Origin: an uncultured virus (IMG/VR IMGVR_UViG_3300045999_007835)
Lineage: Duplodnaviria; Heunggongvirae; Uroviricota; Caudoviricetes
DNA: 64,000 nucleotides
Virus record (IMG/VR): IMGVR_UViG_3300045999_007835
Reading direction: 5' to 3' (one strand)
Made by a program: the position numbers and the translations under genes. Below are positions 1 to 64,000 of this stretch, in pieces. Numbering within the stretch: position 1 is the first letter of the stretch; every line of letters begins with the position of its first letter. The notes beneath the pieces were generated by a model. That model searched no databases. It saw only the letters and a list, made by a program, of their open reading frames with translations, and was not told the DNA's origin.

Positions 1-289
1 AAAGTAGCGGGCGGTGGGTGAGTCTGTGAGTCCGTGAGCCTGCACACGGCAGCGGCAAGTGAGTCCGAGCAACGACAAAATCTAGCGACCTCGCAAGCGA
101 GGCCGGGCAGGGACAACTGTCATCGTGCGGGGGCGATCACGTTTCAAAGTTGTGAAACGCGCGGTTTGTTAACGTTTCTAATGATTAGAAAAACGGACTG
201 AGTCAAGTGCGTTTCAAAATTGTGAAACGCGGGGTTTGTTAACGTTTCTAATGATTAGAAGGAAAACGGGCCAATTTTGACTGTGTAAG

Positions 290-658
<369 letters not shown>

Positions 659-685
659 GTTACTCAGTAAACCTCCCACAACCCC

Positions 686-714
686 TTGACAGCGTCAACT
701 TGACGGAGTACAAT
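686..714 (+). promoter_or_regulatory. sigma70-type early promoter
   Basis: TTGACA-17bp-TACAAT; the spacer contains the palindrome CGTCAA-C-TTGACG. Confidence 0.85.
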
Positions 715-735
715 GGAGGCTGTTGTATGGATGTC

Positions 736-758
736 TTGTTTCTAATCCTTAGATCCTT
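736..758. promoter_or_regulatory. Operator-like site, identical 23-mer to 3149-3171
   Basis: TTGTTTCTAATCCTTAGATCCTT lies between the promoter and a GGAG RBS at both loci. Confidence 0.7.
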
Positions 759-775
759 CCACTTCTGGAGTTGCC

Positions 776-949
776 ATGAAAACCTATGCCCACTTCGATC
801 ACCTGCCCGCCGCTGCCCAATACCTCGGCTCCGATTTCGGAGACGGTTCGATGGATGCATCGCTCGCCGATGCGATCGACCTTGCCGTTGAGCCCGTGCG
901 GCTGCGCGAGCCGGACGGCACGTATTCTTACTTTGATCTCGTTCGCTGA
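776..949 (+). CDS. Small hypothetical early protein (57 aa, MKTYAHFDHLP...)
   Basis: Translated by hand; GGAG RBS, first ORF after the promoter; not in the ORF track. Confidence 0.7.
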   Translation: MKTYAHFDHLPAAAQYLGSDFGDGSMDASLADAIDLAVEPVRLREPDGTYSYFDLVR

Positions 950-959
950 CTTGTCCCTT

Positions 960-974
960 TTCTAATCATTAGAA
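960..974. promoter_or_regulatory. Palindromic operator-like site TTCTAAT-C-ATTAGAA overlapping the RBS of the next gene
   Basis: Same palindrome as at 176-190 and 246-260. Confidence 0.7.
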
Positions 975-983
975 GGAGCCACC

Positions 984-1763
984 ATGTACTACGTCCCCCG
1001 CACCCTGTTCTCAATCGACACCAACGCCAAGACCGTCAAGGGTCAAAAGTACGGAGTCAAAACCGCAGTGCTCTACCTCGCCCCTGCTCGGCTCGCGTTC
1101 GACGCCCTTGGAATCCCGGGCACCCTGTGCCCCATGTCCGAACTCGCCCAATGCGAGGGCCCCTGCCTCAACCGTGCAGGGCGTGGGCAGTTCAACGCTA
1201 TTCAGCAGGCACGGCTGAATAAGACCCTGTACTTCCTATTGGACCGGATTGGGTTCATGCAGCACCTCGCCCGTGAGATCGACATCTTCGTTTACACCAC
1301 ACGCTGTGATGGCTACACCCCCGTGGTGCGGTTGAACGGTACGCAGGACCACCGCTGGGAGAACGAACCCGTAGAGATTGACGGAGTAACGTACCCCAAC
1401 CTCATGAGTCTGTTTCCGGACGTGCAGTTCTACGACTACACGAAGCTGCCCAACCGGCGGAACCTGCCTGCCAACTACGACCTGACCTTCAGTTACTCGG
1501 GGGTGCCCGAGTTCCGCCCGTATGCCGAGCAGGCGCTCGCTGCGGGTATGCGCGTTGCGGTTGTGTTCCGCTCCAAGGCGGAAATCCCTGCCTCGTTTTT
1601 GGGAGTTGAGGTTGTCGACGGTGACGATTCGGACCTGCGCCCGTATGACCCGCAGGGTGTGGTCGTTGCCCTTTATGCCAAGGGACCTGCGAAGAAGGAC
1701 CGCAGTGGGTTTGTGGTGGACGCTGTGCAGGCTGCGCCCGTGCTCTGGCTGAAAGCTGCTTGA
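984..1763 (+). CDS. Gp88-like protein (Cys triad, possible Fe-S/radical-SAM-like)
   Basis: LYLAPA...CPMSELAQCEGPCLN.AGRG, VRLNGTQD, QFYDYTK, NYDLTFS and DGDDSDLR motifs resemble the gene product 88 family; AGGAG RBS. Confidence 0.75.
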   Translation: MYYVPRTLFSIDTNAKTVKGQKYGVKTAVLYLAPARLAFDALGIPGTLCPMSELAQCEGPCLNRAGRGQFNAIQQARLNKTLYFLLDRIGFMQHLAREIDIFVYTTRCDGYTPVVRLNGTQDHRWENEPVEIDGVTYPNLMSLFPDVQFYDYTKLPNRRNLPANYDLTFSYSGVPEFRPYAEQALAAGMRVAVVFRSKAEIPASFLGVEVVDGDDSDLRPYDPQGVVVALYAKGPAKKDRSGFVVDAVQAAPVLWLKAA

Positions 1764-1772
1764 GGGGTAATC

Positions 1773-1862
1773 ATGAGAGAACTAGTCTTGATCGGATTGA
1801 ACGTGCTGGTGCTGACTGTGCTGGCTTGGGTTTGGTTTTTCTTTTTGTGGGGTGTGCTATGA
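1773..1862 (+). CDS. 29-aa single-TM micropeptide (MRELVLIGLNVLVLTVLAWVWFFFLWGVL)
   Basis: GAGGGG RBS; ATGA overlap with the next gene. Confidence 0.6.
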   Translation: MRELVLIGLNVLVLTVLAWVWFFFLWGVL

Positions 1863-2038
1863 GGGGGGACTGGGAGGACGACACGCTATCCGAACGCAGC
1901 CTAGCTGCCTGCGCTGCGCAACTCACGCTGCTCGAGCTTGACTCGGGCGAGTTCTCCGACCTGCTCATGCGGGAGCTGGGGGACCAGCTGACTCAGACCG
2001 AGGCTGCTCATGCTGAGCGGTGGTGGGGGGCCCAATGA
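1859..2038 (+). CDS. Hypothetical protein
   Basis: ATGA-coupled; acidic, protein-like composition. Confidence 0.55.
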   Translation: MRGDWEDDTLSERSLAACAAQLTLLELDSGEFSDLLMRELGDQLTQTEAAHAERWWGAQ

Positions 2039-2057
2039 GAACCAACGGAGAACTGAA

Positions 2058-2243
2058 ATGAACGCCGAGCAGGCTGAGCTGCAGAGGCGAAACCTCGAAA
2101 ACTTCCGCCGGACGATGCTGCAACGGTGGCGGGGGACCCTGCAGGGCAGGGCCTACCCGTGCCGGAACCCGCAGTACTTCAGCATTTATAAGGTTCGGAT
2201 CGATAGCTATCTGGACCAATACCGAAAGGACAAGATGCCATGA
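2058..2243 (+). CDS. Hypothetical protein
   Basis: GGAG RBS before ATG 2058. Confidence 0.6.
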   Translation: MNAEQAELQRRNLENFRRTMLQRWRGTLQGRAYPCRNPQYFSIYKVRIDSYLDQYRKDKMP

Positions 2244-2383
2244 ACCAATGGGCAAGAGTAGTTTGGACGCACCGACAGGTGACTTTGCAATCGTTCGACG
2301 TGGGCGACCGCTCGTTCGAGCGGATCGAACTGTGGATGCACAAGACATACCTGTATCAACTCCGGAGCAAGGGGGAGAAATGA
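2240..2383 (+). CDS. Small hypothetical protein (47 aa, MNQWARVVW...)
   Basis: Translated by hand; ATGA overlaps on both sides. Confidence 0.6.
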   Translation: MNQWARVVWTHRQVTLQSFDVGDRSFERIELWMHKTYLYQLRSKGEK

Positions 2384-2523
2384 GTAATCCCGCAACGTGG
2401 GCACGCGTTGTCTGCACATCGCGCGAGTGGCTGCGCCGAGGGAACCCCACCCTGCGGGGCATCCGCGATCACATGAGGGCGCACAAGAACTACCTCGACA
2501 TCCTGCGGATGGAGGCGAGATGA
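2380..2523 (+). CDS. Small hypothetical protein (47 aa, MSNPATWARVV...)
   Basis: GGAG RBS, ATGA-coupled. Confidence 0.6.
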   Translation: MSNPATWARVVCTSREWLRRGNPTLRGIRDHMRAHKNYLDILRMEAR

Positions 2524-2684
2524 GCCGGATGGATGCGTGGGGGGACGCGCTCGCTTGGGCGCGGGTGCAGAACCGGCGCTTGGGCGTAGGCTCGAGGCCC
2601 GCCCTGCGGGCCTTCCTCCGGTACAAGATGCACCTGTTCACGACGCGCAGGGTGTACCAAGCGGAGCGGGGGAGGAAGCGATGA
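2520..2684 (+). CDS. Small hypothetical protein (MSRMDAW...WARVQ)
   Basis: GGAGG RBS, ATGA-coupled. Confidence 0.6.
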   Translation: MSRMDAWGDALAWARVQNRRLGVGSRPALRAFLRYKMHLFTTRRVYQAERGRKR

Positions 2685-2869
2685 CCGCACTAGACCAATC
2701 ATGGCTGGCACTTGCCGAGGTGTGGGTCAATGTCGTGCGCGGTCGGCGTGTTGACATGCGCAAGCCCTACTCACCCCAGCGGGAGCTGCCCCCCGTAGGG
2801 GAACTGAAAAACCACAAGGTCTCGCTCGACCGAGTGCTCACCATAGGACGACGCGCATGGAGAAGGTAA
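2681..2869 (+). CDS. Small hypothetical protein (MTALDQSW...)
   Basis: GGAGG RBS, ATGA-coupled. Confidence 0.6.
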   Translation: MTALDQSWLALAEVWVNVVRGRRVDMRKPYSPQRELPPVGELKNHKVSLDRVLTIGRRAWRR

Positions 2870-3087
2870 ATCAACCCGAGGAGACAACTGTCATCGCCTC
2901 CTTCCGGAACGTGATCGACCGGCCTGATGATGCGACGCGCCGCGCTTGGCACGTTCATATCAACAACCAATGGAAACGCCACAACTACCGAACCGCTTAC
3001 CCGTTCACCCACAAGCTGACCCCCCTTCAACCCGCTCAACCTCAGCCACCCCCAGCCCAACCCACCCTCATCTCCTTGACAGAGTAA
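2857..3087 (+). CDS. Hypothetical protein
   Basis: Continues the operon; AGGA upstream. Confidence 0.5.
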   Translation: MEKVNQPEETTVIASFRNVIDRPDDATRRAWHVHINNQWKRHNYRTAYPFTHKLTPLQPAQPQPPPAQPTLISLTE

Positions 3088-3104
3088 GCTTTACGTAGTA
3101 TAGT
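3076..3104 (+). promoter_or_regulatory. sigma70-type promoter
   Basis: TTGACA-17bp-TATAGT. Confidence 0.85.
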
Positions 3105-3111
3105 TGAGTCT

Positions 3112-3152
3112 GTTGTGTAGTTCGTTGTGTAGTTCGTTGTGTGATTCGTTGT
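3112..3152. repeat. 12-bp tandem repeat (GTTGTGTAGTTC), about 3.5 copies, in the 5' leader
   Basis: Seen directly. Confidence 0.8.
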
Positions 3153-3182
3153 TTCTAATCCTTAGATCCTTTGGAGTTCACC

Positions 3183-4247
3183 ATGCTGCAAGTCAATTTC
3201 AACCAAGCCCTGACCCTGCTTCGCAACGTTGGCACCACCAACACTCTGATGTTCCTCGGCCAGCCCGGCATCGGTAAGAGCGCACTGCTCGCAACGCTCG
3301 CGGCAGAGATGCCCGACTACCACCCCTGCTATGTGGACTGTGCCAACCTCGACCTCGGCGACCTCGGTATGCCCATGATCGATCGTGACGAGGGCGTCAC
3401 GTCCTACGCTCCCAATGTGCGGTTCGGCCTTGCCCGGTCGCAGACCAAGCCAGTCTTGCTGTTCATGGACGAGTTGACCAAGCCCGCCTCACGTGCGGTG
3501 CTGAATATGTTGCTGCCCGTCATCCTCGAGCGTCGCCTCGGCGACCGCATGCTGCACCCTGCGTCGATCGTATTCGGCGCGGGCAACCTGATGACCGATG
3601 GCGTCGGCGATACGCTGCCTGCCCATGCATGGACCCGCATGACTGTGGCGGACATGCGCAACCCCATGACCGATGAGTGGATCGAGAACTACGCGCTCCC
3701 GATGGGGCTTGCGCCTGAGGTGATCCTCTTCGCCAAAGAAACGCCCGAGATCTTCCAGCGGTACGACGAGCTGCGCGAGAAGCAATCCAACCCGTACATC
3801 TTCAACCCCCGCACGGGCAACACCCGTGCATGCTGCACGCCCCGTACCCTCGCCAAGGCAAGTCCAATCGTGATGATGCGCGACAAGCTGGGAGATGCGC
3901 TGCTGCCGGCCCTTGCCGGGACCATCGGTGAGCCTGCGGCTCGCAAGCTCGAGGCATCCATCGCGCTCAGTAACAAGCTGCCCTCCCTTGCGTCCATCGC
4001 ACGGGACCCGCAGAACGCCAAGCTGCCGGAGGGTGTGGCGCAGTACTTCCTGATGGCGCTCAAGATGGAGCACCAGACCAACGACAAGACCATCGATCCG
4101 TTCGCGACCTACGCCATGCGGTGGGATTCGTTCGAGGCGAGCAACCTCTTCGCCTCTCAGGTCTCGAGCCGCACCCGCAACGCTGGGCTTGTCATCAAGT
4201 CCCGCCCGTTCATGGAACTTGCGACCAAGCTCGGTCGCTACGTTTGA
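3183..4247 (+). CDS. AAA+ ATPase (MoxR/dynein-related type)
   Basis: Walker A GQPGIGKS, Walker B LLFMDE, AGN sensor, TPRT; GGAG RBS. Confidence 0.9.
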   Translation: MLQVNFNQALTLLRNVGTTNTLMFLGQPGIGKSALLATLAAEMPDYHPCYVDCANLDLGDLGMPMIDRDEGVTSYAPNVRFGLARSQTKPVLLFMDELTKPASRAVLNMLLPVILERRLGDRMLHPASIVFGAGNLMTDGVGDTLPAHAWTRMTVADMRNPMTDEWIENYALPMGLAPEVILFAKETPEIFQRYDELREKQSNPYIFNPRTGNTRACCTPRTLAKASPIVMMRDKLGDALLPALAGTIGEPAARKLEASIALSNKLPSLASIARDPQNAKLPEGVAQYFLMALKMEHQTNDKTIDPFATYAMRWDSFEASNLFASQVSSRTRNAGLVIKSRPFMELATKLGRYV

Positions 4248-4256
4248 GGAGTCGTC

Positions 4257-4439
4257 ATGCTAGTGACTGAACGTACCAGCGATGGGCGCACGGTGGTGCG
4301 CCTCCACAAAGATTGGCATCCGGGCCGGCTCGGCTCGCTCTGGGTGCCCCCTCGCAAGAACTACGAAGCATCGTACGACTCAACCACCATCCAGACTGCG
4401 CTACTCAAATCCAAACGGAGCCGTCATGCAACTCGTTGA
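4257..4439 (+). CDS. Hypothetical protein
   Basis: GAGGAG RBS. Confidence 0.7.
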   Translation: MLVTERTSDGRTVVRLHKDWHPGRLGSLWVPPRKNYEASYDSTTIQTALLKSKRSRHATR

Positions 4440-4911
4440 ACTCATCCAGCAACACGGTCATCTCTGGGGCAAGCTGCCCGCCCCACTGCGGGCCTCGATC
4501 GACTCGATCTTCACCAGTGTGCAGACACACCCGATGGCATGGGCCAACGCATGGGACGATCGCTATGTGTTCCTCGGTCAGCGTGAGCAGCAGGGTGCGC
4601 CTCTGGCCCGCACTCGGGATGTGTGGTGGGAGACTGAGACCTCGTCACGGGGCCGCAGGCGTGGCAAGGCATGGGCATCGGTGTGCCATGTGCTGATGTC
4701 GGCGGACCCGCCGCCGGACCTCGAGGATGGTGAGTACGTCTGGGCTGCTGTGATCGACGCTGCGACCGATGCAGTGGGTGCGCTCATTACATACGACGAG
4801 GCGACCGCCTTACTCGAAGCCCCGGTGGACTCTGTTCGGTTTCTAATGTCCTCCGGCAATCCCGTGGCCCTGCTCGTTTACCCCGCTGTGCTTGTGAGGA
4901 ACCCATCATGA
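4426..4911 (+). CDS. Hypothetical protein
   Basis: GGAG RBS at MQLVELIQ; ATGA-coupled to the next gene. Confidence 0.7.
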   Translation: MQLVELIQQHGHLWGKLPAPLRASIDSIFTSVQTHPMAWANAWDDRYVFLGQREQQGAPLARTRDVWWETETSSRGRRRGKAWASVCHVLMSADPPPDLEDGEYVWAAVIDAATDAVGALITYDEATALLEAPVDSVRFLMSSGNPVALLVYPAVLVRNPS

Positions 4912-6089
4912 TCAGTGCTCTTGACCGTGTACGCCGTGCGCACGTTGCCATCATGGGCAACATCGAGTGGTGCGAGTACGGGCCCCTCCTCGCGTTCGGC
5001 AAGACCACCATCACCGATGACATCCCCACCGCTGCGACCGACGGCGTGGACAAGCTGTACAACCCGGAGTTCATCGACACGCTGAGCGATGCCGAGCTTC
5101 GCTTCGTTGTGCTGCATGAGGCGACGCACATTGCCTACCAGCATATGTACACATGGCGGGCGCTGAGCGAGGAGAACGCGATGCTTGCCAACGTGGCGAT
5201 GGACTACTTCGTTAACACGGCGCTCGTCGATACCGACAACGGCAGGAACTTCATCACCATGCCCAAGATCGGCATCCCGCCCGAGCCCAAGTACCGGGGC
5301 TGGACTGTCAAACGGATCTACGAGGACCTCAAGCAGAACGGCAAGGGTGGGGGCGGTGGGGTCAAGTCGTTCGATGTGCACCTGCAGCCTCAGCAGGGCA
5401 GTGGGGCGGGCAGTGCCGAGGATGCAGCCAAGGTCGCCGAGGTTGCCAACGAGATCGAGCGGCTCGTGCGTCAGGGTCAGATCGTCAAGGATCAGCGGCA
5501 GCGCATGGCAGGCACGGGCTCGAGTAACTCTGCGGGTGTGTTCGGCGACATCCTCAACCCCCGTGCTGACTGGCGCAAGGTGCTGCGTGAGTTCATGACC
5601 GAGACCTGCACGGCTCGCGATGAGCCCTCGTGGCGCCGGCCCAACCGACGCTACATGCATGAGGACGTCTATCTGCCTTCGCTCGATGGCGAGGCGATGG
5701 GTGAGCTTGTGATCGGGTTCGACACCTCGGGCTCGTGCTTTGGCACCGACCACATGTCTCGCGTGGTGAGCGAGCTGCAGTCCATCGTCGCAGAGGTCAA
5801 GCCCACGCGCATCGTCGTTGCGTACTGGGACACCAAGGTCGTGGCCTCGCAGGTGTTCGAGTCTGGCACGTTCGACGTGACAGGCGTGAAGCCAGTAGGC
5901 GGCGGGGGTACGGAGGGTGCCTGCCTGTTCGACTGGCTGCGCAAGGAGCGCATCAACCCGCAAGCCATCGTTCAGTTCACCGATGGATGCTTCTCTGACT
6001 GGGGCCGCAGCGCATGGCCCACGATCTGGGCGGTCACCGACAAGGATACGACCGCACCGTATGGCACAACCGTTCACGTGGAGGTTTGA
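4908..6089 (+). CDS. Metallopeptidase (HExxH) plus VWA-like domain protein (DUF2201-type)
   Basis: PTAATDG, VLHEATH, DTSGS MIDAS, GGGGT, FTDG. Confidence 0.9.
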   Translation: MISALDRVRRAHVAIMGNIEWCEYGPLLAFGKTTITDDIPTAATDGVDKLYNPEFIDTLSDAELRFVVLHEATHIAYQHMYTWRALSEENAMLANVAMDYFVNTALVDTDNGRNFITMPKIGIPPEPKYRGWTVKRIYEDLKQNGKGGGGGVKSFDVHLQPQQGSGAGSAEDAAKVAEVANEIERLVRQGQIVKDQRQRMAGTGSSNSAGVFGDILNPRADWRKVLREFMTETCTARDEPSWRRPNRRYMHEDVYLPSLDGEAMGELVIGFDTSGSCFGTDHMSRVVSELQSIVAEVKPTRIVVAYWDTKVVASQVFESGTFDVTGVKPVGGGGTEGACLFDWLRKERINPQAIVQFTDGCFSDWGRSAWPTIWAVTDKDTTAPYGTTVHVEV

Positions 6090-6090
6090 C

Positions 6091-6360
6091 ATGACTGAGT
6101 TCACCCCCGGCCCGCGCTTCATGGTCAGCCTGCAGGACGGCATCCTGCTGACCGCCGATCAGCTCGAGCAGCTCACTCGCATCCTGCGGCACACCGAGCG
6201 CCTCAACACCAAGTACGTCGGCAAATCTGTTGAGGGCGCGAAGGATGGTTACATCAAGGAACTTGTCGATACGCAAATAAATGACTCAATGACGTTGCGC
6301 ATCCTGCCGGAAGAGGACTATACTGCGTATAGGTTCCTCGCCGCGAATGCGTCGGACTGA
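6091..6360 (+). CDS. Hypothetical protein
   Basis: GGAGG RBS. Confidence 0.7.
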   Translation: MTEFTPGPRFMVSLQDGILLTADQLEQLTRILRHTERLNTKYVGKSVEGAKDGYIKELVDTQINDSMTLRILPEEDYTAYRFLAANASD

Positions 6361-6409
6361 TCTAACTATTAGAAACACAGTAACACCCACACTTCATCAG
6401 GAGCTAACC

Positions 6410-7315
6410 ATGAGCACCAACGCCCTTGCAGGTATCGCCCGTTCGTCCCTTCTCGTCGACCTCACGATTAGCACGTACTCAGGTCGCATCCAAGACCGCG
6501 CCACCCGTGACGAGGTCACTGCACGTAAGGGTGCAGGGTCCAAGCGCGCGGCTAGCGTGTACAAGTCGCTCTTCGCTGACTGCCCCGAGCTCGACGCCAT
6601 CACGTCGTTCCAAGGCAAGCTGCGCATCGATCACTACCGCCTCACCAAGCCGTGGTCCGACAGCGGGCTGCGCCTCGTTCCGTACTCGCTCCTCGAGCGC
6701 CACCGTGACCTGATGTACGACGCCGAGCGTGAGTTCTGGAAGCTCGTCGAGGCTTTCCTCGACAAGTTCGAGACGCTGGTTGCAGCTGCTGCGTTCAAGC
6801 TCGGTGCGCTCTTCGATCGCAGTGAGTACCCTACCCGTGAGCAGGTGCGTCGCAAGTTCGGGTTCTACCTGACGTACACGCCGTTGCCCAAGGCAGGCGA
6901 CTTCCGTATCGACATCGAGAACGAAGTGCAGCGCGATCTCATCAAGCAGTTCGACGATGCGATGGTCGAGCGCGAGCGCGTGCTGATGAAGGACTCGTGG
7001 GACCGCCTGCACTCCTCACTCAGTCGGTTCGTTCGCCAGCTCGCACCGCGCGAAGGCAAGCGTGCCCGCATCTTCGACTCGATGATCGGCGATGCTCGTG
7101 ACCTCTGCGATCTGCTCGCTCACTTCAACGTGAACGGTGACCCGGCGCTCGAGCGTGCTCGCAAGCAGCTCGAGGACATGATCGAAGGCGTAACGACTGA
7201 TGCACTACGTACCGAGGAGGACACACGTGCCGCGATCCACAACCAAGCCAAAGCAATCCTTGACGCCTACGAGTGGGGCATGGGCGAAGACACCGAGCTT
7301 GCCGATGCCGCTTGA
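6410..7315 (+). CDS. DUF3150-like protein
   Basis: T.PW.DSG.RL, LG.LF.R.EYP, GDFR.D motifs; usual neighbour of AAA/VWA genes; AGGAG RBS. Confidence 0.65.
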   Translation: MSTNALAGIARSSLLVDLTISTYSGRIQDRATRDEVTARKGAGSKRAASVYKSLFADCPELDAITSFQGKLRIDHYRLTKPWSDSGLRLVPYSLLERHRDLMYDAEREFWKLVEAFLDKFETLVAAAAFKLGALFDRSEYPTREQVRRKFGFYLTYTPLPKAGDFRIDIENEVQRDLIKQFDDAMVERERVLMKDSWDRLHSSLSRFVRQLAPREGKRARIFDSMIGDARDLCDLLAHFNVNGDPALERARKQLEDMIEGVTTDALRTEEDTRAAIHNQAKAILDAYEWGMGEDTELADAA

Positions 7316-7637
7316 GAACCTGCGCTCGTACTCAGAGCAGCTCACCTTGCCGGGTAACCGGCGCATCCGCGCCGGCCCCACTGAGATCGAGTTCCGCTAC
7401 CAAGACAACGGCCTCGAGTTTCACCTGACCGCCTTCTACGAAAACGTAGAGGCGCGGTCCATAGGCTCGGTGTACGAACGTCCGCAGTGGCTAACCGATA
7501 TCGTGACCGTGGGTAAGGTAGGCGGGCACCAGTGGGTGCTTGACCGCCGAGACCCGATGACCGTTCTCTGGTTCATTACCGATTCGCAGTACAACCTGAC
7601 GCAGTTCATTTCAAAAGAAGGAGTTGATCATGCCTAG
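7305..7637 (+). CDS. Hypothetical protein
   Basis: Fills the operon gap; protein-like composition. Confidence 0.6.
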   Translation: MPLENLRSYSEQLTLPGNRRIRAGPTEIEFRYQDNGLEFHLTAFYENVEARSIGSVYERPQWLTDIVTVGKVGGHQWVLDRRDPMTVLWFITDSQYNLTQFISKEGVDHA

Positions 7638-8013
7638 ACGACTGATGAGTAAATCCGCCAAGATCCGCCGAGCGCTTAGCCGCAATCTGTCGCCAGCGTA
7701 TATCGCTGAGCGTTACCAGACTTCGCTCAGTACGGTGTACAACATCAAGTCGCAGATGAAGCGTAAGGCTTCCCTCGAGCAGCCAACGACTATCATCGCT
7801 TCTCCGGAGCCCACCGCGCCGATGGTGGTCGCACCCCTCACGACTGCGCCAGTGGCAGTGCCTGCTGGCGGCATTATCACGCTGAGCGACCCCGCCCCCG
7901 TCCCCCCGGGGGGTATCACCTACGTGGCGCCTACCGCTACACCCACGGCAGTCGTCGAGGAGCGGCCCAACTTGTGGGCGCGGTTCAAGCTCTGGATGTT
8001 CGGTGTGAAATGA
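7630..8013 (+). CDS. N-terminal HTH-like protein with Pro-rich tail
   Basis: SPAYIAERYQTSLSTVYNIK; AGGAG RBS. Confidence 0.65.
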   Translation: MPRRLMSKSAKIRRALSRNLSPAYIAERYQTSLSTVYNIKSQMKRKASLEQPTTIIASPEPTAPMVVAPLTTAPVAVPAGGIITLSDPAPVPPGGITYVAPTATPTAVVEERPNLWARFKLWMFGVK

Positions 8014-8594
8014 AGCTCTACGCAATTATCGGAGGAGATGGATTTGTCTTCGACATTACGACCAACTTACCCGATACACGCAAGAGAGTTCGCTCGGCAG
8101 TTGGTGCACTGGAAGGTTGCACTGTTGCTCAATTCTCCGTCCCACAGGACCTTGCAAACGTCCGAGCTCTCTTCTTCCACACTTTCGGTAAGCGAGTACC
8201 CGTTGTCGCCAACGTGGTCAACGCGTGGTTCGTAACCAAACGGGGCGCGATGCGTCCTATGCCAATCAGTGACTATGAGGGATTTTATGATCGATTACAG
8301 CGAAGGGTACTTGGCGCTCAAAAAGCACCTCGACGACATGTGGAAAGCTACTTTGACCCAAGACTGGCAGACGGCGATGACGTGCTGCCTATCGATTCAG
8401 TCTTTGGCGACCTTGACGTCAATGAAGATGTACGAGGAGATGTTGAGACAACGCTCGAGGGAGGCGAAGTAAATGACATCGACGTACGCGAAGGCGCTGG
8501 GCTACCTGAAGGGCCGGAAGACCCCAGCATCAGCAGAGCAGATAGCTACCCACTTCCTGCTCGACCCGAAAACCATACGGAGGGCGCTCAATGA
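8010..8594 (+). CDS. Hypothetical protein (C-terminal half overlaps two other genes)
   Basis: ATGA-coupled start MKLYAIIG. Confidence 0.5.
   Translation: MKLYAIIGGDGFVFDITTNLPDTRKRVRSAVGALEGCTVAQFSVPQDLANVRALFFHTFGKRVPVVANVVNAWFVTKRGAMRPMPISDYEGFYDRLQRRVLGAQKAPRRHVESYFDPRLADGDDVLPIDSVFGDLDVNEDVRGDVETTLEGGEVNDIDVREGAGLPEGPEDPSISRADSYPLPARPENHTEGAQ
8287..8472 (+). CDS. Hypothetical helical protein (MIDYSEGYLALK...)
   Basis: GAGGGA RBS; TAAATG junction to the next gene. Confidence 0.6.
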   Translation: MIDYSEGYLALKKHLDDMWKATLTQDWQTAMTCCLSIQSLATLTSMKMYEEMLRQRSREAK

Positions 8595-8775
8595 ACTCAA
8601 AGAAGACGGTCTCGCGGACTTCGAGATCAAGCAAGGCGCAAACGGGCGCAACGCCCGTCTCTGGGCCTACCGCCACCCAGTGGCCGTTCCCAACGTGGCC
8701 CCTGAGCCCCGACCGCCCGAGCGAGCAAGCACTCCTCGGCAGTGGTCGGTCTACGATGACCGATCTTACGACTGA
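8473..8775 (+). CDS. Winged-helix DNA-binding protein
   Basis: SAEQIATHFLLDPKTIRRALNELKEDGL; GGAGG RBS. Confidence 0.7.
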   Translation: MTSTYAKALGYLKGRKTPASAEQIATHFLLDPKTIRRALNELKEDGLADFEIKQGANGRNARLWAYRHPVAVPNVAPEPRPPERASTPRQWSVYDDRSYD

Positions 8776-8807
8776 ACTTGGACCCGCACCCTTTTGAAGG
8801 AACCAAC

Positions 8808-9056
8808 ATGAAACCCATCCAACCAAACCAGACTAACACGCCCGCTGATCTCCACGATACGCCAGTCTTCGAGCTGCGCGGCATCACTTACCTGCCGCAC
8901 TATCGGGACAAGGACATCTATGTAGGTCCGGGGTACCCCGTGCACAACATGACCCGCTACTCAGCTTCTGAGCTGATGTTGAAGGGCGCTACGCCTCGCG
9001 TAGCCATGCTGTGGTCACGTGGCACTGGAGGTCGCGTAAGCGATAGCAACCCATGA
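8808..9056 (+). CDS. Hypothetical protein
   Basis: AAGGA RBS. Confidence 0.65.
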   Translation: MKPIQPNQTNTPADLHDTPVFELRGITYLPHYRDKDIYVGPGYPVHNMTRYSASELMLKGATPRVAMLWSRGTGGRVSDSNP

Positions 9057-9340
9057 GTAACGGCCCGCAAACCCTTGCAGACCTAATCAGAGACCGACTG
9101 GAGATATACAACATCATGGAAGCAGATCAAAAAGCAGACGACCGGCAGGTGGGCGGTACTCACTACAAGGATATGCCCGTGCAGCCGTGGGAAGTGATGG
9201 AGGCACTGCTGACGCATGAGGAGTTTGTCGGTTTTCTTAAAGGCAACGTTCTGAAGTACGCCATGCGTCAAGGGCGCAAGGACTCCGATGATGCTGGCAA
9301 GCTGAAGCACTACATCCAGAAACTGAACGAGGTGCAGTGA
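9053..9340 (+). CDS. DUF3310 / SaV-like protein (T7 gp1.7-related)
   Basis: QVGGTHY...QPWE...GFLKGNVLKY.MR.G.K...D..K..HY. Confidence 0.85.
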   Translation: MSNGPQTLADLIRDRLEIYNIMEADQKADDRQVGGTHYKDMPVQPWEVMEALLTHEEFVGFLKGNVLKYAMRQGRKDSDDAGKLKHYIQKLNEVQ

Positions 9341-9633
9341 TGGCACGTACCCCCGAGGGCGCGGTAAAGGCCAAAGTCAAGAAGGAGCTGGATGAGCTGG
9401 GGGCGTACCACTTCGCGCCTCCGGCCAATGGCTACGGTCGCATGGGTGTCCCCGATATCGTGGGCTGCTATCGGGGGTACTTCTTCGCGATTGAGTGTAA
9501 GGCAGGGAGGGGTAAACCGACTGAGCTTCAGCTGTTGGAGCTGGAGCGCATCCGCGAGGCAGGGGGGATCGCCATCGTGGTGAATGAGGCAAATCTTGAA
9601 GACGTGCGTACCGCACTGGGGGTGAAGGAATGA
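9340..9633 (+). CDS. VRR-NUC nuclease (putative resolvase)
   Basis: TPEG.VK, GVPDIVGC, FFAIECKAG, PT.LQ. Confidence 0.88.
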   Translation: MARTPEGAVKAKVKKELDELGAYHFAPPANGYGRMGVPDIVGCYRGYFFAIECKAGRGKPTELQLLELERIREAGGIAIVVNEANLEDVRTALGVKE

Positions 9634-9764
9634 GCTACGAAGAACAGCGGGCAATTTTGATTCAGTATTTGCAAGTGATGATCGCACGGTGCGACTGGCA
9701 TGGTGTTGCGGACGTGGCGATGGACCTGCGCGAGATGGAAGCCGAACAGCGCGGTGCGAAATGA
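9630..9764 (+). CDS. Small hypothetical protein (MSYEEQRAILIQYLQVMIARCDWHGVAD...)
   Basis: Translated by hand; ATGA-coupled on both sides. Confidence 0.65.
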   Translation: MSYEEQRAILIQYLQVMIARCDWHGVADVAMDLREMEAEQRGAK

Positions 9765-9892
9765 CCGAAGCCTTTTTCATTGGCTGGGCCGTGGGCATCC
9801 TGCTTGGCTATGTGGTCTGGGCACCGGAGACGCGGTTCAAGAAGAACTTCGTTGATGGCCTGACGTTGCGGTTTTTGTGGGGGAAGAAATGA
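9761..9892 (+). CDS. Small membrane protein
   Basis: Hydrophobic N-terminus; ATGA-coupled. Confidence 0.6.
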   Translation: MTEAFFIGWAVGILLGYVVWAPETRFKKNFVDGLTLRFLWGKK

Positions 9893-10077
9893 GACGCCGC
9901 CGGTACTGCGTCATGCTCTACAAGGCCCGCAAGTTTTCGTTTGGCTACAGCAACTTTATCGTCACGCCGTATCTCGGTCGGGCGCGGTACTACGCGAAAC
10001 GGTTGAAGGTAAGGGACAGGCAGATTGATGTGCGGGAACGTGGACGAGCGTATGTCCTTGCATGGAGTTCGCTATGA
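9889..10077 (+). CDS. Basic hypothetical protein
   Basis: ATGA-coupled. Confidence 0.55.
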   Translation: MRRRRYCVMLYKARKFSFGYSNFIVTPYLGRARYYAKRLKVRDRQIDVRERGRAYVLAWSSL

Positions 10078-10436
10078 GCATCGCGGTCATGGAACAAGCA
10101 TTAGCCTACATTGAGGAAGTTGACTACGGGCCGTATGACAGCGGACCGATTGTGTCAGCCCTCCGCGCTGCCATCGAGCAGGCTGAGAAGCAGGAGCCGG
10201 TGGCGTGGGTTTGCGAAGGAATTTCGTCCGACGAAAAACACAGCATCGACTATCAGCAAGAGGATATTGATGCACTGCCTGTTGGCACGATGCTCTACAC
10301 CACCCCACCCGCCGAGCCGCGCAAATGGGTCGGGCTGACGAATGAGGACATCATTGAGATGTGGCCTGAAACATCGACGGTCGGGTGGGATGACATTCGG
10401 CTAATCGAAGCAAAGCTAAAGGAGAAGAACACATGA
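10074..10436 (+). CDS. Modular hypothetical protein (QEPVAW..LYT.P..WVGLT..IEAKLKEKNT)
   Basis: Motifs shared with 11033 and 11371 genes. Confidence 0.75.
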   Translation: MSIAVMEQALAYIEEVDYGPYDSGPIVSALRAAIEQAEKQEPVAWVCEGISSDEKHSIDYQQEDIDALPVGTMLYTTPPAEPRKWVGLTNEDIIEMWPETSTVGWDDIRLIEAKLKEKNT

Positions 10437-10807
10437 GCATGACAATGCACGAGTACGAACAGTGGTCAGCCAGAATGAAACAGGAGAAAGAGATGAACGA
10501 ATCACAGGCAAGCAGAGTTATTGGAACTGCATACGTTGAAAAGACCAAACAAGACCCGCCCATCGTGGTACAGATGAACATCTTGGATAAACAATTGTCG
10601 GTCTTGCAGGATCACATCTTTCAGCTTGAATCAAAACTTTCTCCTGTTCTGCAAGAGGTTCCTCCCGCCCCACAAGAACAACCCCCCGGAATCCAAAAAC
10701 TGCCATTCGGGTCGTCTGTGTTGTTTAACGGATTGCAATCGCTGAATGGTCATGTCACCAGACTACAAGCGCGGATTATTGAAATCACAGAACGGGTTGA
10801 GGTGTGA
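10433..10807 (+). CDS. Coiled-coil hypothetical protein
   Basis: AGGAG RBS, ATGA overlap. Confidence 0.7.
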   Translation: MSMTMHEYEQWSARMKQEKEMNESQASRVIGTAYVEKTKQDPPIVVQMNILDKQLSVLQDHIFQLESKLSPVLQEVPPAPQEQPPGIQKLPFGSSVLFNGLQSLNGHVTRLQARIIEITERVEV

Positions 10808-10808
10808 C

Positions 10809-11036
10809 ATGGCTAACATAAAACCCGTAGACATCCCCAACCAATACAAAGAATCTGCGCACGAAGTTTTGCAAGAAGCGATGGATGAGAACCCGGACAC
10901 AGTTGTAGTGATGCTGTTCTGGAAAGCTCGTAATCAATTCATGATTAAAACGTCTATGCAGCAAGACAGGCTGAGTTTGATCGGCGCGATTGAAGAGGCG
11001 AAGGCGAAGGTTATTAAGGATGGATACGCACCATGA
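10809..11036 (+). CDS. Hypothetical protein
   Basis: GAGG RBS at MANIKP. Confidence 0.65.
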   Translation: MANIKPVDIPNQYKESAHEVLQEAMDENPDTVVVMLFWKARNQFMIKTSMQQDRLSLIGAIEEAKAKVIKDGYAP

Positions 11037-11374
11037 GTGGCGATCACAACATGAATCAGAAACCGGTGGCGTGGTTTCATGAGGAAAAGTACAAGACACA
11101 TTTCACCACCAATCCCAGCGAAGACATGATTGGAAAGTATTGGCAACCGCTCTACACCGCACCGCTCACTGTGTCTATGCAGGAGCCGGTAGGCGAAGTT
11201 CTGAATGAGCGTGGTGAGGTTGACTACATCAGCTATATACCTCCAGTCGGAACGCCGCTCTACACAGCACAGCGACAGCGGGTTACGTTCCCAACGATGC
11301 TACGCAAGATGTGGTCAGGCCGCGAAGTACAGGCGTGGCTGGATGAAAACGTAAACAAGGAGAAGAACACATGA
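11033..11374 (+). CDS. Modular hypothetical protein (PVAW/PLYTA modules)
   Basis: Repeated modules, ends KEKNT. Confidence 0.75.
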   Translation: MSGDHNMNQKPVAWFHEEKYKTHFTTNPSEDMIGKYWQPLYTAPLTVSMQEPVGEVLNERGEVDYISYIPPVGTPLYTAQRQRVTFPTMLRKMWSGREVQAWLDENVNKEKNT

Positions 11375-12222
11375 CCACACACATCACGAAAACATGGTTT
11401 GATGGGGAGAAGGTAGTGATGAAGGAAATCCCTGAGTCGGAGGTTTACAAACAGGAGCCGGTGGCTTGGGCCGACATGGATGTGCGCGGGGAAGATAAAG
11501 GGCTGTCGTGGACTCCGGGGCAGTTTCATACGCAGCCCCTTTATACCGCGCCACAATCAATCAATGAATTTAAACCGGACTGGGACACGGTAAAGGCATA
11601 CGACGAAAAGTTCGCTGAGATGCTGGATGAGCAGCAACGGCTGAGAGCTGAACTTAAACGGACGGAACAGCGGCTGCACGATGTGGCGACACTTTGCGCG
11701 AATGTTGAAGGTGTATTGAAAGCGGTTAACACCGCAGCCATGAAACTGACCGCCGATCTAACTTGCATGGACGTTGACAACGATGATCGACTGGATCGTG
11801 ACCACGTTATGGAACGAGTTATGCGGTGGCGAAACGAGTGGGACAAGGCGATGTTTGAATACAAGCCGAAAGCCGCACCGCGCCAAGAGCATTACGACCA
11901 AACCTCACTCGAACTGTGCAAGGAATGCGGCTGGAAGGCCGTGATCCCCGGTGATGGTTGTCTGGTCTGTGCGCGGCAGAAGGCGAAGCCGGTTGCGTGG
12001 ATGTACGACTTCCTAGCAGACGACCGAGACAAAGTGATTCGAAATTGGGTTACGCAATCGCAGGATGACATCAAACGAGAGAACGGTTTCAACGTGCGAC
12101 CGCTCTACACCGCACCGCGCCAATGGGTCGGGCTGACGGATGAGGAAGTGAACGAGTTTTATTGGATTAGCGCCTTAACTGTTGAAGCTATCGAAGCAAA
12201 ACTAAAGGAAAAGAACACATGA
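11371..12222 (+). CDS. Modular hypothetical protein with CxxC..CxxC Zn ribbon
   Basis: PVAW/PLYTAP modules, CKECG...CLVC, ends IEAKLKEKNT. Confidence 0.75.
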   Translation: MTTHITKTWFDGEKVVMKEIPESEVYKQEPVAWADMDVRGEDKGLSWTPGQFHTQPLYTAPQSINEFKPDWDTVKAYDEKFAEMLDEQQRLRAELKRTEQRLHDVATLCANVEGVLKAVNTAAMKLTADLTCMDVDNDDRLDRDHVMERVMRWRNEWDKAMFEYKPKAAPRQEHYDQTSLELCKECGWKAVIPGDGCLVCARQKAKPVAWMYDFLADDRDKVIRNWVTQSQDDIKRENGFNVRPLYTAPRQWVGLTDEEVNEFYWISALTVEAIEAKLKEKNT

Positions 12223-14048
12223 ACCGAGTCGTACTGGACTTTGAGACGTACTACGACCGCGATTACTCGCTCACCAAGCTGACGACAGAGGAGTACATCC
12301 GCGACGAGCGGTTCGAGGCAATCGGTGTTGCCATCAAGATCAACGACGAGCCTGCGCAGTGGTACCCCCAGATGCACATTGAGAAGGGACTGCGCACCGT
12401 CGATTGGGAGAACTCGCTTGTGATCGGACAGAACATGATGTTCGACGCGGCCATCCTCGCTTGGCGGTTCGATCGCAAAGCCCGGGCGTGGGGCGATACG
12501 CTAGGCATGTCTCGAGCACTGTTCCCACATGACAAGGCCCACGGCCTTGCTGCACAGGCCAAGCGCCACAGCATCGGTATGAAGGGCGACGAGGTCATCA
12601 ACGCGCTGGGCAAACGCCATGCGGACTTTACCGAGGAGCAACTCGCTCGCTACGGCGAGTACTGCATCAACGACGTCGAGCTAACCACTAAGCTTTTCGA
12701 TCTCTACGCCACGGACTATAAGTTCCCAGTCGGCGAGATGAAGCTGATCGATGCAACGCTTCGTATGTTCGTAGAGCCTAAGCTCGTGCTGGATGCACCG
12801 CTCCTGCGGGAGTACGTCGTCGAGGTCCGCGAGACCCAAGAGGCCCTGCTCGCTGCGGTGAACGTCGATCGTGCTCAGTTCATGTCGAACAAACAGTTTG
12901 CAGAACTCCTGCGTGAGTACGGCGTTGAGCCGCCCACCAAGATCAGCCTCACCACAGGCAAGGAGACCTACGCCTTCGCCAAGACCGACGAGGACTTCAA
13001 GCGGTTGATGGAGGAGCACCCGGATCCGCGCGTGAACGCGCTGGTGGCCGCCCGGCTGGGGGTCAAGTCAACAATCGAAGAGACTCGCGCAGAGCGCTTC
13101 CTGCAGATGTCGAACCGTGGTGCGTTCCCCGTGCCCCTGCGGTACTACGGCGCTCACTCAGGCCGCTGGTCCGGGCAAGACAAGGTGAACCTCCAGAACC
13201 TGCCGGCGCGGGACCCGACCAAGAACACGCTCAAGCGCGCGATCAAGGCACCCCCGGGCTACGTCATCATCGACTGCGACTCTTCGCAGATCGAAGCGCG
13301 TACGCTCGCATGGCTGGCCGGACAGATGGATCTCGTCGATGCGTTCGCGAACAAGCAGGACGTCTATCGGATCATGGCTGCGCAGATCTATGGCGTAGCA
13401 CCAGACCAAGTGGACAAGACGCAGCGGCAGGTGGGCAAGACCGTGATCCTTGGTGCCGGGTACGGCGTCGGGCATGCCAAGCTGCGGCTCTTCCTGAAGA
13501 CGGGCGCGAAGGTCGAGGTGTCAGAGGAAGAAGCCAAGCGGATCATCGATACGTACCGGCGGACGTACTACCGCATCCCCGAGTTGTGGAAGCGCGCTGA
13601 CACAGCGCTTGCCATGCTGGCTGCGCAGATGCCCATGCCAGTGGACGCCCAACAACTTGTGCACGTGGTACCCGGCAAGGGGCTGAGCCTCCCCAGCGGG
13701 CTGCATATCCAGTATCCCGACCTGCGACAGTTCGCAGACGAGGAAGGGCAGCTCCGGTGGCACTACACGTCACGAGGACGCATAGTGGCTGTCTACGGTG
13801 GGAAGTGCGTGGAGAACTTCACGCAGGCTGTTGCGCGGTGCGTGGTGGGTGAGCAGATGCTGCGCATCGCCAAGCGGTATACGCCCGTGCTGACGGTGCA
13901 CGATGCGGTGGCTTGCATCGCGCCGGAAGAGGAGGCCGAGGAGGCGCAGCGCTACGTGGAGGAGTGCATGTCGTGGCGCCCGCGATGGGCAGGGACCCTG
14001 CCGCTTGCTTGCGAGGCCGGTCGAGGCGCATCATACGGGGATTGCTAA
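12219..14048 (+). CDS. DNA polymerase family A with 3'-5' exonuclease
   Basis: ExoI DFET, SGRWSG..NLQNLP, motif A DSSQIEAR, motif B RQVGKTVILGAGYG, motif C VHD. Confidence 0.95.
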   Translation: MNRVVLDFETYYDRDYSLTKLTTEEYIRDERFEAIGVAIKINDEPAQWYPQMHIEKGLRTVDWENSLVIGQNMMFDAAILAWRFDRKARAWGDTLGMSRALFPHDKAHGLAAQAKRHSIGMKGDEVINALGKRHADFTEEQLARYGEYCINDVELTTKLFDLYATDYKFPVGEMKLIDATLRMFVEPKLVLDAPLLREYVVEVRETQEALLAAVNVDRAQFMSNKQFAELLREYGVEPPTKISLTTGKETYAFAKTDEDFKRLMEEHPDPRVNALVAARLGVKSTIEETRAERFLQMSNRGAFPVPLRYYGAHSGRWSGQDKVNLQNLPARDPTKNTLKRAIKAPPGYVIIDCDSSQIEARTLAWLAGQMDLVDAFANKQDVYRIMAAQIYGVAPDQVDKTQRQVGKTVILGAGYGVGHAKLRLFLKTGAKVEVSEEEAKRIIDTYRRTYYRIPELWKRADTALAMLAAQMPMPVDAQQLVHVVPGKGLSLPSGLHIQYPDLRQFADEEGQLRWHYTSRGRIVAVYGGKCVENFTQAVARCVVGEQMLRIAKRYTPVLTVHDAVACIAPEEEAEEAQRYVEECMSWRPRWAGTLPLACEAGRGASYGDC

Positions 14049-14062
14049 ATGCGAAACTCAAA

Positions 14063-14710
14063 ATGCCACACTCCCATTCCTCCATCAAAGACTTCCAAGG
14101 TTGCAGTCGTCGATACCAACAAGTCCGAATCCTCAAGCGATTTAAGTCGGCGCCAACGGAAGCAACTATGTACGGCGAACGTGTCCATAAAGCGTTTGAA
14201 TCTTTTTTCGCTGGGGGCGGACTCCCTAATGATCTCGAACGTCACCGAGGAGTTTTGGAGCACATCCGAGATATGACTGGAGAGCGTCACTGCGAAAGGA
14301 AAATGGGGTTCACCAAAGACTTCCAACCCTGTGAGTTCTTCGCAAAAGACGTCTTCTTCCGTGGCATCCCCGATCTCCTCCTTGTCAACGGCCCGTCCGC
14401 ATGGGTAGCCGATTGGAAGACCGGGAAGAGCAGCCGCTTCGCCGACACGTCGCAGCTCGAGCTGATGGCTGCGATGATCATGGTGCACTACCCCGAGGTG
14501 AAGAAGGTCAAGGGGATGCTGTTCTTTCTCGTGGCCGGCGACATCATTCGGGCGGAGTACACCCGAGAGCAGCTCCCCGAGATCCTGTCCAAGTGGACGG
14601 GCTACGCAGATCAGATCGATGGTATGAACCCCGACCAGCCGTGGCCGGCAAAGCCCAGTGGGCTCTGCAATTTTTGCCCGGTGTCGGAAGAAGTATGCGA
14701 ACACAGGTGA
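14063..14710 (+). CDS. PD-(D/E)XK (Cas4/RecB-like) exonuclease
   Basis: SHSSIKDFQGC, G..VH, RGIPD, DWKTGK, QL, CNFCP...C. Confidence 0.9.
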   Translation: MPHSHSSIKDFQGCSRRYQQVRILKRFKSAPTEATMYGERVHKAFESFFAGGGLPNDLERHRGVLEHIRDMTGERHCERKMGFTKDFQPCEFFAKDVFFRGIPDLLLVNGPSAWVADWKTGKSSRFADTSQLELMAAMIMVHYPEVKKVKGMLFFLVAGDIIRAEYTREQLPEILSKWTGYADQIDGMNPDQPWPAKPSGLCNFCPVSEEVCEHR

Positions 14711-14713
14711 TAT

Positions 14714-14971
14714 ATGCCGCGCAACTACAAGTCAGAGTACGAGAATTATCAGGGTACGACGGAGCAGAAACAGAACCGCGCCATGCGGAACAAGGCACGT
14801 CGGGAGATGATCAAGGCCGGGCGCGTGAAGAAGGGCGATGGCATGGACGTCGACCACAAGAAGCCGCTTAGCAAGGGCGGCAGCACGGGTGCGTCGAACC
14901 TGCGGGTCAAACCTAAGTCTGCCAATCGCAGCTTTGCAAGAACGTCGTCAGGCGCAATGAAGAAGGCTTGA
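14714..14971 (+). CDS. Small HNH endonuclease-like protein
   Basis: DVDHKKPLSKGGS...NLRV...NRS. Confidence 0.8.
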   Translation: MPRNYKSEYENYQGTTEQKQNRAMRNKARREMIKAGRVKKGDGMDVDHKKPLSKGGSTGASNLRVKPKSANRSFARTSSGAMKKA

Positions 14972-14995
14972 CGCAGTAATCGGTTTCGGTATGAT
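14968..14995 (+). promoter_or_regulatory. Putative sigma70 promoter
   Basis: TTGACG-16bp-TATGAT. Confidence 0.55.
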
Positions 14996-15040
14996 GGGGA
15001 GGCCCACGTTGGTTGCGGGGGCTCCTTCAGAAGTGTCTTA

Positions 15041-15069
15041 GCGCGGGGTCCCCTCCCCGCGCCTTTTTT
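15041..15069 (+). terminator. Rho-independent terminator
   Basis: GCGCGGGG-loop-CCCCGCGC followed by CTTTTTT. Confidence 0.75.
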
Positions 15070-15115
15070 GCCGAGGTACGGACCGTACCTTGGCGATTTT
15101 GCTTCATGGGTGCAC

Positions 15116-16666
15116 ATGCAAATCATCGAAAACAAGGCCCTGCTGCTGACCACACGCAAGGCCGATCAGATCGTTCGGCTCATCCCCAAGAGCAAGCTCC
15201 TCGAGCGGCAAGGGGATCTTGGCAGGGTGCTGGTCAACTGGGGTTACGACGAGGCGCGGATCCTGCGCAACCTGCGCATCAAGGACGTGCCAAGCCCCAT
15301 CCTCGGGCGGTACAAGTGGCCGGGCATCTTCAGCCCGTTCGAGCACCAGCGCACCACTGCAGCTTTTCTGACTTCGCATCCTCGAGCATTCGTTCTGTCG
15401 GACCCGGGCACGGGCAAGACCAGCGCTGCTGCATGGGCGGCGGACTACCTAATGACGATCGGCGTTATCAAGCGCGTTCTGATCGTATGCCCGGTGTCCA
15501 TCATGGAGACGGCGTGGCTGTCTGACCTCTTCAAGACAGTGATGCACCGCACGGCGGCGCTCGCAGTGGGCACGCGTGCCAAGCGCGAAGCGGTGATCGC
15601 CGGGGGCTACGAGTTTGTCATCATCAACTACGACGGCGTGAAGGTAGTTCGCGAGGCGCTTGCCAACGGTGGATTTGATCTGATCATTGCTGACGAAGCC
15701 AACGCGGTGAAGTCGGTGACGACGGACCGGTGGCGCGCGCTTGCAGGGCTGATCACTGCGCACACACGCCTGTGGATGATGACGGGCACCCCGGCGGCAC
15801 AGTCGCCTGTGGATGCCTACGGACTTGCCAAGCTCGTGAACCCGGCGGGGGTACCCAAGTTCTTCGGTGCGTTCCGCGACCGTGTGATGTACAAGGCCAC
15901 GCAGTTCAAATGGATCCCTCGAGCCAACGCCTCCGAGATCGTGCACAGCGTCCTGCAGCCTGCCATCCGGTTCTCCAAGGCGGAGTGCTTAGATCTCCCA
16001 GACATGCTGTACACAACGCGGGAGGTACCGCTGACCGCGCAGCAAGAGAAGTACTACGAGAAGATTCGCAAGTCGATGGTGGCGACGGCGGCTGGCGAGC
16101 GCATCACAGCGGTCAACGCAGCGGGCATGATCAACAAGCTCCTGCAGATCAGCCAAGGCGTGGCGTACACCGAGGATCGGGAAGTTGTTGAGTTCGACAT
16201 GCGCAACCGCATGGATGAGCTGCTCGATGTCATCCGGGCTACGCCCAACAAAGTGATCGTCTTCGTGCCGTTCAAGCATGCGCTCGAGCGTGTGGAGCAG
16301 GAGCTGATCAAGGAGGGCATCTCGGTTGCCACCATCCACGGGGGTACCCCCGCTTCACATCGCGCCCAGAACATCAAGCGCTTCCAGACGGAAGATGACC
16401 CGCGAGTCATTATGCTGATCCCGCAGGCTGCCGCACACGGCATCACGCTCACCAAGGCGGACACCATCGTCTGGTGGGGGCCCATCGCCTCGGCTGAACT
16501 CTACATGCAGGGTAACGCCCGGGCGCACCGTGCCGGCCAGCGCAACCCAGTCACCGTGGTGCGCATCCAAGGCAGCCCCGTGGAGAAGCGGATTTACAAC
16601 CTGCTCGATGGAAAAGTGGACCTTCATCAGGGCCTCGTCGAACTTTACGAACAGGAGATTGCTTGA
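15116..16666 (+). CDS. SNF2-family helicase
   Basis: DPGTGKT, IIADEA, MTGTP, HGITLT, QGNARAHRAGQ. Confidence 0.92.
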   Translation: MQIIENKALLLTTRKADQIVRLIPKSKLLERQGDLGRVLVNWGYDEARILRNLRIKDVPSPILGRYKWPGIFSPFEHQRTTAAFLTSHPRAFVLSDPGTGKTSAAAWAADYLMTIGVIKRVLIVCPVSIMETAWLSDLFKTVMHRTAALAVGTRAKREAVIAGGYEFVIINYDGVKVVREALANGGFDLIIADEANAVKSVTTDRWRALAGLITAHTRLWMMTGTPAAQSPVDAYGLAKLVNPAGVPKFFGAFRDRVMYKATQFKWIPRANASEIVHSVLQPAIRFSKAECLDLPDMLYTTREVPLTAQQEKYYEKIRKSMVATAAGERITAVNAAGMINKLLQISQGVAYTEDREVVEFDMRNRMDELLDVIRATPNKVIVFVPFKHALERVEQELIKEGISVATIHGGTPASHRAQNIKRFQTEDDPRVIMLIPQAAAHGITLTKADTIVWWGPIASAELYMQGNARAHRAGQRNPVTVVRIQGSPVEKRIYNLLDGKVDLHQGLVELYEQEIA

Positions 16667-16690
16667 CATAGTTATTCGCCCCTGTATAAT
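16663..16690 (+). promoter_or_regulatory. Consensus sigma70 promoter
   Basis: TTGACA-16bp-TATAAT, followed by AAGGAG RBS. Confidence 0.85.
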
Positions 16691-16722
16691 TCTAAGTCCA
16701 ATATAAAAGAAGGAGCTGTCCC

Positions 16723-17112
16723 GTGGATGCTGACAAACTTGTCGCTGCATACATCAAGATGCGCGACGCAAAAGACGCCATCACGCGCGAGTACGATGCC
16801 AAGGTCAACGAGATCAAGGAGCAGATGGAGCTGATTGAGCAAGCTCTGCTCGAGATCTGCAAGTCGACCGGGCAAGACGGCGGACGCACGACGCACGGCA
16901 CGTTCAGCCGCAGCGTCAAGACGCGATACTGGACCAATGATTGGGACTCCATGTACCGCTTTATCAAAGAACACGACGCTATCCAGCTTCTGGAGCAGCG
17001 AGTGCACCAAGGCAACATGAAGCAGTTCTTGCAGGAGAACCCGGGCACCCTGCCTGAGGGTTTGAACGCAGACGCTCGTTATGCCATCACGGTCCGTCGG
17101 GCCAGCAAGTAA
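16723..17112 (+). CDS. Conserved phage replication-region protein
   Basis: GTG start with AGGAG; coiled coil then T.HGT, DW...Y.FI, LLE.R. Confidence 0.8.
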   Translation: MDADKLVAAYIKMRDAKDAITREYDAKVNEIKEQMELIEQALLEICKSTGQDGGRTTHGTFSRSVKTRYWTNDWDSMYRFIKEHDAIQLLEQRVHQGNMKQFLQENPGTLPEGLNADARYAITVRRASK

Positions 17113-17129
17113 CCTAAGGAAATACTTCC

Positions 17130-18014
17130 ATGTCTGAAATCACTCTGTTCAAGCAAGCCGGTGTCGCTATCCCTGACTACATTCGTGCCGATGACGACGA
17201 CTTCACGCGCAAGATGGCCGGCAACCCCGGCGGCAAATCGATCAGCATCGAGGGCGGTGTCTGGCGCATGATCGTGGGCGGCGAGGAGATCGCCAAGAAC
17301 GAAGACCGTGCCATGAACTTCGTGGTGGTCAACGGCTCGCCCAACGTGTCGCGGGTCTTCTACTCTGGCAAGTACGTCAAGGGCGAAGCCTCGGCTCCTG
17401 CCTGCTTCTCGGCGGATGGCAAGGCCCCGGATCCCACGGCTGTGAGCCCGCAAAGCTCTGCCTGCGCAACCTGCCCGCAGAACGTCGAAGGGTCGGGCGA
17501 CGGTACGTCGCGTGCCTGCCGTTACTTCCAGCGCATTGCTGTCGCGCTCGAGGGCGATATCGGCGGCAACGTCTATCGCTTGCAGCTCCCGGCCAAGTCG
17601 ATCTTCGGCAAGCCCATCGGGGAGAAGATGCCGTTCCAAGCGTACGCACGGTTCCTTGCGGGCCACGGCGTGCCTATGAAGGGCGTTGTGACCGAGGCTC
17701 GCTTCGATACGTCGCAGTCCGTGCCGGTGCTGACCTTCCGCTCTGTGCGCCCGCTTACCCGGGATGAGTGGGAGCTGTCGCTGCAGCAGGGATCGACCCC
17801 CGATGCCATGCAGGCTATCGAGACGAAGTTCGCCTCGCCCACCAAACGCGCTGCAGCCCCGGCAGCAGCACTGCCCAACACCTTTACGCCGGAAGCCACC
17901 GCGCACATGTCTGAGCCGACCAAGCGAGAGAGCAAGAAAGACGCTCCGCCTGCGCCGCCTAAAGACCTGAACTCGGTGCTCTCCGCATGGAGCTCTGACG
18001 ATGGCGATGAATAA
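17130..18014 (+). CDS. Putative ssDNA-binding/annealing protein
   Basis: C..CPQN..GSG....ACR motif, acidic C-terminus WSSDDGDE, position in the replication module. Confidence 0.6.
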   Translation: MSEITLFKQAGVAIPDYIRADDDDFTRKMAGNPGGKSISIEGGVWRMIVGGEEIAKNEDRAMNFVVVNGSPNVSRVFYSGKYVKGEASAPACFSADGKAPDPTAVSPQSSACATCPQNVEGSGDGTSRACRYFQRIAVALEGDIGGNVYRLQLPAKSIFGKPIGEKMPFQAYARFLAGHGVPMKGVVTEARFDTSQSVPVLTFRSVRPLTRDEWELSLQQGSTPDAMQAIETKFASPTKRAAAPAAALPNTFTPEATAHMSEPTKRESKKDAPPAPPKDLNSVLSAWSSDDGDE

Positions 18015-18255
18015 ATCACGAGGGTACTCCCACAACCTCGTCAAGCTGATCGAGGGCGCTGATCAACAGTCGATCGGCGTGCAGCTTGGTCGTATGTGCA
18101 TTGAGAATGACATCCCGGTGCGCGAGATAGCTACTGCTCTCAACGTGTCACGTATGACGGTGTACCACTGGTTCGCGGGTCGATTCACCCCGCGCCAAGA
18201 GTACGTGACACGGATCGAGCAGTTGCTTGAAGATCGGCGGCGCTCGGCAGTATAG
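18007..18255 (+). CDS. HTH (Cro/XRE-like) regulator
   Basis: VREIATALNVSRMTVYHWFAG. Confidence 0.85.
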   Translation: MNKSRGYSHNLVKLIEGADQQSIGVQLGRMCIENDIPVREIATALNVSRMTVYHWFAGRFTPRQEYVTRIEQLLEDRRRSAV

Positions 18256-18261
18256 TTGTCC

Positions 18262-18320
18262 CCCCGGGGCTAGAGAGGCTTCTCTGACGCAGCGGACCAC
18301 GGCCCGCTGCCCCGGGTTTT
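18262..18320 (+). other. Structured element (putative cis-regulatory RNA) upstream of the primase
   Basis: CCCGGG outer stem enclosing AGAGA/TCTCT and GCAGCGG/CCGCTGC hairpins. Confidence 0.55.
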
Positions 18321-18348
18321 CACCGTGTGCTCAACCGCGTGGGGCAAT

Positions 18349-21204
18349 GTGACTACACAATTCTACGAGGCGGTACTACCGCCCACTGGGAACTACTGCG
18401 CTGTCGGCATTATCAACAAGCGTGTGGTGCATAGTTTCCATACAACGTTCAGTGAACTACTTCAGAGGGGGGAGGAGCTAAGCAAAGAGGGGCTTAACGC
18501 CTACTTTGCGCTGGCTACCTTCGAGAAGCCTGAGGATGGGCGCAAAGCAACCAATGCAGTAGAACTTCAAGCGCTATTTCTTGATATCGACTGTGGGTAT
18601 AACAAGCCCTATCCCGATAAAATAGCGGGCAGCCAAGCACTGCGGGAGTTCGTCGACCGTCGAGGTTTGCCAGAACCTGTTCTGGTGGATTCCGGTCGGG
18701 GCCTGCACGTGTACTGGCCGTTGAAGGCGCCTTTGTCCGCCGCCGACTGGCGGAACTACGGGCTGCGCCTGAAGCAAACCTGCATCAACGACAAGTTCGC
18801 CATCGACATCGCAGTGCCGACCGATGCTGCGCGCGTGTTGCGGATGCCGGATACGAAGAACTTCAAGTCGAGCCCGCCATCGCCTGTCATGTTGATGACG
18901 GAGATGCAGCGGTACGACATTGAGGATGTGGTCAAAGGGCTGGACGAAGGTCCCGCCGTCACGATGGACTTGCGCTCGGCTCGCGAGTACGGGCTCGATG
19001 AGATGACGCGCAAGATGGCCGGAGGGGACTTCCCCCCGACCTCGTTTGCACGATTGGCTTCACGTAGTTTGAAGGGGGATGCTGGGTGTCGACAGATCGC
19101 ACACGCGCTGATGAACGCAGAGACGCTGGAGGAGCCGCTTTGGCGCGCGGCGCTTTCGATCGCGTGGCGCTGCACAGACGCAGAAACCGCGATACACAAG
19201 CTTTCCTCACCACATCCCGAATATACCTCGGAGTTAACTCTGCAAAAAGCGGAGAATACCCGAGGACCGATGACCTGTGCATGGTACCGCCAGAACTACC
19301 CGCAACACTGCGAAGGCTGCCCGCACTCAGTAACAAGCCCGATACAACTTGGGCGCAAGATTGAAGCCGCCCCCGTTGAGGAGGGCGTAACGGTTGTCCC
19401 CACAGCACCTGTACCGCAGATACCTGCGTATCCGTTCCCGTACTTCCGTCCCGCTACGGGCGGCGTGTATCGCAAAGAGAAGGACAAGGACAACAACCCG
19501 ACCGAGGTCAAGGTGTACGCATACGATCTGTATGCCACTGCACGGTACTACGATTCGGATGAGAACGGCGATGGTGACGGCGAGCTGGTCAGTATCTGCA
19601 TCACGAGCCCACAGGACGGCGTCCGCCGCCTGACGGTGCCTACCACCACACTGCTATCGAAGGAGAAGGCTCGCGAGCTTCTCGTCAAACACGGTGTGGT
19701 TGCGCTCAATAAACAGTTGGAAGACATCATGGCGTACTTTGCATCAACGATCCGAGACTTGCAGCGTAAGAGCCCCGCTACGCGCATGCACAACCAGATG
19801 GGGTGGACGGCGGACCTCGATGGGTTCGTAGTGGGCGAGACCGAGTACACACTGCACGGGCCCAAGTTCACACCGGCATCACTCGCTACGCGCAGCATCA
19901 CGCCGTACCTAACCAGTAAGGGGTCGCTTGAGAACTGGCGGTCGGTCGTTGACTTCTATGCGCAGCCGGGCATGGAGGCCCATGCGCTTGCGGTGTTCTT
20001 CGGCTTCGGCGCAGTCTTACTCAAGTTAGTAGGCGGCCTCGAGGTACAGGGTGCCACAGTTAACCTGATGTCTAACCGATCTGGCACTGGTAAAACAACT
20101 GCACAGATGGTCGTCAATAGCATCTTCGGCCACCCCAACGCACTCCTCATGCGGAAGAACGACACGATCGCATCGAAGATGCAGTGGCTGGGCATGCTGA
20201 ACACGATCCCTGCCACGATGGACGAGGTGACCAACCTAACCGATGAGCAGTTGTCCGATCTGATCTACGACATCCCGCAGGGGCGTGGGCGCAACCGTAT
20301 GGAGGCGCAGGTCAACAAGCTCCGGGTCAATAAGACGTCATGGAGCACGTTCCTCATCACGTCGAGCAACTCCTCGCTCTACGACAAACTATCATCGCAT
20401 AAGGCCACAGCCGACGGCGAACTGCGTCGGTTGATTGAACTGCGCATCACGCGTCCGCTCAACATCACCAAGGCTGAGTCTGATGCGGTGTTCGGCAAGC
20501 TTCAGCACAACTACGGACTGGCAGGTCCCATCTTCGTCAACTATGTTCTTGCCAACAAGGACAGACTGCGCACTTTTACGCTAGGCGTTCAGTCTCAACT
20601 TGATCGACTCCTCAACAACCAGCAGCAGGACCGCTACTACTCGATCATCGGCGCATGCGCCATCGCAGCGGGGCACATCACAAGAGAGATCGCTCTGCAC
20701 AACATCCCGGTCGACCCCGTCATCACGTATCTGGTCAACACGCTGAACAACATCCAGATCGACGTGCTGCAGCCCGCAGCCGACTCGAAGGGCATCGCGG
20801 TGGAGGCGCTGAGTTCATTCATCGGGGAGAACCTGCACAACGCTCTGGTTGTGAACGGCAACCGTGTGGGCACCAACGCGCCAATCGCGCGCTTCCTGCC
20901 GCGTGGCCCGCTGCGGTTCCGATTCGAGCCAGACACTGGCTTCGTGTGGATCCCGGTGGGGCCGTTCAAGGAATACCTGACCACACGGCAGATCGATGTG
21001 CGGGCATCCTTGAGCGAGCTTGCGCATCTAGGCTACGCTACTTCAGCGTCCTCTTGCATGAAGCGTATCGCGGCTGGTGCGCTAGAGGGGTTGGATGCGT
21101 CCGCAGTGCGCTGCTACCAGTTTGTAGCGTCGACGTTAGGAATTGATGCTGATGCTTTCAAGACCGTTAGTCCCAGCGAGGGCGATAACCCCCCTGCCGG
21201 ATGA
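18349..21204 (+). CDS. Primase-polymerase (AEP/RepB-like) fused to DUF927 and a helicase domain
   Basis: FLDIDCG, DSGRGLHVYW, RVLRMP, EPLWRAALS, Cys cluster, QMGW, SGTGKTT, DEVTN. Confidence 0.88.
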   Translation: MTTQFYEAVLPPTGNYCAVGIINKRVVHSFHTTFSELLQRGEELSKEGLNAYFALATFEKPEDGRKATNAVELQALFLDIDCGYNKPYPDKIAGSQALREFVDRRGLPEPVLVDSGRGLHVYWPLKAPLSAADWRNYGLRLKQTCINDKFAIDIAVPTDAARVLRMPDTKNFKSSPPSPVMLMTEMQRYDIEDVVKGLDEGPAVTMDLRSAREYGLDEMTRKMAGGDFPPTSFARLASRSLKGDAGCRQIAHALMNAETLEEPLWRAALSIAWRCTDAETAIHKLSSPHPEYTSELTLQKAENTRGPMTCAWYRQNYPQHCEGCPHSVTSPIQLGRKIEAAPVEEGVTVVPTAPVPQIPAYPFPYFRPATGGVYRKEKDKDNNPTEVKVYAYDLYATARYYDSDENGDGDGELVSICITSPQDGVRRLTVPTTTLLSKEKARELLVKHGVVALNKQLEDIMAYFASTIRDLQRKSPATRMHNQMGWTADLDGFVVGETEYTLHGPKFTPASLATRSITPYLTSKGSLENWRSVVDFYAQPGMEAHALAVFFGFGAVLLKLVGGLEVQGATVNLMSNRSGTGKTTAQMVVNSIFGHPNALLMRKNDTIASKMQWLGMLNTIPATMDEVTNLTDEQLSDLIYDIPQGRGRNRMEAQVNKLRVNKTSWSTFLITSSNSSLYDKLSSHKATADGELRRLIELRITRPLNITKAESDAVFGKLQHNYGLAGPIFVNYVLANKDRLRTFTLGVQSQLDRLLNNQQQDRYYSIIGACAIAAGHITREIALHNIPVDPVITYLVNTLNNIQIDVLQPAADSKGIAVEALSSFIGENLHNALVVNGNRVGTNAPIARFLPRGPLRFRFEPDTGFVWIPVGPFKEYLTTRQIDVRASLSELAHLGYATSASSCMKRIAAGALEGLDASAVRCYQFVASTLGIDADAFKTVSPSEGDNPPAG

Positions 21205-21415
21205 GCTGCGGTTCATCTATATCTACGGGATAAATTACTACATCCCGTGGGAGGCAATGCCCCCGGGCAGCTCTGTGTTCCTGAAGACGACCGCTGATGC
21301 GGCAGAGATCAAGAGCCAGCTTGCCCGGGCCAACAACTACTTCGGCTGCCAGTTCGTTGCGCACAACCGCTGTGAGTACGGCTATTACGGCATCCGAATC
21401 TGGCGGCTACGTTAG
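21143..21415 (+). CDS. Conserved hypothetical protein (start uncertain)
   Basis: IPW..M.PG.SVF...E.G.YGIRIWR; last gene of the + arm. Confidence 0.65.
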   Translation: MMLMLSRPLVPARAITPLPDELRFIYIYGINYYIPWEAMPPGSSVFLKTTADAAEIKSQLARANNYFGCQFVAHNRCEYGYYGIRIWRLR

Positions 21416-24400
21416 AGCTTCAAGTAGTTGCGCACGTCCCGAGTCCATTCAAACATCTGCTGCTCGTAGCGCTTGATCTCTTCCATCTGCTGCGCCCGTT
21501 CTTTCTGGGTCAAGGATTGCGCGGCGTCAGAGCTACTCAGCCAGTTGCGATAGGCACGGGTCCGCTCGATCTCTTTGAGCGTGCTGTTGACAGCCTTGTA
21601 GAGCATGAGCTTGTCGGCGTTCTTCTCGGCAAAGTCCGCAGCGCGACCAAGATCCTCTTTCATCAAGCTGTTCAGCGTGTTCTGTGTCTGCACAACCTTC
21701 TCGCGAAGATCGTAGAACTCGCCTGCGCGGCGCGTTCCCACCGGGTCATACGTGAACGCAGTCAGCCCCACCATCTGATGCAGGGGGCGGTCAATCCGAT
21801 CCGGGTTCAGCATAGCGTCCGTTGTTGCGAACAGAAGCCCTGCCGTCGTGCCAAGATACCCTTGCAGGAAGTTGTCAATCTTGATTGGTGAGACTTGAAA
21901 GCCGGTCGTATCCGCAGTGAAGCGTGCGATGTTCTTTGACAACTCAGAGGTGCGAGACGTCGTACGTTCGCTGGGTAGCAGTCCAGCTTGGTAGGTACCC
22001 TCAAGCGCCCGACCGCTAAGGAACGAGTAGTTGGTTATGTTCTCGAGGAGCGGCTTGAAAGACGCCGGCATGTAGCCGCGTCCAGAGTACTCATCGAACG
22101 CTGCCTTGAACCACGAGATGACGGCCTCGGCAGCAACAGCTTCGTCCGGTGTGCCCTGCTTGCGCATGGCTTCCAGCACGCGCTCGGGCAGCGCTTTGAA
22201 GATCAGGCCCAGTTCGCCCGGTACGGGGATGCCAAAGCCGTCGCCGATGACCCACGTCTTGTCCCGCTCACGCAGGTCCATGTTCTCGTATTCTTCGTCG
22301 CCGGCTTTTGCGAGCGAGTAGAGGACTGCCACTGAAGTGGCATAGGCAGCTGCCGTATAGAACTGCTTGAGCGCCGCACCGCGCTCCTGCCCTGAGGGGG
22401 CGTCCTTACCCGTGAGACTGCGATACAGCACATCCATACCTTGGATGTATGCGTTGTAGAAGGGGATCACCTGCGTCAGCATGTGCACGATGCCAAGCTG
22501 ATCGCCCATGCCGTACCGACGGAAATTGATGATCTCCCGCGCCCGGTGAAGCGCCAGTAGCTGGTCGCCGCCTTCGTAGAGAGTCTGCTCGTAGATCGCA
22601 CGGCGCAGCGCGAAGTCAGAGGCCCGAGCAATGTCGCTCATGCGATACACAAACTCACCCACTGCCCCGCCTCGGCGGGGTTTGACGCCCATACTCCGCA
22701 GGAACGAATCAGCAGCCTCGTCCGTACGGAAGTCGAAGTCGCCTACGACGCCGTACTCACCAAGCTCGTGCGTGATCTGTGGCAGCTTGCCCAACACTGC
22801 TGCTTTGGAATACTCCGTGAAGTTCGTAAGCGTCCGTGCAGTCAGCATGGCGGCGTCTTTGACGCCCGAGTACATGATCGCGCGCTGGATATCCTGTGGG
22901 ATCTGCGTTGCCGTAAAAGTCGGCACCGCCGTGATGGCCGTGCGCAGCACCTGCGAGAACTGGCTCATCACATTAAAGAGCGGTGGCAAGGGTGCGATCT
23001 GGATATTAAACGCAGCAGCGTGGTACGCAGAGGGCGTCTCGAAGTAGACTTCGTTGCCCTTGGAGTACGCCTTTACTACGCGCTGCTTGTTGTTGGAGTT
23101 AACCTGTGCGGCACCGCCCGGCAGGAACCGAGCTTGCCCGACCTTCTCTAACGCGCGCAGTGTACGGATGGTGGCATCGGTCTGCACGACCTGACGCGCA
23201 CTCCAGCCCAGCCAGTTGAAGTAGTTGTCGAGTGCGTTCTTAACGGGCCGATCAATCAGCGGTGCATCCACAAGCTGGGGGTTAGCCTTGCCCACCTGCG
23301 CGATACCGCGCCCCAGCCTCCGGCCTGACCGGAAGTAGGAGTCGATGTCATTTACGCCTTCGCGGTCGAACGGGATGTAGGCAGTAGCGGTCTTCCAATC
23401 GTCGGCCATCTCTTGCGGGATGCGCCCCACCTTCACCATGTTGTCGATTGCGTCGAAGCGCGCATCGTCAAGGATTTTCCGCAGGGTGCGGTGGAACGTT
23501 GGGTCAGACGAGTAGATCCCGTAGTACTTGTTGATGTCGGCATCCGACATTGAGACAGGGAACTCGCGGCCCTTAGCCATTGAAGCGTTGAGGTCCTTGA
23601 ACTCTTTCTGCCGCGCGGACTCCATGATCTTGCCCGCTTCGTCGTACGCCTTTTGGAACGACATGTTCTGCGACTTGGCCCACGTCTCAATGACGCTCAG
23701 CACATCTGCCGGCGGACGCAGATTGGGCTTTGCAACAGCACGCCAGAGGCCCGTGGCCTTGTCCTTGGCAAGTGAACCCAAGCGCAGATATGCAGGGATC
23801 AGCTGGTCGGACGCTTCAGCTTGGCGGTACAGAGGCTCTAGGCTGGCCCGTCCCAGCGCGTTGCGCACGGCACCGTTGAAGTTCTTGGAGATTGCCTCAA
23901 GCGCAGTGGCACCCTTGTCTGCGATGCGCGTACGAAACTTCGTGACGAAGTCGGTGGCGGTTTGGGCCATCTGCAGGCTGGGGCCGCCCGCTGGAAATGC
24001 TCCGTCGTAGGCCGCAGTTTCGGCTACTGTGGCTGGGGCTTCTGGGACTGCCGCTCCTGATGGCGCAGCTTGGCTAGGAATTCCGGCAGGGACGCGGACC
24101 GGTCTAGCACGTTTAGCGCCCTGCCCAGCGCCGCCGGGTACGCTGGGTCGCCCTCCTCTTGGTCCGCCAGCAGTTTCCATTGCGACACGAGGGCCTTCAT
24201 CTCGGGCTTGCTCGTAGCTAGAGTCTTTGAAGCGGTTTCCAATAGGCTCGAAATTTCCATCGGTAAATTCCTTTGCAAGGAAATCAAAGATGTCTTTGTT
24301 GTCCTTGATGTGTTTGACAAAGTACTTCTTCAGCGCAAACATGTCAAACGCATCAGAGGTCTCGAGTAAGGTCATTACCTTCTGCATTTCTGACGCAAAG

Positions 24401-27400
24401 TCGGCCCCATGATTTCGCTCTTTGAAATGCGCTAACTCGTGCTGCATGGTCCCTAGCATAGAGACCGCAATCTCAGCCGGGTTCCCGCGAAGCTTGGCGT
24501 ACGACGGGTTGATGAACATACCCTTGAACGGCACGCGGATGTTGACGCCGACGTACTCCCGGTCGAGGCTTACACCAATACCCTCGTCATCCAGCGATGC
24601 ATAGTCAGAAGACGCCCGTGCAAGTGCGTCTCGCAGCCGCTTAAACGTTTCGCCTACCCCGTAGAAGTATTGGTTAACGCGCTTCGCCCCAAACTGATCA
24701 ACTGCTGCTGCGTAAAGCGTTTTCCCGGTATCGGGATTCTGCATGTTGTTGTGCAGAATGACCTTGTTGGGATCGATAGAGCTTTGAGGGATCGTAAGCG
24801 CATTTATATCAATACTAGCGTTTTTGAGGTCGTCCTTTGTGATCTCTGGCGTCGCCTTGCCGTTGATGTAGAGGACGCCGTCTTTTACCTCAACCTTATC
24901 TTTTGGGTTGATCTTGGGCAGGGTCGCAGTGGTAGCGGGTATTTCAGGTCGAATGTCTTCTTCCGCTGTGGTTGTCCCATTTTCGTTGATATATTGGATT
25001 AGCCCAAACCCCGTGCTTTCATCAGTCAACTGCTCTTGCCCGTATAGCACAGTGAGATAGCGCTGGATCTGCTCCATATCTTTCTCCGCCGAGGGGCTAA
25101 ATCTTTGGCGGTTAAGATCAAATGGATATCCGGGGTGTTCAGGGGGCACCGATGCGGAGACATCTAGATAAATTTGCCGCCGCATAGCCGTACGGGTAGC
25201 AGGATCTTCTAAACGCTGACTAAACTGCCATAGCCCATTAGATGAAACATAAAGATTTCTCCAAATGTATTCGTCTTTTGGTATTGGGTTTGACACGTAT
25301 ATCCGCGCTGTACCCCATGCAAACTTTACATTTGCAAGGGGGGTGTATTTATCTATCGGAAAATTTGCCCCAATAGGCTGTGTATCCGAATGATTGGCAT
25401 ACCGTAAATCCTGAGTAGTGACTTCTACATTTGCAAACAAAGGACTACGCAGTAATGAATCATCTTCCTCAAGCTGATAAGTGGTAAATTTAATAGGTAG
25501 CGTGTCGCCCGTACTTTCGTCTACGTAGGTCTCAGGGATGGTTACCGTAACGCTTGTGCCGTGCCCATCTGGGAACAGCGTATTGGTAGCTTGTTCAATC
25601 TCAATAGGATTATTTGTAACTTCAATTGTCGGTGGCGGGACCGTACCATCAAGCGCAGAAAAGAGGTCCGGACCAGTGGTTGTCATTTGTGCAAGCCGCC
25701 CGTCCCTCAGCGATACAACCTCCAGTTGTTTATTCCCAAACAAGAATTGCATTTTGGCGATGCCAAAGCCCCCGGACGCACGTTCCGTACCCTTCTTTGT
25801 ACCTGCTATTTCCAAGAATTCTTTGCCCATTACGGAAGCGGGCATACCGGCACCGTTGTCGATAATTTGGATCGTACGCTTTTCTTGGTTGTACCGAATT
25901 TGAATCCGCCCTTTCGGAATATCGCCAGACTCCAACGCTTCTTTGACCGCGTCAAAGGCATTCTGGAACAGCTCTTTCTGCGTCACAGCAGGCATCGTTT
26001 CCGGGCTGCCGTACAGCTTCGGGCCAAGGAGTTTGGCAAGGCGCGCCGTATTGGCCCCTACTTTAGCTTCGACTGTTTCCAGAGAACGAAGCGGAGACCC
26101 ACGATTAATCTCATCATCCTGCGCAATACGCAAAGCTGTCTCTGGAGTTAGGTCCCCCGCACGGTTCAGCCGGCGAGTTTTCTGTTTGGACTCTGTGGAT
26201 AGCGAGCCGTATTCCGGCAGTTCATCAATTTTGCGGCGTATGCTTGTCCACTGTTGCGCAGCTTCAAGATCTTCTTGCAGTTCACGTTCCGAGCGCTCAT
26301 CGCGAGGAGGCGGAGGTTTAGGAGCAGGCGGCTCAGCGGGCGTAGGCGGCGTAGGCGGCGTAGGCGCTGCTGCTCGCGTACGCCGAGCTGGTTTAACCGC
26401 AGGTGCGGGAGCAGTGGGCGGAGTAGGCGCAGGTGCGGTGGCGGGAGCCGCCGTGAAGTCGAGGTCTAGTTGACCCGATGGCGCCGCCGGTTCTCCAGTT
26501 CGCGGTGCAGCAGGTATCCCACGGCCTCCCAGTCCTCCGGGCTGAGCCGCTTGAGGTTGGGTGGGAGCACCGGCAGGAACGGCTGGTTGTGCAGCTCGTC
26601 CAGAAACTTCCACGCCTGCCCCAGTTCCTCCAAAGTCAAGTTCTGGTTGGACGGGAGCTGCAGGTACATTGGTTTGTGGAACGGAGACGGTTGCACGGGG
26701 CTTCTCCTCAAATGCGGGCGGCGTCGGCTCTGGCGCAAGAATCTGTTGGATCGCTCGCGCTCTCAGCCCCGTACCTTCAGTAAGGCTGGGGTCTCTCGAC
26801 ACCATAGCACGGAGGTCATTCGGCGTCTTGCCGATGACATTGTCTCGGAACCAGCTACGCACAGCGCGTTGCTGATTGCTGCCGCCTTCTACAGGAATGC
26901 CCGACGCAGTGAGATCCTCCAGCCGGATCTCATCACCAAATCGAAGATCAAGCTGCCCTTCGGCAGTGGGAGCACGTTGTGTAGCCTGCGTCGGCAAAGC
27001 GCGTCGGTCCCGCTGAATATCCTCTTGCAGCGCGGCAAGCGAGGGCGCGAGACGTTCGGCTTCGGCGCGAATCCTCATCGTCTCCCGCACTCGTTGCACA
27101 CGATCTTCTAAGGCCGATGCACGTTCATACTCCGCTTTGAGGCGTTCATTCTCACGCTGCAGCGTATCGAACTCTCGGCGCTTGGCTTGCAGGTCAGCAG
27201 TGCGCTCGGCCTCTTCTGCACGGGCCTCGGTGTCAATCCGGGGTTCTTGTGCGATCGACGGAATCGTCGGCGCGTAGCGGGCCATCTCGCCCGAGACATT
27301 TGCAATCTGCTCGGTCACGGCTACAGACTGTTTGCGAAGCTGTTCCTGCACCGCAGGATCGGAGGTCTGGCTGGCCTGAGCACGGAGCGTCTCTTGCTCG

Positions 27401-28647
27401 CGCGTCAGTTGCGTGAGCTGATTGTTCAGCGCGTCGTAGTACGCCTTGTTCTGTGCAAGCCCCTCAGGCGTCGGAGCACGGGGCGCTTCAGCCTCGGTGA
27501 ACAGTTCGCCTTGCGTACCCGCAGGCGCGCTGGGCTCGAGGGTGGGGCCGCCTGTTGGTTGCGCAGGGGGTGGGGGTGGCGGAGGAGTAACTTGCGGCGC
27601 AGGGCGCGCCGGTCCACGCTGAATGGCACCGACTCCAGCACCAAGACCAAGGCCCGCAGCGGCAGCACGACCAGCAGCTTCGCCCACACCGGCAGAGATC
27701 GGCTGGTCAGGAATAGCTTCCCGCAGCGCCACGTTCTGCGTGGCACGCCCACCACCCTCTTCAATCGCTTCACTGGGCGCTTCTTTGAGGCCACCTGCGA
27801 TACCGGCACCGACCCGGCCCAGCACACGACGCTGGCCGGTGATGATTGCTTCTTCAAGCGCAGACGCGCCGGGCAGGCTCTGAGCAAGATAAGAGATGAT
27901 GGCCCCCGAGGCACCAGCTGCCCGGGCTGCGTTTAGTGTGCGCTTGGCGGCCTCCGGCTCATCGAGCCCCTGCCGGCGGAACTCATCGAAGAGCTGCTTG
28001 TACGACTCGGCACCGACCTCCGCACCTTGCTGGACCGCCCCGACACCCTTTGCGGTTCCTACGCCGGCAGTGGCCCCCGCTGCACGCGCTGCGGCAGCTT
28101 CAGCCCCCTTGGCAAGGGCTCGCTGTGTTGTGGTACGCGCAACCGCTGCGCCGAGACCAAGCGCCGGAAGCATTGCAGGGATAGACTCTACAACCGCACC
28201 GCCCAACAGGGCTGGATCAGTAACCGTTCCTTTGAGCGCTTCCATGAACGCGGCGCCCTGCCCGCGCTGTTCGGCTTCCTGAATACGTTCAGAGAGCTGC
28301 TCCTCTCGAGCCCGCAGGCCGGGAGACTTCATTTGTTCCGCGCCTCGTTGTGCGCGCTGGCCTAAGCCAAGATTACCAATTGGGCGAAAATCGCCCGTAG
28401 CCAGCCCGTAGAGCTGCCCGGGAAACTTAATGAGAGCGCCAAGTCCAGATAGCGCTTGCGCGCCTACATCGCGGGGTACTTCTCCCCACGTACGCTCTGT
28501 GCTGGCAGGAGTCTTAACGGGGGCAGTGGGCTCAGGTTCTCGCTCTCCTGCTAGGATCTGCAGGCCACGGGTTGATACACGCGACCAGTCATTTGCTGCA
28601 AGTGCCTGCAGGTCTTCCGTCGACAGCAGTGAGAAACGATCAGCCAT
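21412..28647 (-). CDS. Large polyvalent (putative ejected) protein with GHKL ATPase, HExxH peptidase and LPD38-like C-terminus
   Basis: 2411 aa; ELFQNAFDA, DNGAGM, GGFGIAK, QHELAH; C-terminal INF.R.G, IPFYNA.IQG, GIPVP.E.G, SPIKID..LQGY.G. Confidence 0.85.
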   Translation of the reverse strand: MADRFSLLSTEDLQALAANDWSRVSTRGLQILAGEREPEPTAPVKTPASTERTWGEVPRDVGAQALSGLGALIKFPGQLYGLATGDFRPIGNLGLGQRAQRGAEQMKSPGLRAREEQLSERIQEAEQRGQGAAFMEALKGTVTDPALLGGAVVESIPAMLPALGLGAAVARTTTQRALAKGAEAAAARAAGATAGVGTAKGVGAVQQGAEVGAESYKQLFDEFRRQGLDEPEAAKRTLNAARAAGASGAIISYLAQSLPGASALEEAIITGQRRVLGRVGAGIAGGLKEAPSEAIEEGGGRATQNVALREAIPDQPISAGVGEAAGRAAAAGLGLGAGVGAIQRGPARPAPQVTPPPPPPPAQPTGGPTLEPSAPAGTQGELFTEAEAPRAPTPEGLAQNKAYYDALNNQLTQLTREQETLRAQASQTSDPAVQEQLRKQSVAVTEQIANVSGEMARYAPTIPSIAQEPRIDTEARAEEAERTADLQAKRREFDTLQRENERLKAEYERASALEDRVQRVRETMRIRAEAERLAPSLAALQEDIQRDRRALPTQATQRAPTAEGQLDLRFGDEIRLEDLTASGIPVEGGSNQQRAVRSWFRDNVIGKTPNDLRAMVSRDPSLTEGTGLRARAIQQILAPEPTPPAFEEKPRATVSVPQTNVPAAPVQPELDFGGTGAGVEVSGRAAQPAVPAGAPTQPQAAQPGGLGGRGIPAAPRTGEPAAPSGQLDLDFTAAPATAPAPTPPTAPAPAVKPARRTRAAAPTPPTPPTPAEPPAPKPPPPRDERSERELQEDLEAAQQWTSIRRKIDELPEYGSLSTESKQKTRRLNRAGDLTPETALRIAQDDEINRGSPLRSLETVEAKVGANTARLAKLLGPKLYGSPETMPAVTQKELFQNAFDAVKEALESGDIPKGRIQIRYNQEKRTIQIIDNGAGMPASVMGKEFLEIAGTKKGTERASGGFGIAKMQFLFGNKQLEVVSLRDGRLAQMTTTGPDLFSALDGTVPPPTIEVTNNPIEIEQATNTLFPDGHGTSVTVTIPETYVDESTGDTLPIKFTTYQLEEDDSLLRSPLFANVEVTTQDLRYANHSDTQPIGANFPIDKYTPLANVKFAWGTARIYVSNPIPKDEYIWRNLYVSSNGLWQFSQRLEDPATRTAMRRQIYLDVSASVPPEHPGYPFDLNRQRFSPSAEKDMEQIQRYLTVLYGQEQLTDESTGFGLIQYINENGTTTAEEDIRPEIPATTATLPKINPKDKVEVKDGVLYINGKATPEITKDDLKNASIDINALTIPQSSIDPNKVILHNNMQNPDTGKTLYAAAVDQFGAKRVNQYFYGVGETFKRLRDALARASSDYASLDDEGIGVSLDREYVGVNIRVPFKGMFINPSYAKLRGNPAEIAVSMLGTMQHELAHFKERNHGADFASEMQKVMTLLETSDAFDMFALKKYFVKHIKDNKDIFDFLAKEFTDGNFEPIGNRFKDSSYEQARDEGPRVAMETAGGPRGGRPSVPGGAGQGAKRARPVRVPAGIPSQAAPSGAAVPEAPATVAETAAYDGAFPAGGPSLQMAQTATDFVTKFRTRIADKGATALEAISKNFNGAVRNALGRASLEPLYRQAEASDQLIPAYLRLGSLAKDKATGLWRAVAKPNLRPPADVLSVIETWAKSQNMSFQKAYDEAGKIMESARQKEFKDLNASMAKGREFPVSMSDADINKYYGIYSSDPTFHRTLRKILDDARFDAIDNMVKVGRIPQEMADDWKTATAYIPFDREGVNDIDSYFRSGRRLGRGIAQVGKANPQLVDAPLIDRPVKNALDNYFNWLGWSARQVVQTDATIRTLRALEKVGQARFLPGGAAQVNSNNKQRVVKAYSKGNEVYFETPSAYHAAAFNIQIAPLPPLFNVMSQFSQVLRTAITAVPTFTATQIPQDIQRAIMYSGVKDAAMLTARTLTNFTEYSKAAVLGKLPQITHELGEYGVVGDFDFRTDEAADSFLRSMGVKPRRGGAVGEFVYRMSDIARASDFALRRAIYEQTLYEGGDQLLALHRAREIINFRRYGMGDQLGIVHMLTQVIPFYNAYIQGMDVLYRSLTGKDAPSGQERGAALKQFYTAAAYATSVAVLYSLAKAGDEEYENMDLRERDKTWVIGDGFGIPVPGELGLIFKALPERVLEAMRKQGTPDEAVAAEAVISWFKAAFDEYSGRGYMPASFKPLLENITNYSFLSGRALEGTYQAGLLPSERTTSRTSELSKNIARFTADTTGFQVSPIKIDNFLQGYLGTTAGLLFATTDAMLNPDRIDRPLHQMVGLTAFTYDPVGTRRAGEFYDLREKVVQTQNTLNSLMKEDLGRAADFAEKNADKLMLYKAVNSTLKEIERTRAYRNWLSSSDAAQSLTQKERAQQMEEIKRYEQQMFEWTRDVRNYLKL
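24024..24260 (-). CDS. Nested +1-frame gene B (78 aa, MEISSLLETASK...)
   Basis: AAGGA 8 nt before ATG; helical protein-like composition where the host frame is a G/P/A/R linker. Confidence 0.55.
   Translation of the reverse strand: MEISSLLETASKTLATSKPEMKALVSQWKLLADQEEGDPAYPAALGRALNVLDRSASLPEFLAKLRHQERQSQKPQPQ
26466..26696 (-). CDS. Nested +1-frame gene A (76 aa, ...LTLEELGQAWKFLDE...LSPEDWEAVGYLLHRELE...)
   Basis: GAGGAG 7 nt before GTG; amphipathic helices where the host frame is a G/P/A linker. Confidence 0.65.
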   Translation of the reverse strand: MQPSPFHKPMYLQLPSNQNLTLEELGQAWKFLDELHNQPFLPVLPPNLKRLSPEDWEAVGYLLHRELENRRRHRVN

Positions 28648-30503
28648 TATCGACCTCCAGCGCTTTGCCCCAACCGCTCCCTAAGCGCTCGTTGCGCCCG
28701 GCTTTCGACTTCCGCATTAAAGGAGGCCGCGCCCCCACCGGGAGCCCCACCGGGAGCCCCACCGGGGATCGTGCGGTTAAGCGCAGTGTTAACTTGCGCT
28801 AGCAGCGCTTTAGCGGGCCCAGTGAGCGCCGCAAGTTCTTGGTCAACCTGACGTTTATAGTCGTCTACGATCCTACGGTTTTCCGGTTTGGTAGGATCTC
28901 GTAGCGCGTTCGCAATCCGCAGGCCAGCGCCCGGCGTAGTGAGGTATTTATCTTTATCCTCACGGAACTTCCGCTCAGTCTCCGCAATCGCAGCGGTAAG
29001 CCGCGCCTGATGCCCCAGCAGGTTAGAAGTTTCTGCAGGCCCGCGCGCAAGTTCACGCTCAGCTACTGTGGCCGCGTTGTTCGCGGCGCTTACTGCTGCT
29101 TGAAGCTCACTGCCGTACCGGTTCGCGGCCACCGCCGACTCAGTGCCCAGCATCCGTGACGCCGCTTCGAGAGCGCTTGCGTCTCCAAGACGTCGAGCGT
29201 TAGCCAAGTCAGCCAGCCCTCGGCTGCCAGCCATCTGTCCGGGCATCGCGGCTTTGTAGCCTTCCACACCAACTTTGGAGCCCTCACGACGGCCAGTCAG
29301 CGCGCTCTCCATCTGCCTTTCTTCTTCGGTAAGGATCGCATCCTCAGCCTTAGCGCGCGCTGCACGCTGCTGCGCCATGTAGTTCAAGCCAACCTCTGCC
29401 GACGGACCGGCAGCCATGCCCGGGGTCAATCCACGCGAGAACGCAGCCCCCATCCGGAGAAGCTGTTCAATACCCTGCTGCTTCGGGTTGTACTGTTCCT
29501 CGAGCATGGCGCGGCGCCGCGCAAGGCGTGCCTGCTGCTGATCAAGCTCTGCCTTCGTGAGCTGTGGAAACTCCGCACGGAACTGTTCCGCTACCGCCAT
29601 CGGGTCGGTCGCAGCAAGCCGACGAGCTTGAGTCTCTGCATCTACCTGCAGTTGGTTTTCCTGCGGGGTCAATCCTCTCGTGACGGTCGCCTCAAGGGCT
29701 TTACGCAATTCCGGGCTCATTCCGCCCGGCGAGGCCGGGATCGGGAACGCAGGGGGCGCCGGAGCGGCGGGTTCCGCAGGGGGCGGTGCGGGGGGAGGTG
29801 ATACAGCTACGGACGAGCGACGTGCGGGGCCCGCGCCATAATCCGCCTCCGGTACGCTTTCGGGGGGCTCGGCAATCGCAGAACTTTCAGGGATCCCTGT
29901 GGTGCTAAACATTGGACGCGCGGCGCGTGGAGCGGGCGGTGCTGAGTCTGAGATAGGCGACACCGGCGCTTTCTGTGCAGCCTCCAACGCTGTGCGGAAT
30001 TCATCTGGCGACAAACGGGAGAACTGCCTACGCAGTGTCTCGGGCGACGCCCCCCGGCGAAGCAAGTCCTTCATGCGTTTGACGACCGGGTCTTCTACCG
30101 GATCGCCCTCTGCAAAAGCTACGATCCCACCCGCTGCCATCATCTGCGGCTGCGCAGCCGCTTGGGCTCCCGGCGCTGATGCAATCCCTGACTGAAGCAG
30201 CTTCTGAAGATTCTGTTTCTCCGACTGCTGCCTCTGCTGCGCGACTCCGCCCACCTGCTGGGCAACCTGTTGAGTCGTCATGTCAAGGAGTTCTTGCTCG
30301 CGCTGGTCCGCCACCGTCGGCATTTGATTAGTCTGCGGTGCTGCAGCCATCTGCATCGACCGCATCGCCGCCTCTTTCTCCGACTTCAACTGCTGTAAGG
30401 CGAGCAGCTTGATGAGGTCAGGCGGCACGCCCGCGTTCTGTGCAAGCGCCCCCGGGTTTCCCCGGTATGCGTCCATCAAGCGTGTGACTTGTTGGTCAAT
30501 CAT
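28647..30503 (-). CDS. Putative internal virion/ejection protein
   Basis: 618 aa, Q/A-rich helical, MAAGGIVAFAEG motif. Confidence 0.7.
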   Translation of the reverse strand: MIDQQVTRLMDAYRGNPGALAQNAGVPPDLIKLLALQQLKSEKEAAMRSMQMAAAPQTNQMPTVADQREQELLDMTTQQVAQQVGGVAQQRQQSEKQNLQKLLQSGIASAPGAQAAAQPQMMAAGGIVAFAEGDPVEDPVVKRMKDLLRRGASPETLRRQFSRLSPDEFRTALEAAQKAPVSPISDSAPPAPRAARPMFSTTGIPESSAIAEPPESVPEADYGAGPARRSSVAVSPPPAPPPAEPAAPAPPAFPIPASPGGMSPELRKALEATVTRGLTPQENQLQVDAETQARRLAATDPMAVAEQFRAEFPQLTKAELDQQQARLARRRAMLEEQYNPKQQGIEQLLRMGAAFSRGLTPGMAAGPSAEVGLNYMAQQRAARAKAEDAILTEEERQMESALTGRREGSKVGVEGYKAAMPGQMAGSRGLADLANARRLGDASALEAASRMLGTESAVAANRYGSELQAAVSAANNAATVAERELARGPAETSNLLGHQARLTAAIAETERKFREDKDKYLTTPGAGLRIANALRDPTKPENRRIVDDYKRQVDQELAALTGPAKALLAQVNTALNRTIPGGAPGGAPGGGAASFNAEVESRAQRALRERLGQSAGGR

Positions 30504-30514
30504 GGTCTTGGCCC

Positions 30515-31390
30515 TTAATTAGGCGGGAACAGGCTTTCAAAGATTTCTTTTACGGTTGGGTTCTGCAGGAGCGTGCCGAGTTGAGTGGCAATCCCAACTA
30601 ACTGGTTGAAGTCGCTAGGAGCGTTGTACGAGTAGTTCTGCGTTTGGATCGGCAGATCAGCGATCAACTGACGCTGGAACTCCAACTGCTTGTACGGGAA
30701 CTGGCGTTGGGTTTCAAATTCTTTAAGATCAGCGGCAACGCCTTCGGACTCAATGGCCCGCTGAATATCACCACCCTTTAACTGCGCACCCAGTGCAGCT
30801 AGCCCGTACTCACCCGCTTGCTTAGCAGCCCCCATCTCTCGGTTCTGCTCGACGTTAAATTGGTCCATCGCCTTATCGAAAGCGGTCTTGTAGCCTTCGC
30901 CCAGCGTCCTACTAATCTGCCGAAGCGCAGCTTCATTCCCAAGCGATTCCATCACCGCTTGCCGCCCTCCGCCAAACGAACCGGCCCGGGTCATTCGACC
31001 TGCGTCCTGCACGCGCTGAATCGCTGCATTACGGCGAATGTCTTCGATCTGCGGATTAAGCGCCGCAGAGAGATACGGGTTCATGTAGTCCTGCGCAGAC
31101 TGCGCAGTGAACGTCTGTGGGGTGTAGAGCGTCTGAGCACCGGTAGGCAACGTCAGATTCCCAAGCCCTTGGAACGCTTTTGTTTGCAGCTCAGACTGCC
31201 CCGCAGTGAGCGGTCCGCCGTAGACTTGGTAGTCTTCGTCACCTAACGCTTGCGCTCTGCTAAGAAAGTTGGTGACGTAACTTGAAGCCCACGGGGAAAG
31301 CGTGGAGGAGGCCCCTGAGCGCGTGCCGGCTAGGGGGTCAGTGCCCGCTCCCCCGCCGGTAGTTGTAACACCAGAAGATGCAGTCGTCAT
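30515..31390 (-). CDS. Putative DNA transfer/ejection protein
   Basis: YMNPY, GSFGGGRQA, PY.QL motifs typical of podophage internal proteins. Confidence 0.7.
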   Translation of the reverse strand: MTTASSGVTTTGGGAGTDPLAGTRSGASSTLSPWASSYVTNFLSRAQALGDEDYQVYGGPLTAGQSELQTKAFQGLGNLTLPTGAQTLYTPQTFTAQSAQDYMNPYLSAALNPQIEDIRRNAAIQRVQDAGRMTRAGSFGGGRQAVMESLGNEAALRQISRTLGEGYKTAFDKAMDQFNVEQNREMGAAKQAGEYGLAALGAQLKGGDIQRAIESEGVAADLKEFETQRQFPYKQLEFQRQLIADLPIQTQNYSYNAPSDFNQLVGIATQLGTLLQNPTVKEIFESLFPPN

Positions 31391-31391
31391 A

Positions 31392-36869
<5,478 letters not shown>

Positions 36870-36873
<4 letters not shown>

Positions 36874-37523
36874 ACAGCGCTCACAAAGGACAGGGTTGCG
36901 ACGACCGACGGAATAGACGGCATGGCAAACGGAGACGTAATAGCAGCGTAGGCTTCCATCGATACGGCTGTGTTGTCCACCGCAGCAAACATCTTAACGA
37001 AATCCCCGGCAGTAAGCTGCACGTAGAAGTTAGCCGCTGCGATTGCGTGTCCATCAACTCCGCCGTGTCTTGAAACAATTGAAAACTGACTACCAGTTCC
37101 GGCTACGTCAGTGCTATTAATTCTTAACCAAATCCATGCGTCGTGGATCTGAGCTGAAGTGTTCCGCCACTGCACACTAAATTGGTAGTTGTAGATGCCG
37201 CTTACCTCAACCCCAATCCCGTTCGTCCCGTCGTTTGTGCAGGCGGAAAGAAAATCGTTTTCGTCAAACGTAATCTCAGTCGCCGTGTTGGCCGTGAACG
37301 TCTTATCAGTTGTGCGCTGTATGGCTGCGTAGGGGAAGTACAGATTTGACCCCCCGGGGGGCACCCCCGGCAGGGGTGGGCTGATCAGGCTGTTGTAGGA
37401 CTGCGTAAGCCGGTTGTAGAACAACCGCTGCACACTGTTTAACTGGTCTTGATACGGGCGATCGTACTGATCCGTCGCTTGCGGAAGCGCCGGGGTAGCA
37501 ACCTTGAGGATCTGCGCGGCCAT
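36870..37523 (-). CDS. Virion protein with C1q/TNF-like beta domain
   Basis: P.LP.A..QY...YQDQ..LFYN then GIYNYQFSVQ...IWLR.N..DV. Confidence 0.65.
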
Positions 37524-39878
37524 CTAGCGCTTCCCGTCAGGCCGCATATCAAGGCGCGGAGCGCCTAGCTGCCACGTCACACCAAGCCCCGTTGACTCCA
37601 CTTTCATCGCTATCTGTCGCCCGCGTATCCGAGTGTAGATCTGCCCAGTGAACTGTTCGATCGGCAGGGTTGCAGTCCGCGTAATCGTTCGATAGCTCTG
37701 GTTGGCGACCGAATGATTGGCATCCGTTGCGGTGTTGACTGAATAGCCAGACCCGGAGTTCTGCATTGGAAGTAGGTACATCGTAGCAGCGGGCGCGTTT
37801 GCCGTCGAGTTGGCGAACGTCATGTCCGGCAGGACCCGCCAGACAAACATGAACTGGTGGCCGTCGTCGAGGTCGAACTGCGCAGAGGTGATCGAAGCAG
37901 TGATCGGGAGCGGCGTTCCTGTAACGTTGTCATCAAGCCCTTGCTCATGGTTCACAAGGTTGTTGGCGTAGGTCGCCGCAAGGGGGTAGTCCCGCACTCC
38001 CGAATCCAGCCATGCGGTGCGCGCCATCTGCCCGTAGTACCACACCCCCCGTCCGCCTTGCGCATTGGCTTCGAGGTAGTTGTAGATCACGTAGCGATCG
38101 ATTGTGTCAGAGCCGGCGGAGCAGTAGAACCACCAGACTTCGTTGAAACCTTCGTTGGTGCCCGCAAACACCTGCTGAAACTGCAAGGGGTTGATATCCT
38201 CAAAGATGTAGCGGCGCAGATCGCAATTAAGCGGCTGCGTGCGGCCATCGTACATATAGAACTTGTCTTTCCCCATCCAGTACGACACACCGTTCGTAAA
38301 GGCCACTGCGTTCTGGCTTGCAATCGAGATGTTGTCGCCTTGGATCTGAGCACCCCAGACATCCGGTGCGCCAAGGTATTGAAGCGAGTACAGCGCTGAG
38401 TCCGTCCAGACCAGCACCTCTTGCCGTGACTGTGTAGCCGCAACGATCTCGGACCCGCGAGAAAGCCTGAGCGAACCCGCCTGATTGGTTGCATCGGGCG
38501 TCCAGTTGTAGGGGTCTTCTTGGTCAGACCAGCGGATCAGCATTGGGTCAAACGTGGCGCTGCCCTCAGGCGTACACCCCATCGCAAACAGAAACCGGTT
38601 GATGTCCGACACCAAGATGACGTTTTGCGAAATGGGTACGCCAGACGCGCCGCCGTAACTGGAGAGCGGTTCTGCTCGCGCAGAGATGCTATGCGTACCA
38701 GATTGCGTGCCCGTCGTAGCGATAGGCGACCCACCGGCGGTGCTCGACACGTTAAACGCAGTCCCGCTTGAGTTCACCACGTAGTACAAGGTGCCGGCGG
38801 AAAGCCCCGTGGGCAGGGCCCCGGTTGTCAGCAGGCGAATGGGCGTGCCGTTTGCGAATGGCACACTAGTTGAAATGACCGCAGGTGAAGCGATCGTAAT
38901 CGACACGCTAGGCGGAAGCACGCCAATCGTCGCGTCCCAGTAGTAGATCTTCCCACCCCGGTAGCCAAAGACGAGGTCTTCTCCGAAGTTCTGCTGGCTC
39001 CAGAGCCGAAAAGGCTCTGTTGAACTCCCGCCCGTCCCCCAGACGCCGCTACCCCACAAGCCCGCACCCCACCCTACCGTCGGCACCGCGTCGGAAGGAC
39101 CTACGTTAATTTGATAGAGGGCTTGTACCGTGCCTCCACCTGACGCAACGCTGGGTGAGGTTGCTTTTGCAGCCACCTTATGCGTTCCACTTTGCACCGA
39201 GCCAAGCGTACTGATGGCCGCGCCACCTGAAGTGGCAGAAAGCTGGAAGGTATAACCAGCAGTGCCTACAACGTAATACGGCGTTCCAGCAACAAACGGA
39301 GAGGGCAAGGCGCCAGTCGTAGAGAGCGTGACCTCGACGCCGTTAGCAAGCTGATTCTGGCAGGTCAGCACCGCTGGGTTTGCCGAGGTAATCGTAACTG
39401 GAACTTCGGTACTGACCGTGTACGACGTCGTACTGACTAGCGTGAGCGAATACTCACCAAGGAGCGTAATTCCGCCGATGGCGGAACTACCGTAAAAGCT
39501 GACGTAGTCTCCGTCGATATAGCCGCCGTTGGCGTCGGTGACTGTGATAGTTGATGACCCGCTGGTCGTGGCAAACGGATTGGTCAGTGTGACCGAGGTC
39601 CGCAAAGGCGTTACGTCGTAGTACGCGCCGCCCTGCTCGATGTAGAACTTGATGTTGGTGCCGACGCCAAGAAGCTTTTGAGAGCCAAGCGTCACCCAAC
39701 TCCACAACGAACGGCAGAGTCCAAGGAACGTATTGCTGGAGATGCGCTCCCAGCCACCAATCTTCTCGGGCGTGCCTTGCCGGAAGCGAACCTTCTCAGA
39801 CTCGTACCATCCGCCTTCGTTGGTGTACCGCGTGTTCTCACGGTTGACGCCGGGCTTTAGCAGAAGTTTTTTAAGCAT
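37524..39878 (-). CDS. P22 gp10-like tail/DNA-stabilisation protein
   Basis: KPGVNRE.T.Y..EGGW, IRWSDQE, WFY...DRYV.YNY, RGRQ; internal beta-domain inserts. Confidence 0.8.
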   Translation of the reverse strand: MLKKLLLKPGVNRENTRYTNEGGWYESEKVRFRQGTPEKIGGWERISSNTFLGLCRSLWSWVTLGSQKLLGVGTNIKFYIEQGGAYYDVTPLRTSVTLTNPFATTSGSSTITVTDANGGYIDGDYVSFYGSSAIGGITLLGEYSLTLVSTTSYTVSTEVPVTITSANPAVLTCQNQLANGVEVTLSTTGALPSPFVAGTPYYVVGTAGYTFQLSATSGGAAISTLGSVQSGTHKVAAKATSPSVASGGGTVQALYQINVGPSDAVPTVGWGAGLWGSGVWGTGGSSTEPFRLWSQQNFGEDLVFGYRGGKIYYWDATIGVLPPSVSITIASPAVISTSVPFANGTPIRLLTTGALPTGLSAGTLYYVVNSSGTAFNVSSTAGGSPIATTGTQSGTHSISARAEPLSSYGGASGVPISQNVILVSDINRFLFAMGCTPEGSATFDPMLIRWSDQEDPYNWTPDATNQAGSLRLSRGSEIVAATQSRQEVLVWTDSALYSLQYLGAPDVWGAQIQGDNISIASQNAVAFTNGVSYWMGKDKFYMYDGRTQPLNCDLRRYIFEDINPLQFQQVFAGTNEGFNEVWWFYCSAGSDTIDRYVIYNYLEANAQGGRGVWYYGQMARTAWLDSGVRDYPLAATYANNLVNHEQGLDDNVTGTPLPITASITSAQFDLDDGHQFMFVWRVLPDMTFANSTANAPAATMYLLPMQNSGSGYSVNTATDANHSVANQSYRTITRTATLPIEQFTGQIYTRIRGRQIAMKVESTGLGVTWQLGAPRLDMRPDGKR

Positions 39879-39880
39879 AG

Positions 39881-40351
39881 TTACGCCTTTAAGTACAACG
39901 CCCGCTCATCGTTTCTGCGAGTCACCAGCCCCGGCAACACCTTCCCGGCGCTCAGGTTCCACTTCTTGAACTCCTCAGAAGCGCCTTCGTAGTCTTCCCG
40001 GTTGTGCTTCTGCCGCAGCGTGCTGGCTTGAAGATTACCTAAACCGACGTTGAAAGCAAAGCTAGCGAGTGCCAGATGGCGATTGCTAAGAGGAGCCACA
40101 GAACATAGTCGGAGTACCCCCGGCAAAAACCGCTGAAGATCTTCTTGAAGTAGCGCATCGACTTCTGCCTCTGTCAGTGTTCTGTCCCAGCCCTCGGGGA
40201 TTGGAAGCTCTAGGCGGCGTTCATAGGGCACCTTGAGATGCGAGGGGTCAATGACGTGGCCCACGCCCACGGTCCAAAGTCGCGCCGGGCATCGGTATGG
40301 GCGGTATCGCACCCCCTCATGGTGCTTGAGCATTTTGATCAGCGCGTTCAT
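39881..40351 (-). CDS. Lysozyme/endolysin (GH24)
   Basis: HEG....YRCPA.LWTVGVGH, FNVG.G, LPGLV.RR..E; start at the ATGA overlap with the holin. Confidence 0.92.
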   Translation of the reverse strand: MNALIKMLKHHEGVRYRPYRCPARLWTVGVGHVIDPSHLKVPYERRLELPIPEGWDRTLTEAEVDALLQEDLQRFLPGVLRLCSVAPLSNRHLALASFAFNVGLGNLQASTLRQKHNREDYEGASEEFKKWNLSAGKVLPGLVTRRNDERALYLKA

Positions 40352-40854
40352 TTTTTGCTGAACGCTTGGCTTCCAAACCAGAACGAAATCACTGACGCCC
40401 AGATGATCTGAGTGTCGGCGTCCCACAGAGTAGCGATTACTTCTGCAAACGGAGTGCCCAGCTTCCACGCGTACACCGCGCCGAAGAGGTTGATGAAGCA
40501 AAGAAGAGCAAACATCCCGTAAGTGATGACGGGCCGCACCAGCGCGCGAGCGTTGATCACCCAGCGACTTGCGCCTTCGCCGATTGCGATGTCATGTGCG
40601 TACAGGGCTTGTTTCTCAGCTAACGCTGTCTGCGCCATCGTCACATCTGCACTGACCTGAAGCTGATCCGTCCTGATCTCCTCAACGCGCGCCTGTGCTT
40701 CAAAACCTGCCTTTCTGAGTTCTAGTTCCCGCTCAATCTGCATCCGCGCGAGGTTCAGTTCATGCGCCTTGTCTGCCCGGTCTTGGAAGAATCCAAGGAG
40801 TTTAGGCAAGCCCCCAGCGAGAAAGGAGAGAAGAGTCGTAAAAAGGGTGATCAT
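40348..40854 (-). CDS. Holin (3TM/GTA-type)
   Basis: VRP.ITY, TM helices, ISFWFG.; adjacent to the lysozyme. Confidence 0.8.
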   Translation of the reverse strand: MITLFTTLLSFLAGGLPKLLGFFQDRADKAHELNLARMQIERELELRKAGFEAQARVEEIRTDQLQVSADVTMAQTALAEKQALYAHDIAIGEGASRWVINARALVRPVITYGMFALLCFINLFGAVYAWKLGTPFAEVIATLWDADTQIIWASVISFWFGSQAFSKK

Positions 40855-41297
40855 TTTGCCTCCAGATTAAAACTGAGGTTCTTTGGGTAGGAGACTGTTC
40901 TATCCCCTTCCGGGCACTTGTACTTGATGGTTGCAAGCAAAGTGGCTTTTCCGGGCTGCATCTCAGACTTGACGCTCAATGTGTAGGTAAAGGTGTCAAT
41001 CTCTGGACTGGCTGGGCCGGAGAACTTGGGGTTCGATGGGACCGCCTCATGCACCATGCCCTTGCCGTCTCGGATACTTGGGATGAACGATTCCACCGAG
41101 CAGTCATCGCGCTTCTTGATCCTCGCCACCGTGACCTCAATCGGTTGCCCGATTTGTGCAGAAGGGATCTTAAAGTGCTCCGGTGCCCAGACGATAATCG
41201 GGCTTTCCAGCCAACCCACCTTATCCACCAAGGTGTAGCCACCTCCCAGCGCAGCAACGCTGGCAGCAACAGTCCCGATTGTCTTGGAAACATCCAT
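40851..41297 (-). CDS. Membrane-anchored Ig-like protein (lysis-region accessory)
   Basis: N-terminal hydrophobic segment, two Cys, beta-rich. Confidence 0.6.
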   Translation of the reverse strand: MDVSKTIGTVAASVAALGGGYTLVDKVGWLESPIIVWAPEHFKIPSAQIGQPIEVTVARIKKRDDCSVESFIPSIRDGKGMVHEAVPSNPKFSGPASPEIDTFTYTLSVKSEMQPGKATLLATIKYKCPEGDRTVSYPKNLSFNLEAK

Positions 41298-41301
41298 CTC
41301 G

Positions 41302-41763
41302 TTACTTTTGCGTGGTGACTACATCGTCGCCCTTAGAAACCGTCACCCGGCCCTCGGTCACATCCACTTTCATGGAAGGCTCCTTCCGGTCGAGCTTGTC
41401 TAAACGCTCAATAAGCGAATTGATCACTGCGAACTCAGGCCTCTCCTGCTTCGGATTAGCCCCGGCGATACCGTTCAGCATGGCTATAAGAGCAGTCAGG
41501 GCTGCACTGACCAAGCCGATGACGGCAGCGATCTTGGACTCTTCTAATAAGAGGCTAGCCCCAACACCGACGATGACGATAGCGGTGATGTATGCCAGAC
41601 CATGCTTTCCAATCGCTTTCCCGGCGACTTCCTTAGCCGCAGACTCCGCTTCCAACCTTTGTAGCTCAGCCTTGGCCTGAGCCTTCAGCATACGGATTTC
41701 GTGCCTCACCGGGATATCTCGGCTAACGTAAGCATCATTAGAACTATGAACGCCATCAGCCAT
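41302..41763 (-). CDS. Two-TM membrane protein (start uncertain)
   Basis: Two hydrophobic helices; GAGG upstream of MADG. Confidence 0.6.
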   Translation of the reverse strand: MADGVHSSNDAYVSRDIPVRHEIRMLKAQAKAELQRLEAESAAKEVAGKAIGKHGLAYITAIVIVGVGASLLLEESKIAAVIGLVSAALTALIAMLNGIAGANPKQERPEFAVINSLIERLDKLDRKEPSMKVDVTEGRVTVSKGDDVVTTQK

Positions 41764-41826
41764 ACTAGCCACCTCACGTTGAACTATTTAGCCGATCTAC
41801 CAGCGAAAGTATTTCACTCCGGCGTC

Positions 41827-44412
41827 TCATCCGCGAGCGGCGAGTTGCCGCTTTAGATCGTCAATCTGGGCTTGAAGTTCTTGCACCGCCTTAACCAGCA
41901 CGGGTATAAGTGTACCCGGAGCAGCTTCGAGGCGCTCAGGGTTGATGTCGTGGACCAGCCCCGGCAGCGTGACTCCGTGGTCGGCTTGGGCCTGTCGAAG
42001 TTCTTGAGCGATAAACCCGAACTCCGGCACGTCTACTTTGCCCCCATCCCGAGTGTTCCAGACAAACGAGACCGGATGCAAACGCTGGATAAAGCTTACC
42101 CCCAGCGGGATGTCCTGCACGTCCTTCTTGTCCCGCGCATCGGAGAGCGCAGTGATGGTCGTGACTTGGCAGCGTAGGGTGGCAATCGACGAGTTGCCAA
42201 GGGTGATTTCATTGGAGACTGTGGCGGTAGACGAGGCTGCGTTGTAGCCAAGGATGAGGTTATTCGCCCCTGATGTAAGCGTAGATGCGACGCTATAGCC
42301 AAGAACCGTATTATTGTTTCCAGTGACTGTTGAAGTAGAAAATGCGTTGGATCCAATTGCTGTGTTGCCGGAGCCGGTCGTTAAATTAATAGCCGCGCGG
42401 GTCCCAAATGCAGTATTGTCATCAGCAATAGATCCGCTAAGCGCGAAAGATCCTACTGCAGTATTGTTATTATTAGTAATGATTGCATCAAGCGCTTGAT
42501 ATCCAATCGCCACATGCTCGGCACCAGAGATGTTTTCCGACAAAGCTTCATGGCCGATCGCTATAACATTATTTGCAGAATATCGAGCGGTTCTAAAACC
42601 GATGCCTATACTATAAGTTGGGTTGGCATTTGAAATTGAAGAGGACCCAATAGCGATGTTATAAGCGCCAGTGGAAATTGCTCCCCCAGCACTGGCCCCG
42701 AGTATAACATTATTGCTCCCGCTATCAATGCTACCGCCGGCTGACGCGCCGTATACTGTGTTTGCCGCGCCACTCGTTAACGCAAACAAAGACTGAAATC
42801 CAACCGCTGTGTTGTTATTCCCGGTTGCGGTTCCATTGATAGCCTGATAACCAATTGCAGTATTTGCAGAAACCGCTCCACCGCCCCGCCCAAAGTTAAT
42901 TCCGGCTATGGTGAGCGTATTTGTAGTTTTGTTCCACGTAAAGTCTGCATCTCCACCGAAGGACCCGCCGTCGTTAAACTGGACTTGCGTCGTTGACCCC
43001 CCGGGGGAACCGCCGCTTACCGTTGCCCAAGACGTATTCGTGCCGTCGGTCGTAAGGTACTTCCCGTTGTTTCCGGTCTGTGACGGCGCAAGAGCGTTGA
43101 ACGCCGCGCTTGCGGTAGTCTGCCCGGTACCGCCGTTAGCAATTGCTAGCGTACCCGCAAGGGTCACCACACCGGTGGTAGCCGTGTTTGGCGTAAGCCC
43201 TGTCGTACCTGCCGAGAATGACGTAACGCCGCTTGCAGCGGCGGCCACCCAAGACAGCGTGCCCGTCCCATTGGTGCTCAAGACCTGTCCATTTGTACCG
43301 TCAGCGGCAGGCAGTGTGTACGTCGCAGACCCCGCTATGGCGGCGCCTTTCAACCCCACGTAGCCAGAGGTAGAGCCTGACAGGCGAAGCAAAGGAAGCA
43401 CGACCGCGCCCGTGCCGTTGGGCGTAAGGTTGATTGCCCCGTTTGCTCCGTCCTCAATAGTGATGGAGCCGGAGTTCGTTCCTGAGTTGGTGTTTAGGAT
43501 TAGATCGCCCGCACCGTTGGAAGTAATGGTGACATTCGCTCCGGAATCGCCTACACGGATTGTGTCTGCGTCTAGCTGAACGTCGCCCGTGCCGTTCGGG
43601 GCCAACGTGATGTTGCCGTTGGTGTCCGTTGAGGACAGCGTGTTCCCTTCAAGCCGTAGATTGTCTACGTTGAGTAGCGTTGATACCGTTACCGCGCCAG
43701 TGGAGTCCGCAATCGTGATGGCGGAAGCGCCATCGTTTGCCTTGATGTTAGTGACTTGCAGGTTGGTCGTCGTGACGAGGGCTGTCAGAACTGACGTCTC
43801 GCAGTAAAGAGTTCTCCACGACTTGGCCGTCGAACCCAGATCCCGCGCATTGTCGGTGGAAGGAAGCAGGTCCGTGTTGAACTGGCCGGTGGCGGTGATG
43901 GTGTCCGTTGCCGCGTCGCCCAGCGTGGTGTTCCCATTGACGGTCAGGTTGCCTGAGAGCGTCGCATTGACGAAGGACGTCACGCATTGATTGACGTTGG
44001 TGCCATCGCAGAACAAGAAGGCAGTCTCGCCCGCAGGGATGGCTACGCCCGGGTCCGGCGGGGCCGGAGGGACATTTGTTGCTTTAACCGTGACCGCAAA
44101 AGATGTACCGTTCTTAACTACATACATCTTGGACGCCGCTGGGCAGGTGACATCCCCCGGCCCAATAAGCGCACTACCGCCGGATCCGGTAGCCAACACA
44201 AGCATTGCGCAGCGTGATTCAGAGCTTGTGCCGTCAGCGGTGGTGAGCGTATGTGAAGTGTTGCTTGTCCACGTGCTGATCGTAGCTAGCCCTGCCACTG
44301 CCTGCTCAACCATCGAGGTAATGTTGTCGTTCACAACCGTACCCCATGTGCCGGATAGCTCTCCGGTCACCGGCAGGGCCAGTTTAAGGATGGGGGTGTA
44401 GGCAGTGGTCAT
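41827..44412 (-). CDS. Tail fibre with C-terminal intramolecular chaperone (peptidase S74)
   Basis: NTAxG repeats; SDARDKKD...L.PV.F.W...GFIAQE...LVKAVQEL. Confidence 0.88.
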   Translation of the reverse strand: MTTAYTPILKLALPVTGELSGTWGTVVNDNITSMVEQAVAGLATISTWTSNTSHTLTTADGTSSESRCAMLVLATGSGGSALIGPGDVTCPAASKMYVVKNGTSFAVTVKATNVPPAPPDPGVAIPAGETAFLFCDGTNVNQCVTSFVNATLSGNLTVNGNTTLGDAATDTITATGQFNTDLLPSTDNARDLGSTAKSWRTLYCETSVLTALVTTTNLQVTNIKANDGASAITIADSTGAVTVSTLLNVDNLRLEGNTLSSTDTNGNITLAPNGTGDVQLDADTIRVGDSGANVTITSNGAGDLILNTNSGTNSGSITIEDGANGAINLTPNGTGAVVLPLLRLSGSTSGYVGLKGAAIAGSATYTLPAADGTNGQVLSTNGTGTLSWVAAAASGVTSFSAGTTGLTPNTATTGVVTLAGTLAIANGGTGQTTASAAFNALAPSQTGNNGKYLTTDGTNTSWATVSGGSPGGSTTQVQFNDGGSFGGDADFTWNKTTNTLTIAGINFGRGGGAVSANTAIGYQAINGTATGNNNTAVGFQSLFALTSGAANTVYGASAGGSIDSGSNNVILGASAGGAISTGAYNIAIGSSSISNANPTYSIGIGFRTARYSANNVIAIGHEALSENISGAEHVAIGYQALDAIITNNNNTAVGSFALSGSIADDNTAFGTRAAINLTTGSGNTAIGSNAFSTSTVTGNNNTVLGYSVASTLTSGANNLILGYNAASSTATVSNEITLGNSSIATLRCQVTTITALSDARDKKDVQDIPLGVSFIQRLHPVSFVWNTRDGGKVDVPEFGFIAQELRQAQADHGVTLPGLVHDINPERLEAAPGTLIPVLVKAVQELQAQIDDLKRQLAARG

Positions 44413-44424
44413 GGGGGTCCTCAG

Positions 44425-44580
44425 TTACGCTTGGGGTTGATCTGCGGCTTGTAGCTGGGATTCAGCTTGCGCTTTGACTTTCCCGAAGACGGCGACCGCC
44501 ATCTCAAGGGGTAGCTTGCCGAGACCGGCCAGCAGGATGTTCAGCTCTTCAACAGTCAGGGTGATGGTCACTTCTTTCAT
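44425..44580 (-). CDS. Small fibre-associated protein (MKEVTITLTVEE...)
   Basis: GGAG RBS, ATGA overlap. Confidence 0.7.
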   Translation of the reverse strand: MKEVTITLTVEELNILLAGLGKLPLEMAVAVFGKVKAQAESQLQAADQPQA

Positions 44581-44903
44581 GCTTGGCTCCAAGGTAAAGG
44601 TGTGTTTTGGGGTGAAACAGGTGGGTTGATCATCGAATTCAGTTGGCCCTGCACGCAGGCTTCGAAGTTTGACACACCTTGCGGGCCGAGCGCCGTCTGA
44701 ACCCAGCCGATGACGATTTCGGGGGTCAGGTCCGTATAGGGCACGAACGTACCTTCTTGAACGGTGAACTGCGTGTTGCCGCCGATGGATGCGGTGTACT
44801 GGCCGTCTACGCCAGTCAGGGTCCACAGACAATTAACAACGAACCCCGGCTCGGGGGTGTCGAGGGTGTACATCTGGTCGATGGTCCATGCATAGGTTGT
44901 CAT
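44577..44903 (-). CDS. Putative tail-fibre assembly/accessory protein
   Basis: Y.W.I..M, FVPY.DLT....IGWV, PLPW. Confidence 0.7.
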   Translation of the reverse strand: MTTYAWTIDQMYTLDTPEPGFVVNCLWTLTGVDGQYTASIGGNTQFTVQEGTFVPYTDLTPEIVIGWVQTALGPQGVSNFEACVQGQLNSMINPPVSPQNTPLPWSQA

Positions 44904-44905
44904 GG

Positions 44906-45163
44906 TTAGACTCCGGTTGGGGGATTCGGATCATACGGCTGGGGCGATGGCTGGCTCCAAGCATATGTGGCGATGTTGAGGTAGTAAGCCTCATCAAGCA
45001 CCGTGGATGCCTGCGGATCGTTGGGCACGAGAACACAACGCCAATAGGTTGACGAGATGACAACACCGTCCTTGAGAACATCGGTGCTCTTGCGAACTCC
45101 AATGCACCCGTTGGGTTGGATGTCAAATTGAGAGATGTAGGTGACTTCGGTGAATGTAGACAT
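44906..45163 (-). CDS. Fibre-associated hypothetical protein
   Basis: AAGGA RBS; DG..ISS.YWR motif. Confidence 0.7.
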   Translation of the reverse strand: MSTFTEVTYISQFDIQPNGCIGVRKSTDVLKDGVVISSTYWRCVLVPNDPQASTVLDEAYYLNIATYAWSQPSPQPYDPNPPTGV

Positions 45164-45178
45164 GGTGATTCCTTTTGT

Positions 45179-48100
45179 TTACGCAGAACGATAAACAACT
45201 GTTGCAAGAATAATTCCAGTTGCTTGCACTGCTGCTGGGGCATCTTGCCCACCTCCAACAGGTATGTTCATCACCCGCATATAGGACACATTGTTAGAAA
45301 TCTGCAAAACTTGAGTATTGTTGGCGCCATACACAGTTGCAGTGCCCATGCCGTTAATTGGGCCGCCACCGTATGCGTTTACAACATTCTCGGAAGTAAA
45401 CGGCAAACCCCCAATGTTGATATATCCTGTACCAGTAGCAGAAGTCCAATCAACACGGAAGATGCAAGTCACCAAATTTCCAATCTTTGTGTATCTGCCT
45501 GTTTGTATCGTATAGCTTGTTGTTCCTGCGGTCGTTTCCCCAAACACCGTTGGCGTCCACGTGCCTTCTTCGTAATCGTCCAGCGTGTTGGCGTTGCTTG
45601 AGGCGGATTGGGTGGCGGGGAAGGTGATGCCTGTTTGATTAAGTTGTGCGCCGTTTGCAGGGGTTCCAAGCGTGTTATACGCAACAGCGCCCGTGCCGTC
45701 TTGGGCGACATTTCCAATCAAGTTTCCGTTGTAAAAAAATCTTTGATAACTGACCCCAGAGGCAACTCCTGTTGCGTGCCCAAAATCAGCAAAAGTGTTG
45801 CCAGGGCTATAGGCAAAATAACTTCCGGTGTTAGTAAGCGTAAACGCACCGACAAAGAAATTTCCATTGTCGTCAAAATATCCCCTTGGATTCCCGTCTC
45901 CATCGGAAAGAACAATCCGATTTGAAAGAGTGCGGATGTCGAGGCCACCTTGGTTGCCGTCGTAGCCGCCAAGAACCGTGTTGTTGGAGCCGGTGGTGAT
46001 GTAATAGCCTGCGCCACTCTGGCGAGTGCTGTTGCCCCCAATCAGCGTGTTGCCGACACCCGTAGTGACGCTGTACCCAGCAGTAGTTCCAACAACGGTG
46101 TTCCATGCAACTGTGCCGGTAGAAAGGCTGTACCCGGCGTTGATGCCAACTGCCACGTTGTATCCGGAGGTGGTGGCCGAATAACCCGCCTGCCTGCCGA
46201 TAAAAGTGTTGTTGGCAGCGGTGGTGCTGCTGTACCCCGCCTGATAACCTACAGCAGTGTTGTTATTGGCCGTGGTGTTGGATTGGAGTGCTTCAAAACC
46301 TATCGCAGTATTGTTTTCCCCGGTTGTATTTGAATCAAGTGAACTTCTTCCCAATGCCGAATTAAACCTACCTGATGTATTGGCTGCACCGGATGCATCG
46401 CCAACAAACACATTAAACCCCGCAGTGGTAGCGTACCCAGCCGCACGGCCAATGAAGGTGTTGTACTCGCCGGATTGATTGCTATACCCCGCCTGATAAC
46501 CAACTGCCGTGTTGTTGGAGGCGGTGGTGTTTTGACCTAGCGAGCCTGCGCCCAAAGCAGTGTTGTAACTGCCTGTGGTGTTAAAATTCAAAGCGGTGTA
46601 AGAACCACCAAGTCCACCAACTGCTACATTGGCTGTACCAGTGGTGTTGCTATATGCGGCCGCATAACCAACAGCAGTGTTGTTAGAGGCGGTGGTGTTG
46701 AAGTAAAGGGCAAATGTCCCGATTGCTGTGTTGTAGTCTGCCGCCGTCTGGCTCTTCAGTGCCTGATAGCCAAAAGCAGAGTTGTAGACGCCCCCGTTGT
46801 CTGTGTAAATGGCTTGGTAGCCCATAGCAGTGTTACTGCTGCCCGTGGACTTTGTGTACAGAGCCTGATAACCAACAGCAGTGTTGTTAGAGGCGGTGGT
46901 GGTGTTGGCAAGTGCGGACATACCCACGGATGTGTTGTAACTACCCGTGGTTGTTTGATAACCGGCATTGTCACCAACTACCGTGTTGTAACTGCCCGTA
47001 GTATTGCTGTAAGCGGCTTGATAACCAAGAAATAGATTGCGCGTTCCAGTGCTATTCGTATATCCCGCCTGATAGCCTACAGCGGTGTTGTTAGAGGCGG
47101 TGGTGTTGGAGAATAAAGCATCACCACCAAGCGCAGTGTTGTACGCGCCAGTTGTCGTAAAACGCAAAGAGTTGACACCCACTGTGGTGTTGTAGGAACC
47201 CGTAGTAACCGCATAACCGGCACGATGCCCAACGCCGACATTCTGTGTCGCGCCATTTGTGGAATACAGGGCCTGATACCCAAGTGCAGTTAGAACAGTG
47301 CCCGTAGAGTTCGTATAACCTGCCTGATAACCAATAGCAGTAAGTTCAGTGCCTGTGGTGTTTGTGTACGCTGCTTGGTAACCAACAGCGGTGCCGCCAG
47401 AGGCGGTGGTGTTGGCGTATAACGACCACATACCAAGCGCGGTGTTGTAGCTGCCGGTAGTGTTTGCAATAAGCGAAGCAGTGCCGAATGCCGAGTTGTG
47501 CTCGCCTGTGGTGTTAGCGAGCAGTGCAACCTGACCAACGCCTGTGTTGTACCCTCCGGTGGTGTTAACGTTGAGTGCCCGTTCGCCAACTGCCGTAAGC
47601 CCCGATGCTGTCGTAGATGAGGCAAGAGCGGCCCGTCCAACGGCCACGTTCGCAACGCCTGTAGTGTTAGCGAACATGGCAAGATAGCCAACAGCGGTAT
47701 TGTCGGAGGCGGTGGTGCTTTGTCCTAATGCGCTGATGCCGATTGCGGTGTTATAACTTCCTGTTGAATTTTCTTGCAATGCGGCGTACACACCAGCACC
47801 ACCTGATCCAAACGATGCATTGCGTGTTCCTGTGGTTGTGTTGCATTGCGAGTTACGACCAAATGAGGAGTTAAATTCTCCGGTCGTATTTAATCGCAAT
47901 GAACTGTCACCAAAGGCGTCAAGAGTTCCGGTCGTATTACTGTACCCAGCCTGATAGCCAACAGCGGTATTGTTGGAGGCGGTGGTGTTGGAAAGGAGGG
48001 CTTGAGAGCCGATTGCCGTGTTATTCCCTCCGCTGGAGCCAGAAGCGCCGCTTTGCAACGCAGACCATCCGAGCGAGGTGTTGTTGGTTCCAGTTGTGGT

Positions 48101-48952
48101 GTAGTAACCCGCTTGGAAACCAACATGCGTGTTATTTGCGCCCGTAGACGAATATCCGGCAGTCTGCCCAATAAACGTCCCATAAGCAGCATTTGTTGAG
48201 TAACCGGCTTGGTATCCAAGAGCAACCGTGCCGCCAGAGCCACTGGTGTACGAGTACAAAGACTGATATCCAACAGCGGTGTTGCTAGAGGCGGTGGTGT
48301 TGGAGTAGAGAGCCGCTTGCCCAATAGATGTATTGTTCGATCCAGTAGTCGTTGAATGCCCTGCCTGAGAACCAACTGCGGTGTTATAGAGACCTGTGGT
48401 GTTGTTTCTCGCTGCTAGTCTTCCAATTGCTGTTAACTCGTTTGCGGTTGTATTACTTAGCCCAGCCTCTGATCCGATAACGGTGTTTGCGACTCCTGTC
48501 GTATTAGCCGCCAAAGCACTCGCACCCACCGCAGTGTTGGTGGACACAGCACCGGCTCCACGGCCTACGGTGACTCCGTAGATAGATGCGTCTAACGAGG
48601 TTGTGAGCGTTCCGGCAATAGAGACATTTGTAGCAGTGTCGTAATAGACAGACCTGCCAGCAGGGTATGTACAGAAGACATCCTTAGTCCCGGCTGAGAA
48701 GCTGACAAGACTTCCACCGTTAGACGACGCTAGAACCGTATCCCGGCTGAGCGTAGTACCCGACGCGGTATACGTACCAATCCCCACCTCCCACTCGTTC
48801 ACTCCCGGCAGGTTGATGGTGTAGTACGTGGTATTCCCATTACCGATAGCTGAGAAGCTCTGAAAACCTGCTACCGCCCCGGCGAGGGTAATAGTCCCGG
48901 TCCCAAGAGTTGTGGTCGTTTCTCTAACACGGTCTTTGACGACTAACGGCAT
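45179..48952 (-). CDS. Long tail fibre with NTAVGYQA/NTT beta-roll repeats
   Basis: N-terminal DRV.ETTTT.GTG; dozens of 14-aa repeats; C-terminal LDDYEEGTWTP...YTKIG domain. Confidence 0.88.
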   Translation of the reverse strand: MPLVVKDRVRETTTTLGTGTITLAGAVAGFQSFSAIGNGNTTYYTINLPGVNEWEVGIGTYTASGTTLSRDTVLASSNGGSLVSFSAGTKDVFCTYPAGRSVYYDTATNVSIAGTLTTSLDASIYGVTVGRGAGAVSTNTAVGASALAANTTGVANTVIGSEAGLSNTTANELTAIGRLAARNNTTGLYNTAVGSQAGHSTTTGSNNTSIGQAALYSNTTASSNTAVGYQSLYSYTSGSGGTVALGYQAGYSTNAAYGTFIGQTAGYSSTGANNTHVGFQAGYYTTTGTNNTSLGWSALQSGASGSSGGNNTAIGSQALLSNTTASNNTAVGYQAGYSNTTGTLDAFGDSSLRLNTTGEFNSSFGRNSQCNTTTGTRNASFGSGGAGVYAALQENSTGSYNTAIGISALGQSTTASDNTAVGYLAMFANTTGVANVAVGRAALASSTTASGLTAVGERALNVNTTGGYNTGVGQVALLANTTGEHNSAFGTASLIANTTGSYNTALGMWSLYANTTASGGTAVGYQAAYTNTTGTELTAIGYQAGYTNSTGTVLTALGYQALYSTNGATQNVGVGHRAGYAVTTGSYNTTVGVNSLRFTTTGAYNTALGGDALFSNTTASNNTAVGYQAGYTNSTGTRNLFLGYQAAYSNTTGSYNTVVGDNAGYQTTTGSYNTSVGMSALANTTTASNNTAVGYQALYTKSTGSSNTAMGYQAIYTDNGGVYNSAFGYQALKSQTAADYNTAIGTFALYFNTTASNNTAVGYAAAYSNTTGTANVAVGGLGGSYTALNFNTTGSYNTALGAGSLGQNTTASNNTAVGYQAGYSNQSGEYNTFIGRAAGYATTAGFNVFVGDASGAANTSGRFNSALGRSSLDSNTTGENNTAIGFEALQSNTTANNNTAVGYQAGYSSTTAANNTFIGRQAGYSATTSGYNVAVGINAGYSLSTGTVAWNTVVGTTAGYSVTTGVGNTLIGGNSTRQSGAGYYITTGSNNTVLGGYDGNQGGLDIRTLSNRIVLSDGDGNPRGYFDDNGNFFVGAFTLTNTGSYFAYSPGNTFADFGHATGVASGVSYQRFFYNGNLIGNVAQDGTGAVAYNTLGTPANGAQLNQTGITFPATQSASSNANTLDDYEEGTWTPTVFGETTAGTTSYTIQTGRYTKIGNLVTCIFRVDWTSATGTGYINIGGLPFTSENVVNAYGGGPINGMGTATVYGANNTQVLQISNNVSYMRVMNIPVGGGQDAPAAVQATGIILATVVYRSA

Positions 48953-48959
48953 ACTTCAC

Positions 48960-49469
48960 CTATACGGTAGGAATGATTGTCCAGCCTGTTCCCGGGCTGA
49001 CCGTAATCTGAATCCAATTTGCATTCTGAGTGTCATCTACCGGTTCCCACAAGCCCCGGCGGGTAACCGCGTCAGAGCCGGTTGCAGACTCCGATACCGA
49101 AGCCAAGAACGTAACGGTCGTGGTCAAGGAATCAGCGGCGGTAGAAGACTCTGAGACGGAGACGACGAAGGTAACGGCAGTAGCAACCGAATCCGCGCCT
49201 GTCGCGGACTCAGAAATAAAGTTGGGGAAGGAGACGAGTGAGGCAACGGAGTCGGCAACGGTGCTGGACTCCGATACGCTAGAGTTGATTTGGAAGGTAG
49301 AGGAAACAGTATCAGAACCTGTTGCAGACTCTGAGACCGACGACAGGAACGTAACAAGACTGCTGACGGAGTCAGCGCCTGTGGCGGACTCAGATATGAC
49401 GGGGGAGTAAAACGTACCCCCAACCGTTGAGAACGGGAGTTCTGCAAAAGACCCGGTTGAAAAGGCCAT
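48960..49469 (-). CDS. Repetitive structural protein (VSESATGxD repeats)
   Basis: About 19-aa repeats. Confidence 0.75.
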   Translation of the reverse strand: MAFSTGSFAELPFSTVGGTFYSPVISESATGADSVSSLVTFLSSVSESATGSDTVSSTFQINSSVSESSTVADSVASLVSFPNFISESATGADSVATAVTFVVSVSESSTAADSLTTTVTFLASVSESATGSDAVTRRGLWEPVDDTQNANWIQITVSPGTGWTIIPTV

Positions 49470-49480
49470 ACCCCACCATG

Positions 49481-49663
49481 TTAAACAGCAATCAGATCGT
49501 CTTCCAAGAACCAGCGTTCTTGTTCATTCCCGTCCACATCAGTCCACTTCAGAAGGCAATACACATTGCCGTCTTCATCCATTCGGAGGGCTAGAACAGG
49601 GCCGGAGGGATTAATCTGCCGGACTTTGACTTCATCACCCTTCTTGAATTTGGTAGCCATCAC
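49481..49663 (-). CDS. Small SH3/YodC-like protein
   Basis: FKKGD.V.....GPV...W.D..G...RWF...L. Confidence 0.65.
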   Translation of the reverse strand: MMATKFKKGDEVKVRQINPSGPVLALRMDEDGNVYCLLKWTDVDGNEQERWFLEDDLIAV

Positions 49664-50181
49664 GCAGCATCCAGACTGAAGGTGTACGTAACGGTTAGGG
49701 TATCGCCGTTCACAACGCTCCTGTCCCCGGGCGACTGAAAGTCAGCGGCGGAGAACAAGATTCCAGTATTACCCGGGCTTTTAGCGGCAACCGACGTTAA
49801 AAACGCGCCACCAACCGTTACTGAACTCGTAATGCTATACGTGGCAGGCGAAGCTGAGTTGCTAATAACCGACGGGTCAGCAGTGGTGGCCGTACCAAAC
49901 ACGCATTGCGGGCGATTTGCCCCTGAATAGTCAGTCACTTCCGTCCAGCCGCCATGAGACGACATCGTGTCACCAGCGGCGGGGTTGTTGGTAGACGAAG
50001 CGCCGTACAGCCCGATATACCAAGCGGCAGTGTAACCAGCCCCGGTAAAGTACTTGGTGTTCATGTCTTGCAGGCCGCCGTTTACGACAAGGTTCGGTGT
50101 CTCCGCCGTCCACTTAATCTGACCTTCCGAGTCCCGGCATACAACCTTAAACACACCGCCGGCTTTAGAGCGCTCTTCCAT
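49660..50181 (-). CDS. Structural protein (fibre/baseplate-associated)
   Basis: NLVVN.G, WYIGL, GAFL, GDTL.VTYTFS. Confidence 0.75.
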   Translation of the reverse strand: MEERSKAGGVFKVVCRDSEGQIKWTAETPNLVVNGGLQDMNTKYFTGAGYTAAWYIGLYGASSTNNPAAGDTMSSHGGWTEVTDYSGANRPQCVFGTATTADPSVISNSASPATYSITSSVTVGGAFLTSVAAKSPGNTGILFSAADFQSPGDRSVVNGDTLTVTYTFSLDAA

Positions 50182-50189
50182 GTTTCACC

Positions 50190-50606
50190 TCAATTGCTTG
50201 AACGGATCAAAGCCGTGGTAGCTGTATCACCCGGCATTGTGACCGTAAATGTGTTTATGCAGGTTTTGTCAGACCCGAAATCCAGTACCACGATTGACCG
50301 ATTGGCTTTGCTGGCATTGTAGAGCAGCGCGCACCGAGTGGTAAAGGCTGCCGGGACCCAGAGCACGTTGTTGAACGTCACCCATGCAGTGTAGCCACTG
50401 CTGTTAATTGTCACCCCGGTTACTACGTTTCCACCTGCGCTGTACCCCGTGCCCGTAATCTCATTTTCCGTGGTGTAGACGGTCGTAGACGCATCCAAGT
50501 TGGCTTCCGCCGTATACAGCGCGAGCTTCAGCGTGTCCGTTAGCAGGTTGTGGATAGCCTCATACAACTCCGCCTTAAAGCTGGTGGTCTGGGTCTGGAC
50601 GATCAT
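50190..50606 (-). CDS. Structural protein
   Basis: SFK.EL, KLALYT, GYSAGG, VLDFGSDK. Confidence 0.75.
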   Translation of the reverse strand: MIVQTQTTSFKAELYEAIHNLLTDTLKLALYTAEANLDASTTVYTTENEITGTGYSAGGNVVTGVTINSSGYTAWVTFNNVLWVPAAFTTRCALLYNASKANRSIVVLDFGSDKTCINTFTVTMPGDTATTALIRSSN

Positions 50607-51532
50607 TTGACCGGGTTCCTTACCTGCCCATCACGATAAGCATCCATACGCTGCTTGCCGTCGCCAAGATTCTTGAGAAGCGCCAGTGATTGGCCGTAGA
50701 GCTGAGCGTACATATCCATCTGCTCTTTCTCGGCCTTCATGAACCGAGCAGCTTCAACAACCGTAGCGTTCAAAAGCGCTGAGTCAAAGTTCTCGCCTAG
50801 CCAAGTGACACCGCTTGCGTTGGTGACTGCAGAAACGGAGATGCTAAAGCCGGAACCTGTCCCGCCGATGCTCGACGCATCGCAAGACAACGTATTCCCC
50901 ACTGCGTAGAACACGCCGGGGTTTTGAATCGTGACCGAGGTCACCGCACCGCCGGAAACAACAATCCGAGCTGTTGCACCAGAGCCAGAACCGCCCGTGA
51001 GAGCTACACCGTTATACGTCCCGTTGGTGTACAACGAGCCCGCCGTGATGGCCCCCAGCGTATTCAACGCACCCTGAACGATAGACTCAGGGTAGTAGTA
51101 ATAGTGCAGCTCAACGTAGTACGCCAGATCGGGCGTAGGGCCTACGATGAACGAGAGTTCCGTCTCCAGATCTGACCTTGGCCCGAAGATCGCGTAGTAC
51201 TTGGGTACGCCCTTGGAGTTGGGCGGCGGGTACGCTTCGCGGATGAAGTTCACATCCTTGTTGATCAAGTACGAGTACGTACCGGTGTTGAGAACACCGT
51301 TGACAACCCCCGTGATTACGGCAAGAGAGTAGGTAGACAGGTAGTCCGTCGGCGCAGATAGATACTGATTATCAGTGGTCAACTGCCCATAGACGTTCTT
51401 GCGCAGATTGGCAATCTGCACAGAGTTGTAGATGATCTGTTCGGCCTGACGGACGAACATCGCCATCTGAGCATCGGTGAAAGTGTTCTCAACGATGTTC
51501 GCAACATTGGTTGCCAACTCAGTGTATTGCAT
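50603..51532 (-). CDS. Head-tail adaptor/tail tubular-like protein with inserted beta domain
   Basis: KDVNFIREAYP, GPTPD..Y.VELHYYYYP, D.YRDGQ. Confidence 0.7.
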   Translation of the reverse strand: MQYTELATNVANIVENTFTDAQMAMFVRQAEQIIYNSVQIANLRKNVYGQLTTDNQYLSAPTDYLSTYSLAVITGVVNGVLNTGTYSYLINKDVNFIREAYPPPNSKGVPKYYAIFGPRSDLETELSFIVGPTPDLAYYVELHYYYYPESIVQGALNTLGAITAGSLYTNGTYNGVALTGGSGSGATARIVVSGGAVTSVTIQNPGVFYAVGNTLSCDASSIGGTGSGFSISVSAVTNASGVTWLGENFDSALLNATVVEAARFMKAEKEQMDMYAQLYGQSLALLKNLGDGKQRMDAYRDGQVRNPVK

Positions 51533-51535
51533 AGC

Positions 51536-51688
51536 TTACGCCATCGGCCCACGGGCCATCACGCCCTTAGTTGCAGCACCAGTCCCACGAATCTTGATGC
51601 CCGTAGTCTTGACGTTCTTCTCCGGATAGCCCGAATTCTTCAGGTCTACCTTGGGAGCCGGCTTCGGCTGATTGGAATCTTTCTTCAT
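51536..51688 (-). CDS. Small basic protein (…IRGTGAATKGVMARGPMA)
   Basis: Translated by hand, 50 aa. Confidence 0.7.
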   Translation of the reverse strand: MKKDSNQPKPAPKVDLKNSGYPEKNVKTTGIKIRGTGAATKGVMARGPMA

Positions 51689-51689
51689 C

Positions 51690-51866
51690 TCAAGCCCCAG
51701 TCATGCGGGTACGCCGCATCGGCTTCTGTTGGTTTGCAACCTTCGCGAGGTTACGCCCAAGTTGTTTCATCTGAAGATTGGTCTTGCCGCCCTTGGCAAA
51801 CTTCGTAGGCTTTTTGCCCGGGTGCATGTTGGCTTCATGCTTATGCACCGCTTTCTTAGCGTCCAT
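51690..51866 (-). CDS. Small basic protein (MDAKKAVHKHE...FAKGG...)
   Basis: Translated by hand, 58 aa, AGGAG RBS. Confidence 0.7.
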   Translation of the reverse strand: MDAKKAVHKHEANMHPGKKPTKFAKGGKTNLQMKQLGRNLAKVANQQKPMRRTRMTGA

Positions 51867-51874
51867 GTTGACTC

Positions 51875-52264
51875 CTAAGTCGTCACTATCGTTACTGTAC
51901 CAACAGACGTGACTGCCACCAAGTAATTCGGCGTCAGCCCCGCATCATTTGCACTTGCTCCGCCTACCGGATTCCAGCCCCACTGAATCTCGCGTGAGCC
52001 GCCAGTCAGGTTGCCGTCAGCATTCACGCCGGCGGTTACGTACGTTGTGTCCCTGCGAGGATTCCGCAAAGCTTGCGGGTCGTCTACAGGATACATACCC
52101 AATTGCAACTGGGGGTGATCTGGGTCCCAGCACTCCCGGCACACTAACACATTGACAGGCTTGGTCTTGACAATCAGTGTGCGAAGGTCGCGCAGGCGGA
52201 AGCGCAGGCCACAGCGATCACAGATCGCAATAGCCTTCTTGCCGCTGGCAAACCGATTACCCAC
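51875..52264 (-). CDS. Zn-finger (CxxC..CxxC) virion-region protein
   Basis: CDRCG...CRECW, DPQALRNPR. Confidence 0.75.
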   Translation of the reverse strand: MGNRFASGKKAIAICDRCGLRFRLRDLRTLIVKTKPVNVLVCRECWDPDHPQLQLGMYPVDDPQALRNPRRDTTYVTAGVNADGNLTGGSREIQWGWNPVGGASANDAGLTPNYLVAVTSVGTVTIVTT

Positions 52265-53193
52265 TACATCACTCCACCGATGAAGGCCCGGCGCGGCACG
52301 AGACGAACTGCAGCTTTCTCACGGTCTTCACCTGCCGCCAAGTTGAACTGCTCGTCGTACGCCGCTTTCAGCATGTCGAGCCGAGGCATCAGCTCCGGCA
52401 CTTTCATCGCGATGTAGTACGCAAGCCCCGCCACCACGCACGGCAGGAATCGGAAGTTCATGTCTGCAGTTTCAATGCCGTTGCCGGCGTCCTGCACGCG
52501 CCTCATGCGCCAGTACACGAACTGATAAGTCTGCGAGTTGTCCGGCGTGGGCCACACTGTGATGGCCGGCAGGTTGGGGTTGTAGACCGTAGCCCCCGAG
52601 GAATGCCCCGCTGCAGTCGTTCCGTTCTGTCCACGCACCACACCGCCTAGACTATTACCGTCCAGCCAGCCATAGTAGATGTCTTCGGACCCGAGACGGA
52701 TGAAACCGGCAGAGGCAAGGTTTGCGGTTGAGGAGAGTGTGATAGTGGTTGTGGAACTGGTGATGGTCCCGTTGAGCGTAGCGCCCGTGGGCGATACCTG
52801 CCCTGACAACCGTTGCACCCAGACCTGAATGGGACGCCCCGGAGCTAGCTTGTTCGGGATTGTAGCGTAGGTGGAGACCGAGATGCGGGTGATGTTCAGG
52901 TCTGCCTGCGTTGAGGCAGCGTTTTGCCCCGTGCGAATGACGTGATCGAGCAGGTCGATGGTATCAAGGGGGAGAGCATAGGTGTTCAGCCCGGGCGTCA
53001 GGGTCAGCGTACCCTGCTCGATTGTCCACATGTTGATGCCACGATTTTGCCACTCAATGGTCATCAAGTTCATAGACCGGCGAGCAGTTCGCAGGTCATA
53101 GCCAGAACGCATCTCGCGCCCAGCCCGCTCCCACGCCTCTTCAGCGATGTCTGTGAACTCTAAGTTGAACGCCGTGGTGCCGGTAGTGGTCAT
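52264..53193 (-). CDS. Head-tail connector/tail tubular A-like protein
   Basis: EEAWERAG...SGYDL.TARRS, RFLPC..AGLAYY, EDREKA. Confidence 0.7.
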   Translation of the reverse strand: MTTTGTTAFNLEFTDIAEEAWERAGREMRSGYDLRTARRSMNLMTIEWQNRGINMWTIEQGTLTLTPGLNTYALPLDTIDLLDHVIRTGQNAASTQADLNITRISVSTYATIPNKLAPGRPIQVWVQRLSGQVSPTGATLNGTITSSTTTITLSSTANLASAGFIRLGSEDIYYGWLDGNSLGGVVRGQNGTTAAGHSSGATVYNPNLPAITVWPTPDNSQTYQFVYWRMRRVQDAGNGIETADMNFRFLPCVVAGLAYYIAMKVPELMPRLDMLKAAYDEQFNLAAGEDREKAAVRLVPRRAFIGGVM

Positions 53194-53423
53194 CGAAATC
53201 TCGCAGTCTTCTGAGCAATCCCTTTAGGCTGGGCTACAAACTGCTTGCCCTTAGCTTTCCCGGCTCGCTTGGCCTTCGTAGTCGCTGCGTACTCAGCAGG
53301 GCTAAGAGACTTGATCGCTGCCTCTGGCAGATACCGCTCCCCCGTTTTAGAGGAGGGCTTTCCGCTTTTGGTCCGCCACTTCTGCGCGGTCCAGTCAGAG
53401 AGCGATTTCTGCGGGGCTTTCAA
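53190..53423 (-). CDS. Small basic protein (DUF5872-like C-terminal half)
   Basis: SL.DWT.QKWRTKSGKPS..TGERYLP. Confidence 0.7.
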   Translation of the reverse strand: MKAPQKSLSDWTAQKWRTKSGKPSSKTGERYLPEAAIKSLSPAEYAATTKAKRAGKAKGKQFVAQPKGIAQKTARFR

Positions 53424-53707
53424 TCTTTGTACCCGCCGCCAGCGGCCTTGTACTTCTTTGCCAAGAGCTGGGCTTTACGGGCCGACCACTGGCCTGCACC
53501 AGTCCCCTGCGTTGCCTGCCCTTTGATCTGATTGAACAAGGCTTTACGCATCCCGGGCTTGGTGTAGTTACCCGCTTCATTGACCTTAGACTTAACTTCA
53601 CCACCCTCAGCGTACTCGTAGAACGCCGTGTCATCGCGCCGCTGCTTGCGCTTGGGCCCGGGCATTTTGTTGGGGTTGATCGCCCCCATGCCGCGTGAAG
53701 ACATCAT
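53420..53707 (-). CDS. Small basic protein (DUF5872-like N-terminal half)
   Basis: YAEGG, NYTKP, GQWSARKAQ. Confidence 0.7.
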   Translation of the reverse strand: MMSSRGMGAINPNKMPGPKRKQRRDDTAFYEYAEGGEVKSKVNEAGNYTKPGMRKALFNQIKGQATQGTGAGQWSARKAQLLAKKYKAAGGGYKD

Positions 53708-53716
53708 GGTGGTCTC

Positions 53717-54019
53717 CTAGATCATCCGACCTTTAGTCTTGCCCCGCTGAGCACAGCCATCCGCACGCTTGGAGGCGGACCCGACCGATCCACCTTTGGC
53801 GTAGCCAGCTTCTTGGTACGCTTCGTACTCGCGCGCGGCCTCGGGCACGGACTCACGCATCTCTTTTGCGGCCCGGATGTCATCACGCGCAGACTTCGCC
53901 ATCGTAGGCATGAAGCGAGACATGATGTCTTTCTCGCCCGCGATACCTTTCTGCATCATCTCGCGAGACCGCGCAAGCTTTGACCGTTCTTTTTCAGTGG
54001 GCTTACGGTACGTTGCCAT
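53717..54019 (-). CDS. Small basic protein with YAKGG and ADGxAxRGKTKG motifs
   Basis: Motifs seen in translation. Confidence 0.75.
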   Translation of the reverse strand: MATYRKPTEKERSKLARSREMMQKGIAGEKDIMSRFMPTMAKSARDDIRAAKEMRESVPEAAREYEAYQEAGYAKGGSVGSASKRADGCAQRGKTKGRMI

Positions 54020-54020
54020 G

Positions 54021-54389
54021 TCAGCACTTCCCGCCGCCCATCATGCGGACCTGCGTGCCCTTGGTCTTGCCCTTCTTGGCAATACCGTCAGCAGCGCGCG
54101 TGTAGCCACCGGCAGAGTAGGCTTTACCGCCTTTCTTCATGCCCTTCATCTCGGCCATCTCGTGCTTGACCATCGACTTCGGAGCGCCCTTCTTTTTCAT
54201 GAAGGCCAGCTCTTTACCCATCATCTTTTTCGATTCTTTCATGTCACCACCTCGGTTAAAGTTGCGGCCTTTGTCGGCCTGCATGAATTCCTTGCCAACC
54301 TTTTGTGGGATGCCAAGGCGTTTAGAAGCTGCGGGGTCATTAGCGACCATCGCCATCAGATTGTGTTGAGCTTTGCTCTTGCTTGGCAT
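54021..54389 (-). CDS. Small K/M-rich protein with several xxGG motifs
   Basis: FNRGG, MKKGG, YSAGG, ADGIAKKGKTKG. Confidence 0.75.
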   Translation of the reverse strand: MPSKSKAQHNLMAMVANDPAASKRLGIPQKVGKEFMQADKGRNFNRGGDMKESKKMMGKELAFMKKKGAPKSMVKHEMAEMKGMKKGGKAYSAGGYTRAADGIAKKGKTKGTQVRMMGGGKC

Positions 54390-54567
54390 TTGCCCTCCCA
54401 GTAAAACCTTTTACTGTGTCGGTTTCCCAGATTCGGATTGCAAACCATATTACGGTTAACACCCCGCCAATCAAACCAACAATAGGCGGAAACCATTGCA
54501 TAAAACCAGCAACGCCCACAACAACGGCAGCGCCATCAGCAGCGGTTTTGATTTCTTGTGCGTTCAT
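54340..54567 (-). CDS. Small membrane protein
   Basis: Hydrophobic helices then RIWETDTV. Confidence 0.65.
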   Translation of the reverse strand: MNAQEIKTAADGAAVVVGVAGFMQWFPPIVGLIGGVLTVIWFAIRIWETDTVKGFTGRANAKQEQSSTQSDGDGR

Positions 54568-54568
54568 C

Positions 54569-54820
54569 TCAGCACTTCCACGCCCTGAGTGATTTGTTAA
54601 TCCGGCTGTTTGGGTCATTCGCGGTCTTCTCGGAAGTCAGCTTCTTCTTCATACCGGTCATCCGGGCACAGAATGACTTCTTCCTTGCCCCACCTTCCGG
54701 CTGCGGGGCCTTGAGCCCCGGCTTCCCCGGATTGGCTTTGTTGTAGCTGGCGCGCCCTTTGGCATTCAAACCACCAGAGGGATTCTTGCCTTCTGAACGT
54801 TGCCACGCTGGCGTCTTCAT
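54569..54820 (-). CDS. Small basic protein (DUF6321-like)
   Basis: GK...GGL..KGR, SFCARM, SR...L..W.C. Confidence 0.75.
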   Translation of the reverse strand: MKTPAWQRSEGKNPSGGLNAKGRASYNKANPGKPGLKAPQPEGGARKKSFCARMTGMKKKLTSEKTANDPNSRINKSLRAWKC

Positions 54821-54822
54821 GC

Positions 54823-55413
54823 TTACCCGCAGATGATTGTGCAGAACGTAACGTTGGTCAACGTCACCACACAGTAGTCTTGGTTAGACCCCAGCGTCGT
54901 CAAGATACCCTCTGCTGCCATATACAGGCTATTAACCGCAATGGCTGACGCAGGAGTATTTACCTGAAGCCGGAGCGCGCTAGCCAACCCGTTGGTGTTG
55001 AACTTAATAGAACCTGCACTAGCGGTTCCAACAAAGTACAAACCTTTGATACGGGTCCGGGGGAGAGCAAGACTGCCCGTCGTACCGATCTTGACGTTAC
55101 CTGCCGACGCACCGCTGGCAACGATGGAGTCCACGCGTGCCCAGTAGTTGGTCGAAGTTGCAGTCGTAGCATTGGGGCCCGTCACAACTTCAGAGGCTGA
55201 AGTGCACGTCAGATCACCAACCTTAATTCCAGTGATCGTGAACGTAATACCGGAGTCATCCCCCGCAGACGTGATGATGACTTTGTACCCGTACCCATTC
55301 GGCCCGACAGTGTTGGTCAGCAGCGAAAGAGAACCTGCATCTGCAATAGACGCATTCGCCCGATAATAGGCATCGTCCGTCGCAGGCGTTACTGCCCATA
55401 CGTCATATTGCAT
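54823..55413 (-). CDS. Putative capsid decoration/structural protein
   Basis: Beta-rich, AGGAG RBS. Confidence 0.65.
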   Translation of the reverse strand: MQYDVWAVTPATDDAYYRANASIADAGSLSLLTNTVGPNGYGYKVIITSAGDDSGITFTITGIKVGDLTCTSASEVVTGPNATTATSTNYWARVDSIVASGASAGNVKIGTTGSLALPRTRIKGLYFVGTASAGSIKFNTNGLASALRLQVNTPASAIAVNSLYMAAEGILTTLGSNQDYCVVTLTNVTFCTIICG

Positions 55414-55425
55414 GACGGACTCCTA

Positions 55426-55950
55426 TTACTGGTCAGCAAAAGCAGGAGCAGTTGCACCAGTGACGCTACCCCACACCTGCCAGTTAGTTCCGTTAATCGC
55501 CAGAACGTTAATCTGCGCAGCGGCGGGGACGTTGACCTGAAGCTTGCTATTAGAGTTCCCGTCCGAGAACACAACAGACGCAGCACCATCATCGGTATCG
55601 TTAAACGCAACACCACCAATAAAGTAATTGGTGTTCGACCCGGTGTTGATGATGAAGTCCGTAGCGTCAGCAGCGCCGCCGCCATACACGAACGTAAACA
55701 TCAGACCTGCAACAGGAGCCGGGAGAGTATAGGTGTTGTCCTGAGTACCGTTGGGGACAATGTTGATCCGGCCAGCGTTAGCGGCGGCGGTCAGCGAAGC
55801 ATTACCATCAGCCAGCGATACAGGGGCTGCAACTACGCCAGAACTGGAGAATGCCGGACCGACTGTGACAGCACCGGTAGAAGAATTGACAGAGATGGTT
55901 TCAAAACCATTCTGCGATCGTACCGGGCCGTTGAAAGTGGTATTTGCCAT
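55426..55950 (-). CDS. Putative capsid decoration protein
   Basis: MA.TTF.GPVRS.NGF N-terminus; follows the capsid gene. Confidence 0.7.
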   Translation of the reverse strand: MANTTFNGPVRSQNGFETISVNSSTGAVTVGPAFSSSGVVAAPVSLADGNASLTAAANAGRINIVPNGTQDNTYTLPAPVAGLMFTFVYGGGAADATDFIINTGSNTNYFIGGVAFNDTDDGAASVVFSDGNSNSKLQVNVPAAAQINVLAINGTNWQVWGSVTGATAPAFADQ

Positions 55951-55956
55951 GATTCC

Positions 55957-56030
55957 TCACATGCGAGCAAGAGGCGCTGTCTGCATGTCGTCTGGCCGGG
56001 ACCAGTCAGCACCCCGGATAACCCCGGAAT
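55957..56030 (-). ncRNA. Structured RNA downstream of the gpT-like capsid gene (resembles the Mu-gpT-DE motif)
   Basis: Pairings GGUGCUG/CAGCGCC, CUGG/CCAG, ACAUGC/GCAUGU, and CCGGG with loop CCCGG; genomic position fits. Confidence 0.6.
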
Positions 56031-56035
56031 GACTC

Positions 56036-56064
56036 TTTGTATCAGGTTGTGGGGAGGGTGTCAA
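56036..56064 (-). promoter_or_regulatory. Putative sigma70 promoter
   Basis: TTGACA-17bp-TACAAA on the minus strand. Confidence 0.6.
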
Positions 56065-56791
56065 CATACTTGAAGCTCCACCCCATGCGCCGCCCCTTAG
56101 ACAAAGGCTTTCCGGACTTCAACGCGCGGTTCAACGTAGGCATCAACAGCTCAAGCGACTGCAGGGTCTCAGTCAGACTCCCATAGCGATGCACAACGCC
56201 CTGCGGGTCCGTAGCATCGATCTGCTTGCGCATCTTGAATTTGGCCTCTTCCGTGTGCGTACGGCCCGTCCAGTGGCTGTAATGCCCCGCCGCTGCAGCC
56301 GCCATGATCTTTGCGCGCCCTGCGTCTGAAATTTTGCGCCCCGGGCCTTTGGGTTTGCCACGCTGCGTGTTGCCAATTTTGCCCCGTACTTCTTCGGAAA
56401 GAGTTGTGCCGTACCGGTAGTGGTTGGCGCCAGCGTGCTTACCTTTGCGGCTCGTGCTGATTGCTTTTTTGGTCGCAGCACTTAGTACCTGACCGAGCCG
56501 GGGCGCAAACGCGTCTACGTTGATGTTGTAGCAATCAGGCTGACCAACACATTTCATCAAGTACGTGTTCTCGATATCAAACGTGTGCCGACCCTCCGGC
56601 ACCGTCTCTAAGATCTCAAATACAAACATTTCCGCACCGTACTTGTTCCACGCCGCCTGAAGGCGTGGGTTCTTGTGTTCGTTACGCTTCAATGCGTAAG
56701 TGTGTTGCCAACGTCGCCGCTCAAACGACTCGGCACTGCCGACGTAATAATGATTATTTGCCATGTTGGTGATGCGATAGATGACTGCCAT
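56042..56791 (-). CDS. GIY-YIG homing endonuclease with NUMOD3-like repeats
   Basis: VIYRITN......YVGSA....RRW.H, N..LQ.AWNKYG, HTEEAK.KM; GGAGG RBS. Confidence 0.9.
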   Translation of the reverse strand: MAVIYRITNMANNHYYVGSAESFERRRWQHTYALKRNEHKNPRLQAAWNKYGAEMFVFEILETVPEGRHTFDIENTYLMKCVGQPDCYNINVDAFAPRLGQVLSAATKKAISTSRKGKHAGANHYRYGTTLSEEVRGKIGNTQRGKPKGPGRKISDAGRAKIMAAAAAGHYSHWTGRTHTEEAKFKMRKQIDATDPQGVVHRYGSLTETLQSLELLMPTLNRALKSGKPLSKGRRMGWSFKYVDTLPTT

Positions 56792-56818
56792 TGCGACCTC
56801 CGTGGAGTAATGATCGGT

Positions 56819-56847
56819 ATTATGCCCCGGAAAGTTAAATAGGTCAA
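56819..56847 (-). promoter_or_regulatory. Dedicated promoter for the GIY-YIG gene
   Basis: TTGACC-17bp-CATAAT on the minus strand. Confidence 0.7.
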
Positions 56848-56876
56848 TTCGCGAGCTTTGTACCGCTAATAGGCAC

Positions 56877-56900
56877 AAAAAAGCCCTCCGAAGAGGGCTC
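56877..56900 (-). terminator. Rho-independent terminator after the capsid gene
   Basis: GAGCCCTC-TTCG-GAGGGCTT followed by TTTT. Confidence 0.9.
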
Positions 56901-56927
56901 CAAACACTCGTAAGTGCTTGATTTTGC

Positions 56928-57839
56928 TTAGCTTGCGCCGGGCGAACCGTAGGCGCCGAGCGGGTCCGAGACGCCGAACGAATAGCGTTCGCGGGCCTTG
57001 TACCTAGCGTTCCCAGTGTCGAAGTCCGCATCCATACCCGTCTGCATCGGGGTACGAACGAAGTGCTTCAGACCGTTGGGCACGTCGGTCAAAAGGAACC
57101 AAGCGTTGGTGTCGGTCAGGTAGTGGTTGATCGTGAACCCTTCAGGAATCGAGTTCATCGACTTCAGCGCGTTGACGTCGTTGTCAGCGGTCGCCACACG
57201 GAGTTCAGTCTCCAAGAGGCGGGTTGCAACGAACTGCAACGCTGGAGGAACCACCAGCTTACGCGGCTTGGCGGCGATCAGCAGCCCACGCTCATCGGTC
57301 CAGCCAGCGATCTGGATAACGGCGGCTTCCAAAGAAGTCTCGTTCAGATCGGCAGCGGTTGACGGGCGGTTGCTGTTGGTGCCACCAGAGACCAGCGGAT
57401 GAGCGGTCGAGAACAGGCTAACGCCGTCGCCGTAGGTCACGGCGGAGCTAAAGCCTTGGTTCAGGATCGCAGCCGCTTTGACCTGCTTGGTATACGCCAT
57501 CGCGCGAGCAAGCGCTTTGGTGTACCGCGACGACAGACTGTCGTACAGGTTGTCTTCCATCGCCTCTTCGGTGATGGAGAAGCCCATAGCAATCGTCTCG
57601 TGGTTGTACCGAGCAGTCCAAGCCTCTTGCGCGTTGTCGTACGCCAGAGCAGAGCCCTCGTTCTTGACCGGAGCAGCGCTGAAGCCGGAGAGCTTGGTCT
57701 CCTCTTCAAACGAACGCTCGGAGGTCTCGGTCTCGAAGAGCTCTTTGTGTTCTTCGCCGTACCGTTTGTACTCCAGACCGAACAGTGCGTTAAGCCCGGG
57801 CAGGAGTTCTTTAAGTAGCTGTGCGCGTGAAATAGCCAT
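56928..57839 (-). CDS. Major capsid protein (Mu gpT-like)
   Basis: MAISRAQLLKELLPGLNALFG, DGVSLFSTAHP, YKARERYSFG.SD. Confidence 0.9.
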   Translation of the reverse strand: MAISRAQLLKELLPGLNALFGLEYKRYGEEHKELFETETSERSFEEETKLSGFSAAPVKNEGSALAYDNAQEAWTARYNHETIAMGFSITEEAMEDNLYDSLSSRYTKALARAMAYTKQVKAAAILNQGFSSAVTYGDGVSLFSTAHPLVSGGTNSNRPSTAADLNETSLEAAVIQIAGWTDERGLLIAAKPRKLVVPPALQFVATRLLETELRVATADNDVNALKSMNSIPEGFTINHYLTDTNAWFLLTDVPNGLKHFVRTPMQTGMDADFDTGNARYKARERYSFGVSDPLGAYGSPGAS

Positions 57840-57850
57840 GATTTAACTCC

Positions 57851-58690
57851 TTAGACGCCGGTACCGGTGTAATACGAGTGCGTGCCGAAGTTCAGTTTGA
57901 TCAGAACTTCAGGGTACTGCGTAAACACAATGGTGGAGGCCGAGGGGATTGCAGTAACACTGCCGGGTACAGCAACAGCCGCATTGATCGTAACGGAAGT
58001 ATCACCCGCAGCCGCAGCCGCCGATACAAACGATCCCGTTTCAATCAATTGGCCGTTAGCAGCCAAATACGCCACATCCGTACCAACCGGAATAGCAGCA
58101 GGTAGGCCGCCGCCAGTCAAGGTGATGGTGGTGCTGCTGGACGAGCCGGTTGCGTTGGTCACGATGGCGGTTTCGGGAACCAAGCCAACCACACGAGCCG
58201 CCAAATCGATGGACGTGGTAGTGGCCGACCACAGCAGTGCAACGGCGGAATTGCCAGTGTTAATGCTGCCAGCGTTCTGGATCAGACCGTAGTTTCGCCC
58301 GACGCTAGGAATAGAGCCGGAAGCGATGGTCGTGCCCGAAGAACACATAACAACCTTAAACACCGTATCCGGATCGTCGCAAACGATGGCTTGAGCATCG
58401 CCCGCCAAGGTGCTAGCAGGCCAATACTGGCTGAATTGCTTTTGCTTGGTCGTCGGATTGGTGTACGAACAGCCGAGGAATACACCGATAATCCCCGTTT
58501 GGGTCGAGTCGGTGGTGTCGGCATTTGCTACAACAGTGCCGCGTGACAGATTAACCAGATCACCATAGAAGATGTTCGTGGCGTAACCGTACTGAATGGG
58601 CAGGTTACGGGTGGACCCCGCAAATACCTGACCGCCGATCAGATTGATCGGCTTTAGCCCGTAGGGCTTATCAACCGTGGGGTAAGCCAT
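57851..58690 (-). CDS. Capsid cement/decoration protein
   Basis: PYGLKP, IFYGD.V, GVFLGC.Y, DDPD; directly upstream of the capsid gene. Confidence 0.7.
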   Translation of the reverse strand: MAYPTVDKPYGLKPINLIGGQVFAGSTRNLPIQYGYATNIFYGDLVNLSRGTVVANADTTDSTQTGIIGVFLGCSYTNPTTKQKQFSQYWPASTLAGDAQAIVCDDPDTVFKVVMCSSGTTIASGSIPSVGRNYGLIQNAGSINTGNSAVALLWSATTTSIDLAARVVGLVPETAIVTNATGSSSSTTITLTGGGLPAAIPVGTDVAYLAANGQLIETGSFVSAAAAAGDTSVTINAAVAVPGSVTAIPSASTIVFTQYPEVLIKLNFGTHSYYTGTGV

Positions 58691-58704
58691 TTAAGACTCC
58701 TAAA

Positions 58705-59154
58705 TTATTGACCGCGTCCGAAGGTCACCTTGGACTTACGCTCAGCAAAGAGCGGCATCCGAGGATCGTTCTGACGCATAAAGTTTTGATCAACCGACTG
58801 GATTTGAGCTTCGTTCTGGTCTTGGTAGTGCGCAGTACGATCCTCAACCATTTCGATCGGGGCTTTGCAAAGCATCAGCCCACCAATCACGATGTTGTCC
58901 TTGAAGCGCGCGTCTTCGACGTTCACAACATGGACCTCAGGATGGTCGACTGCTTTGACGGGTTCCCAACCCTCTCGAAGTTTGAGAGAAACATTCATGG
59001 GATCAGCCTGCCCACGCGTGCTGATACGAACCCAATGAAACGTGTAGCCGGGCTCCGGATTCGGATTTGGCAACACATCGGGACGATTCCACGCACGCTT
59101 GCGAGCGGTGCGTTCACGGGTCTCAAGTTCACGGTTAGCGCGGTTCTCAGCCAT
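58705..59154 (-). CDS. Conserved head-region protein
   Basis: WVR......D..N....REGWEPV, GGLMLCK. Confidence 0.75.
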   Translation of the reverse strand: MAENRANRELETRERTARKRAWNRPDVLPNPNPEPGYTFHWVRISTRGQADPMNVSLKLREGWEPVKAVDHPEVHVVNVEDARFKDNIVIGGLMLCKAPIEMVEDRTAHYQDQNEAQIQSVDQNFMRQNDPRMPLFAERKSKVTFGRGQ

Positions 59155-60175
59155 TTTGTTGTTTCCTCATGTCTTCAGCAACCTGTCGGGCGTATTGCTC
59201 AGGCGTAAGCCCAAGCCGTTTTGCGAGTGCGACTGCGGATGCAGTAAGCACGATTTTTCGAGGAGCGGTGCTGCGGGATGCGGGTGCAACCACAGACGCT
59301 TTGCGCTGCTTTTCAGCAGGGGGAGGGGGATCAGAATCCGCCACATCGGCGTCAAACGCCTCTGGGAAGACCTGTCGCATACGAGTGTTGATACGCTCGT
59401 AGTAGGCATCGCTTTGAGGGTCTACACCCTCGCGGACCAACTTCTGGTGCAGCCCCAACGCAAGAGCGGTCATCTCGTCATCGGATCCAAACCAAGCATT
59501 GGCCTGTTGCCAAGCCGCAGCCTTGGTATCTACCGGTGGCGCAGGAGCGGATACGGGAGGTTGTACAGGAGTTTCAGGTTTTTGTAAAGGAGGCGGTTTC
59601 CAATTAGCAACGCGCTCCGCCCGGTTCTTAGCAGCGATGAGCGCTTCTTGGGCCGCCAAGACCTTATCCGAATCCCCAGACTCGTAGGCGTCCTTGTATG
59701 CGCGCTTAGCCTGTTCAAGCTCTGCAGTCGTCCGCGCTTTGGCCTGTGCCATGAGCGCTTCTTGACTCTTAGTCGACTCTTGCTTGAGGCGGTTGTTCTC
59801 CTCCTGCAGGCTCTGCGCGTACCGAATGGCTTCTTCACGCTCACGCTGTGCGGCTTCCGCACGCCTGCGCTCATCGTGGTAGCCCTTGGCAAAGTGCTTG
59901 ATGCGCTTCTGGACTTTCTCCGAGTACTCACCAAGCTCGTCGTCAGTTACTTCTGACGGCGGCTCAGAGGGCTTGCGATTACGGTCTTTCGGAGGCGTAT
60001 CGTCCTTAATCTCAATCTGGATGTCGGACGCGGCGTCGTCCGCCTTTGCCGGCGTGCGCTCTAACTTCGGCGGCTTCTCCGTGATGTCCGTTACGTCAGT
60101 CGCCGGCTCGACCTCGATCTCTTTCGAGACCTTCTCAGGGTCCGGAAACTCAAATTCAACTTTTTGCATAGGCAT
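59147..60175 (-). CDS. Scaffolding protein (putative)
   Basis: Acidic coiled coil, N.WFG, AKRLGL..EQYA. Confidence 0.75.
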   Translation of the reverse strand: MPMQKVEFEFPDPEKVSKEIEVEPATDVTDITEKPPKLERTPAKADDAASDIQIEIKDDTPPKDRNRKPSEPPSEVTDDELGEYSEKVQKRIKHFAKGYHDERRRAEAAQREREEAIRYAQSLQEENNRLKQESTKSQEALMAQAKARTTAELEQAKRAYKDAYESGDSDKVLAAQEALIAAKNRAERVANWKPPPLQKPETPVQPPVSAPAPPVDTKAAAWQQANAWFGSDDEMTALALGLHQKLVREGVDPQSDAYYERINTRMRQVFPEAFDADVADSDPPPPAEKQRKASVVAPASRSTAPRKIVLTASAVALAKRLGLTPEQYARQVAEDMRKQQNG

Positions 60176-60185
60176 GGTGGGCTCC

Positions 60186-60551
60186 TTAGGCTCGCGTTAC
60201 GCCGCGCGGGTCCGGCACAACCGCTTCAATCGAGTCATCGTTTAGCAGCCGATACTCTTGGTTGTTCACCTTGAAACGTGTGCCCGAGTTGGGGCGGAAC
60301 ATCACAAAGTCACCGACCTTGCACCACGGACCCGTGGGGAAGCGATCTTTGTCGGAATACGCTTGGTCCCCCATGTCGATCACGGCACCCATCATGGAGA
60401 GAACTACTTCTGCATGTCGGGTTTGCTCTGCCTTCATGAGCCCAGAGTCGTATGCTTCTTCTACCTTGGGTAGAGCAATGAGGATTCGGTAACCTACCGG
60501 TTTGGGAAGTTGAGCCTCAAATTCCTCATCAGTTAGCTGATGATCAGTCAT
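60186..60551 (-). CDS. groES: GroES-like co-chaperonin
   Basis: P.GYRILI, GPWCKVGDFV, RLLNDD. Confidence 0.85.
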   Translation of the reverse strand: MTDHQLTDEEFEAQLPKPVGYRILIALPKVEEAYDSGLMKAEQTRHAEVVLSMMGAVIDMGDQAYSDKDRFPTGPWCKVGDFVMFRPNSGTRFKVNNQEYRLLNDDSIEAVVPDPRGVTRA

Positions 60552-60741
60552 CGTCTTGTTCCATATATTGCTGCGCAAGGTCAAGGATTTCACGCTTTGC
60601 GGTCTCTAGACCTCGAATCAAGCCGCAAAGATCTCTGTACTCCGCGTAGTCTTTAGCTGCGCCAGAGGCCAATGAATCTGCAACCGCCGCAATGTGGGCG
60701 GTGATCTTTTCAACCAGCACGTCATAGACGGTCTTAGCCAT
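60544..60741 (-). CDS. Conserved small protein between portal and GroES
   Basis: DYAEYR..CG.IRGL. Confidence 0.75.
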   Translation of the reverse strand: MAKTVYDVLVEKITAHIAAVADSLASGAAKDYAEYRDLCGLIRGLETAKREILDLAQQYMEQDDD

Positions 60742-63060
60742 TTACGCTCTCGGTTTGTTGGCTTGAGCCACTACCTTCAGGGCTTCCAGCTTGAGTTTTT
60801 CTTGATCAATCGCGACGTCCGCCTGATCCTTTTGGGCCTTGCGCTGTACGTCCTGCATCTTGACCTGCAGCTCTTGCTGTTGGAGCTGGAACAGCGGGTC
60901 TTGCGCTTGCTGCTGCGCTTGCTGTTGTGCGGCCTGCGTCTGATGGATCTGCGTGAGCTGCTTGCCAGCGTCTGCCACGAGACGCGAGAGTTGAAGCTCG
61001 ATCTCCTCCGGCATCTCTTCGTTGGGCGCAGGCAGCGGCGCACCAAGGCGCTCTTCGATCTGCTTGCGATACATGAACCCAAGGTGCTCTGCGATGTGAG
61101 CTTGCAGACCCGCCATGATCTGCTGCGCCTGTGGGTTCTGCCCGATGGATTGCAAAATCATCGGATCCTGCATGAACGACTGATGCGCAGTCAGATGCGC
61201 CTCGTGGTCCTGATACATAAACGCCTTCATGGGCTTGCCAACCAACGCACCCATGTTCTCGCTGATCGGATCCCGAGGCTTCTGGTCTTCTGCCAGCGGC
61301 ACGATCTTGTCGCCGTTCTTAATGCCAAGCACCTCGATCATCTGGCGGTGCAGATACGGCAGATCGTAGATCTGCGGAGCAGTCTGCGCCATTTGGAACG
61401 CGGCTTGGTACTGCACCACTCGCTGCGCCATCGTGGTCGCGTTGGGGTCCGACACAGGGATGACATCTACCTGCGCGTAGTCTTCGCTTCGCGCCCTGCG
61501 GTCCACACCCTCGGGGATGTAGTCATACGGCTCATCGGCATACTCAGCGATGAGCGCCTTCAGAAGCTTGAACTCCTGCTTCATAGCGAAGTGCACGCGA
61601 GCCTGCACCGCAGCCATCGGCTTCAGCACGCGCTCGAGGATAGCCAGCGTCGTCCCTACAGGCGCGTTTGCGCTCATGTCCGAGACGTTCATATCGCTGA
61701 TGGCCCCGAGCCTGCGGCCTTCGCTTGTGATCTTCTCGAGGAGCCCAGCCAGCACTTGGCTTGGCTCCTTATACGGCAGGATGAAGAAGTTATCCTTCAG
61801 CGCCCCACTGGGCACGTCCACATCACGCCACTCACCCGGCGCAATCGGCGTATCGTCGCCCTTCACTCGCAGCCCCCGAGCCTTCAGACCCCCGGGCAGG
61901 TTGGACAGCGTACCGGCATCGACGAGCTGACGGATGAGCGATGTGCCTGCAATGGCGTAGCCACCGATGATGTGGATGAGGCCAAGCCCGTAGAAGCCAA
62001 ACCCCGGCACATACACGTAGTGTACGAAGTGATCGCGCTTAATGTCTTGATTGCCCGTGGGGTCGTAGTTGCGACGGATGGAGAGCACGTTGGATGTGCC
62101 CTTGTCGATGGTGATGATGTACGGGCGCGGCATCCCTTCTTCGTCGTCAAACCCCGGCAGGCAGTAGTCGACCTGCATCTCGTAGATCGCATAGCGGTCA
62201 TCCGACTGGAGGGTATAGCCACCCTCTTCCGCCTTCCGCTTCTCGATGTCCGTGAAGAAACTCACCGGCTCACCAAGATCGATGTCGCGGTAGAACCCAG
62301 CCAACTGCAGGCGCTTCAGTTCGTTCTTCGTCTTACGCATGATGTGCGTAACGCGCTCAGCGGTCTGGATGTTTGACGCCCCATAGGGCACGATCACATC
62401 TTCGGCTGGCAGGTACATCGACACCTGCCGCTTGAGTTGCACGTCGTAGTAGACCTTCTTGAACGCGGAGCCGGCAAGGCCAAGGCTGTAGAGCATGCGC
62501 TCATGCTCACTGCGGTACTCCACCATTCGCTCGGTCAACTGGTAGTTCATATCCGCACGCACGCGCTCAGCGGCTTCTAGCTTCTGCGGGGTGACGGCAC
62601 CGAGGATCTTGGTCTTCACCGGGCCCGACGCAGGGAACGTCTCACTCATGGTCTCCGCTTGGAAGCGGATGGCGGCCTCGAGCAAAATCGTCGAGAACAC
62701 ACCGCAGGCACCGTCCCAAGGCTCTGTCCGGTCCTCATACTTGAGGCCCAGCACCTCGATACCCTTCACATACATATCGGACCATTCTTTGCGTGCCGAC
62801 ACGTCTGCATCCACCAGCCCTAGCAGCTCTGAGGCTAGCGACGACAGCTCGCCCTCATCCATGCGCTCAGCAAGGTTCTCGTCAAACTCACCCTCATCAC
62901 TGAGGGCTTCCTCAGGCACTAGCGTGATCTCCATGCTGCCATCGGCCAGCGTCACGCTCTCCGGGTTCACAACCTCGATCTCGAGGCCCGGATCAGCTTC
63001 TAACGACTCAAGCCCCGTAGGGGCCGCATACAGACCTTTATCAATCAAACTCGTTGCCAT
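60742..63060 (-). CDS. Portal protein
   Basis: 772 aa; FKKVYYD, PGFGFYG.G, LVDAGTLSNLP, Q-rich C-terminal barrel as in P22-like portals. Confidence 0.9.
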   Translation of the reverse strand: MATSLIDKGLYAAPTGLESLEADPGLEIEVVNPESVTLADGSMEITLVPEEALSDEGEFDENLAERMDEGELSSLASELLGLVDADVSARKEWSDMYVKGIEVLGLKYEDRTEPWDGACGVFSTILLEAAIRFQAETMSETFPASGPVKTKILGAVTPQKLEAAERVRADMNYQLTERMVEYRSEHERMLYSLGLAGSAFKKVYYDVQLKRQVSMYLPAEDVIVPYGASNIQTAERVTHIMRKTKNELKRLQLAGFYRDIDLGEPVSFFTDIEKRKAEEGGYTLQSDDRYAIYEMQVDYCLPGFDDEEGMPRPYIITIDKGTSNVLSIRRNYDPTGNQDIKRDHFVHYVYVPGFGFYGLGLIHIIGGYAIAGTSLIRQLVDAGTLSNLPGGLKARGLRVKGDDTPIAPGEWRDVDVPSGALKDNFFILPYKEPSQVLAGLLEKITSEGRRLGAISDMNVSDMSANAPVGTTLAILERVLKPMAAVQARVHFAMKQEFKLLKALIAEYADEPYDYIPEGVDRRARSEDYAQVDVIPVSDPNATTMAQRVVQYQAAFQMAQTAPQIYDLPYLHRQMIEVLGIKNGDKIVPLAEDQKPRDPISENMGALVGKPMKAFMYQDHEAHLTAHQSFMQDPMILQSIGQNPQAQQIMAGLQAHIAEHLGFMYRKQIEERLGAPLPAPNEEMPEEIELQLSRLVADAGKQLTQIHQTQAAQQQAQQQAQDPLFQLQQQELQVKMQDVQRKAQKDQADVAIDQEKLKLEALKVVAQANKPRA

Positions 63061-63068
63061 GACGGCTC

Positions 63069-64000
63069 CTAATAGTAAGCCCCGCGTCGCGAGCGGGACA
63101 GCAGTTCGGGCTCTTCGTGATCAGTCTGCAGCTTGAGCAGGCCCCCCTTACGGATGCGGATCAAAGCCAGCGTGCACGCGTCAACATCGTCGTCGTGCTC
63201 CCCATTGGGGAACGCCAACAGTTCATCCACAACCTCAGAGGCCCACCACGTCTCGGGGAACCACACCTGACCACTGGTAAACATATCACTGATAGCGTTC
63301 ACCCGCGCAATCTTGTCTTGGCCTTTGCCCGGCGTGTAGTCCTGCACAAAGATCCCCGAGCGCCGCATCTCGTCAATCAGCGGTTGTCCTGAGGCTTTGG
63401 CCTCTACGATCGTCGTGTCGGGCGTCCACTCTTTGACCTGCTGCAGAGCCGTTCGCTTCAGTTCTGGGAACTCGTACTTACCTTTGATGCGGTTTAGCAG
63501 GATGACGTTGTCCACCCCGTCCTCGTTTTGCCACACGCCCCACGTCTGGCAGACGGAATAGTCCGACCGCTCGTTCGTAGTCAGCGCCGTATCCCAAGCC
63601 TGCACGGTGTAGTCAACTTCCGGGGGGTCTTCCTTGGGCCACCACTTAATCTGGTCACGCTTGATGATGGCCGCCTCTTGGGCGGTCGGCTGCTGTTGGT
63701 ACTGTGCGTTCCATTGCCACGCCGGCATCGACGCCTTCGTGCGGAGCAAGTGCTCCAGACTCCACTGCTCAGGCCACAGCGACTTTTGCAGCTCCGAGGC
63801 CGAATCCTGCACCTCTGGGTCGTAGTCTGGGTTGGCGTACGTCAGGATGGCGGGGAATTCAAAGACTTCGTATTGGTCGGCGTCTGGATTGAGGGTGGCG
63901 TCTTTAATCAGCCGGCCAATCAAATCCCGCTGGTGCCAGCGTGTGTGCAGGATGGCAATCTTGCCACCGGGCATCAAGCGAGTCCGCAGCCCCGCGCGGA
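63069..64000 (-). CDS. terL: Terminase large subunit (C-terminal part; start outside the window)
   Basis: TRWH..DL, QYQQ.P, WDTA, DYS, EAKASG, FPNG.HDD.VD. Confidence 0.93.
   Translation of the reverse strand, partial: RAGLRTRLMPGGKIAILHTRWHQRDLIGRLIKDATLNPDADQYEVFEFPAILTYANPDYDPEVQDSASELQKSLWPEQWSLEHLLRTKASMPAWQWNAQYQQQPTAQEAAIIKRDQIKWWPKEDPPEVDYTVQAWDTALTTNERSDYSVCQTWGVWQNEDGVDNVILLNRIKGKYEFPELKRTALQQVKEWTPDTTIVEAKASGQPLIDEMRRSGIFVQDYTPGKGQDKIARVNAISDMFTSGQVWFPETWWASEVVDELLAFPNGEHDDDVDACTLALIRIRKGGLLKLQTDHEEPELLSRSRRGAYY

Follow-up and report, generated by a model that had tools for sequence, protein, structure and literature searches.

RESULTS

Two small genes nested in a late gene for a giant protein

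Two small genes, A and B, are very probably encoded in the +1 frame of a gene for a giant phage protein, and comparison with relatives showed that B is tied to the enzymatic module of that protein while A is not. We give about an even chance to the combined reading that A and B are independent small +1 genes, B travelling with the module as its cassette partner and binding and inhibiting it, and A a short-lived helper of ejection proteins.

In the window (the whole stretch of 64,000 nucleotides analyzed), the host gene (21412..28647, minus strand) encodes a polyvalent protein of 2411 aa and closes the late operon; portal, tail, and ejection-protein matches lie upstream of it on the same strand. 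Pfam matches in the host protein were LPD38, HATPase_c_3, and YgjP-like, with the LPD38 domain at residues 2117-2284 (21796..22299, minus strand; PF18857, E 1e-26), and a profile match related residues 100-542 to PHROG 2206, the N-terminal part of a virion RNA polymerase. Large and multidomain, the protein joins unrelated enzymatic and LPD domains, and its modules are exchanged between relatives, as expected of a polyvalent protein. For the two genes upstream (28647..31390, minus strand; 30515-31390 and 28647-30503), there was a match to the DNA ejection protein of PHROG 4287 (E 2e-4) and a blastp match to another locus (L124, 6713-7984; E 2e-8). They are likely to encode ejection proteins 1 and 2, and the host gene product is likely the third and largest. 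The PHROG 2206 and PHROG 4287 matches are indirect hints that virions may carry the giant protein and pass it into the host cell. Within 20800-29000, no sigma-70 promoter-like site was found, and terminator-like sites were rarer than in shuffled sequence. No cultured phage in INPHARED matched the module or A; nine records there gave distant matches to the C-terminal part only.

Gene B (24024..24260, minus strand) starts with ATG and encodes 78 aa. Its Shine-Dalgarno (SD) sequence, AAGGA (24269..24273, minus strand), stands 8 nt before the start and overlies the host codons for Lys-Glu. Gene A (26466..26696, minus strand) encodes 76 aa from a GTG that follows GAGGAG (26704..26709, minus strand) by 7 nt; translation might also begin at an ATG at codon 10. 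The original prediction gave the coordinates, starts, SD spacings, and frames exactly so, and both genes had been missed by gene annotation, as it supposed.

Comparison with relatives supports both nested frames

A and B are the only +1 ORFs of at least 70 aa with an SD match of at least 5 nt in the host gene. When the gene was recoded synonymously at random 500 times, at least two such ORFs arose in 25% of the recodings; no +1 stop interrupted the stretch of A in 47% or that of B in 67%. Since recodings often give such ORFs, the single genome is no better than chance, and the proof rests on comparison. In 79 of 80 module-selected loci (80 among the matches listed, with 103 further matches outside the count), a +1 ORF of at least 45 aa with an SD lies 30 to 110 codons past HExxH; the sole miss, L066, has the ORF with the SD absent. 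A qualifying ORF was present in none of the 80 loci in the +2 frame at the B site and in 185 of 1753 background +1 windows. For A, all 50 copies examined had a start codon together with an SD of at least 4 nt.

Both genes displayed a shift of codon phase and a nested-frame identity above that of the host frame, in a test whose pairs are not independent and whose alignment was made in the nested frame. Among the 37 closest B pairs, differences at the host third position were 0.31 over the peptidase domain and dropped to 0.069 within B, and those at the host first position rose from 0.10 to 0.18; amino acid identity over B was 0.88 in the nested frame, 0.79 in the host frame, and 0.76 in the unused frame. 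The initiation region is conserved as well: 51 copies of B start with ATG (32) or GTG (19), mostly at an SD spacing of 6 to 9 nt, and 41 of them have an in-frame stop within 5 codons upstream of the start. At the SD site, Lys-Glu is written AAG-GAG in 21/26 pairs versus 45/826 elsewhere. Judged from these comparisons, A and B are each under selection in their own frame, and their initiation signals are selected too. The expected conservation of the +1 frames with their ribosome-binding sites, at a level above the host frame, was thereby borne out, and the same alignments show the host "linker" over the nested genes to be little beyond a by-product of them.

The enzymatic module

The module (24262..26043, minus strand) comprises an Hsp90-like GHKL ATPase with a transducer domain, a variable insert, and a WLM/YgjP-like zinc peptidase. 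The ATPase carries, together with the transducer domain, the ExxxN, DxGxG, GxxGxG, and T motifs, invariant in 53/53 modules; all 13 catalytic motif residues checked in the module were invariant in the 53. The fold model (pLDDT 86.4) matched Hsp90/TRAP1 best among solved structures, and further matches spanned GyrB, MutL, and MORC, rIIA proteins included. In the peptidase, HExxH follows a small beta sheet and precedes a third His, together forming the HExxHxxxxxH zinc-binding motif (24409..24441, minus strand); the third His is present in 53/53 modules and absent from L120 and L121. The window scored below the family cut-offs (YgjP-like, 23.3 bits versus 26; WLM, 14.4 versus 26), so the WLM/YgjP-like (Wss1-type) assignment claims only that the domain works like these enzymes. 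PDB matches of the peptidase had E values of 0.017 to 0.5, and weak WLM matches occurred in 22 of 30 modules, as did weak YgjP-like ones. By motif conservation and fold model, the module appears to be enzymatically intact. Modules associated with B form at least 39 clusters at 70%.

Module and gene B move as one cassette

The window and the relative L026 were aligned with blastn. They share 97.6% identity over 28647-26449 and 92.4% over 23988-21412, with no match between; the exchangeable cassette (23989..26448, minus strand) contains the module and the whole of B, excludes A, and gives way in L026 to an MPTase module. Module and B had thus been removed together and A retained. Because a phage near-identical to the window exchanged module and B yet kept A, A is not the partner of the module.

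The proposed co-occurrence of B with the GHKL and HExxH cassette held throughout: B follows the module in 80/80 module-selected loci among the matches listed, on several unrelated backbones, and in none of 10 giant genes without a module. It also accompanied the module in 7/7 assessable metagenome loci (of the 80 metagenome loci, 72 were short ATPase-only matches and were left out of the assessment). Six C-terminal backbone classes carry the module and a B-like ORF. The window has its backbone in common with L029 (46-62%), whereas its module is 49-54% identical to those of the other class versus 29% to L029, and its B 50-69% versus 27%. B is retained down to about 30% module identity, and module and B distances correlate with a Mantel rho of 0.79; the module tree is a quick one, in which L029, L114, and L078 sit on long branches. 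L029-type B matched the main B family weakly (phmmer E 5e-4 to 0.012) and was missed by the B58 profile, and in the distant modules of L120 and L121, the B site holds an open +1 ORF that lacks both an SD and a profile match. B is thus a small gene directly downstream of an enzyme and transferred with it, as in toxin-immunity pairs, with one exception: a chlamydial genome (L118) has an intact stand-alone module and no B, so the module does not strictly require B as a subunit.

The B product is predicted to be a four-helix protein (pLDDT 85.6, pTM 0.67), and its start coincides with the last helix of the module. It had no significant solved-structure match by profile, and nothing significant emerged from the fold search, in which the best entries were a FliS-like export chaperone (E 2.3) and the colicin D immunity protein (E 4.3). 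B matched no known immunity family by profile or fold search. Neither A nor B belongs to a Pfam, PHROG, PADLOC, or NCBIfam family, and neither has a visible membrane span or Cys lipobox or a match to a spanin family.

Gene A belongs to the ejection-protein operon

The family of A (396 clusters at 50% identity) consists of acidic, Leu-rich, two-helix proteins ending in [LVI][HQN]. The final residue is H in 100/150 and 34/50 copies, with [LVI] at -2 in 146/150; at position -3, P or S predominates in place of L/I, about one-third of the copies end in Q or N, and the A of the window itself ends in VN. The tail may be Lon-degron-like. A gave no usable match in the ESM Atlas. Contigs from one RNA run cover A only, and contigs do not reveal expression.

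A and B had been predicted to bracket the module as one system. B is located at the module end; A lies about 140 residues ahead of the module, outside the exchangeable segment, and the single system was not supported by the comparison. Besides remaining in place in the swap, A occurs in giant genes without GHKL (L026, L028, L030-L034, and L125-L127), was undetected in 21/80 module loci (among the matches listed, some incomplete), and showed no co-transfer with the module. In L122-L124, it is free-standing, at two positions other than the nested one; in L123 and L124, it directly follows the homolog of the first upstream gene (30515-31390). A is a family of the ejection-protein operon, independent of the module. 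It could still protect some N-terminal or C-terminal portion that the ejection proteins have in common. Two other roles were rejected: masking of QLxLF-like host motifs, which are absent from most A-bearing hosts, and pairing with the small helical domain before A, which is found in only 5 hosts.

DISCUSSION

A working model and its alternatives

The association with the module suggests that B is its built-in inhibitor or chaperone, which likely restrains the ATPase-peptidase up to packaging of the giant protein. Translated from the shared mRNA, B would shield phage replication and packaging from the protease late in infection. The C-terminal end of B is not degron-like, so its release must come from packaging rather than turnover; B would stay behind when the giant protein enters the particle. 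After injection into a new host, the module may act as an ATP-gated clamp that feeds a Wss1/WLM-like protease, whose targets would most likely be host (defence) proteins that sit on the entering DNA or close to it. Nesting would let a two-gene effector-guard unit insert midway into a polyprotein gene with the frame unbroken. A, for its part, would be a captured gene that entered a linker; its conserved [LVI][HQN] end would likely engage Lon, and A may serve as a labile chaperone or Lon decoy, protecting unfolded ejection proteins until packaging. Counting against a guard role of B are the co-inheritance that linkage alone predicts, the L118 module, the ORFs of L120 and L121 that lack an SD, and the weak match of L029-type B to the main family; counting against a Lon degron in A are the Q/N ends, the VN of the window, and the residues at -3.

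We consider it a lesser but serious possibility that B assists the module (as a folding chaperone, co-chaperone, activator, or substrate adaptor), perhaps co-packaged with it, rather than acting as a guard. Hsp90-like ATPases act together with co-chaperones, and such a partner would show the same strict co-occurrence and likewise need no degron-like end; the stand-alone chlamydial module speaks against it, and injection without new synthesis would require B inside the head. Rather unlikely is that B acts as a small effector in its own right, against host defence for example, hitch-hiking on the cassette because it overlaps the cassette end. Linkage alone would account for the Mantel correlation, and independent genes can settle in such linkers, as seen with A, but B occurred in none of the 10 module-less giant genes and was kept as module identity fell to about 30%, while A moves freely. 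We regard as very improbable that a +1 frameshift where the peptidase domain ends makes B the C terminus of a shorter module-B fusion: SD-like sites are able to stimulate frameshifting and B begins at the last helix of the module, but all 51 copies have an ATG or GTG start, mostly at regular SD spacing, and 41 are preceded by a close in-frame stop. Least probable of all is the idea, part of the original prediction, that A and B are both antidotes of flanked domains and that every domain travels with its own nested partner, a pattern that holds for B but is contradicted for A as a partner of the GHKL module by its retention when the module is replaced, by the lack of a window segment adjoining A that is common to all A-bearing hosts, by its two free-standing positions, and by the MPTase modules, which have no recurring nested ORF.

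Relation to known systems

We compared the locus with described systems. Like the polyvalent proteins of phages (Iyer et al. 2017; PMC5512222), among which LPD38 is listed as phage-type only, the host protein is a giant late product with LPD38, exchangeable enzymatic domains, an HExxH peptidase, and presumed injection. It differs from the MPTase of that account, in which the third ligand is Glu, by its HExxHxxxxxH motif, and the main text contains no occurrence of GHKL, HSP90, WLM, or overlapping and describes no nested genes (PMC5512222).

Polymorphic toxin-immunity cassettes consist of an exchangeable enzyme followed by a small dedicated gene in one mobile unit. The module directly followed by B and moved with it is similar; here, however, the enzyme is internal rather than C-terminal, B is nested in a continuing ORF, and the antidote role is putative. 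In lambda, Rz/Rz1 are an embedded same-strand +1 gene pair, with an own start and products expected to cooperate. A and B resemble it as small genes wholly within another in the +1 frame, with own starts and an expected partner role. Unlike Rz/Rz1, they are not lysis genes and lack visible spanin features. The frame around them encodes a floppy linker within a protein of 2400 aa, B is swapped with one domain, and A is also free-standing. Tiamat, in a preprint, is reportedly grouped with the GHKL conflict ATPases. The T4 rIIA-like members (PMC7824862) share an N-terminal GHKL domain, a variable C-terminal domain, and a place in phage-host conflict with our module, but only the ATPase part matches (9-16% identity), and in our module that part is joined to a WLM-like peptidase within a virion protein.

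The Lon C-terminal His degron reads x-L/I-L/I/V-H (PMC11986505), and LarA is a Lon regulator (PMC10665427). A is likewise small and helical with a conserved hydrophobic-His end; it has no demonstrated sequence relation to these proteins, and Q and N ends are common in its family. Overlapping alternate-frame insertion (OAFI) is synthetic (bioRxiv 10.1101/2024.11.07.622342), whereas A, both nested and free-standing, looks like a natural case. Neither the A and B families nor the nested arrangement was found in print.

Implications

More broadly, and with considerable reservation, an injected ATP-driven clamp-protease might strip host defence proteins off the incoming DNA, with its antidote nested in the same gene, and the "disordered linkers" of giant virion proteins might be captured small genes, a general route for absorbing effector-guard units. 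Two sizeable unannotated protein families were hidden from gene callers, and the phage enzyme module combining a GHKL ATPase with a WLM-like peptidase is undescribed. The L026-type swap is a natural experiment that separates the cassette partner (B) from a bystander (A), and because A exists both nested and free-standing within one operon, the idea that overlapping genes arise by capture becomes directly testable. If B is an inhibitor, it would explain how phages produce injected enzymes without self-harm and would be a ready tool for cloning and assaying such effectors. In giant phage proteins, a G/A/P/R-rich linker can be the shadow cast by another gene.

Genome setting

The phage genome is a single contig of 66,334 bases, nearly all of it covered by the window, and its sequence is found mainly in lake-water metagenomes. 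Late genes on the minus strand run from portal through tail genes, a DNA ejection protein match (30515-31390, minus strand) and a 618-aa gene to the 2411-aa polyvalent protein gene (28647-21412), which lies head to head with the replication genes. A GIY-YIG/NUMOD3 homing endonuclease (56042-57031) sits among the late genes, and a 387-aa gene (31392-32555) opens with three acidic repeats that are almost identical to one another, while over its last 90 residues it shares 63% identity with a correspondingly placed gene in locus L124. The N-terminal part of the 2411-aa protein resembles that of virion RNA polymerases, a GHKL ATPase and an HExxH peptidase occupy the middle, and LPD38 lies near the end. 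Its QGELF, QPELDF, and QLDLDF repeats (27513-27499, 26649-26632, and 26472-26455, minus strand), which resemble the sliding-clamp binding motif, were found in the window's backbone class and in L031/L034 and are rare in the other class.

Two nested genes under selection

The two +1-frame ORFs of the giant gene, A (26696-26466, 76 aa) and B (24260-24024, 78 aa), lie exactly as first described. The window alone is weak proof of such genes, since at least two such ORFs arose in 25% of 500 synonymous recodings; we accepted them because comparison with relatives settles what the window alone cannot. Each peptide retrieves homologs as itself, which in those loci are always read in a frame shifted by one base within a giant ORF, and start and Shine-Dalgarno (SD) site are kept.

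To avoid selecting on B, the ATPase-peptidase module (24262..26043) replaced the peptide as query, and the best 80 of 183 matching viral contigs were taken (58 clusters at 90%, 39 at 70%). Loci with B had supplied most of the seed alignment, and 15 of these 80 were already known via B. An SD-led +1 ORF, 45 aa or longer and 30 to 110 codons past HExxH, was present in 79 of these best 80 loci and an equivalent +2 ORF in none, with a +1 background rate for such ORFs of 185 in 1753 windows. B starts 55 to 66 codons past HExxH in 51 of 58 representatives (the other 7 were dropped, their module start being missed by the motif used), exactly 60 in 33, with ATG in 32 and GTG in 19. Host Lys-Glu at the SD site of B reads AAG-GAG in 21 of 26 cases versus 45 of 826 elsewhere, among non-independent relatives; judged from this codon usage, the SD site itself is under selection.

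The host third position is the most variable in the peptidase domain and the least variable inside B. By divergence class, B identity was 0.88, 0.69, 0.54, and 0.39 in the nested frame versus 0.79, 0.56, 0.37, and 0.26 in the host frame, which barely exceeds the unused frame there, and for A (68 mid-distance pairs) 0.63 nested, 0.45 host, and 0.45 unused, all aligned in the nested frame, which somewhat favors higher nested identity. Start codon and SD site of A were kept in 50 of 50 copies. Frame-specific selection, which the original note named as something to check, was thus seen for both in the phase of variation and in the excess of nested over host identity, and at the sequence level these data established A and B as two selected nested genes. 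Among 374 SD-led nested ORFs of 66 hosts, A (49) and B (54) were the sole large recurring families, the others forming clusters of at most 9.

A third recurring +1 ORF (~35-43 aa, K/Q/P-rich, strong SD site in most copies) lies downstream of A at seven loci (L041, at host residue 778, L038, L057, L067, L082, L086, and L110) and is absent from the window; it may be another nested gene or the shadow of an acidic host motif.

The ATPase-peptidase module

In the module model (pLDDT 86.4, pTM 0.67), fold comparison placed the GHKL domain and transducer nearest Hsp90/TRAP1, with GyrB, MutL, and MORC also matched; a small sheet and HExxHxxxxxH helices follow, weakly resembling, below family cut-offs, WLM/YgjP peptidases, proabylysin, and Wss1. 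Since 13 of 13 checked motif residues are invariant in 53 sequences, both predicted activities are probably kept. GHKL domains work as ATP-gated clamps, and Wss1-type proteases cleave DNA-bound proteins.

Gene A is a separate family

A had been proposed as a partner of the module, which did not hold: it is kept in L026, a near-identical relative in which MPTase, another peptidase module, replaces the GHKL-peptidase module, it is present in hosts without GHKL, and it was found in 59 of the 80 module loci (some misses truncated). The A profile gave 396 clusters at 50% identity. Two family members followed on long contigs led to six loci, three with A nested and three with A free-standing, directly after the giant gene (L122) or between the first two ejection genes (L123/L124). 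Because three of six are free-standing beside ejection genes, we regard A as accessory to the ejection operon and, on the simplest reading, as a gene that would have been absorbed into the host linker.

Members of the family are acidic, rich in Leu, and share invariant A, P, L, and W residues. They end in [LVI][HQN], the last residue being H in 100 of the top 150 matches to a profile that favors such ends and in 34 of 50 locus copies. This end is like the Lon degron x-L/I-L/I/V-H (PMC11986505) and comparable to the C terminus of LarA, an activator of Lon (PMC10665427), a resemblance that is a lead only. Our preferred guess, a tentative one, is that A may serve unfolded ejection proteins as a short-lived chaperone or as a decoy for Lon. 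In river RNA run X18, two short contigs over window 26417-26798 cover A, and one departs from the window sequence just past A, like the L026 swap point.

Gene B travels with the module

L026 and the window share 97.6% and 92.4% identity on the two sides of a swapped segment (26448-23989), which begins 17 bases past the A stop and ends 35 bases past the B stop. The predicted co-occurrence of B with the cassette was borne out: both are swapped out together in L026, and the B profile matches 80 of 80 module loci, a circular count since the profile was built from them. It also matches L117 and L133-L135, independent of those loci. In distant L029-type modules (~30% identity), the place of B is taken by an SD-led ORF with only weak similarity to B. 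Of 8 long metagenome matches, 7 have the ORF and the eighth is cut off. None of 10 module-less giant genes (L026, L028, L030-L034, and L125-L127; truncated L027 excluded) contained B. The unit spans six C-terminal backbone classes (for L121 the ORF counts by position alone). In backbone the window goes with L029, in module and B with the other class, in which many giant proteins (L038-L057 and others) hold both MPTase and the GHKL-peptidase module and a nested follower occurs only after the latter. These results showed that B, and not A, is linked to the module as a cassette.

Some of the five genome matches argue against an obligate link. L118, a Chlamydiae genome, has an intact, N-terminally extended module (5686-7806) as a gene of its own without B, between genes that by eye look like ftsH and aspS; with the similar stand-alone proteins P0172, P0174, and P0175, one named from Chlamydiales, it looks like a phage module captured by bacteria. 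L119 is interrupted by Ns. In L120 and L121, where the module is distant and its third zinc ligand altered, the place of B (1918-2094 and 7706-7951, respectively) holds an open +1 ORF that looks helical but lacks an SD site and a B-profile match.

B is predicted to fold into four helices (pLDDT 85.6), with no significant match in solved-structure searches. We infer, at about an even chance, that B, co-expressed on the late message, would bind the module and silence this putative ATP-driven protease in the presence of the phage's replication and packaging proteins, and that it would not follow the giant protein into the particle at packaging. That the linked B is instead a positive cofactor of the module is possible but distinctly less probable, and that it is a hitch-hiking effector is improbable. 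A frameshift tail is very improbable, and the first model, with A and B both antidotes, is the least credible given A's retention in L026.

Relation to known systems

The literature searched, with most subscription papers outside reach, contained no report of this module or of genes nested within those of polyvalent or ejection proteins; the main text of Iyer 2017 (PMC5512222) does not mention GHKL, HSP90, WLM, or overlapping, and its supplementary files could list the domain. Nested genes and effector-immunity cassettes are already known kinds. New here is that the two are combined within a virion polyprotein and that one of the genes, A, was caught both free and nested.
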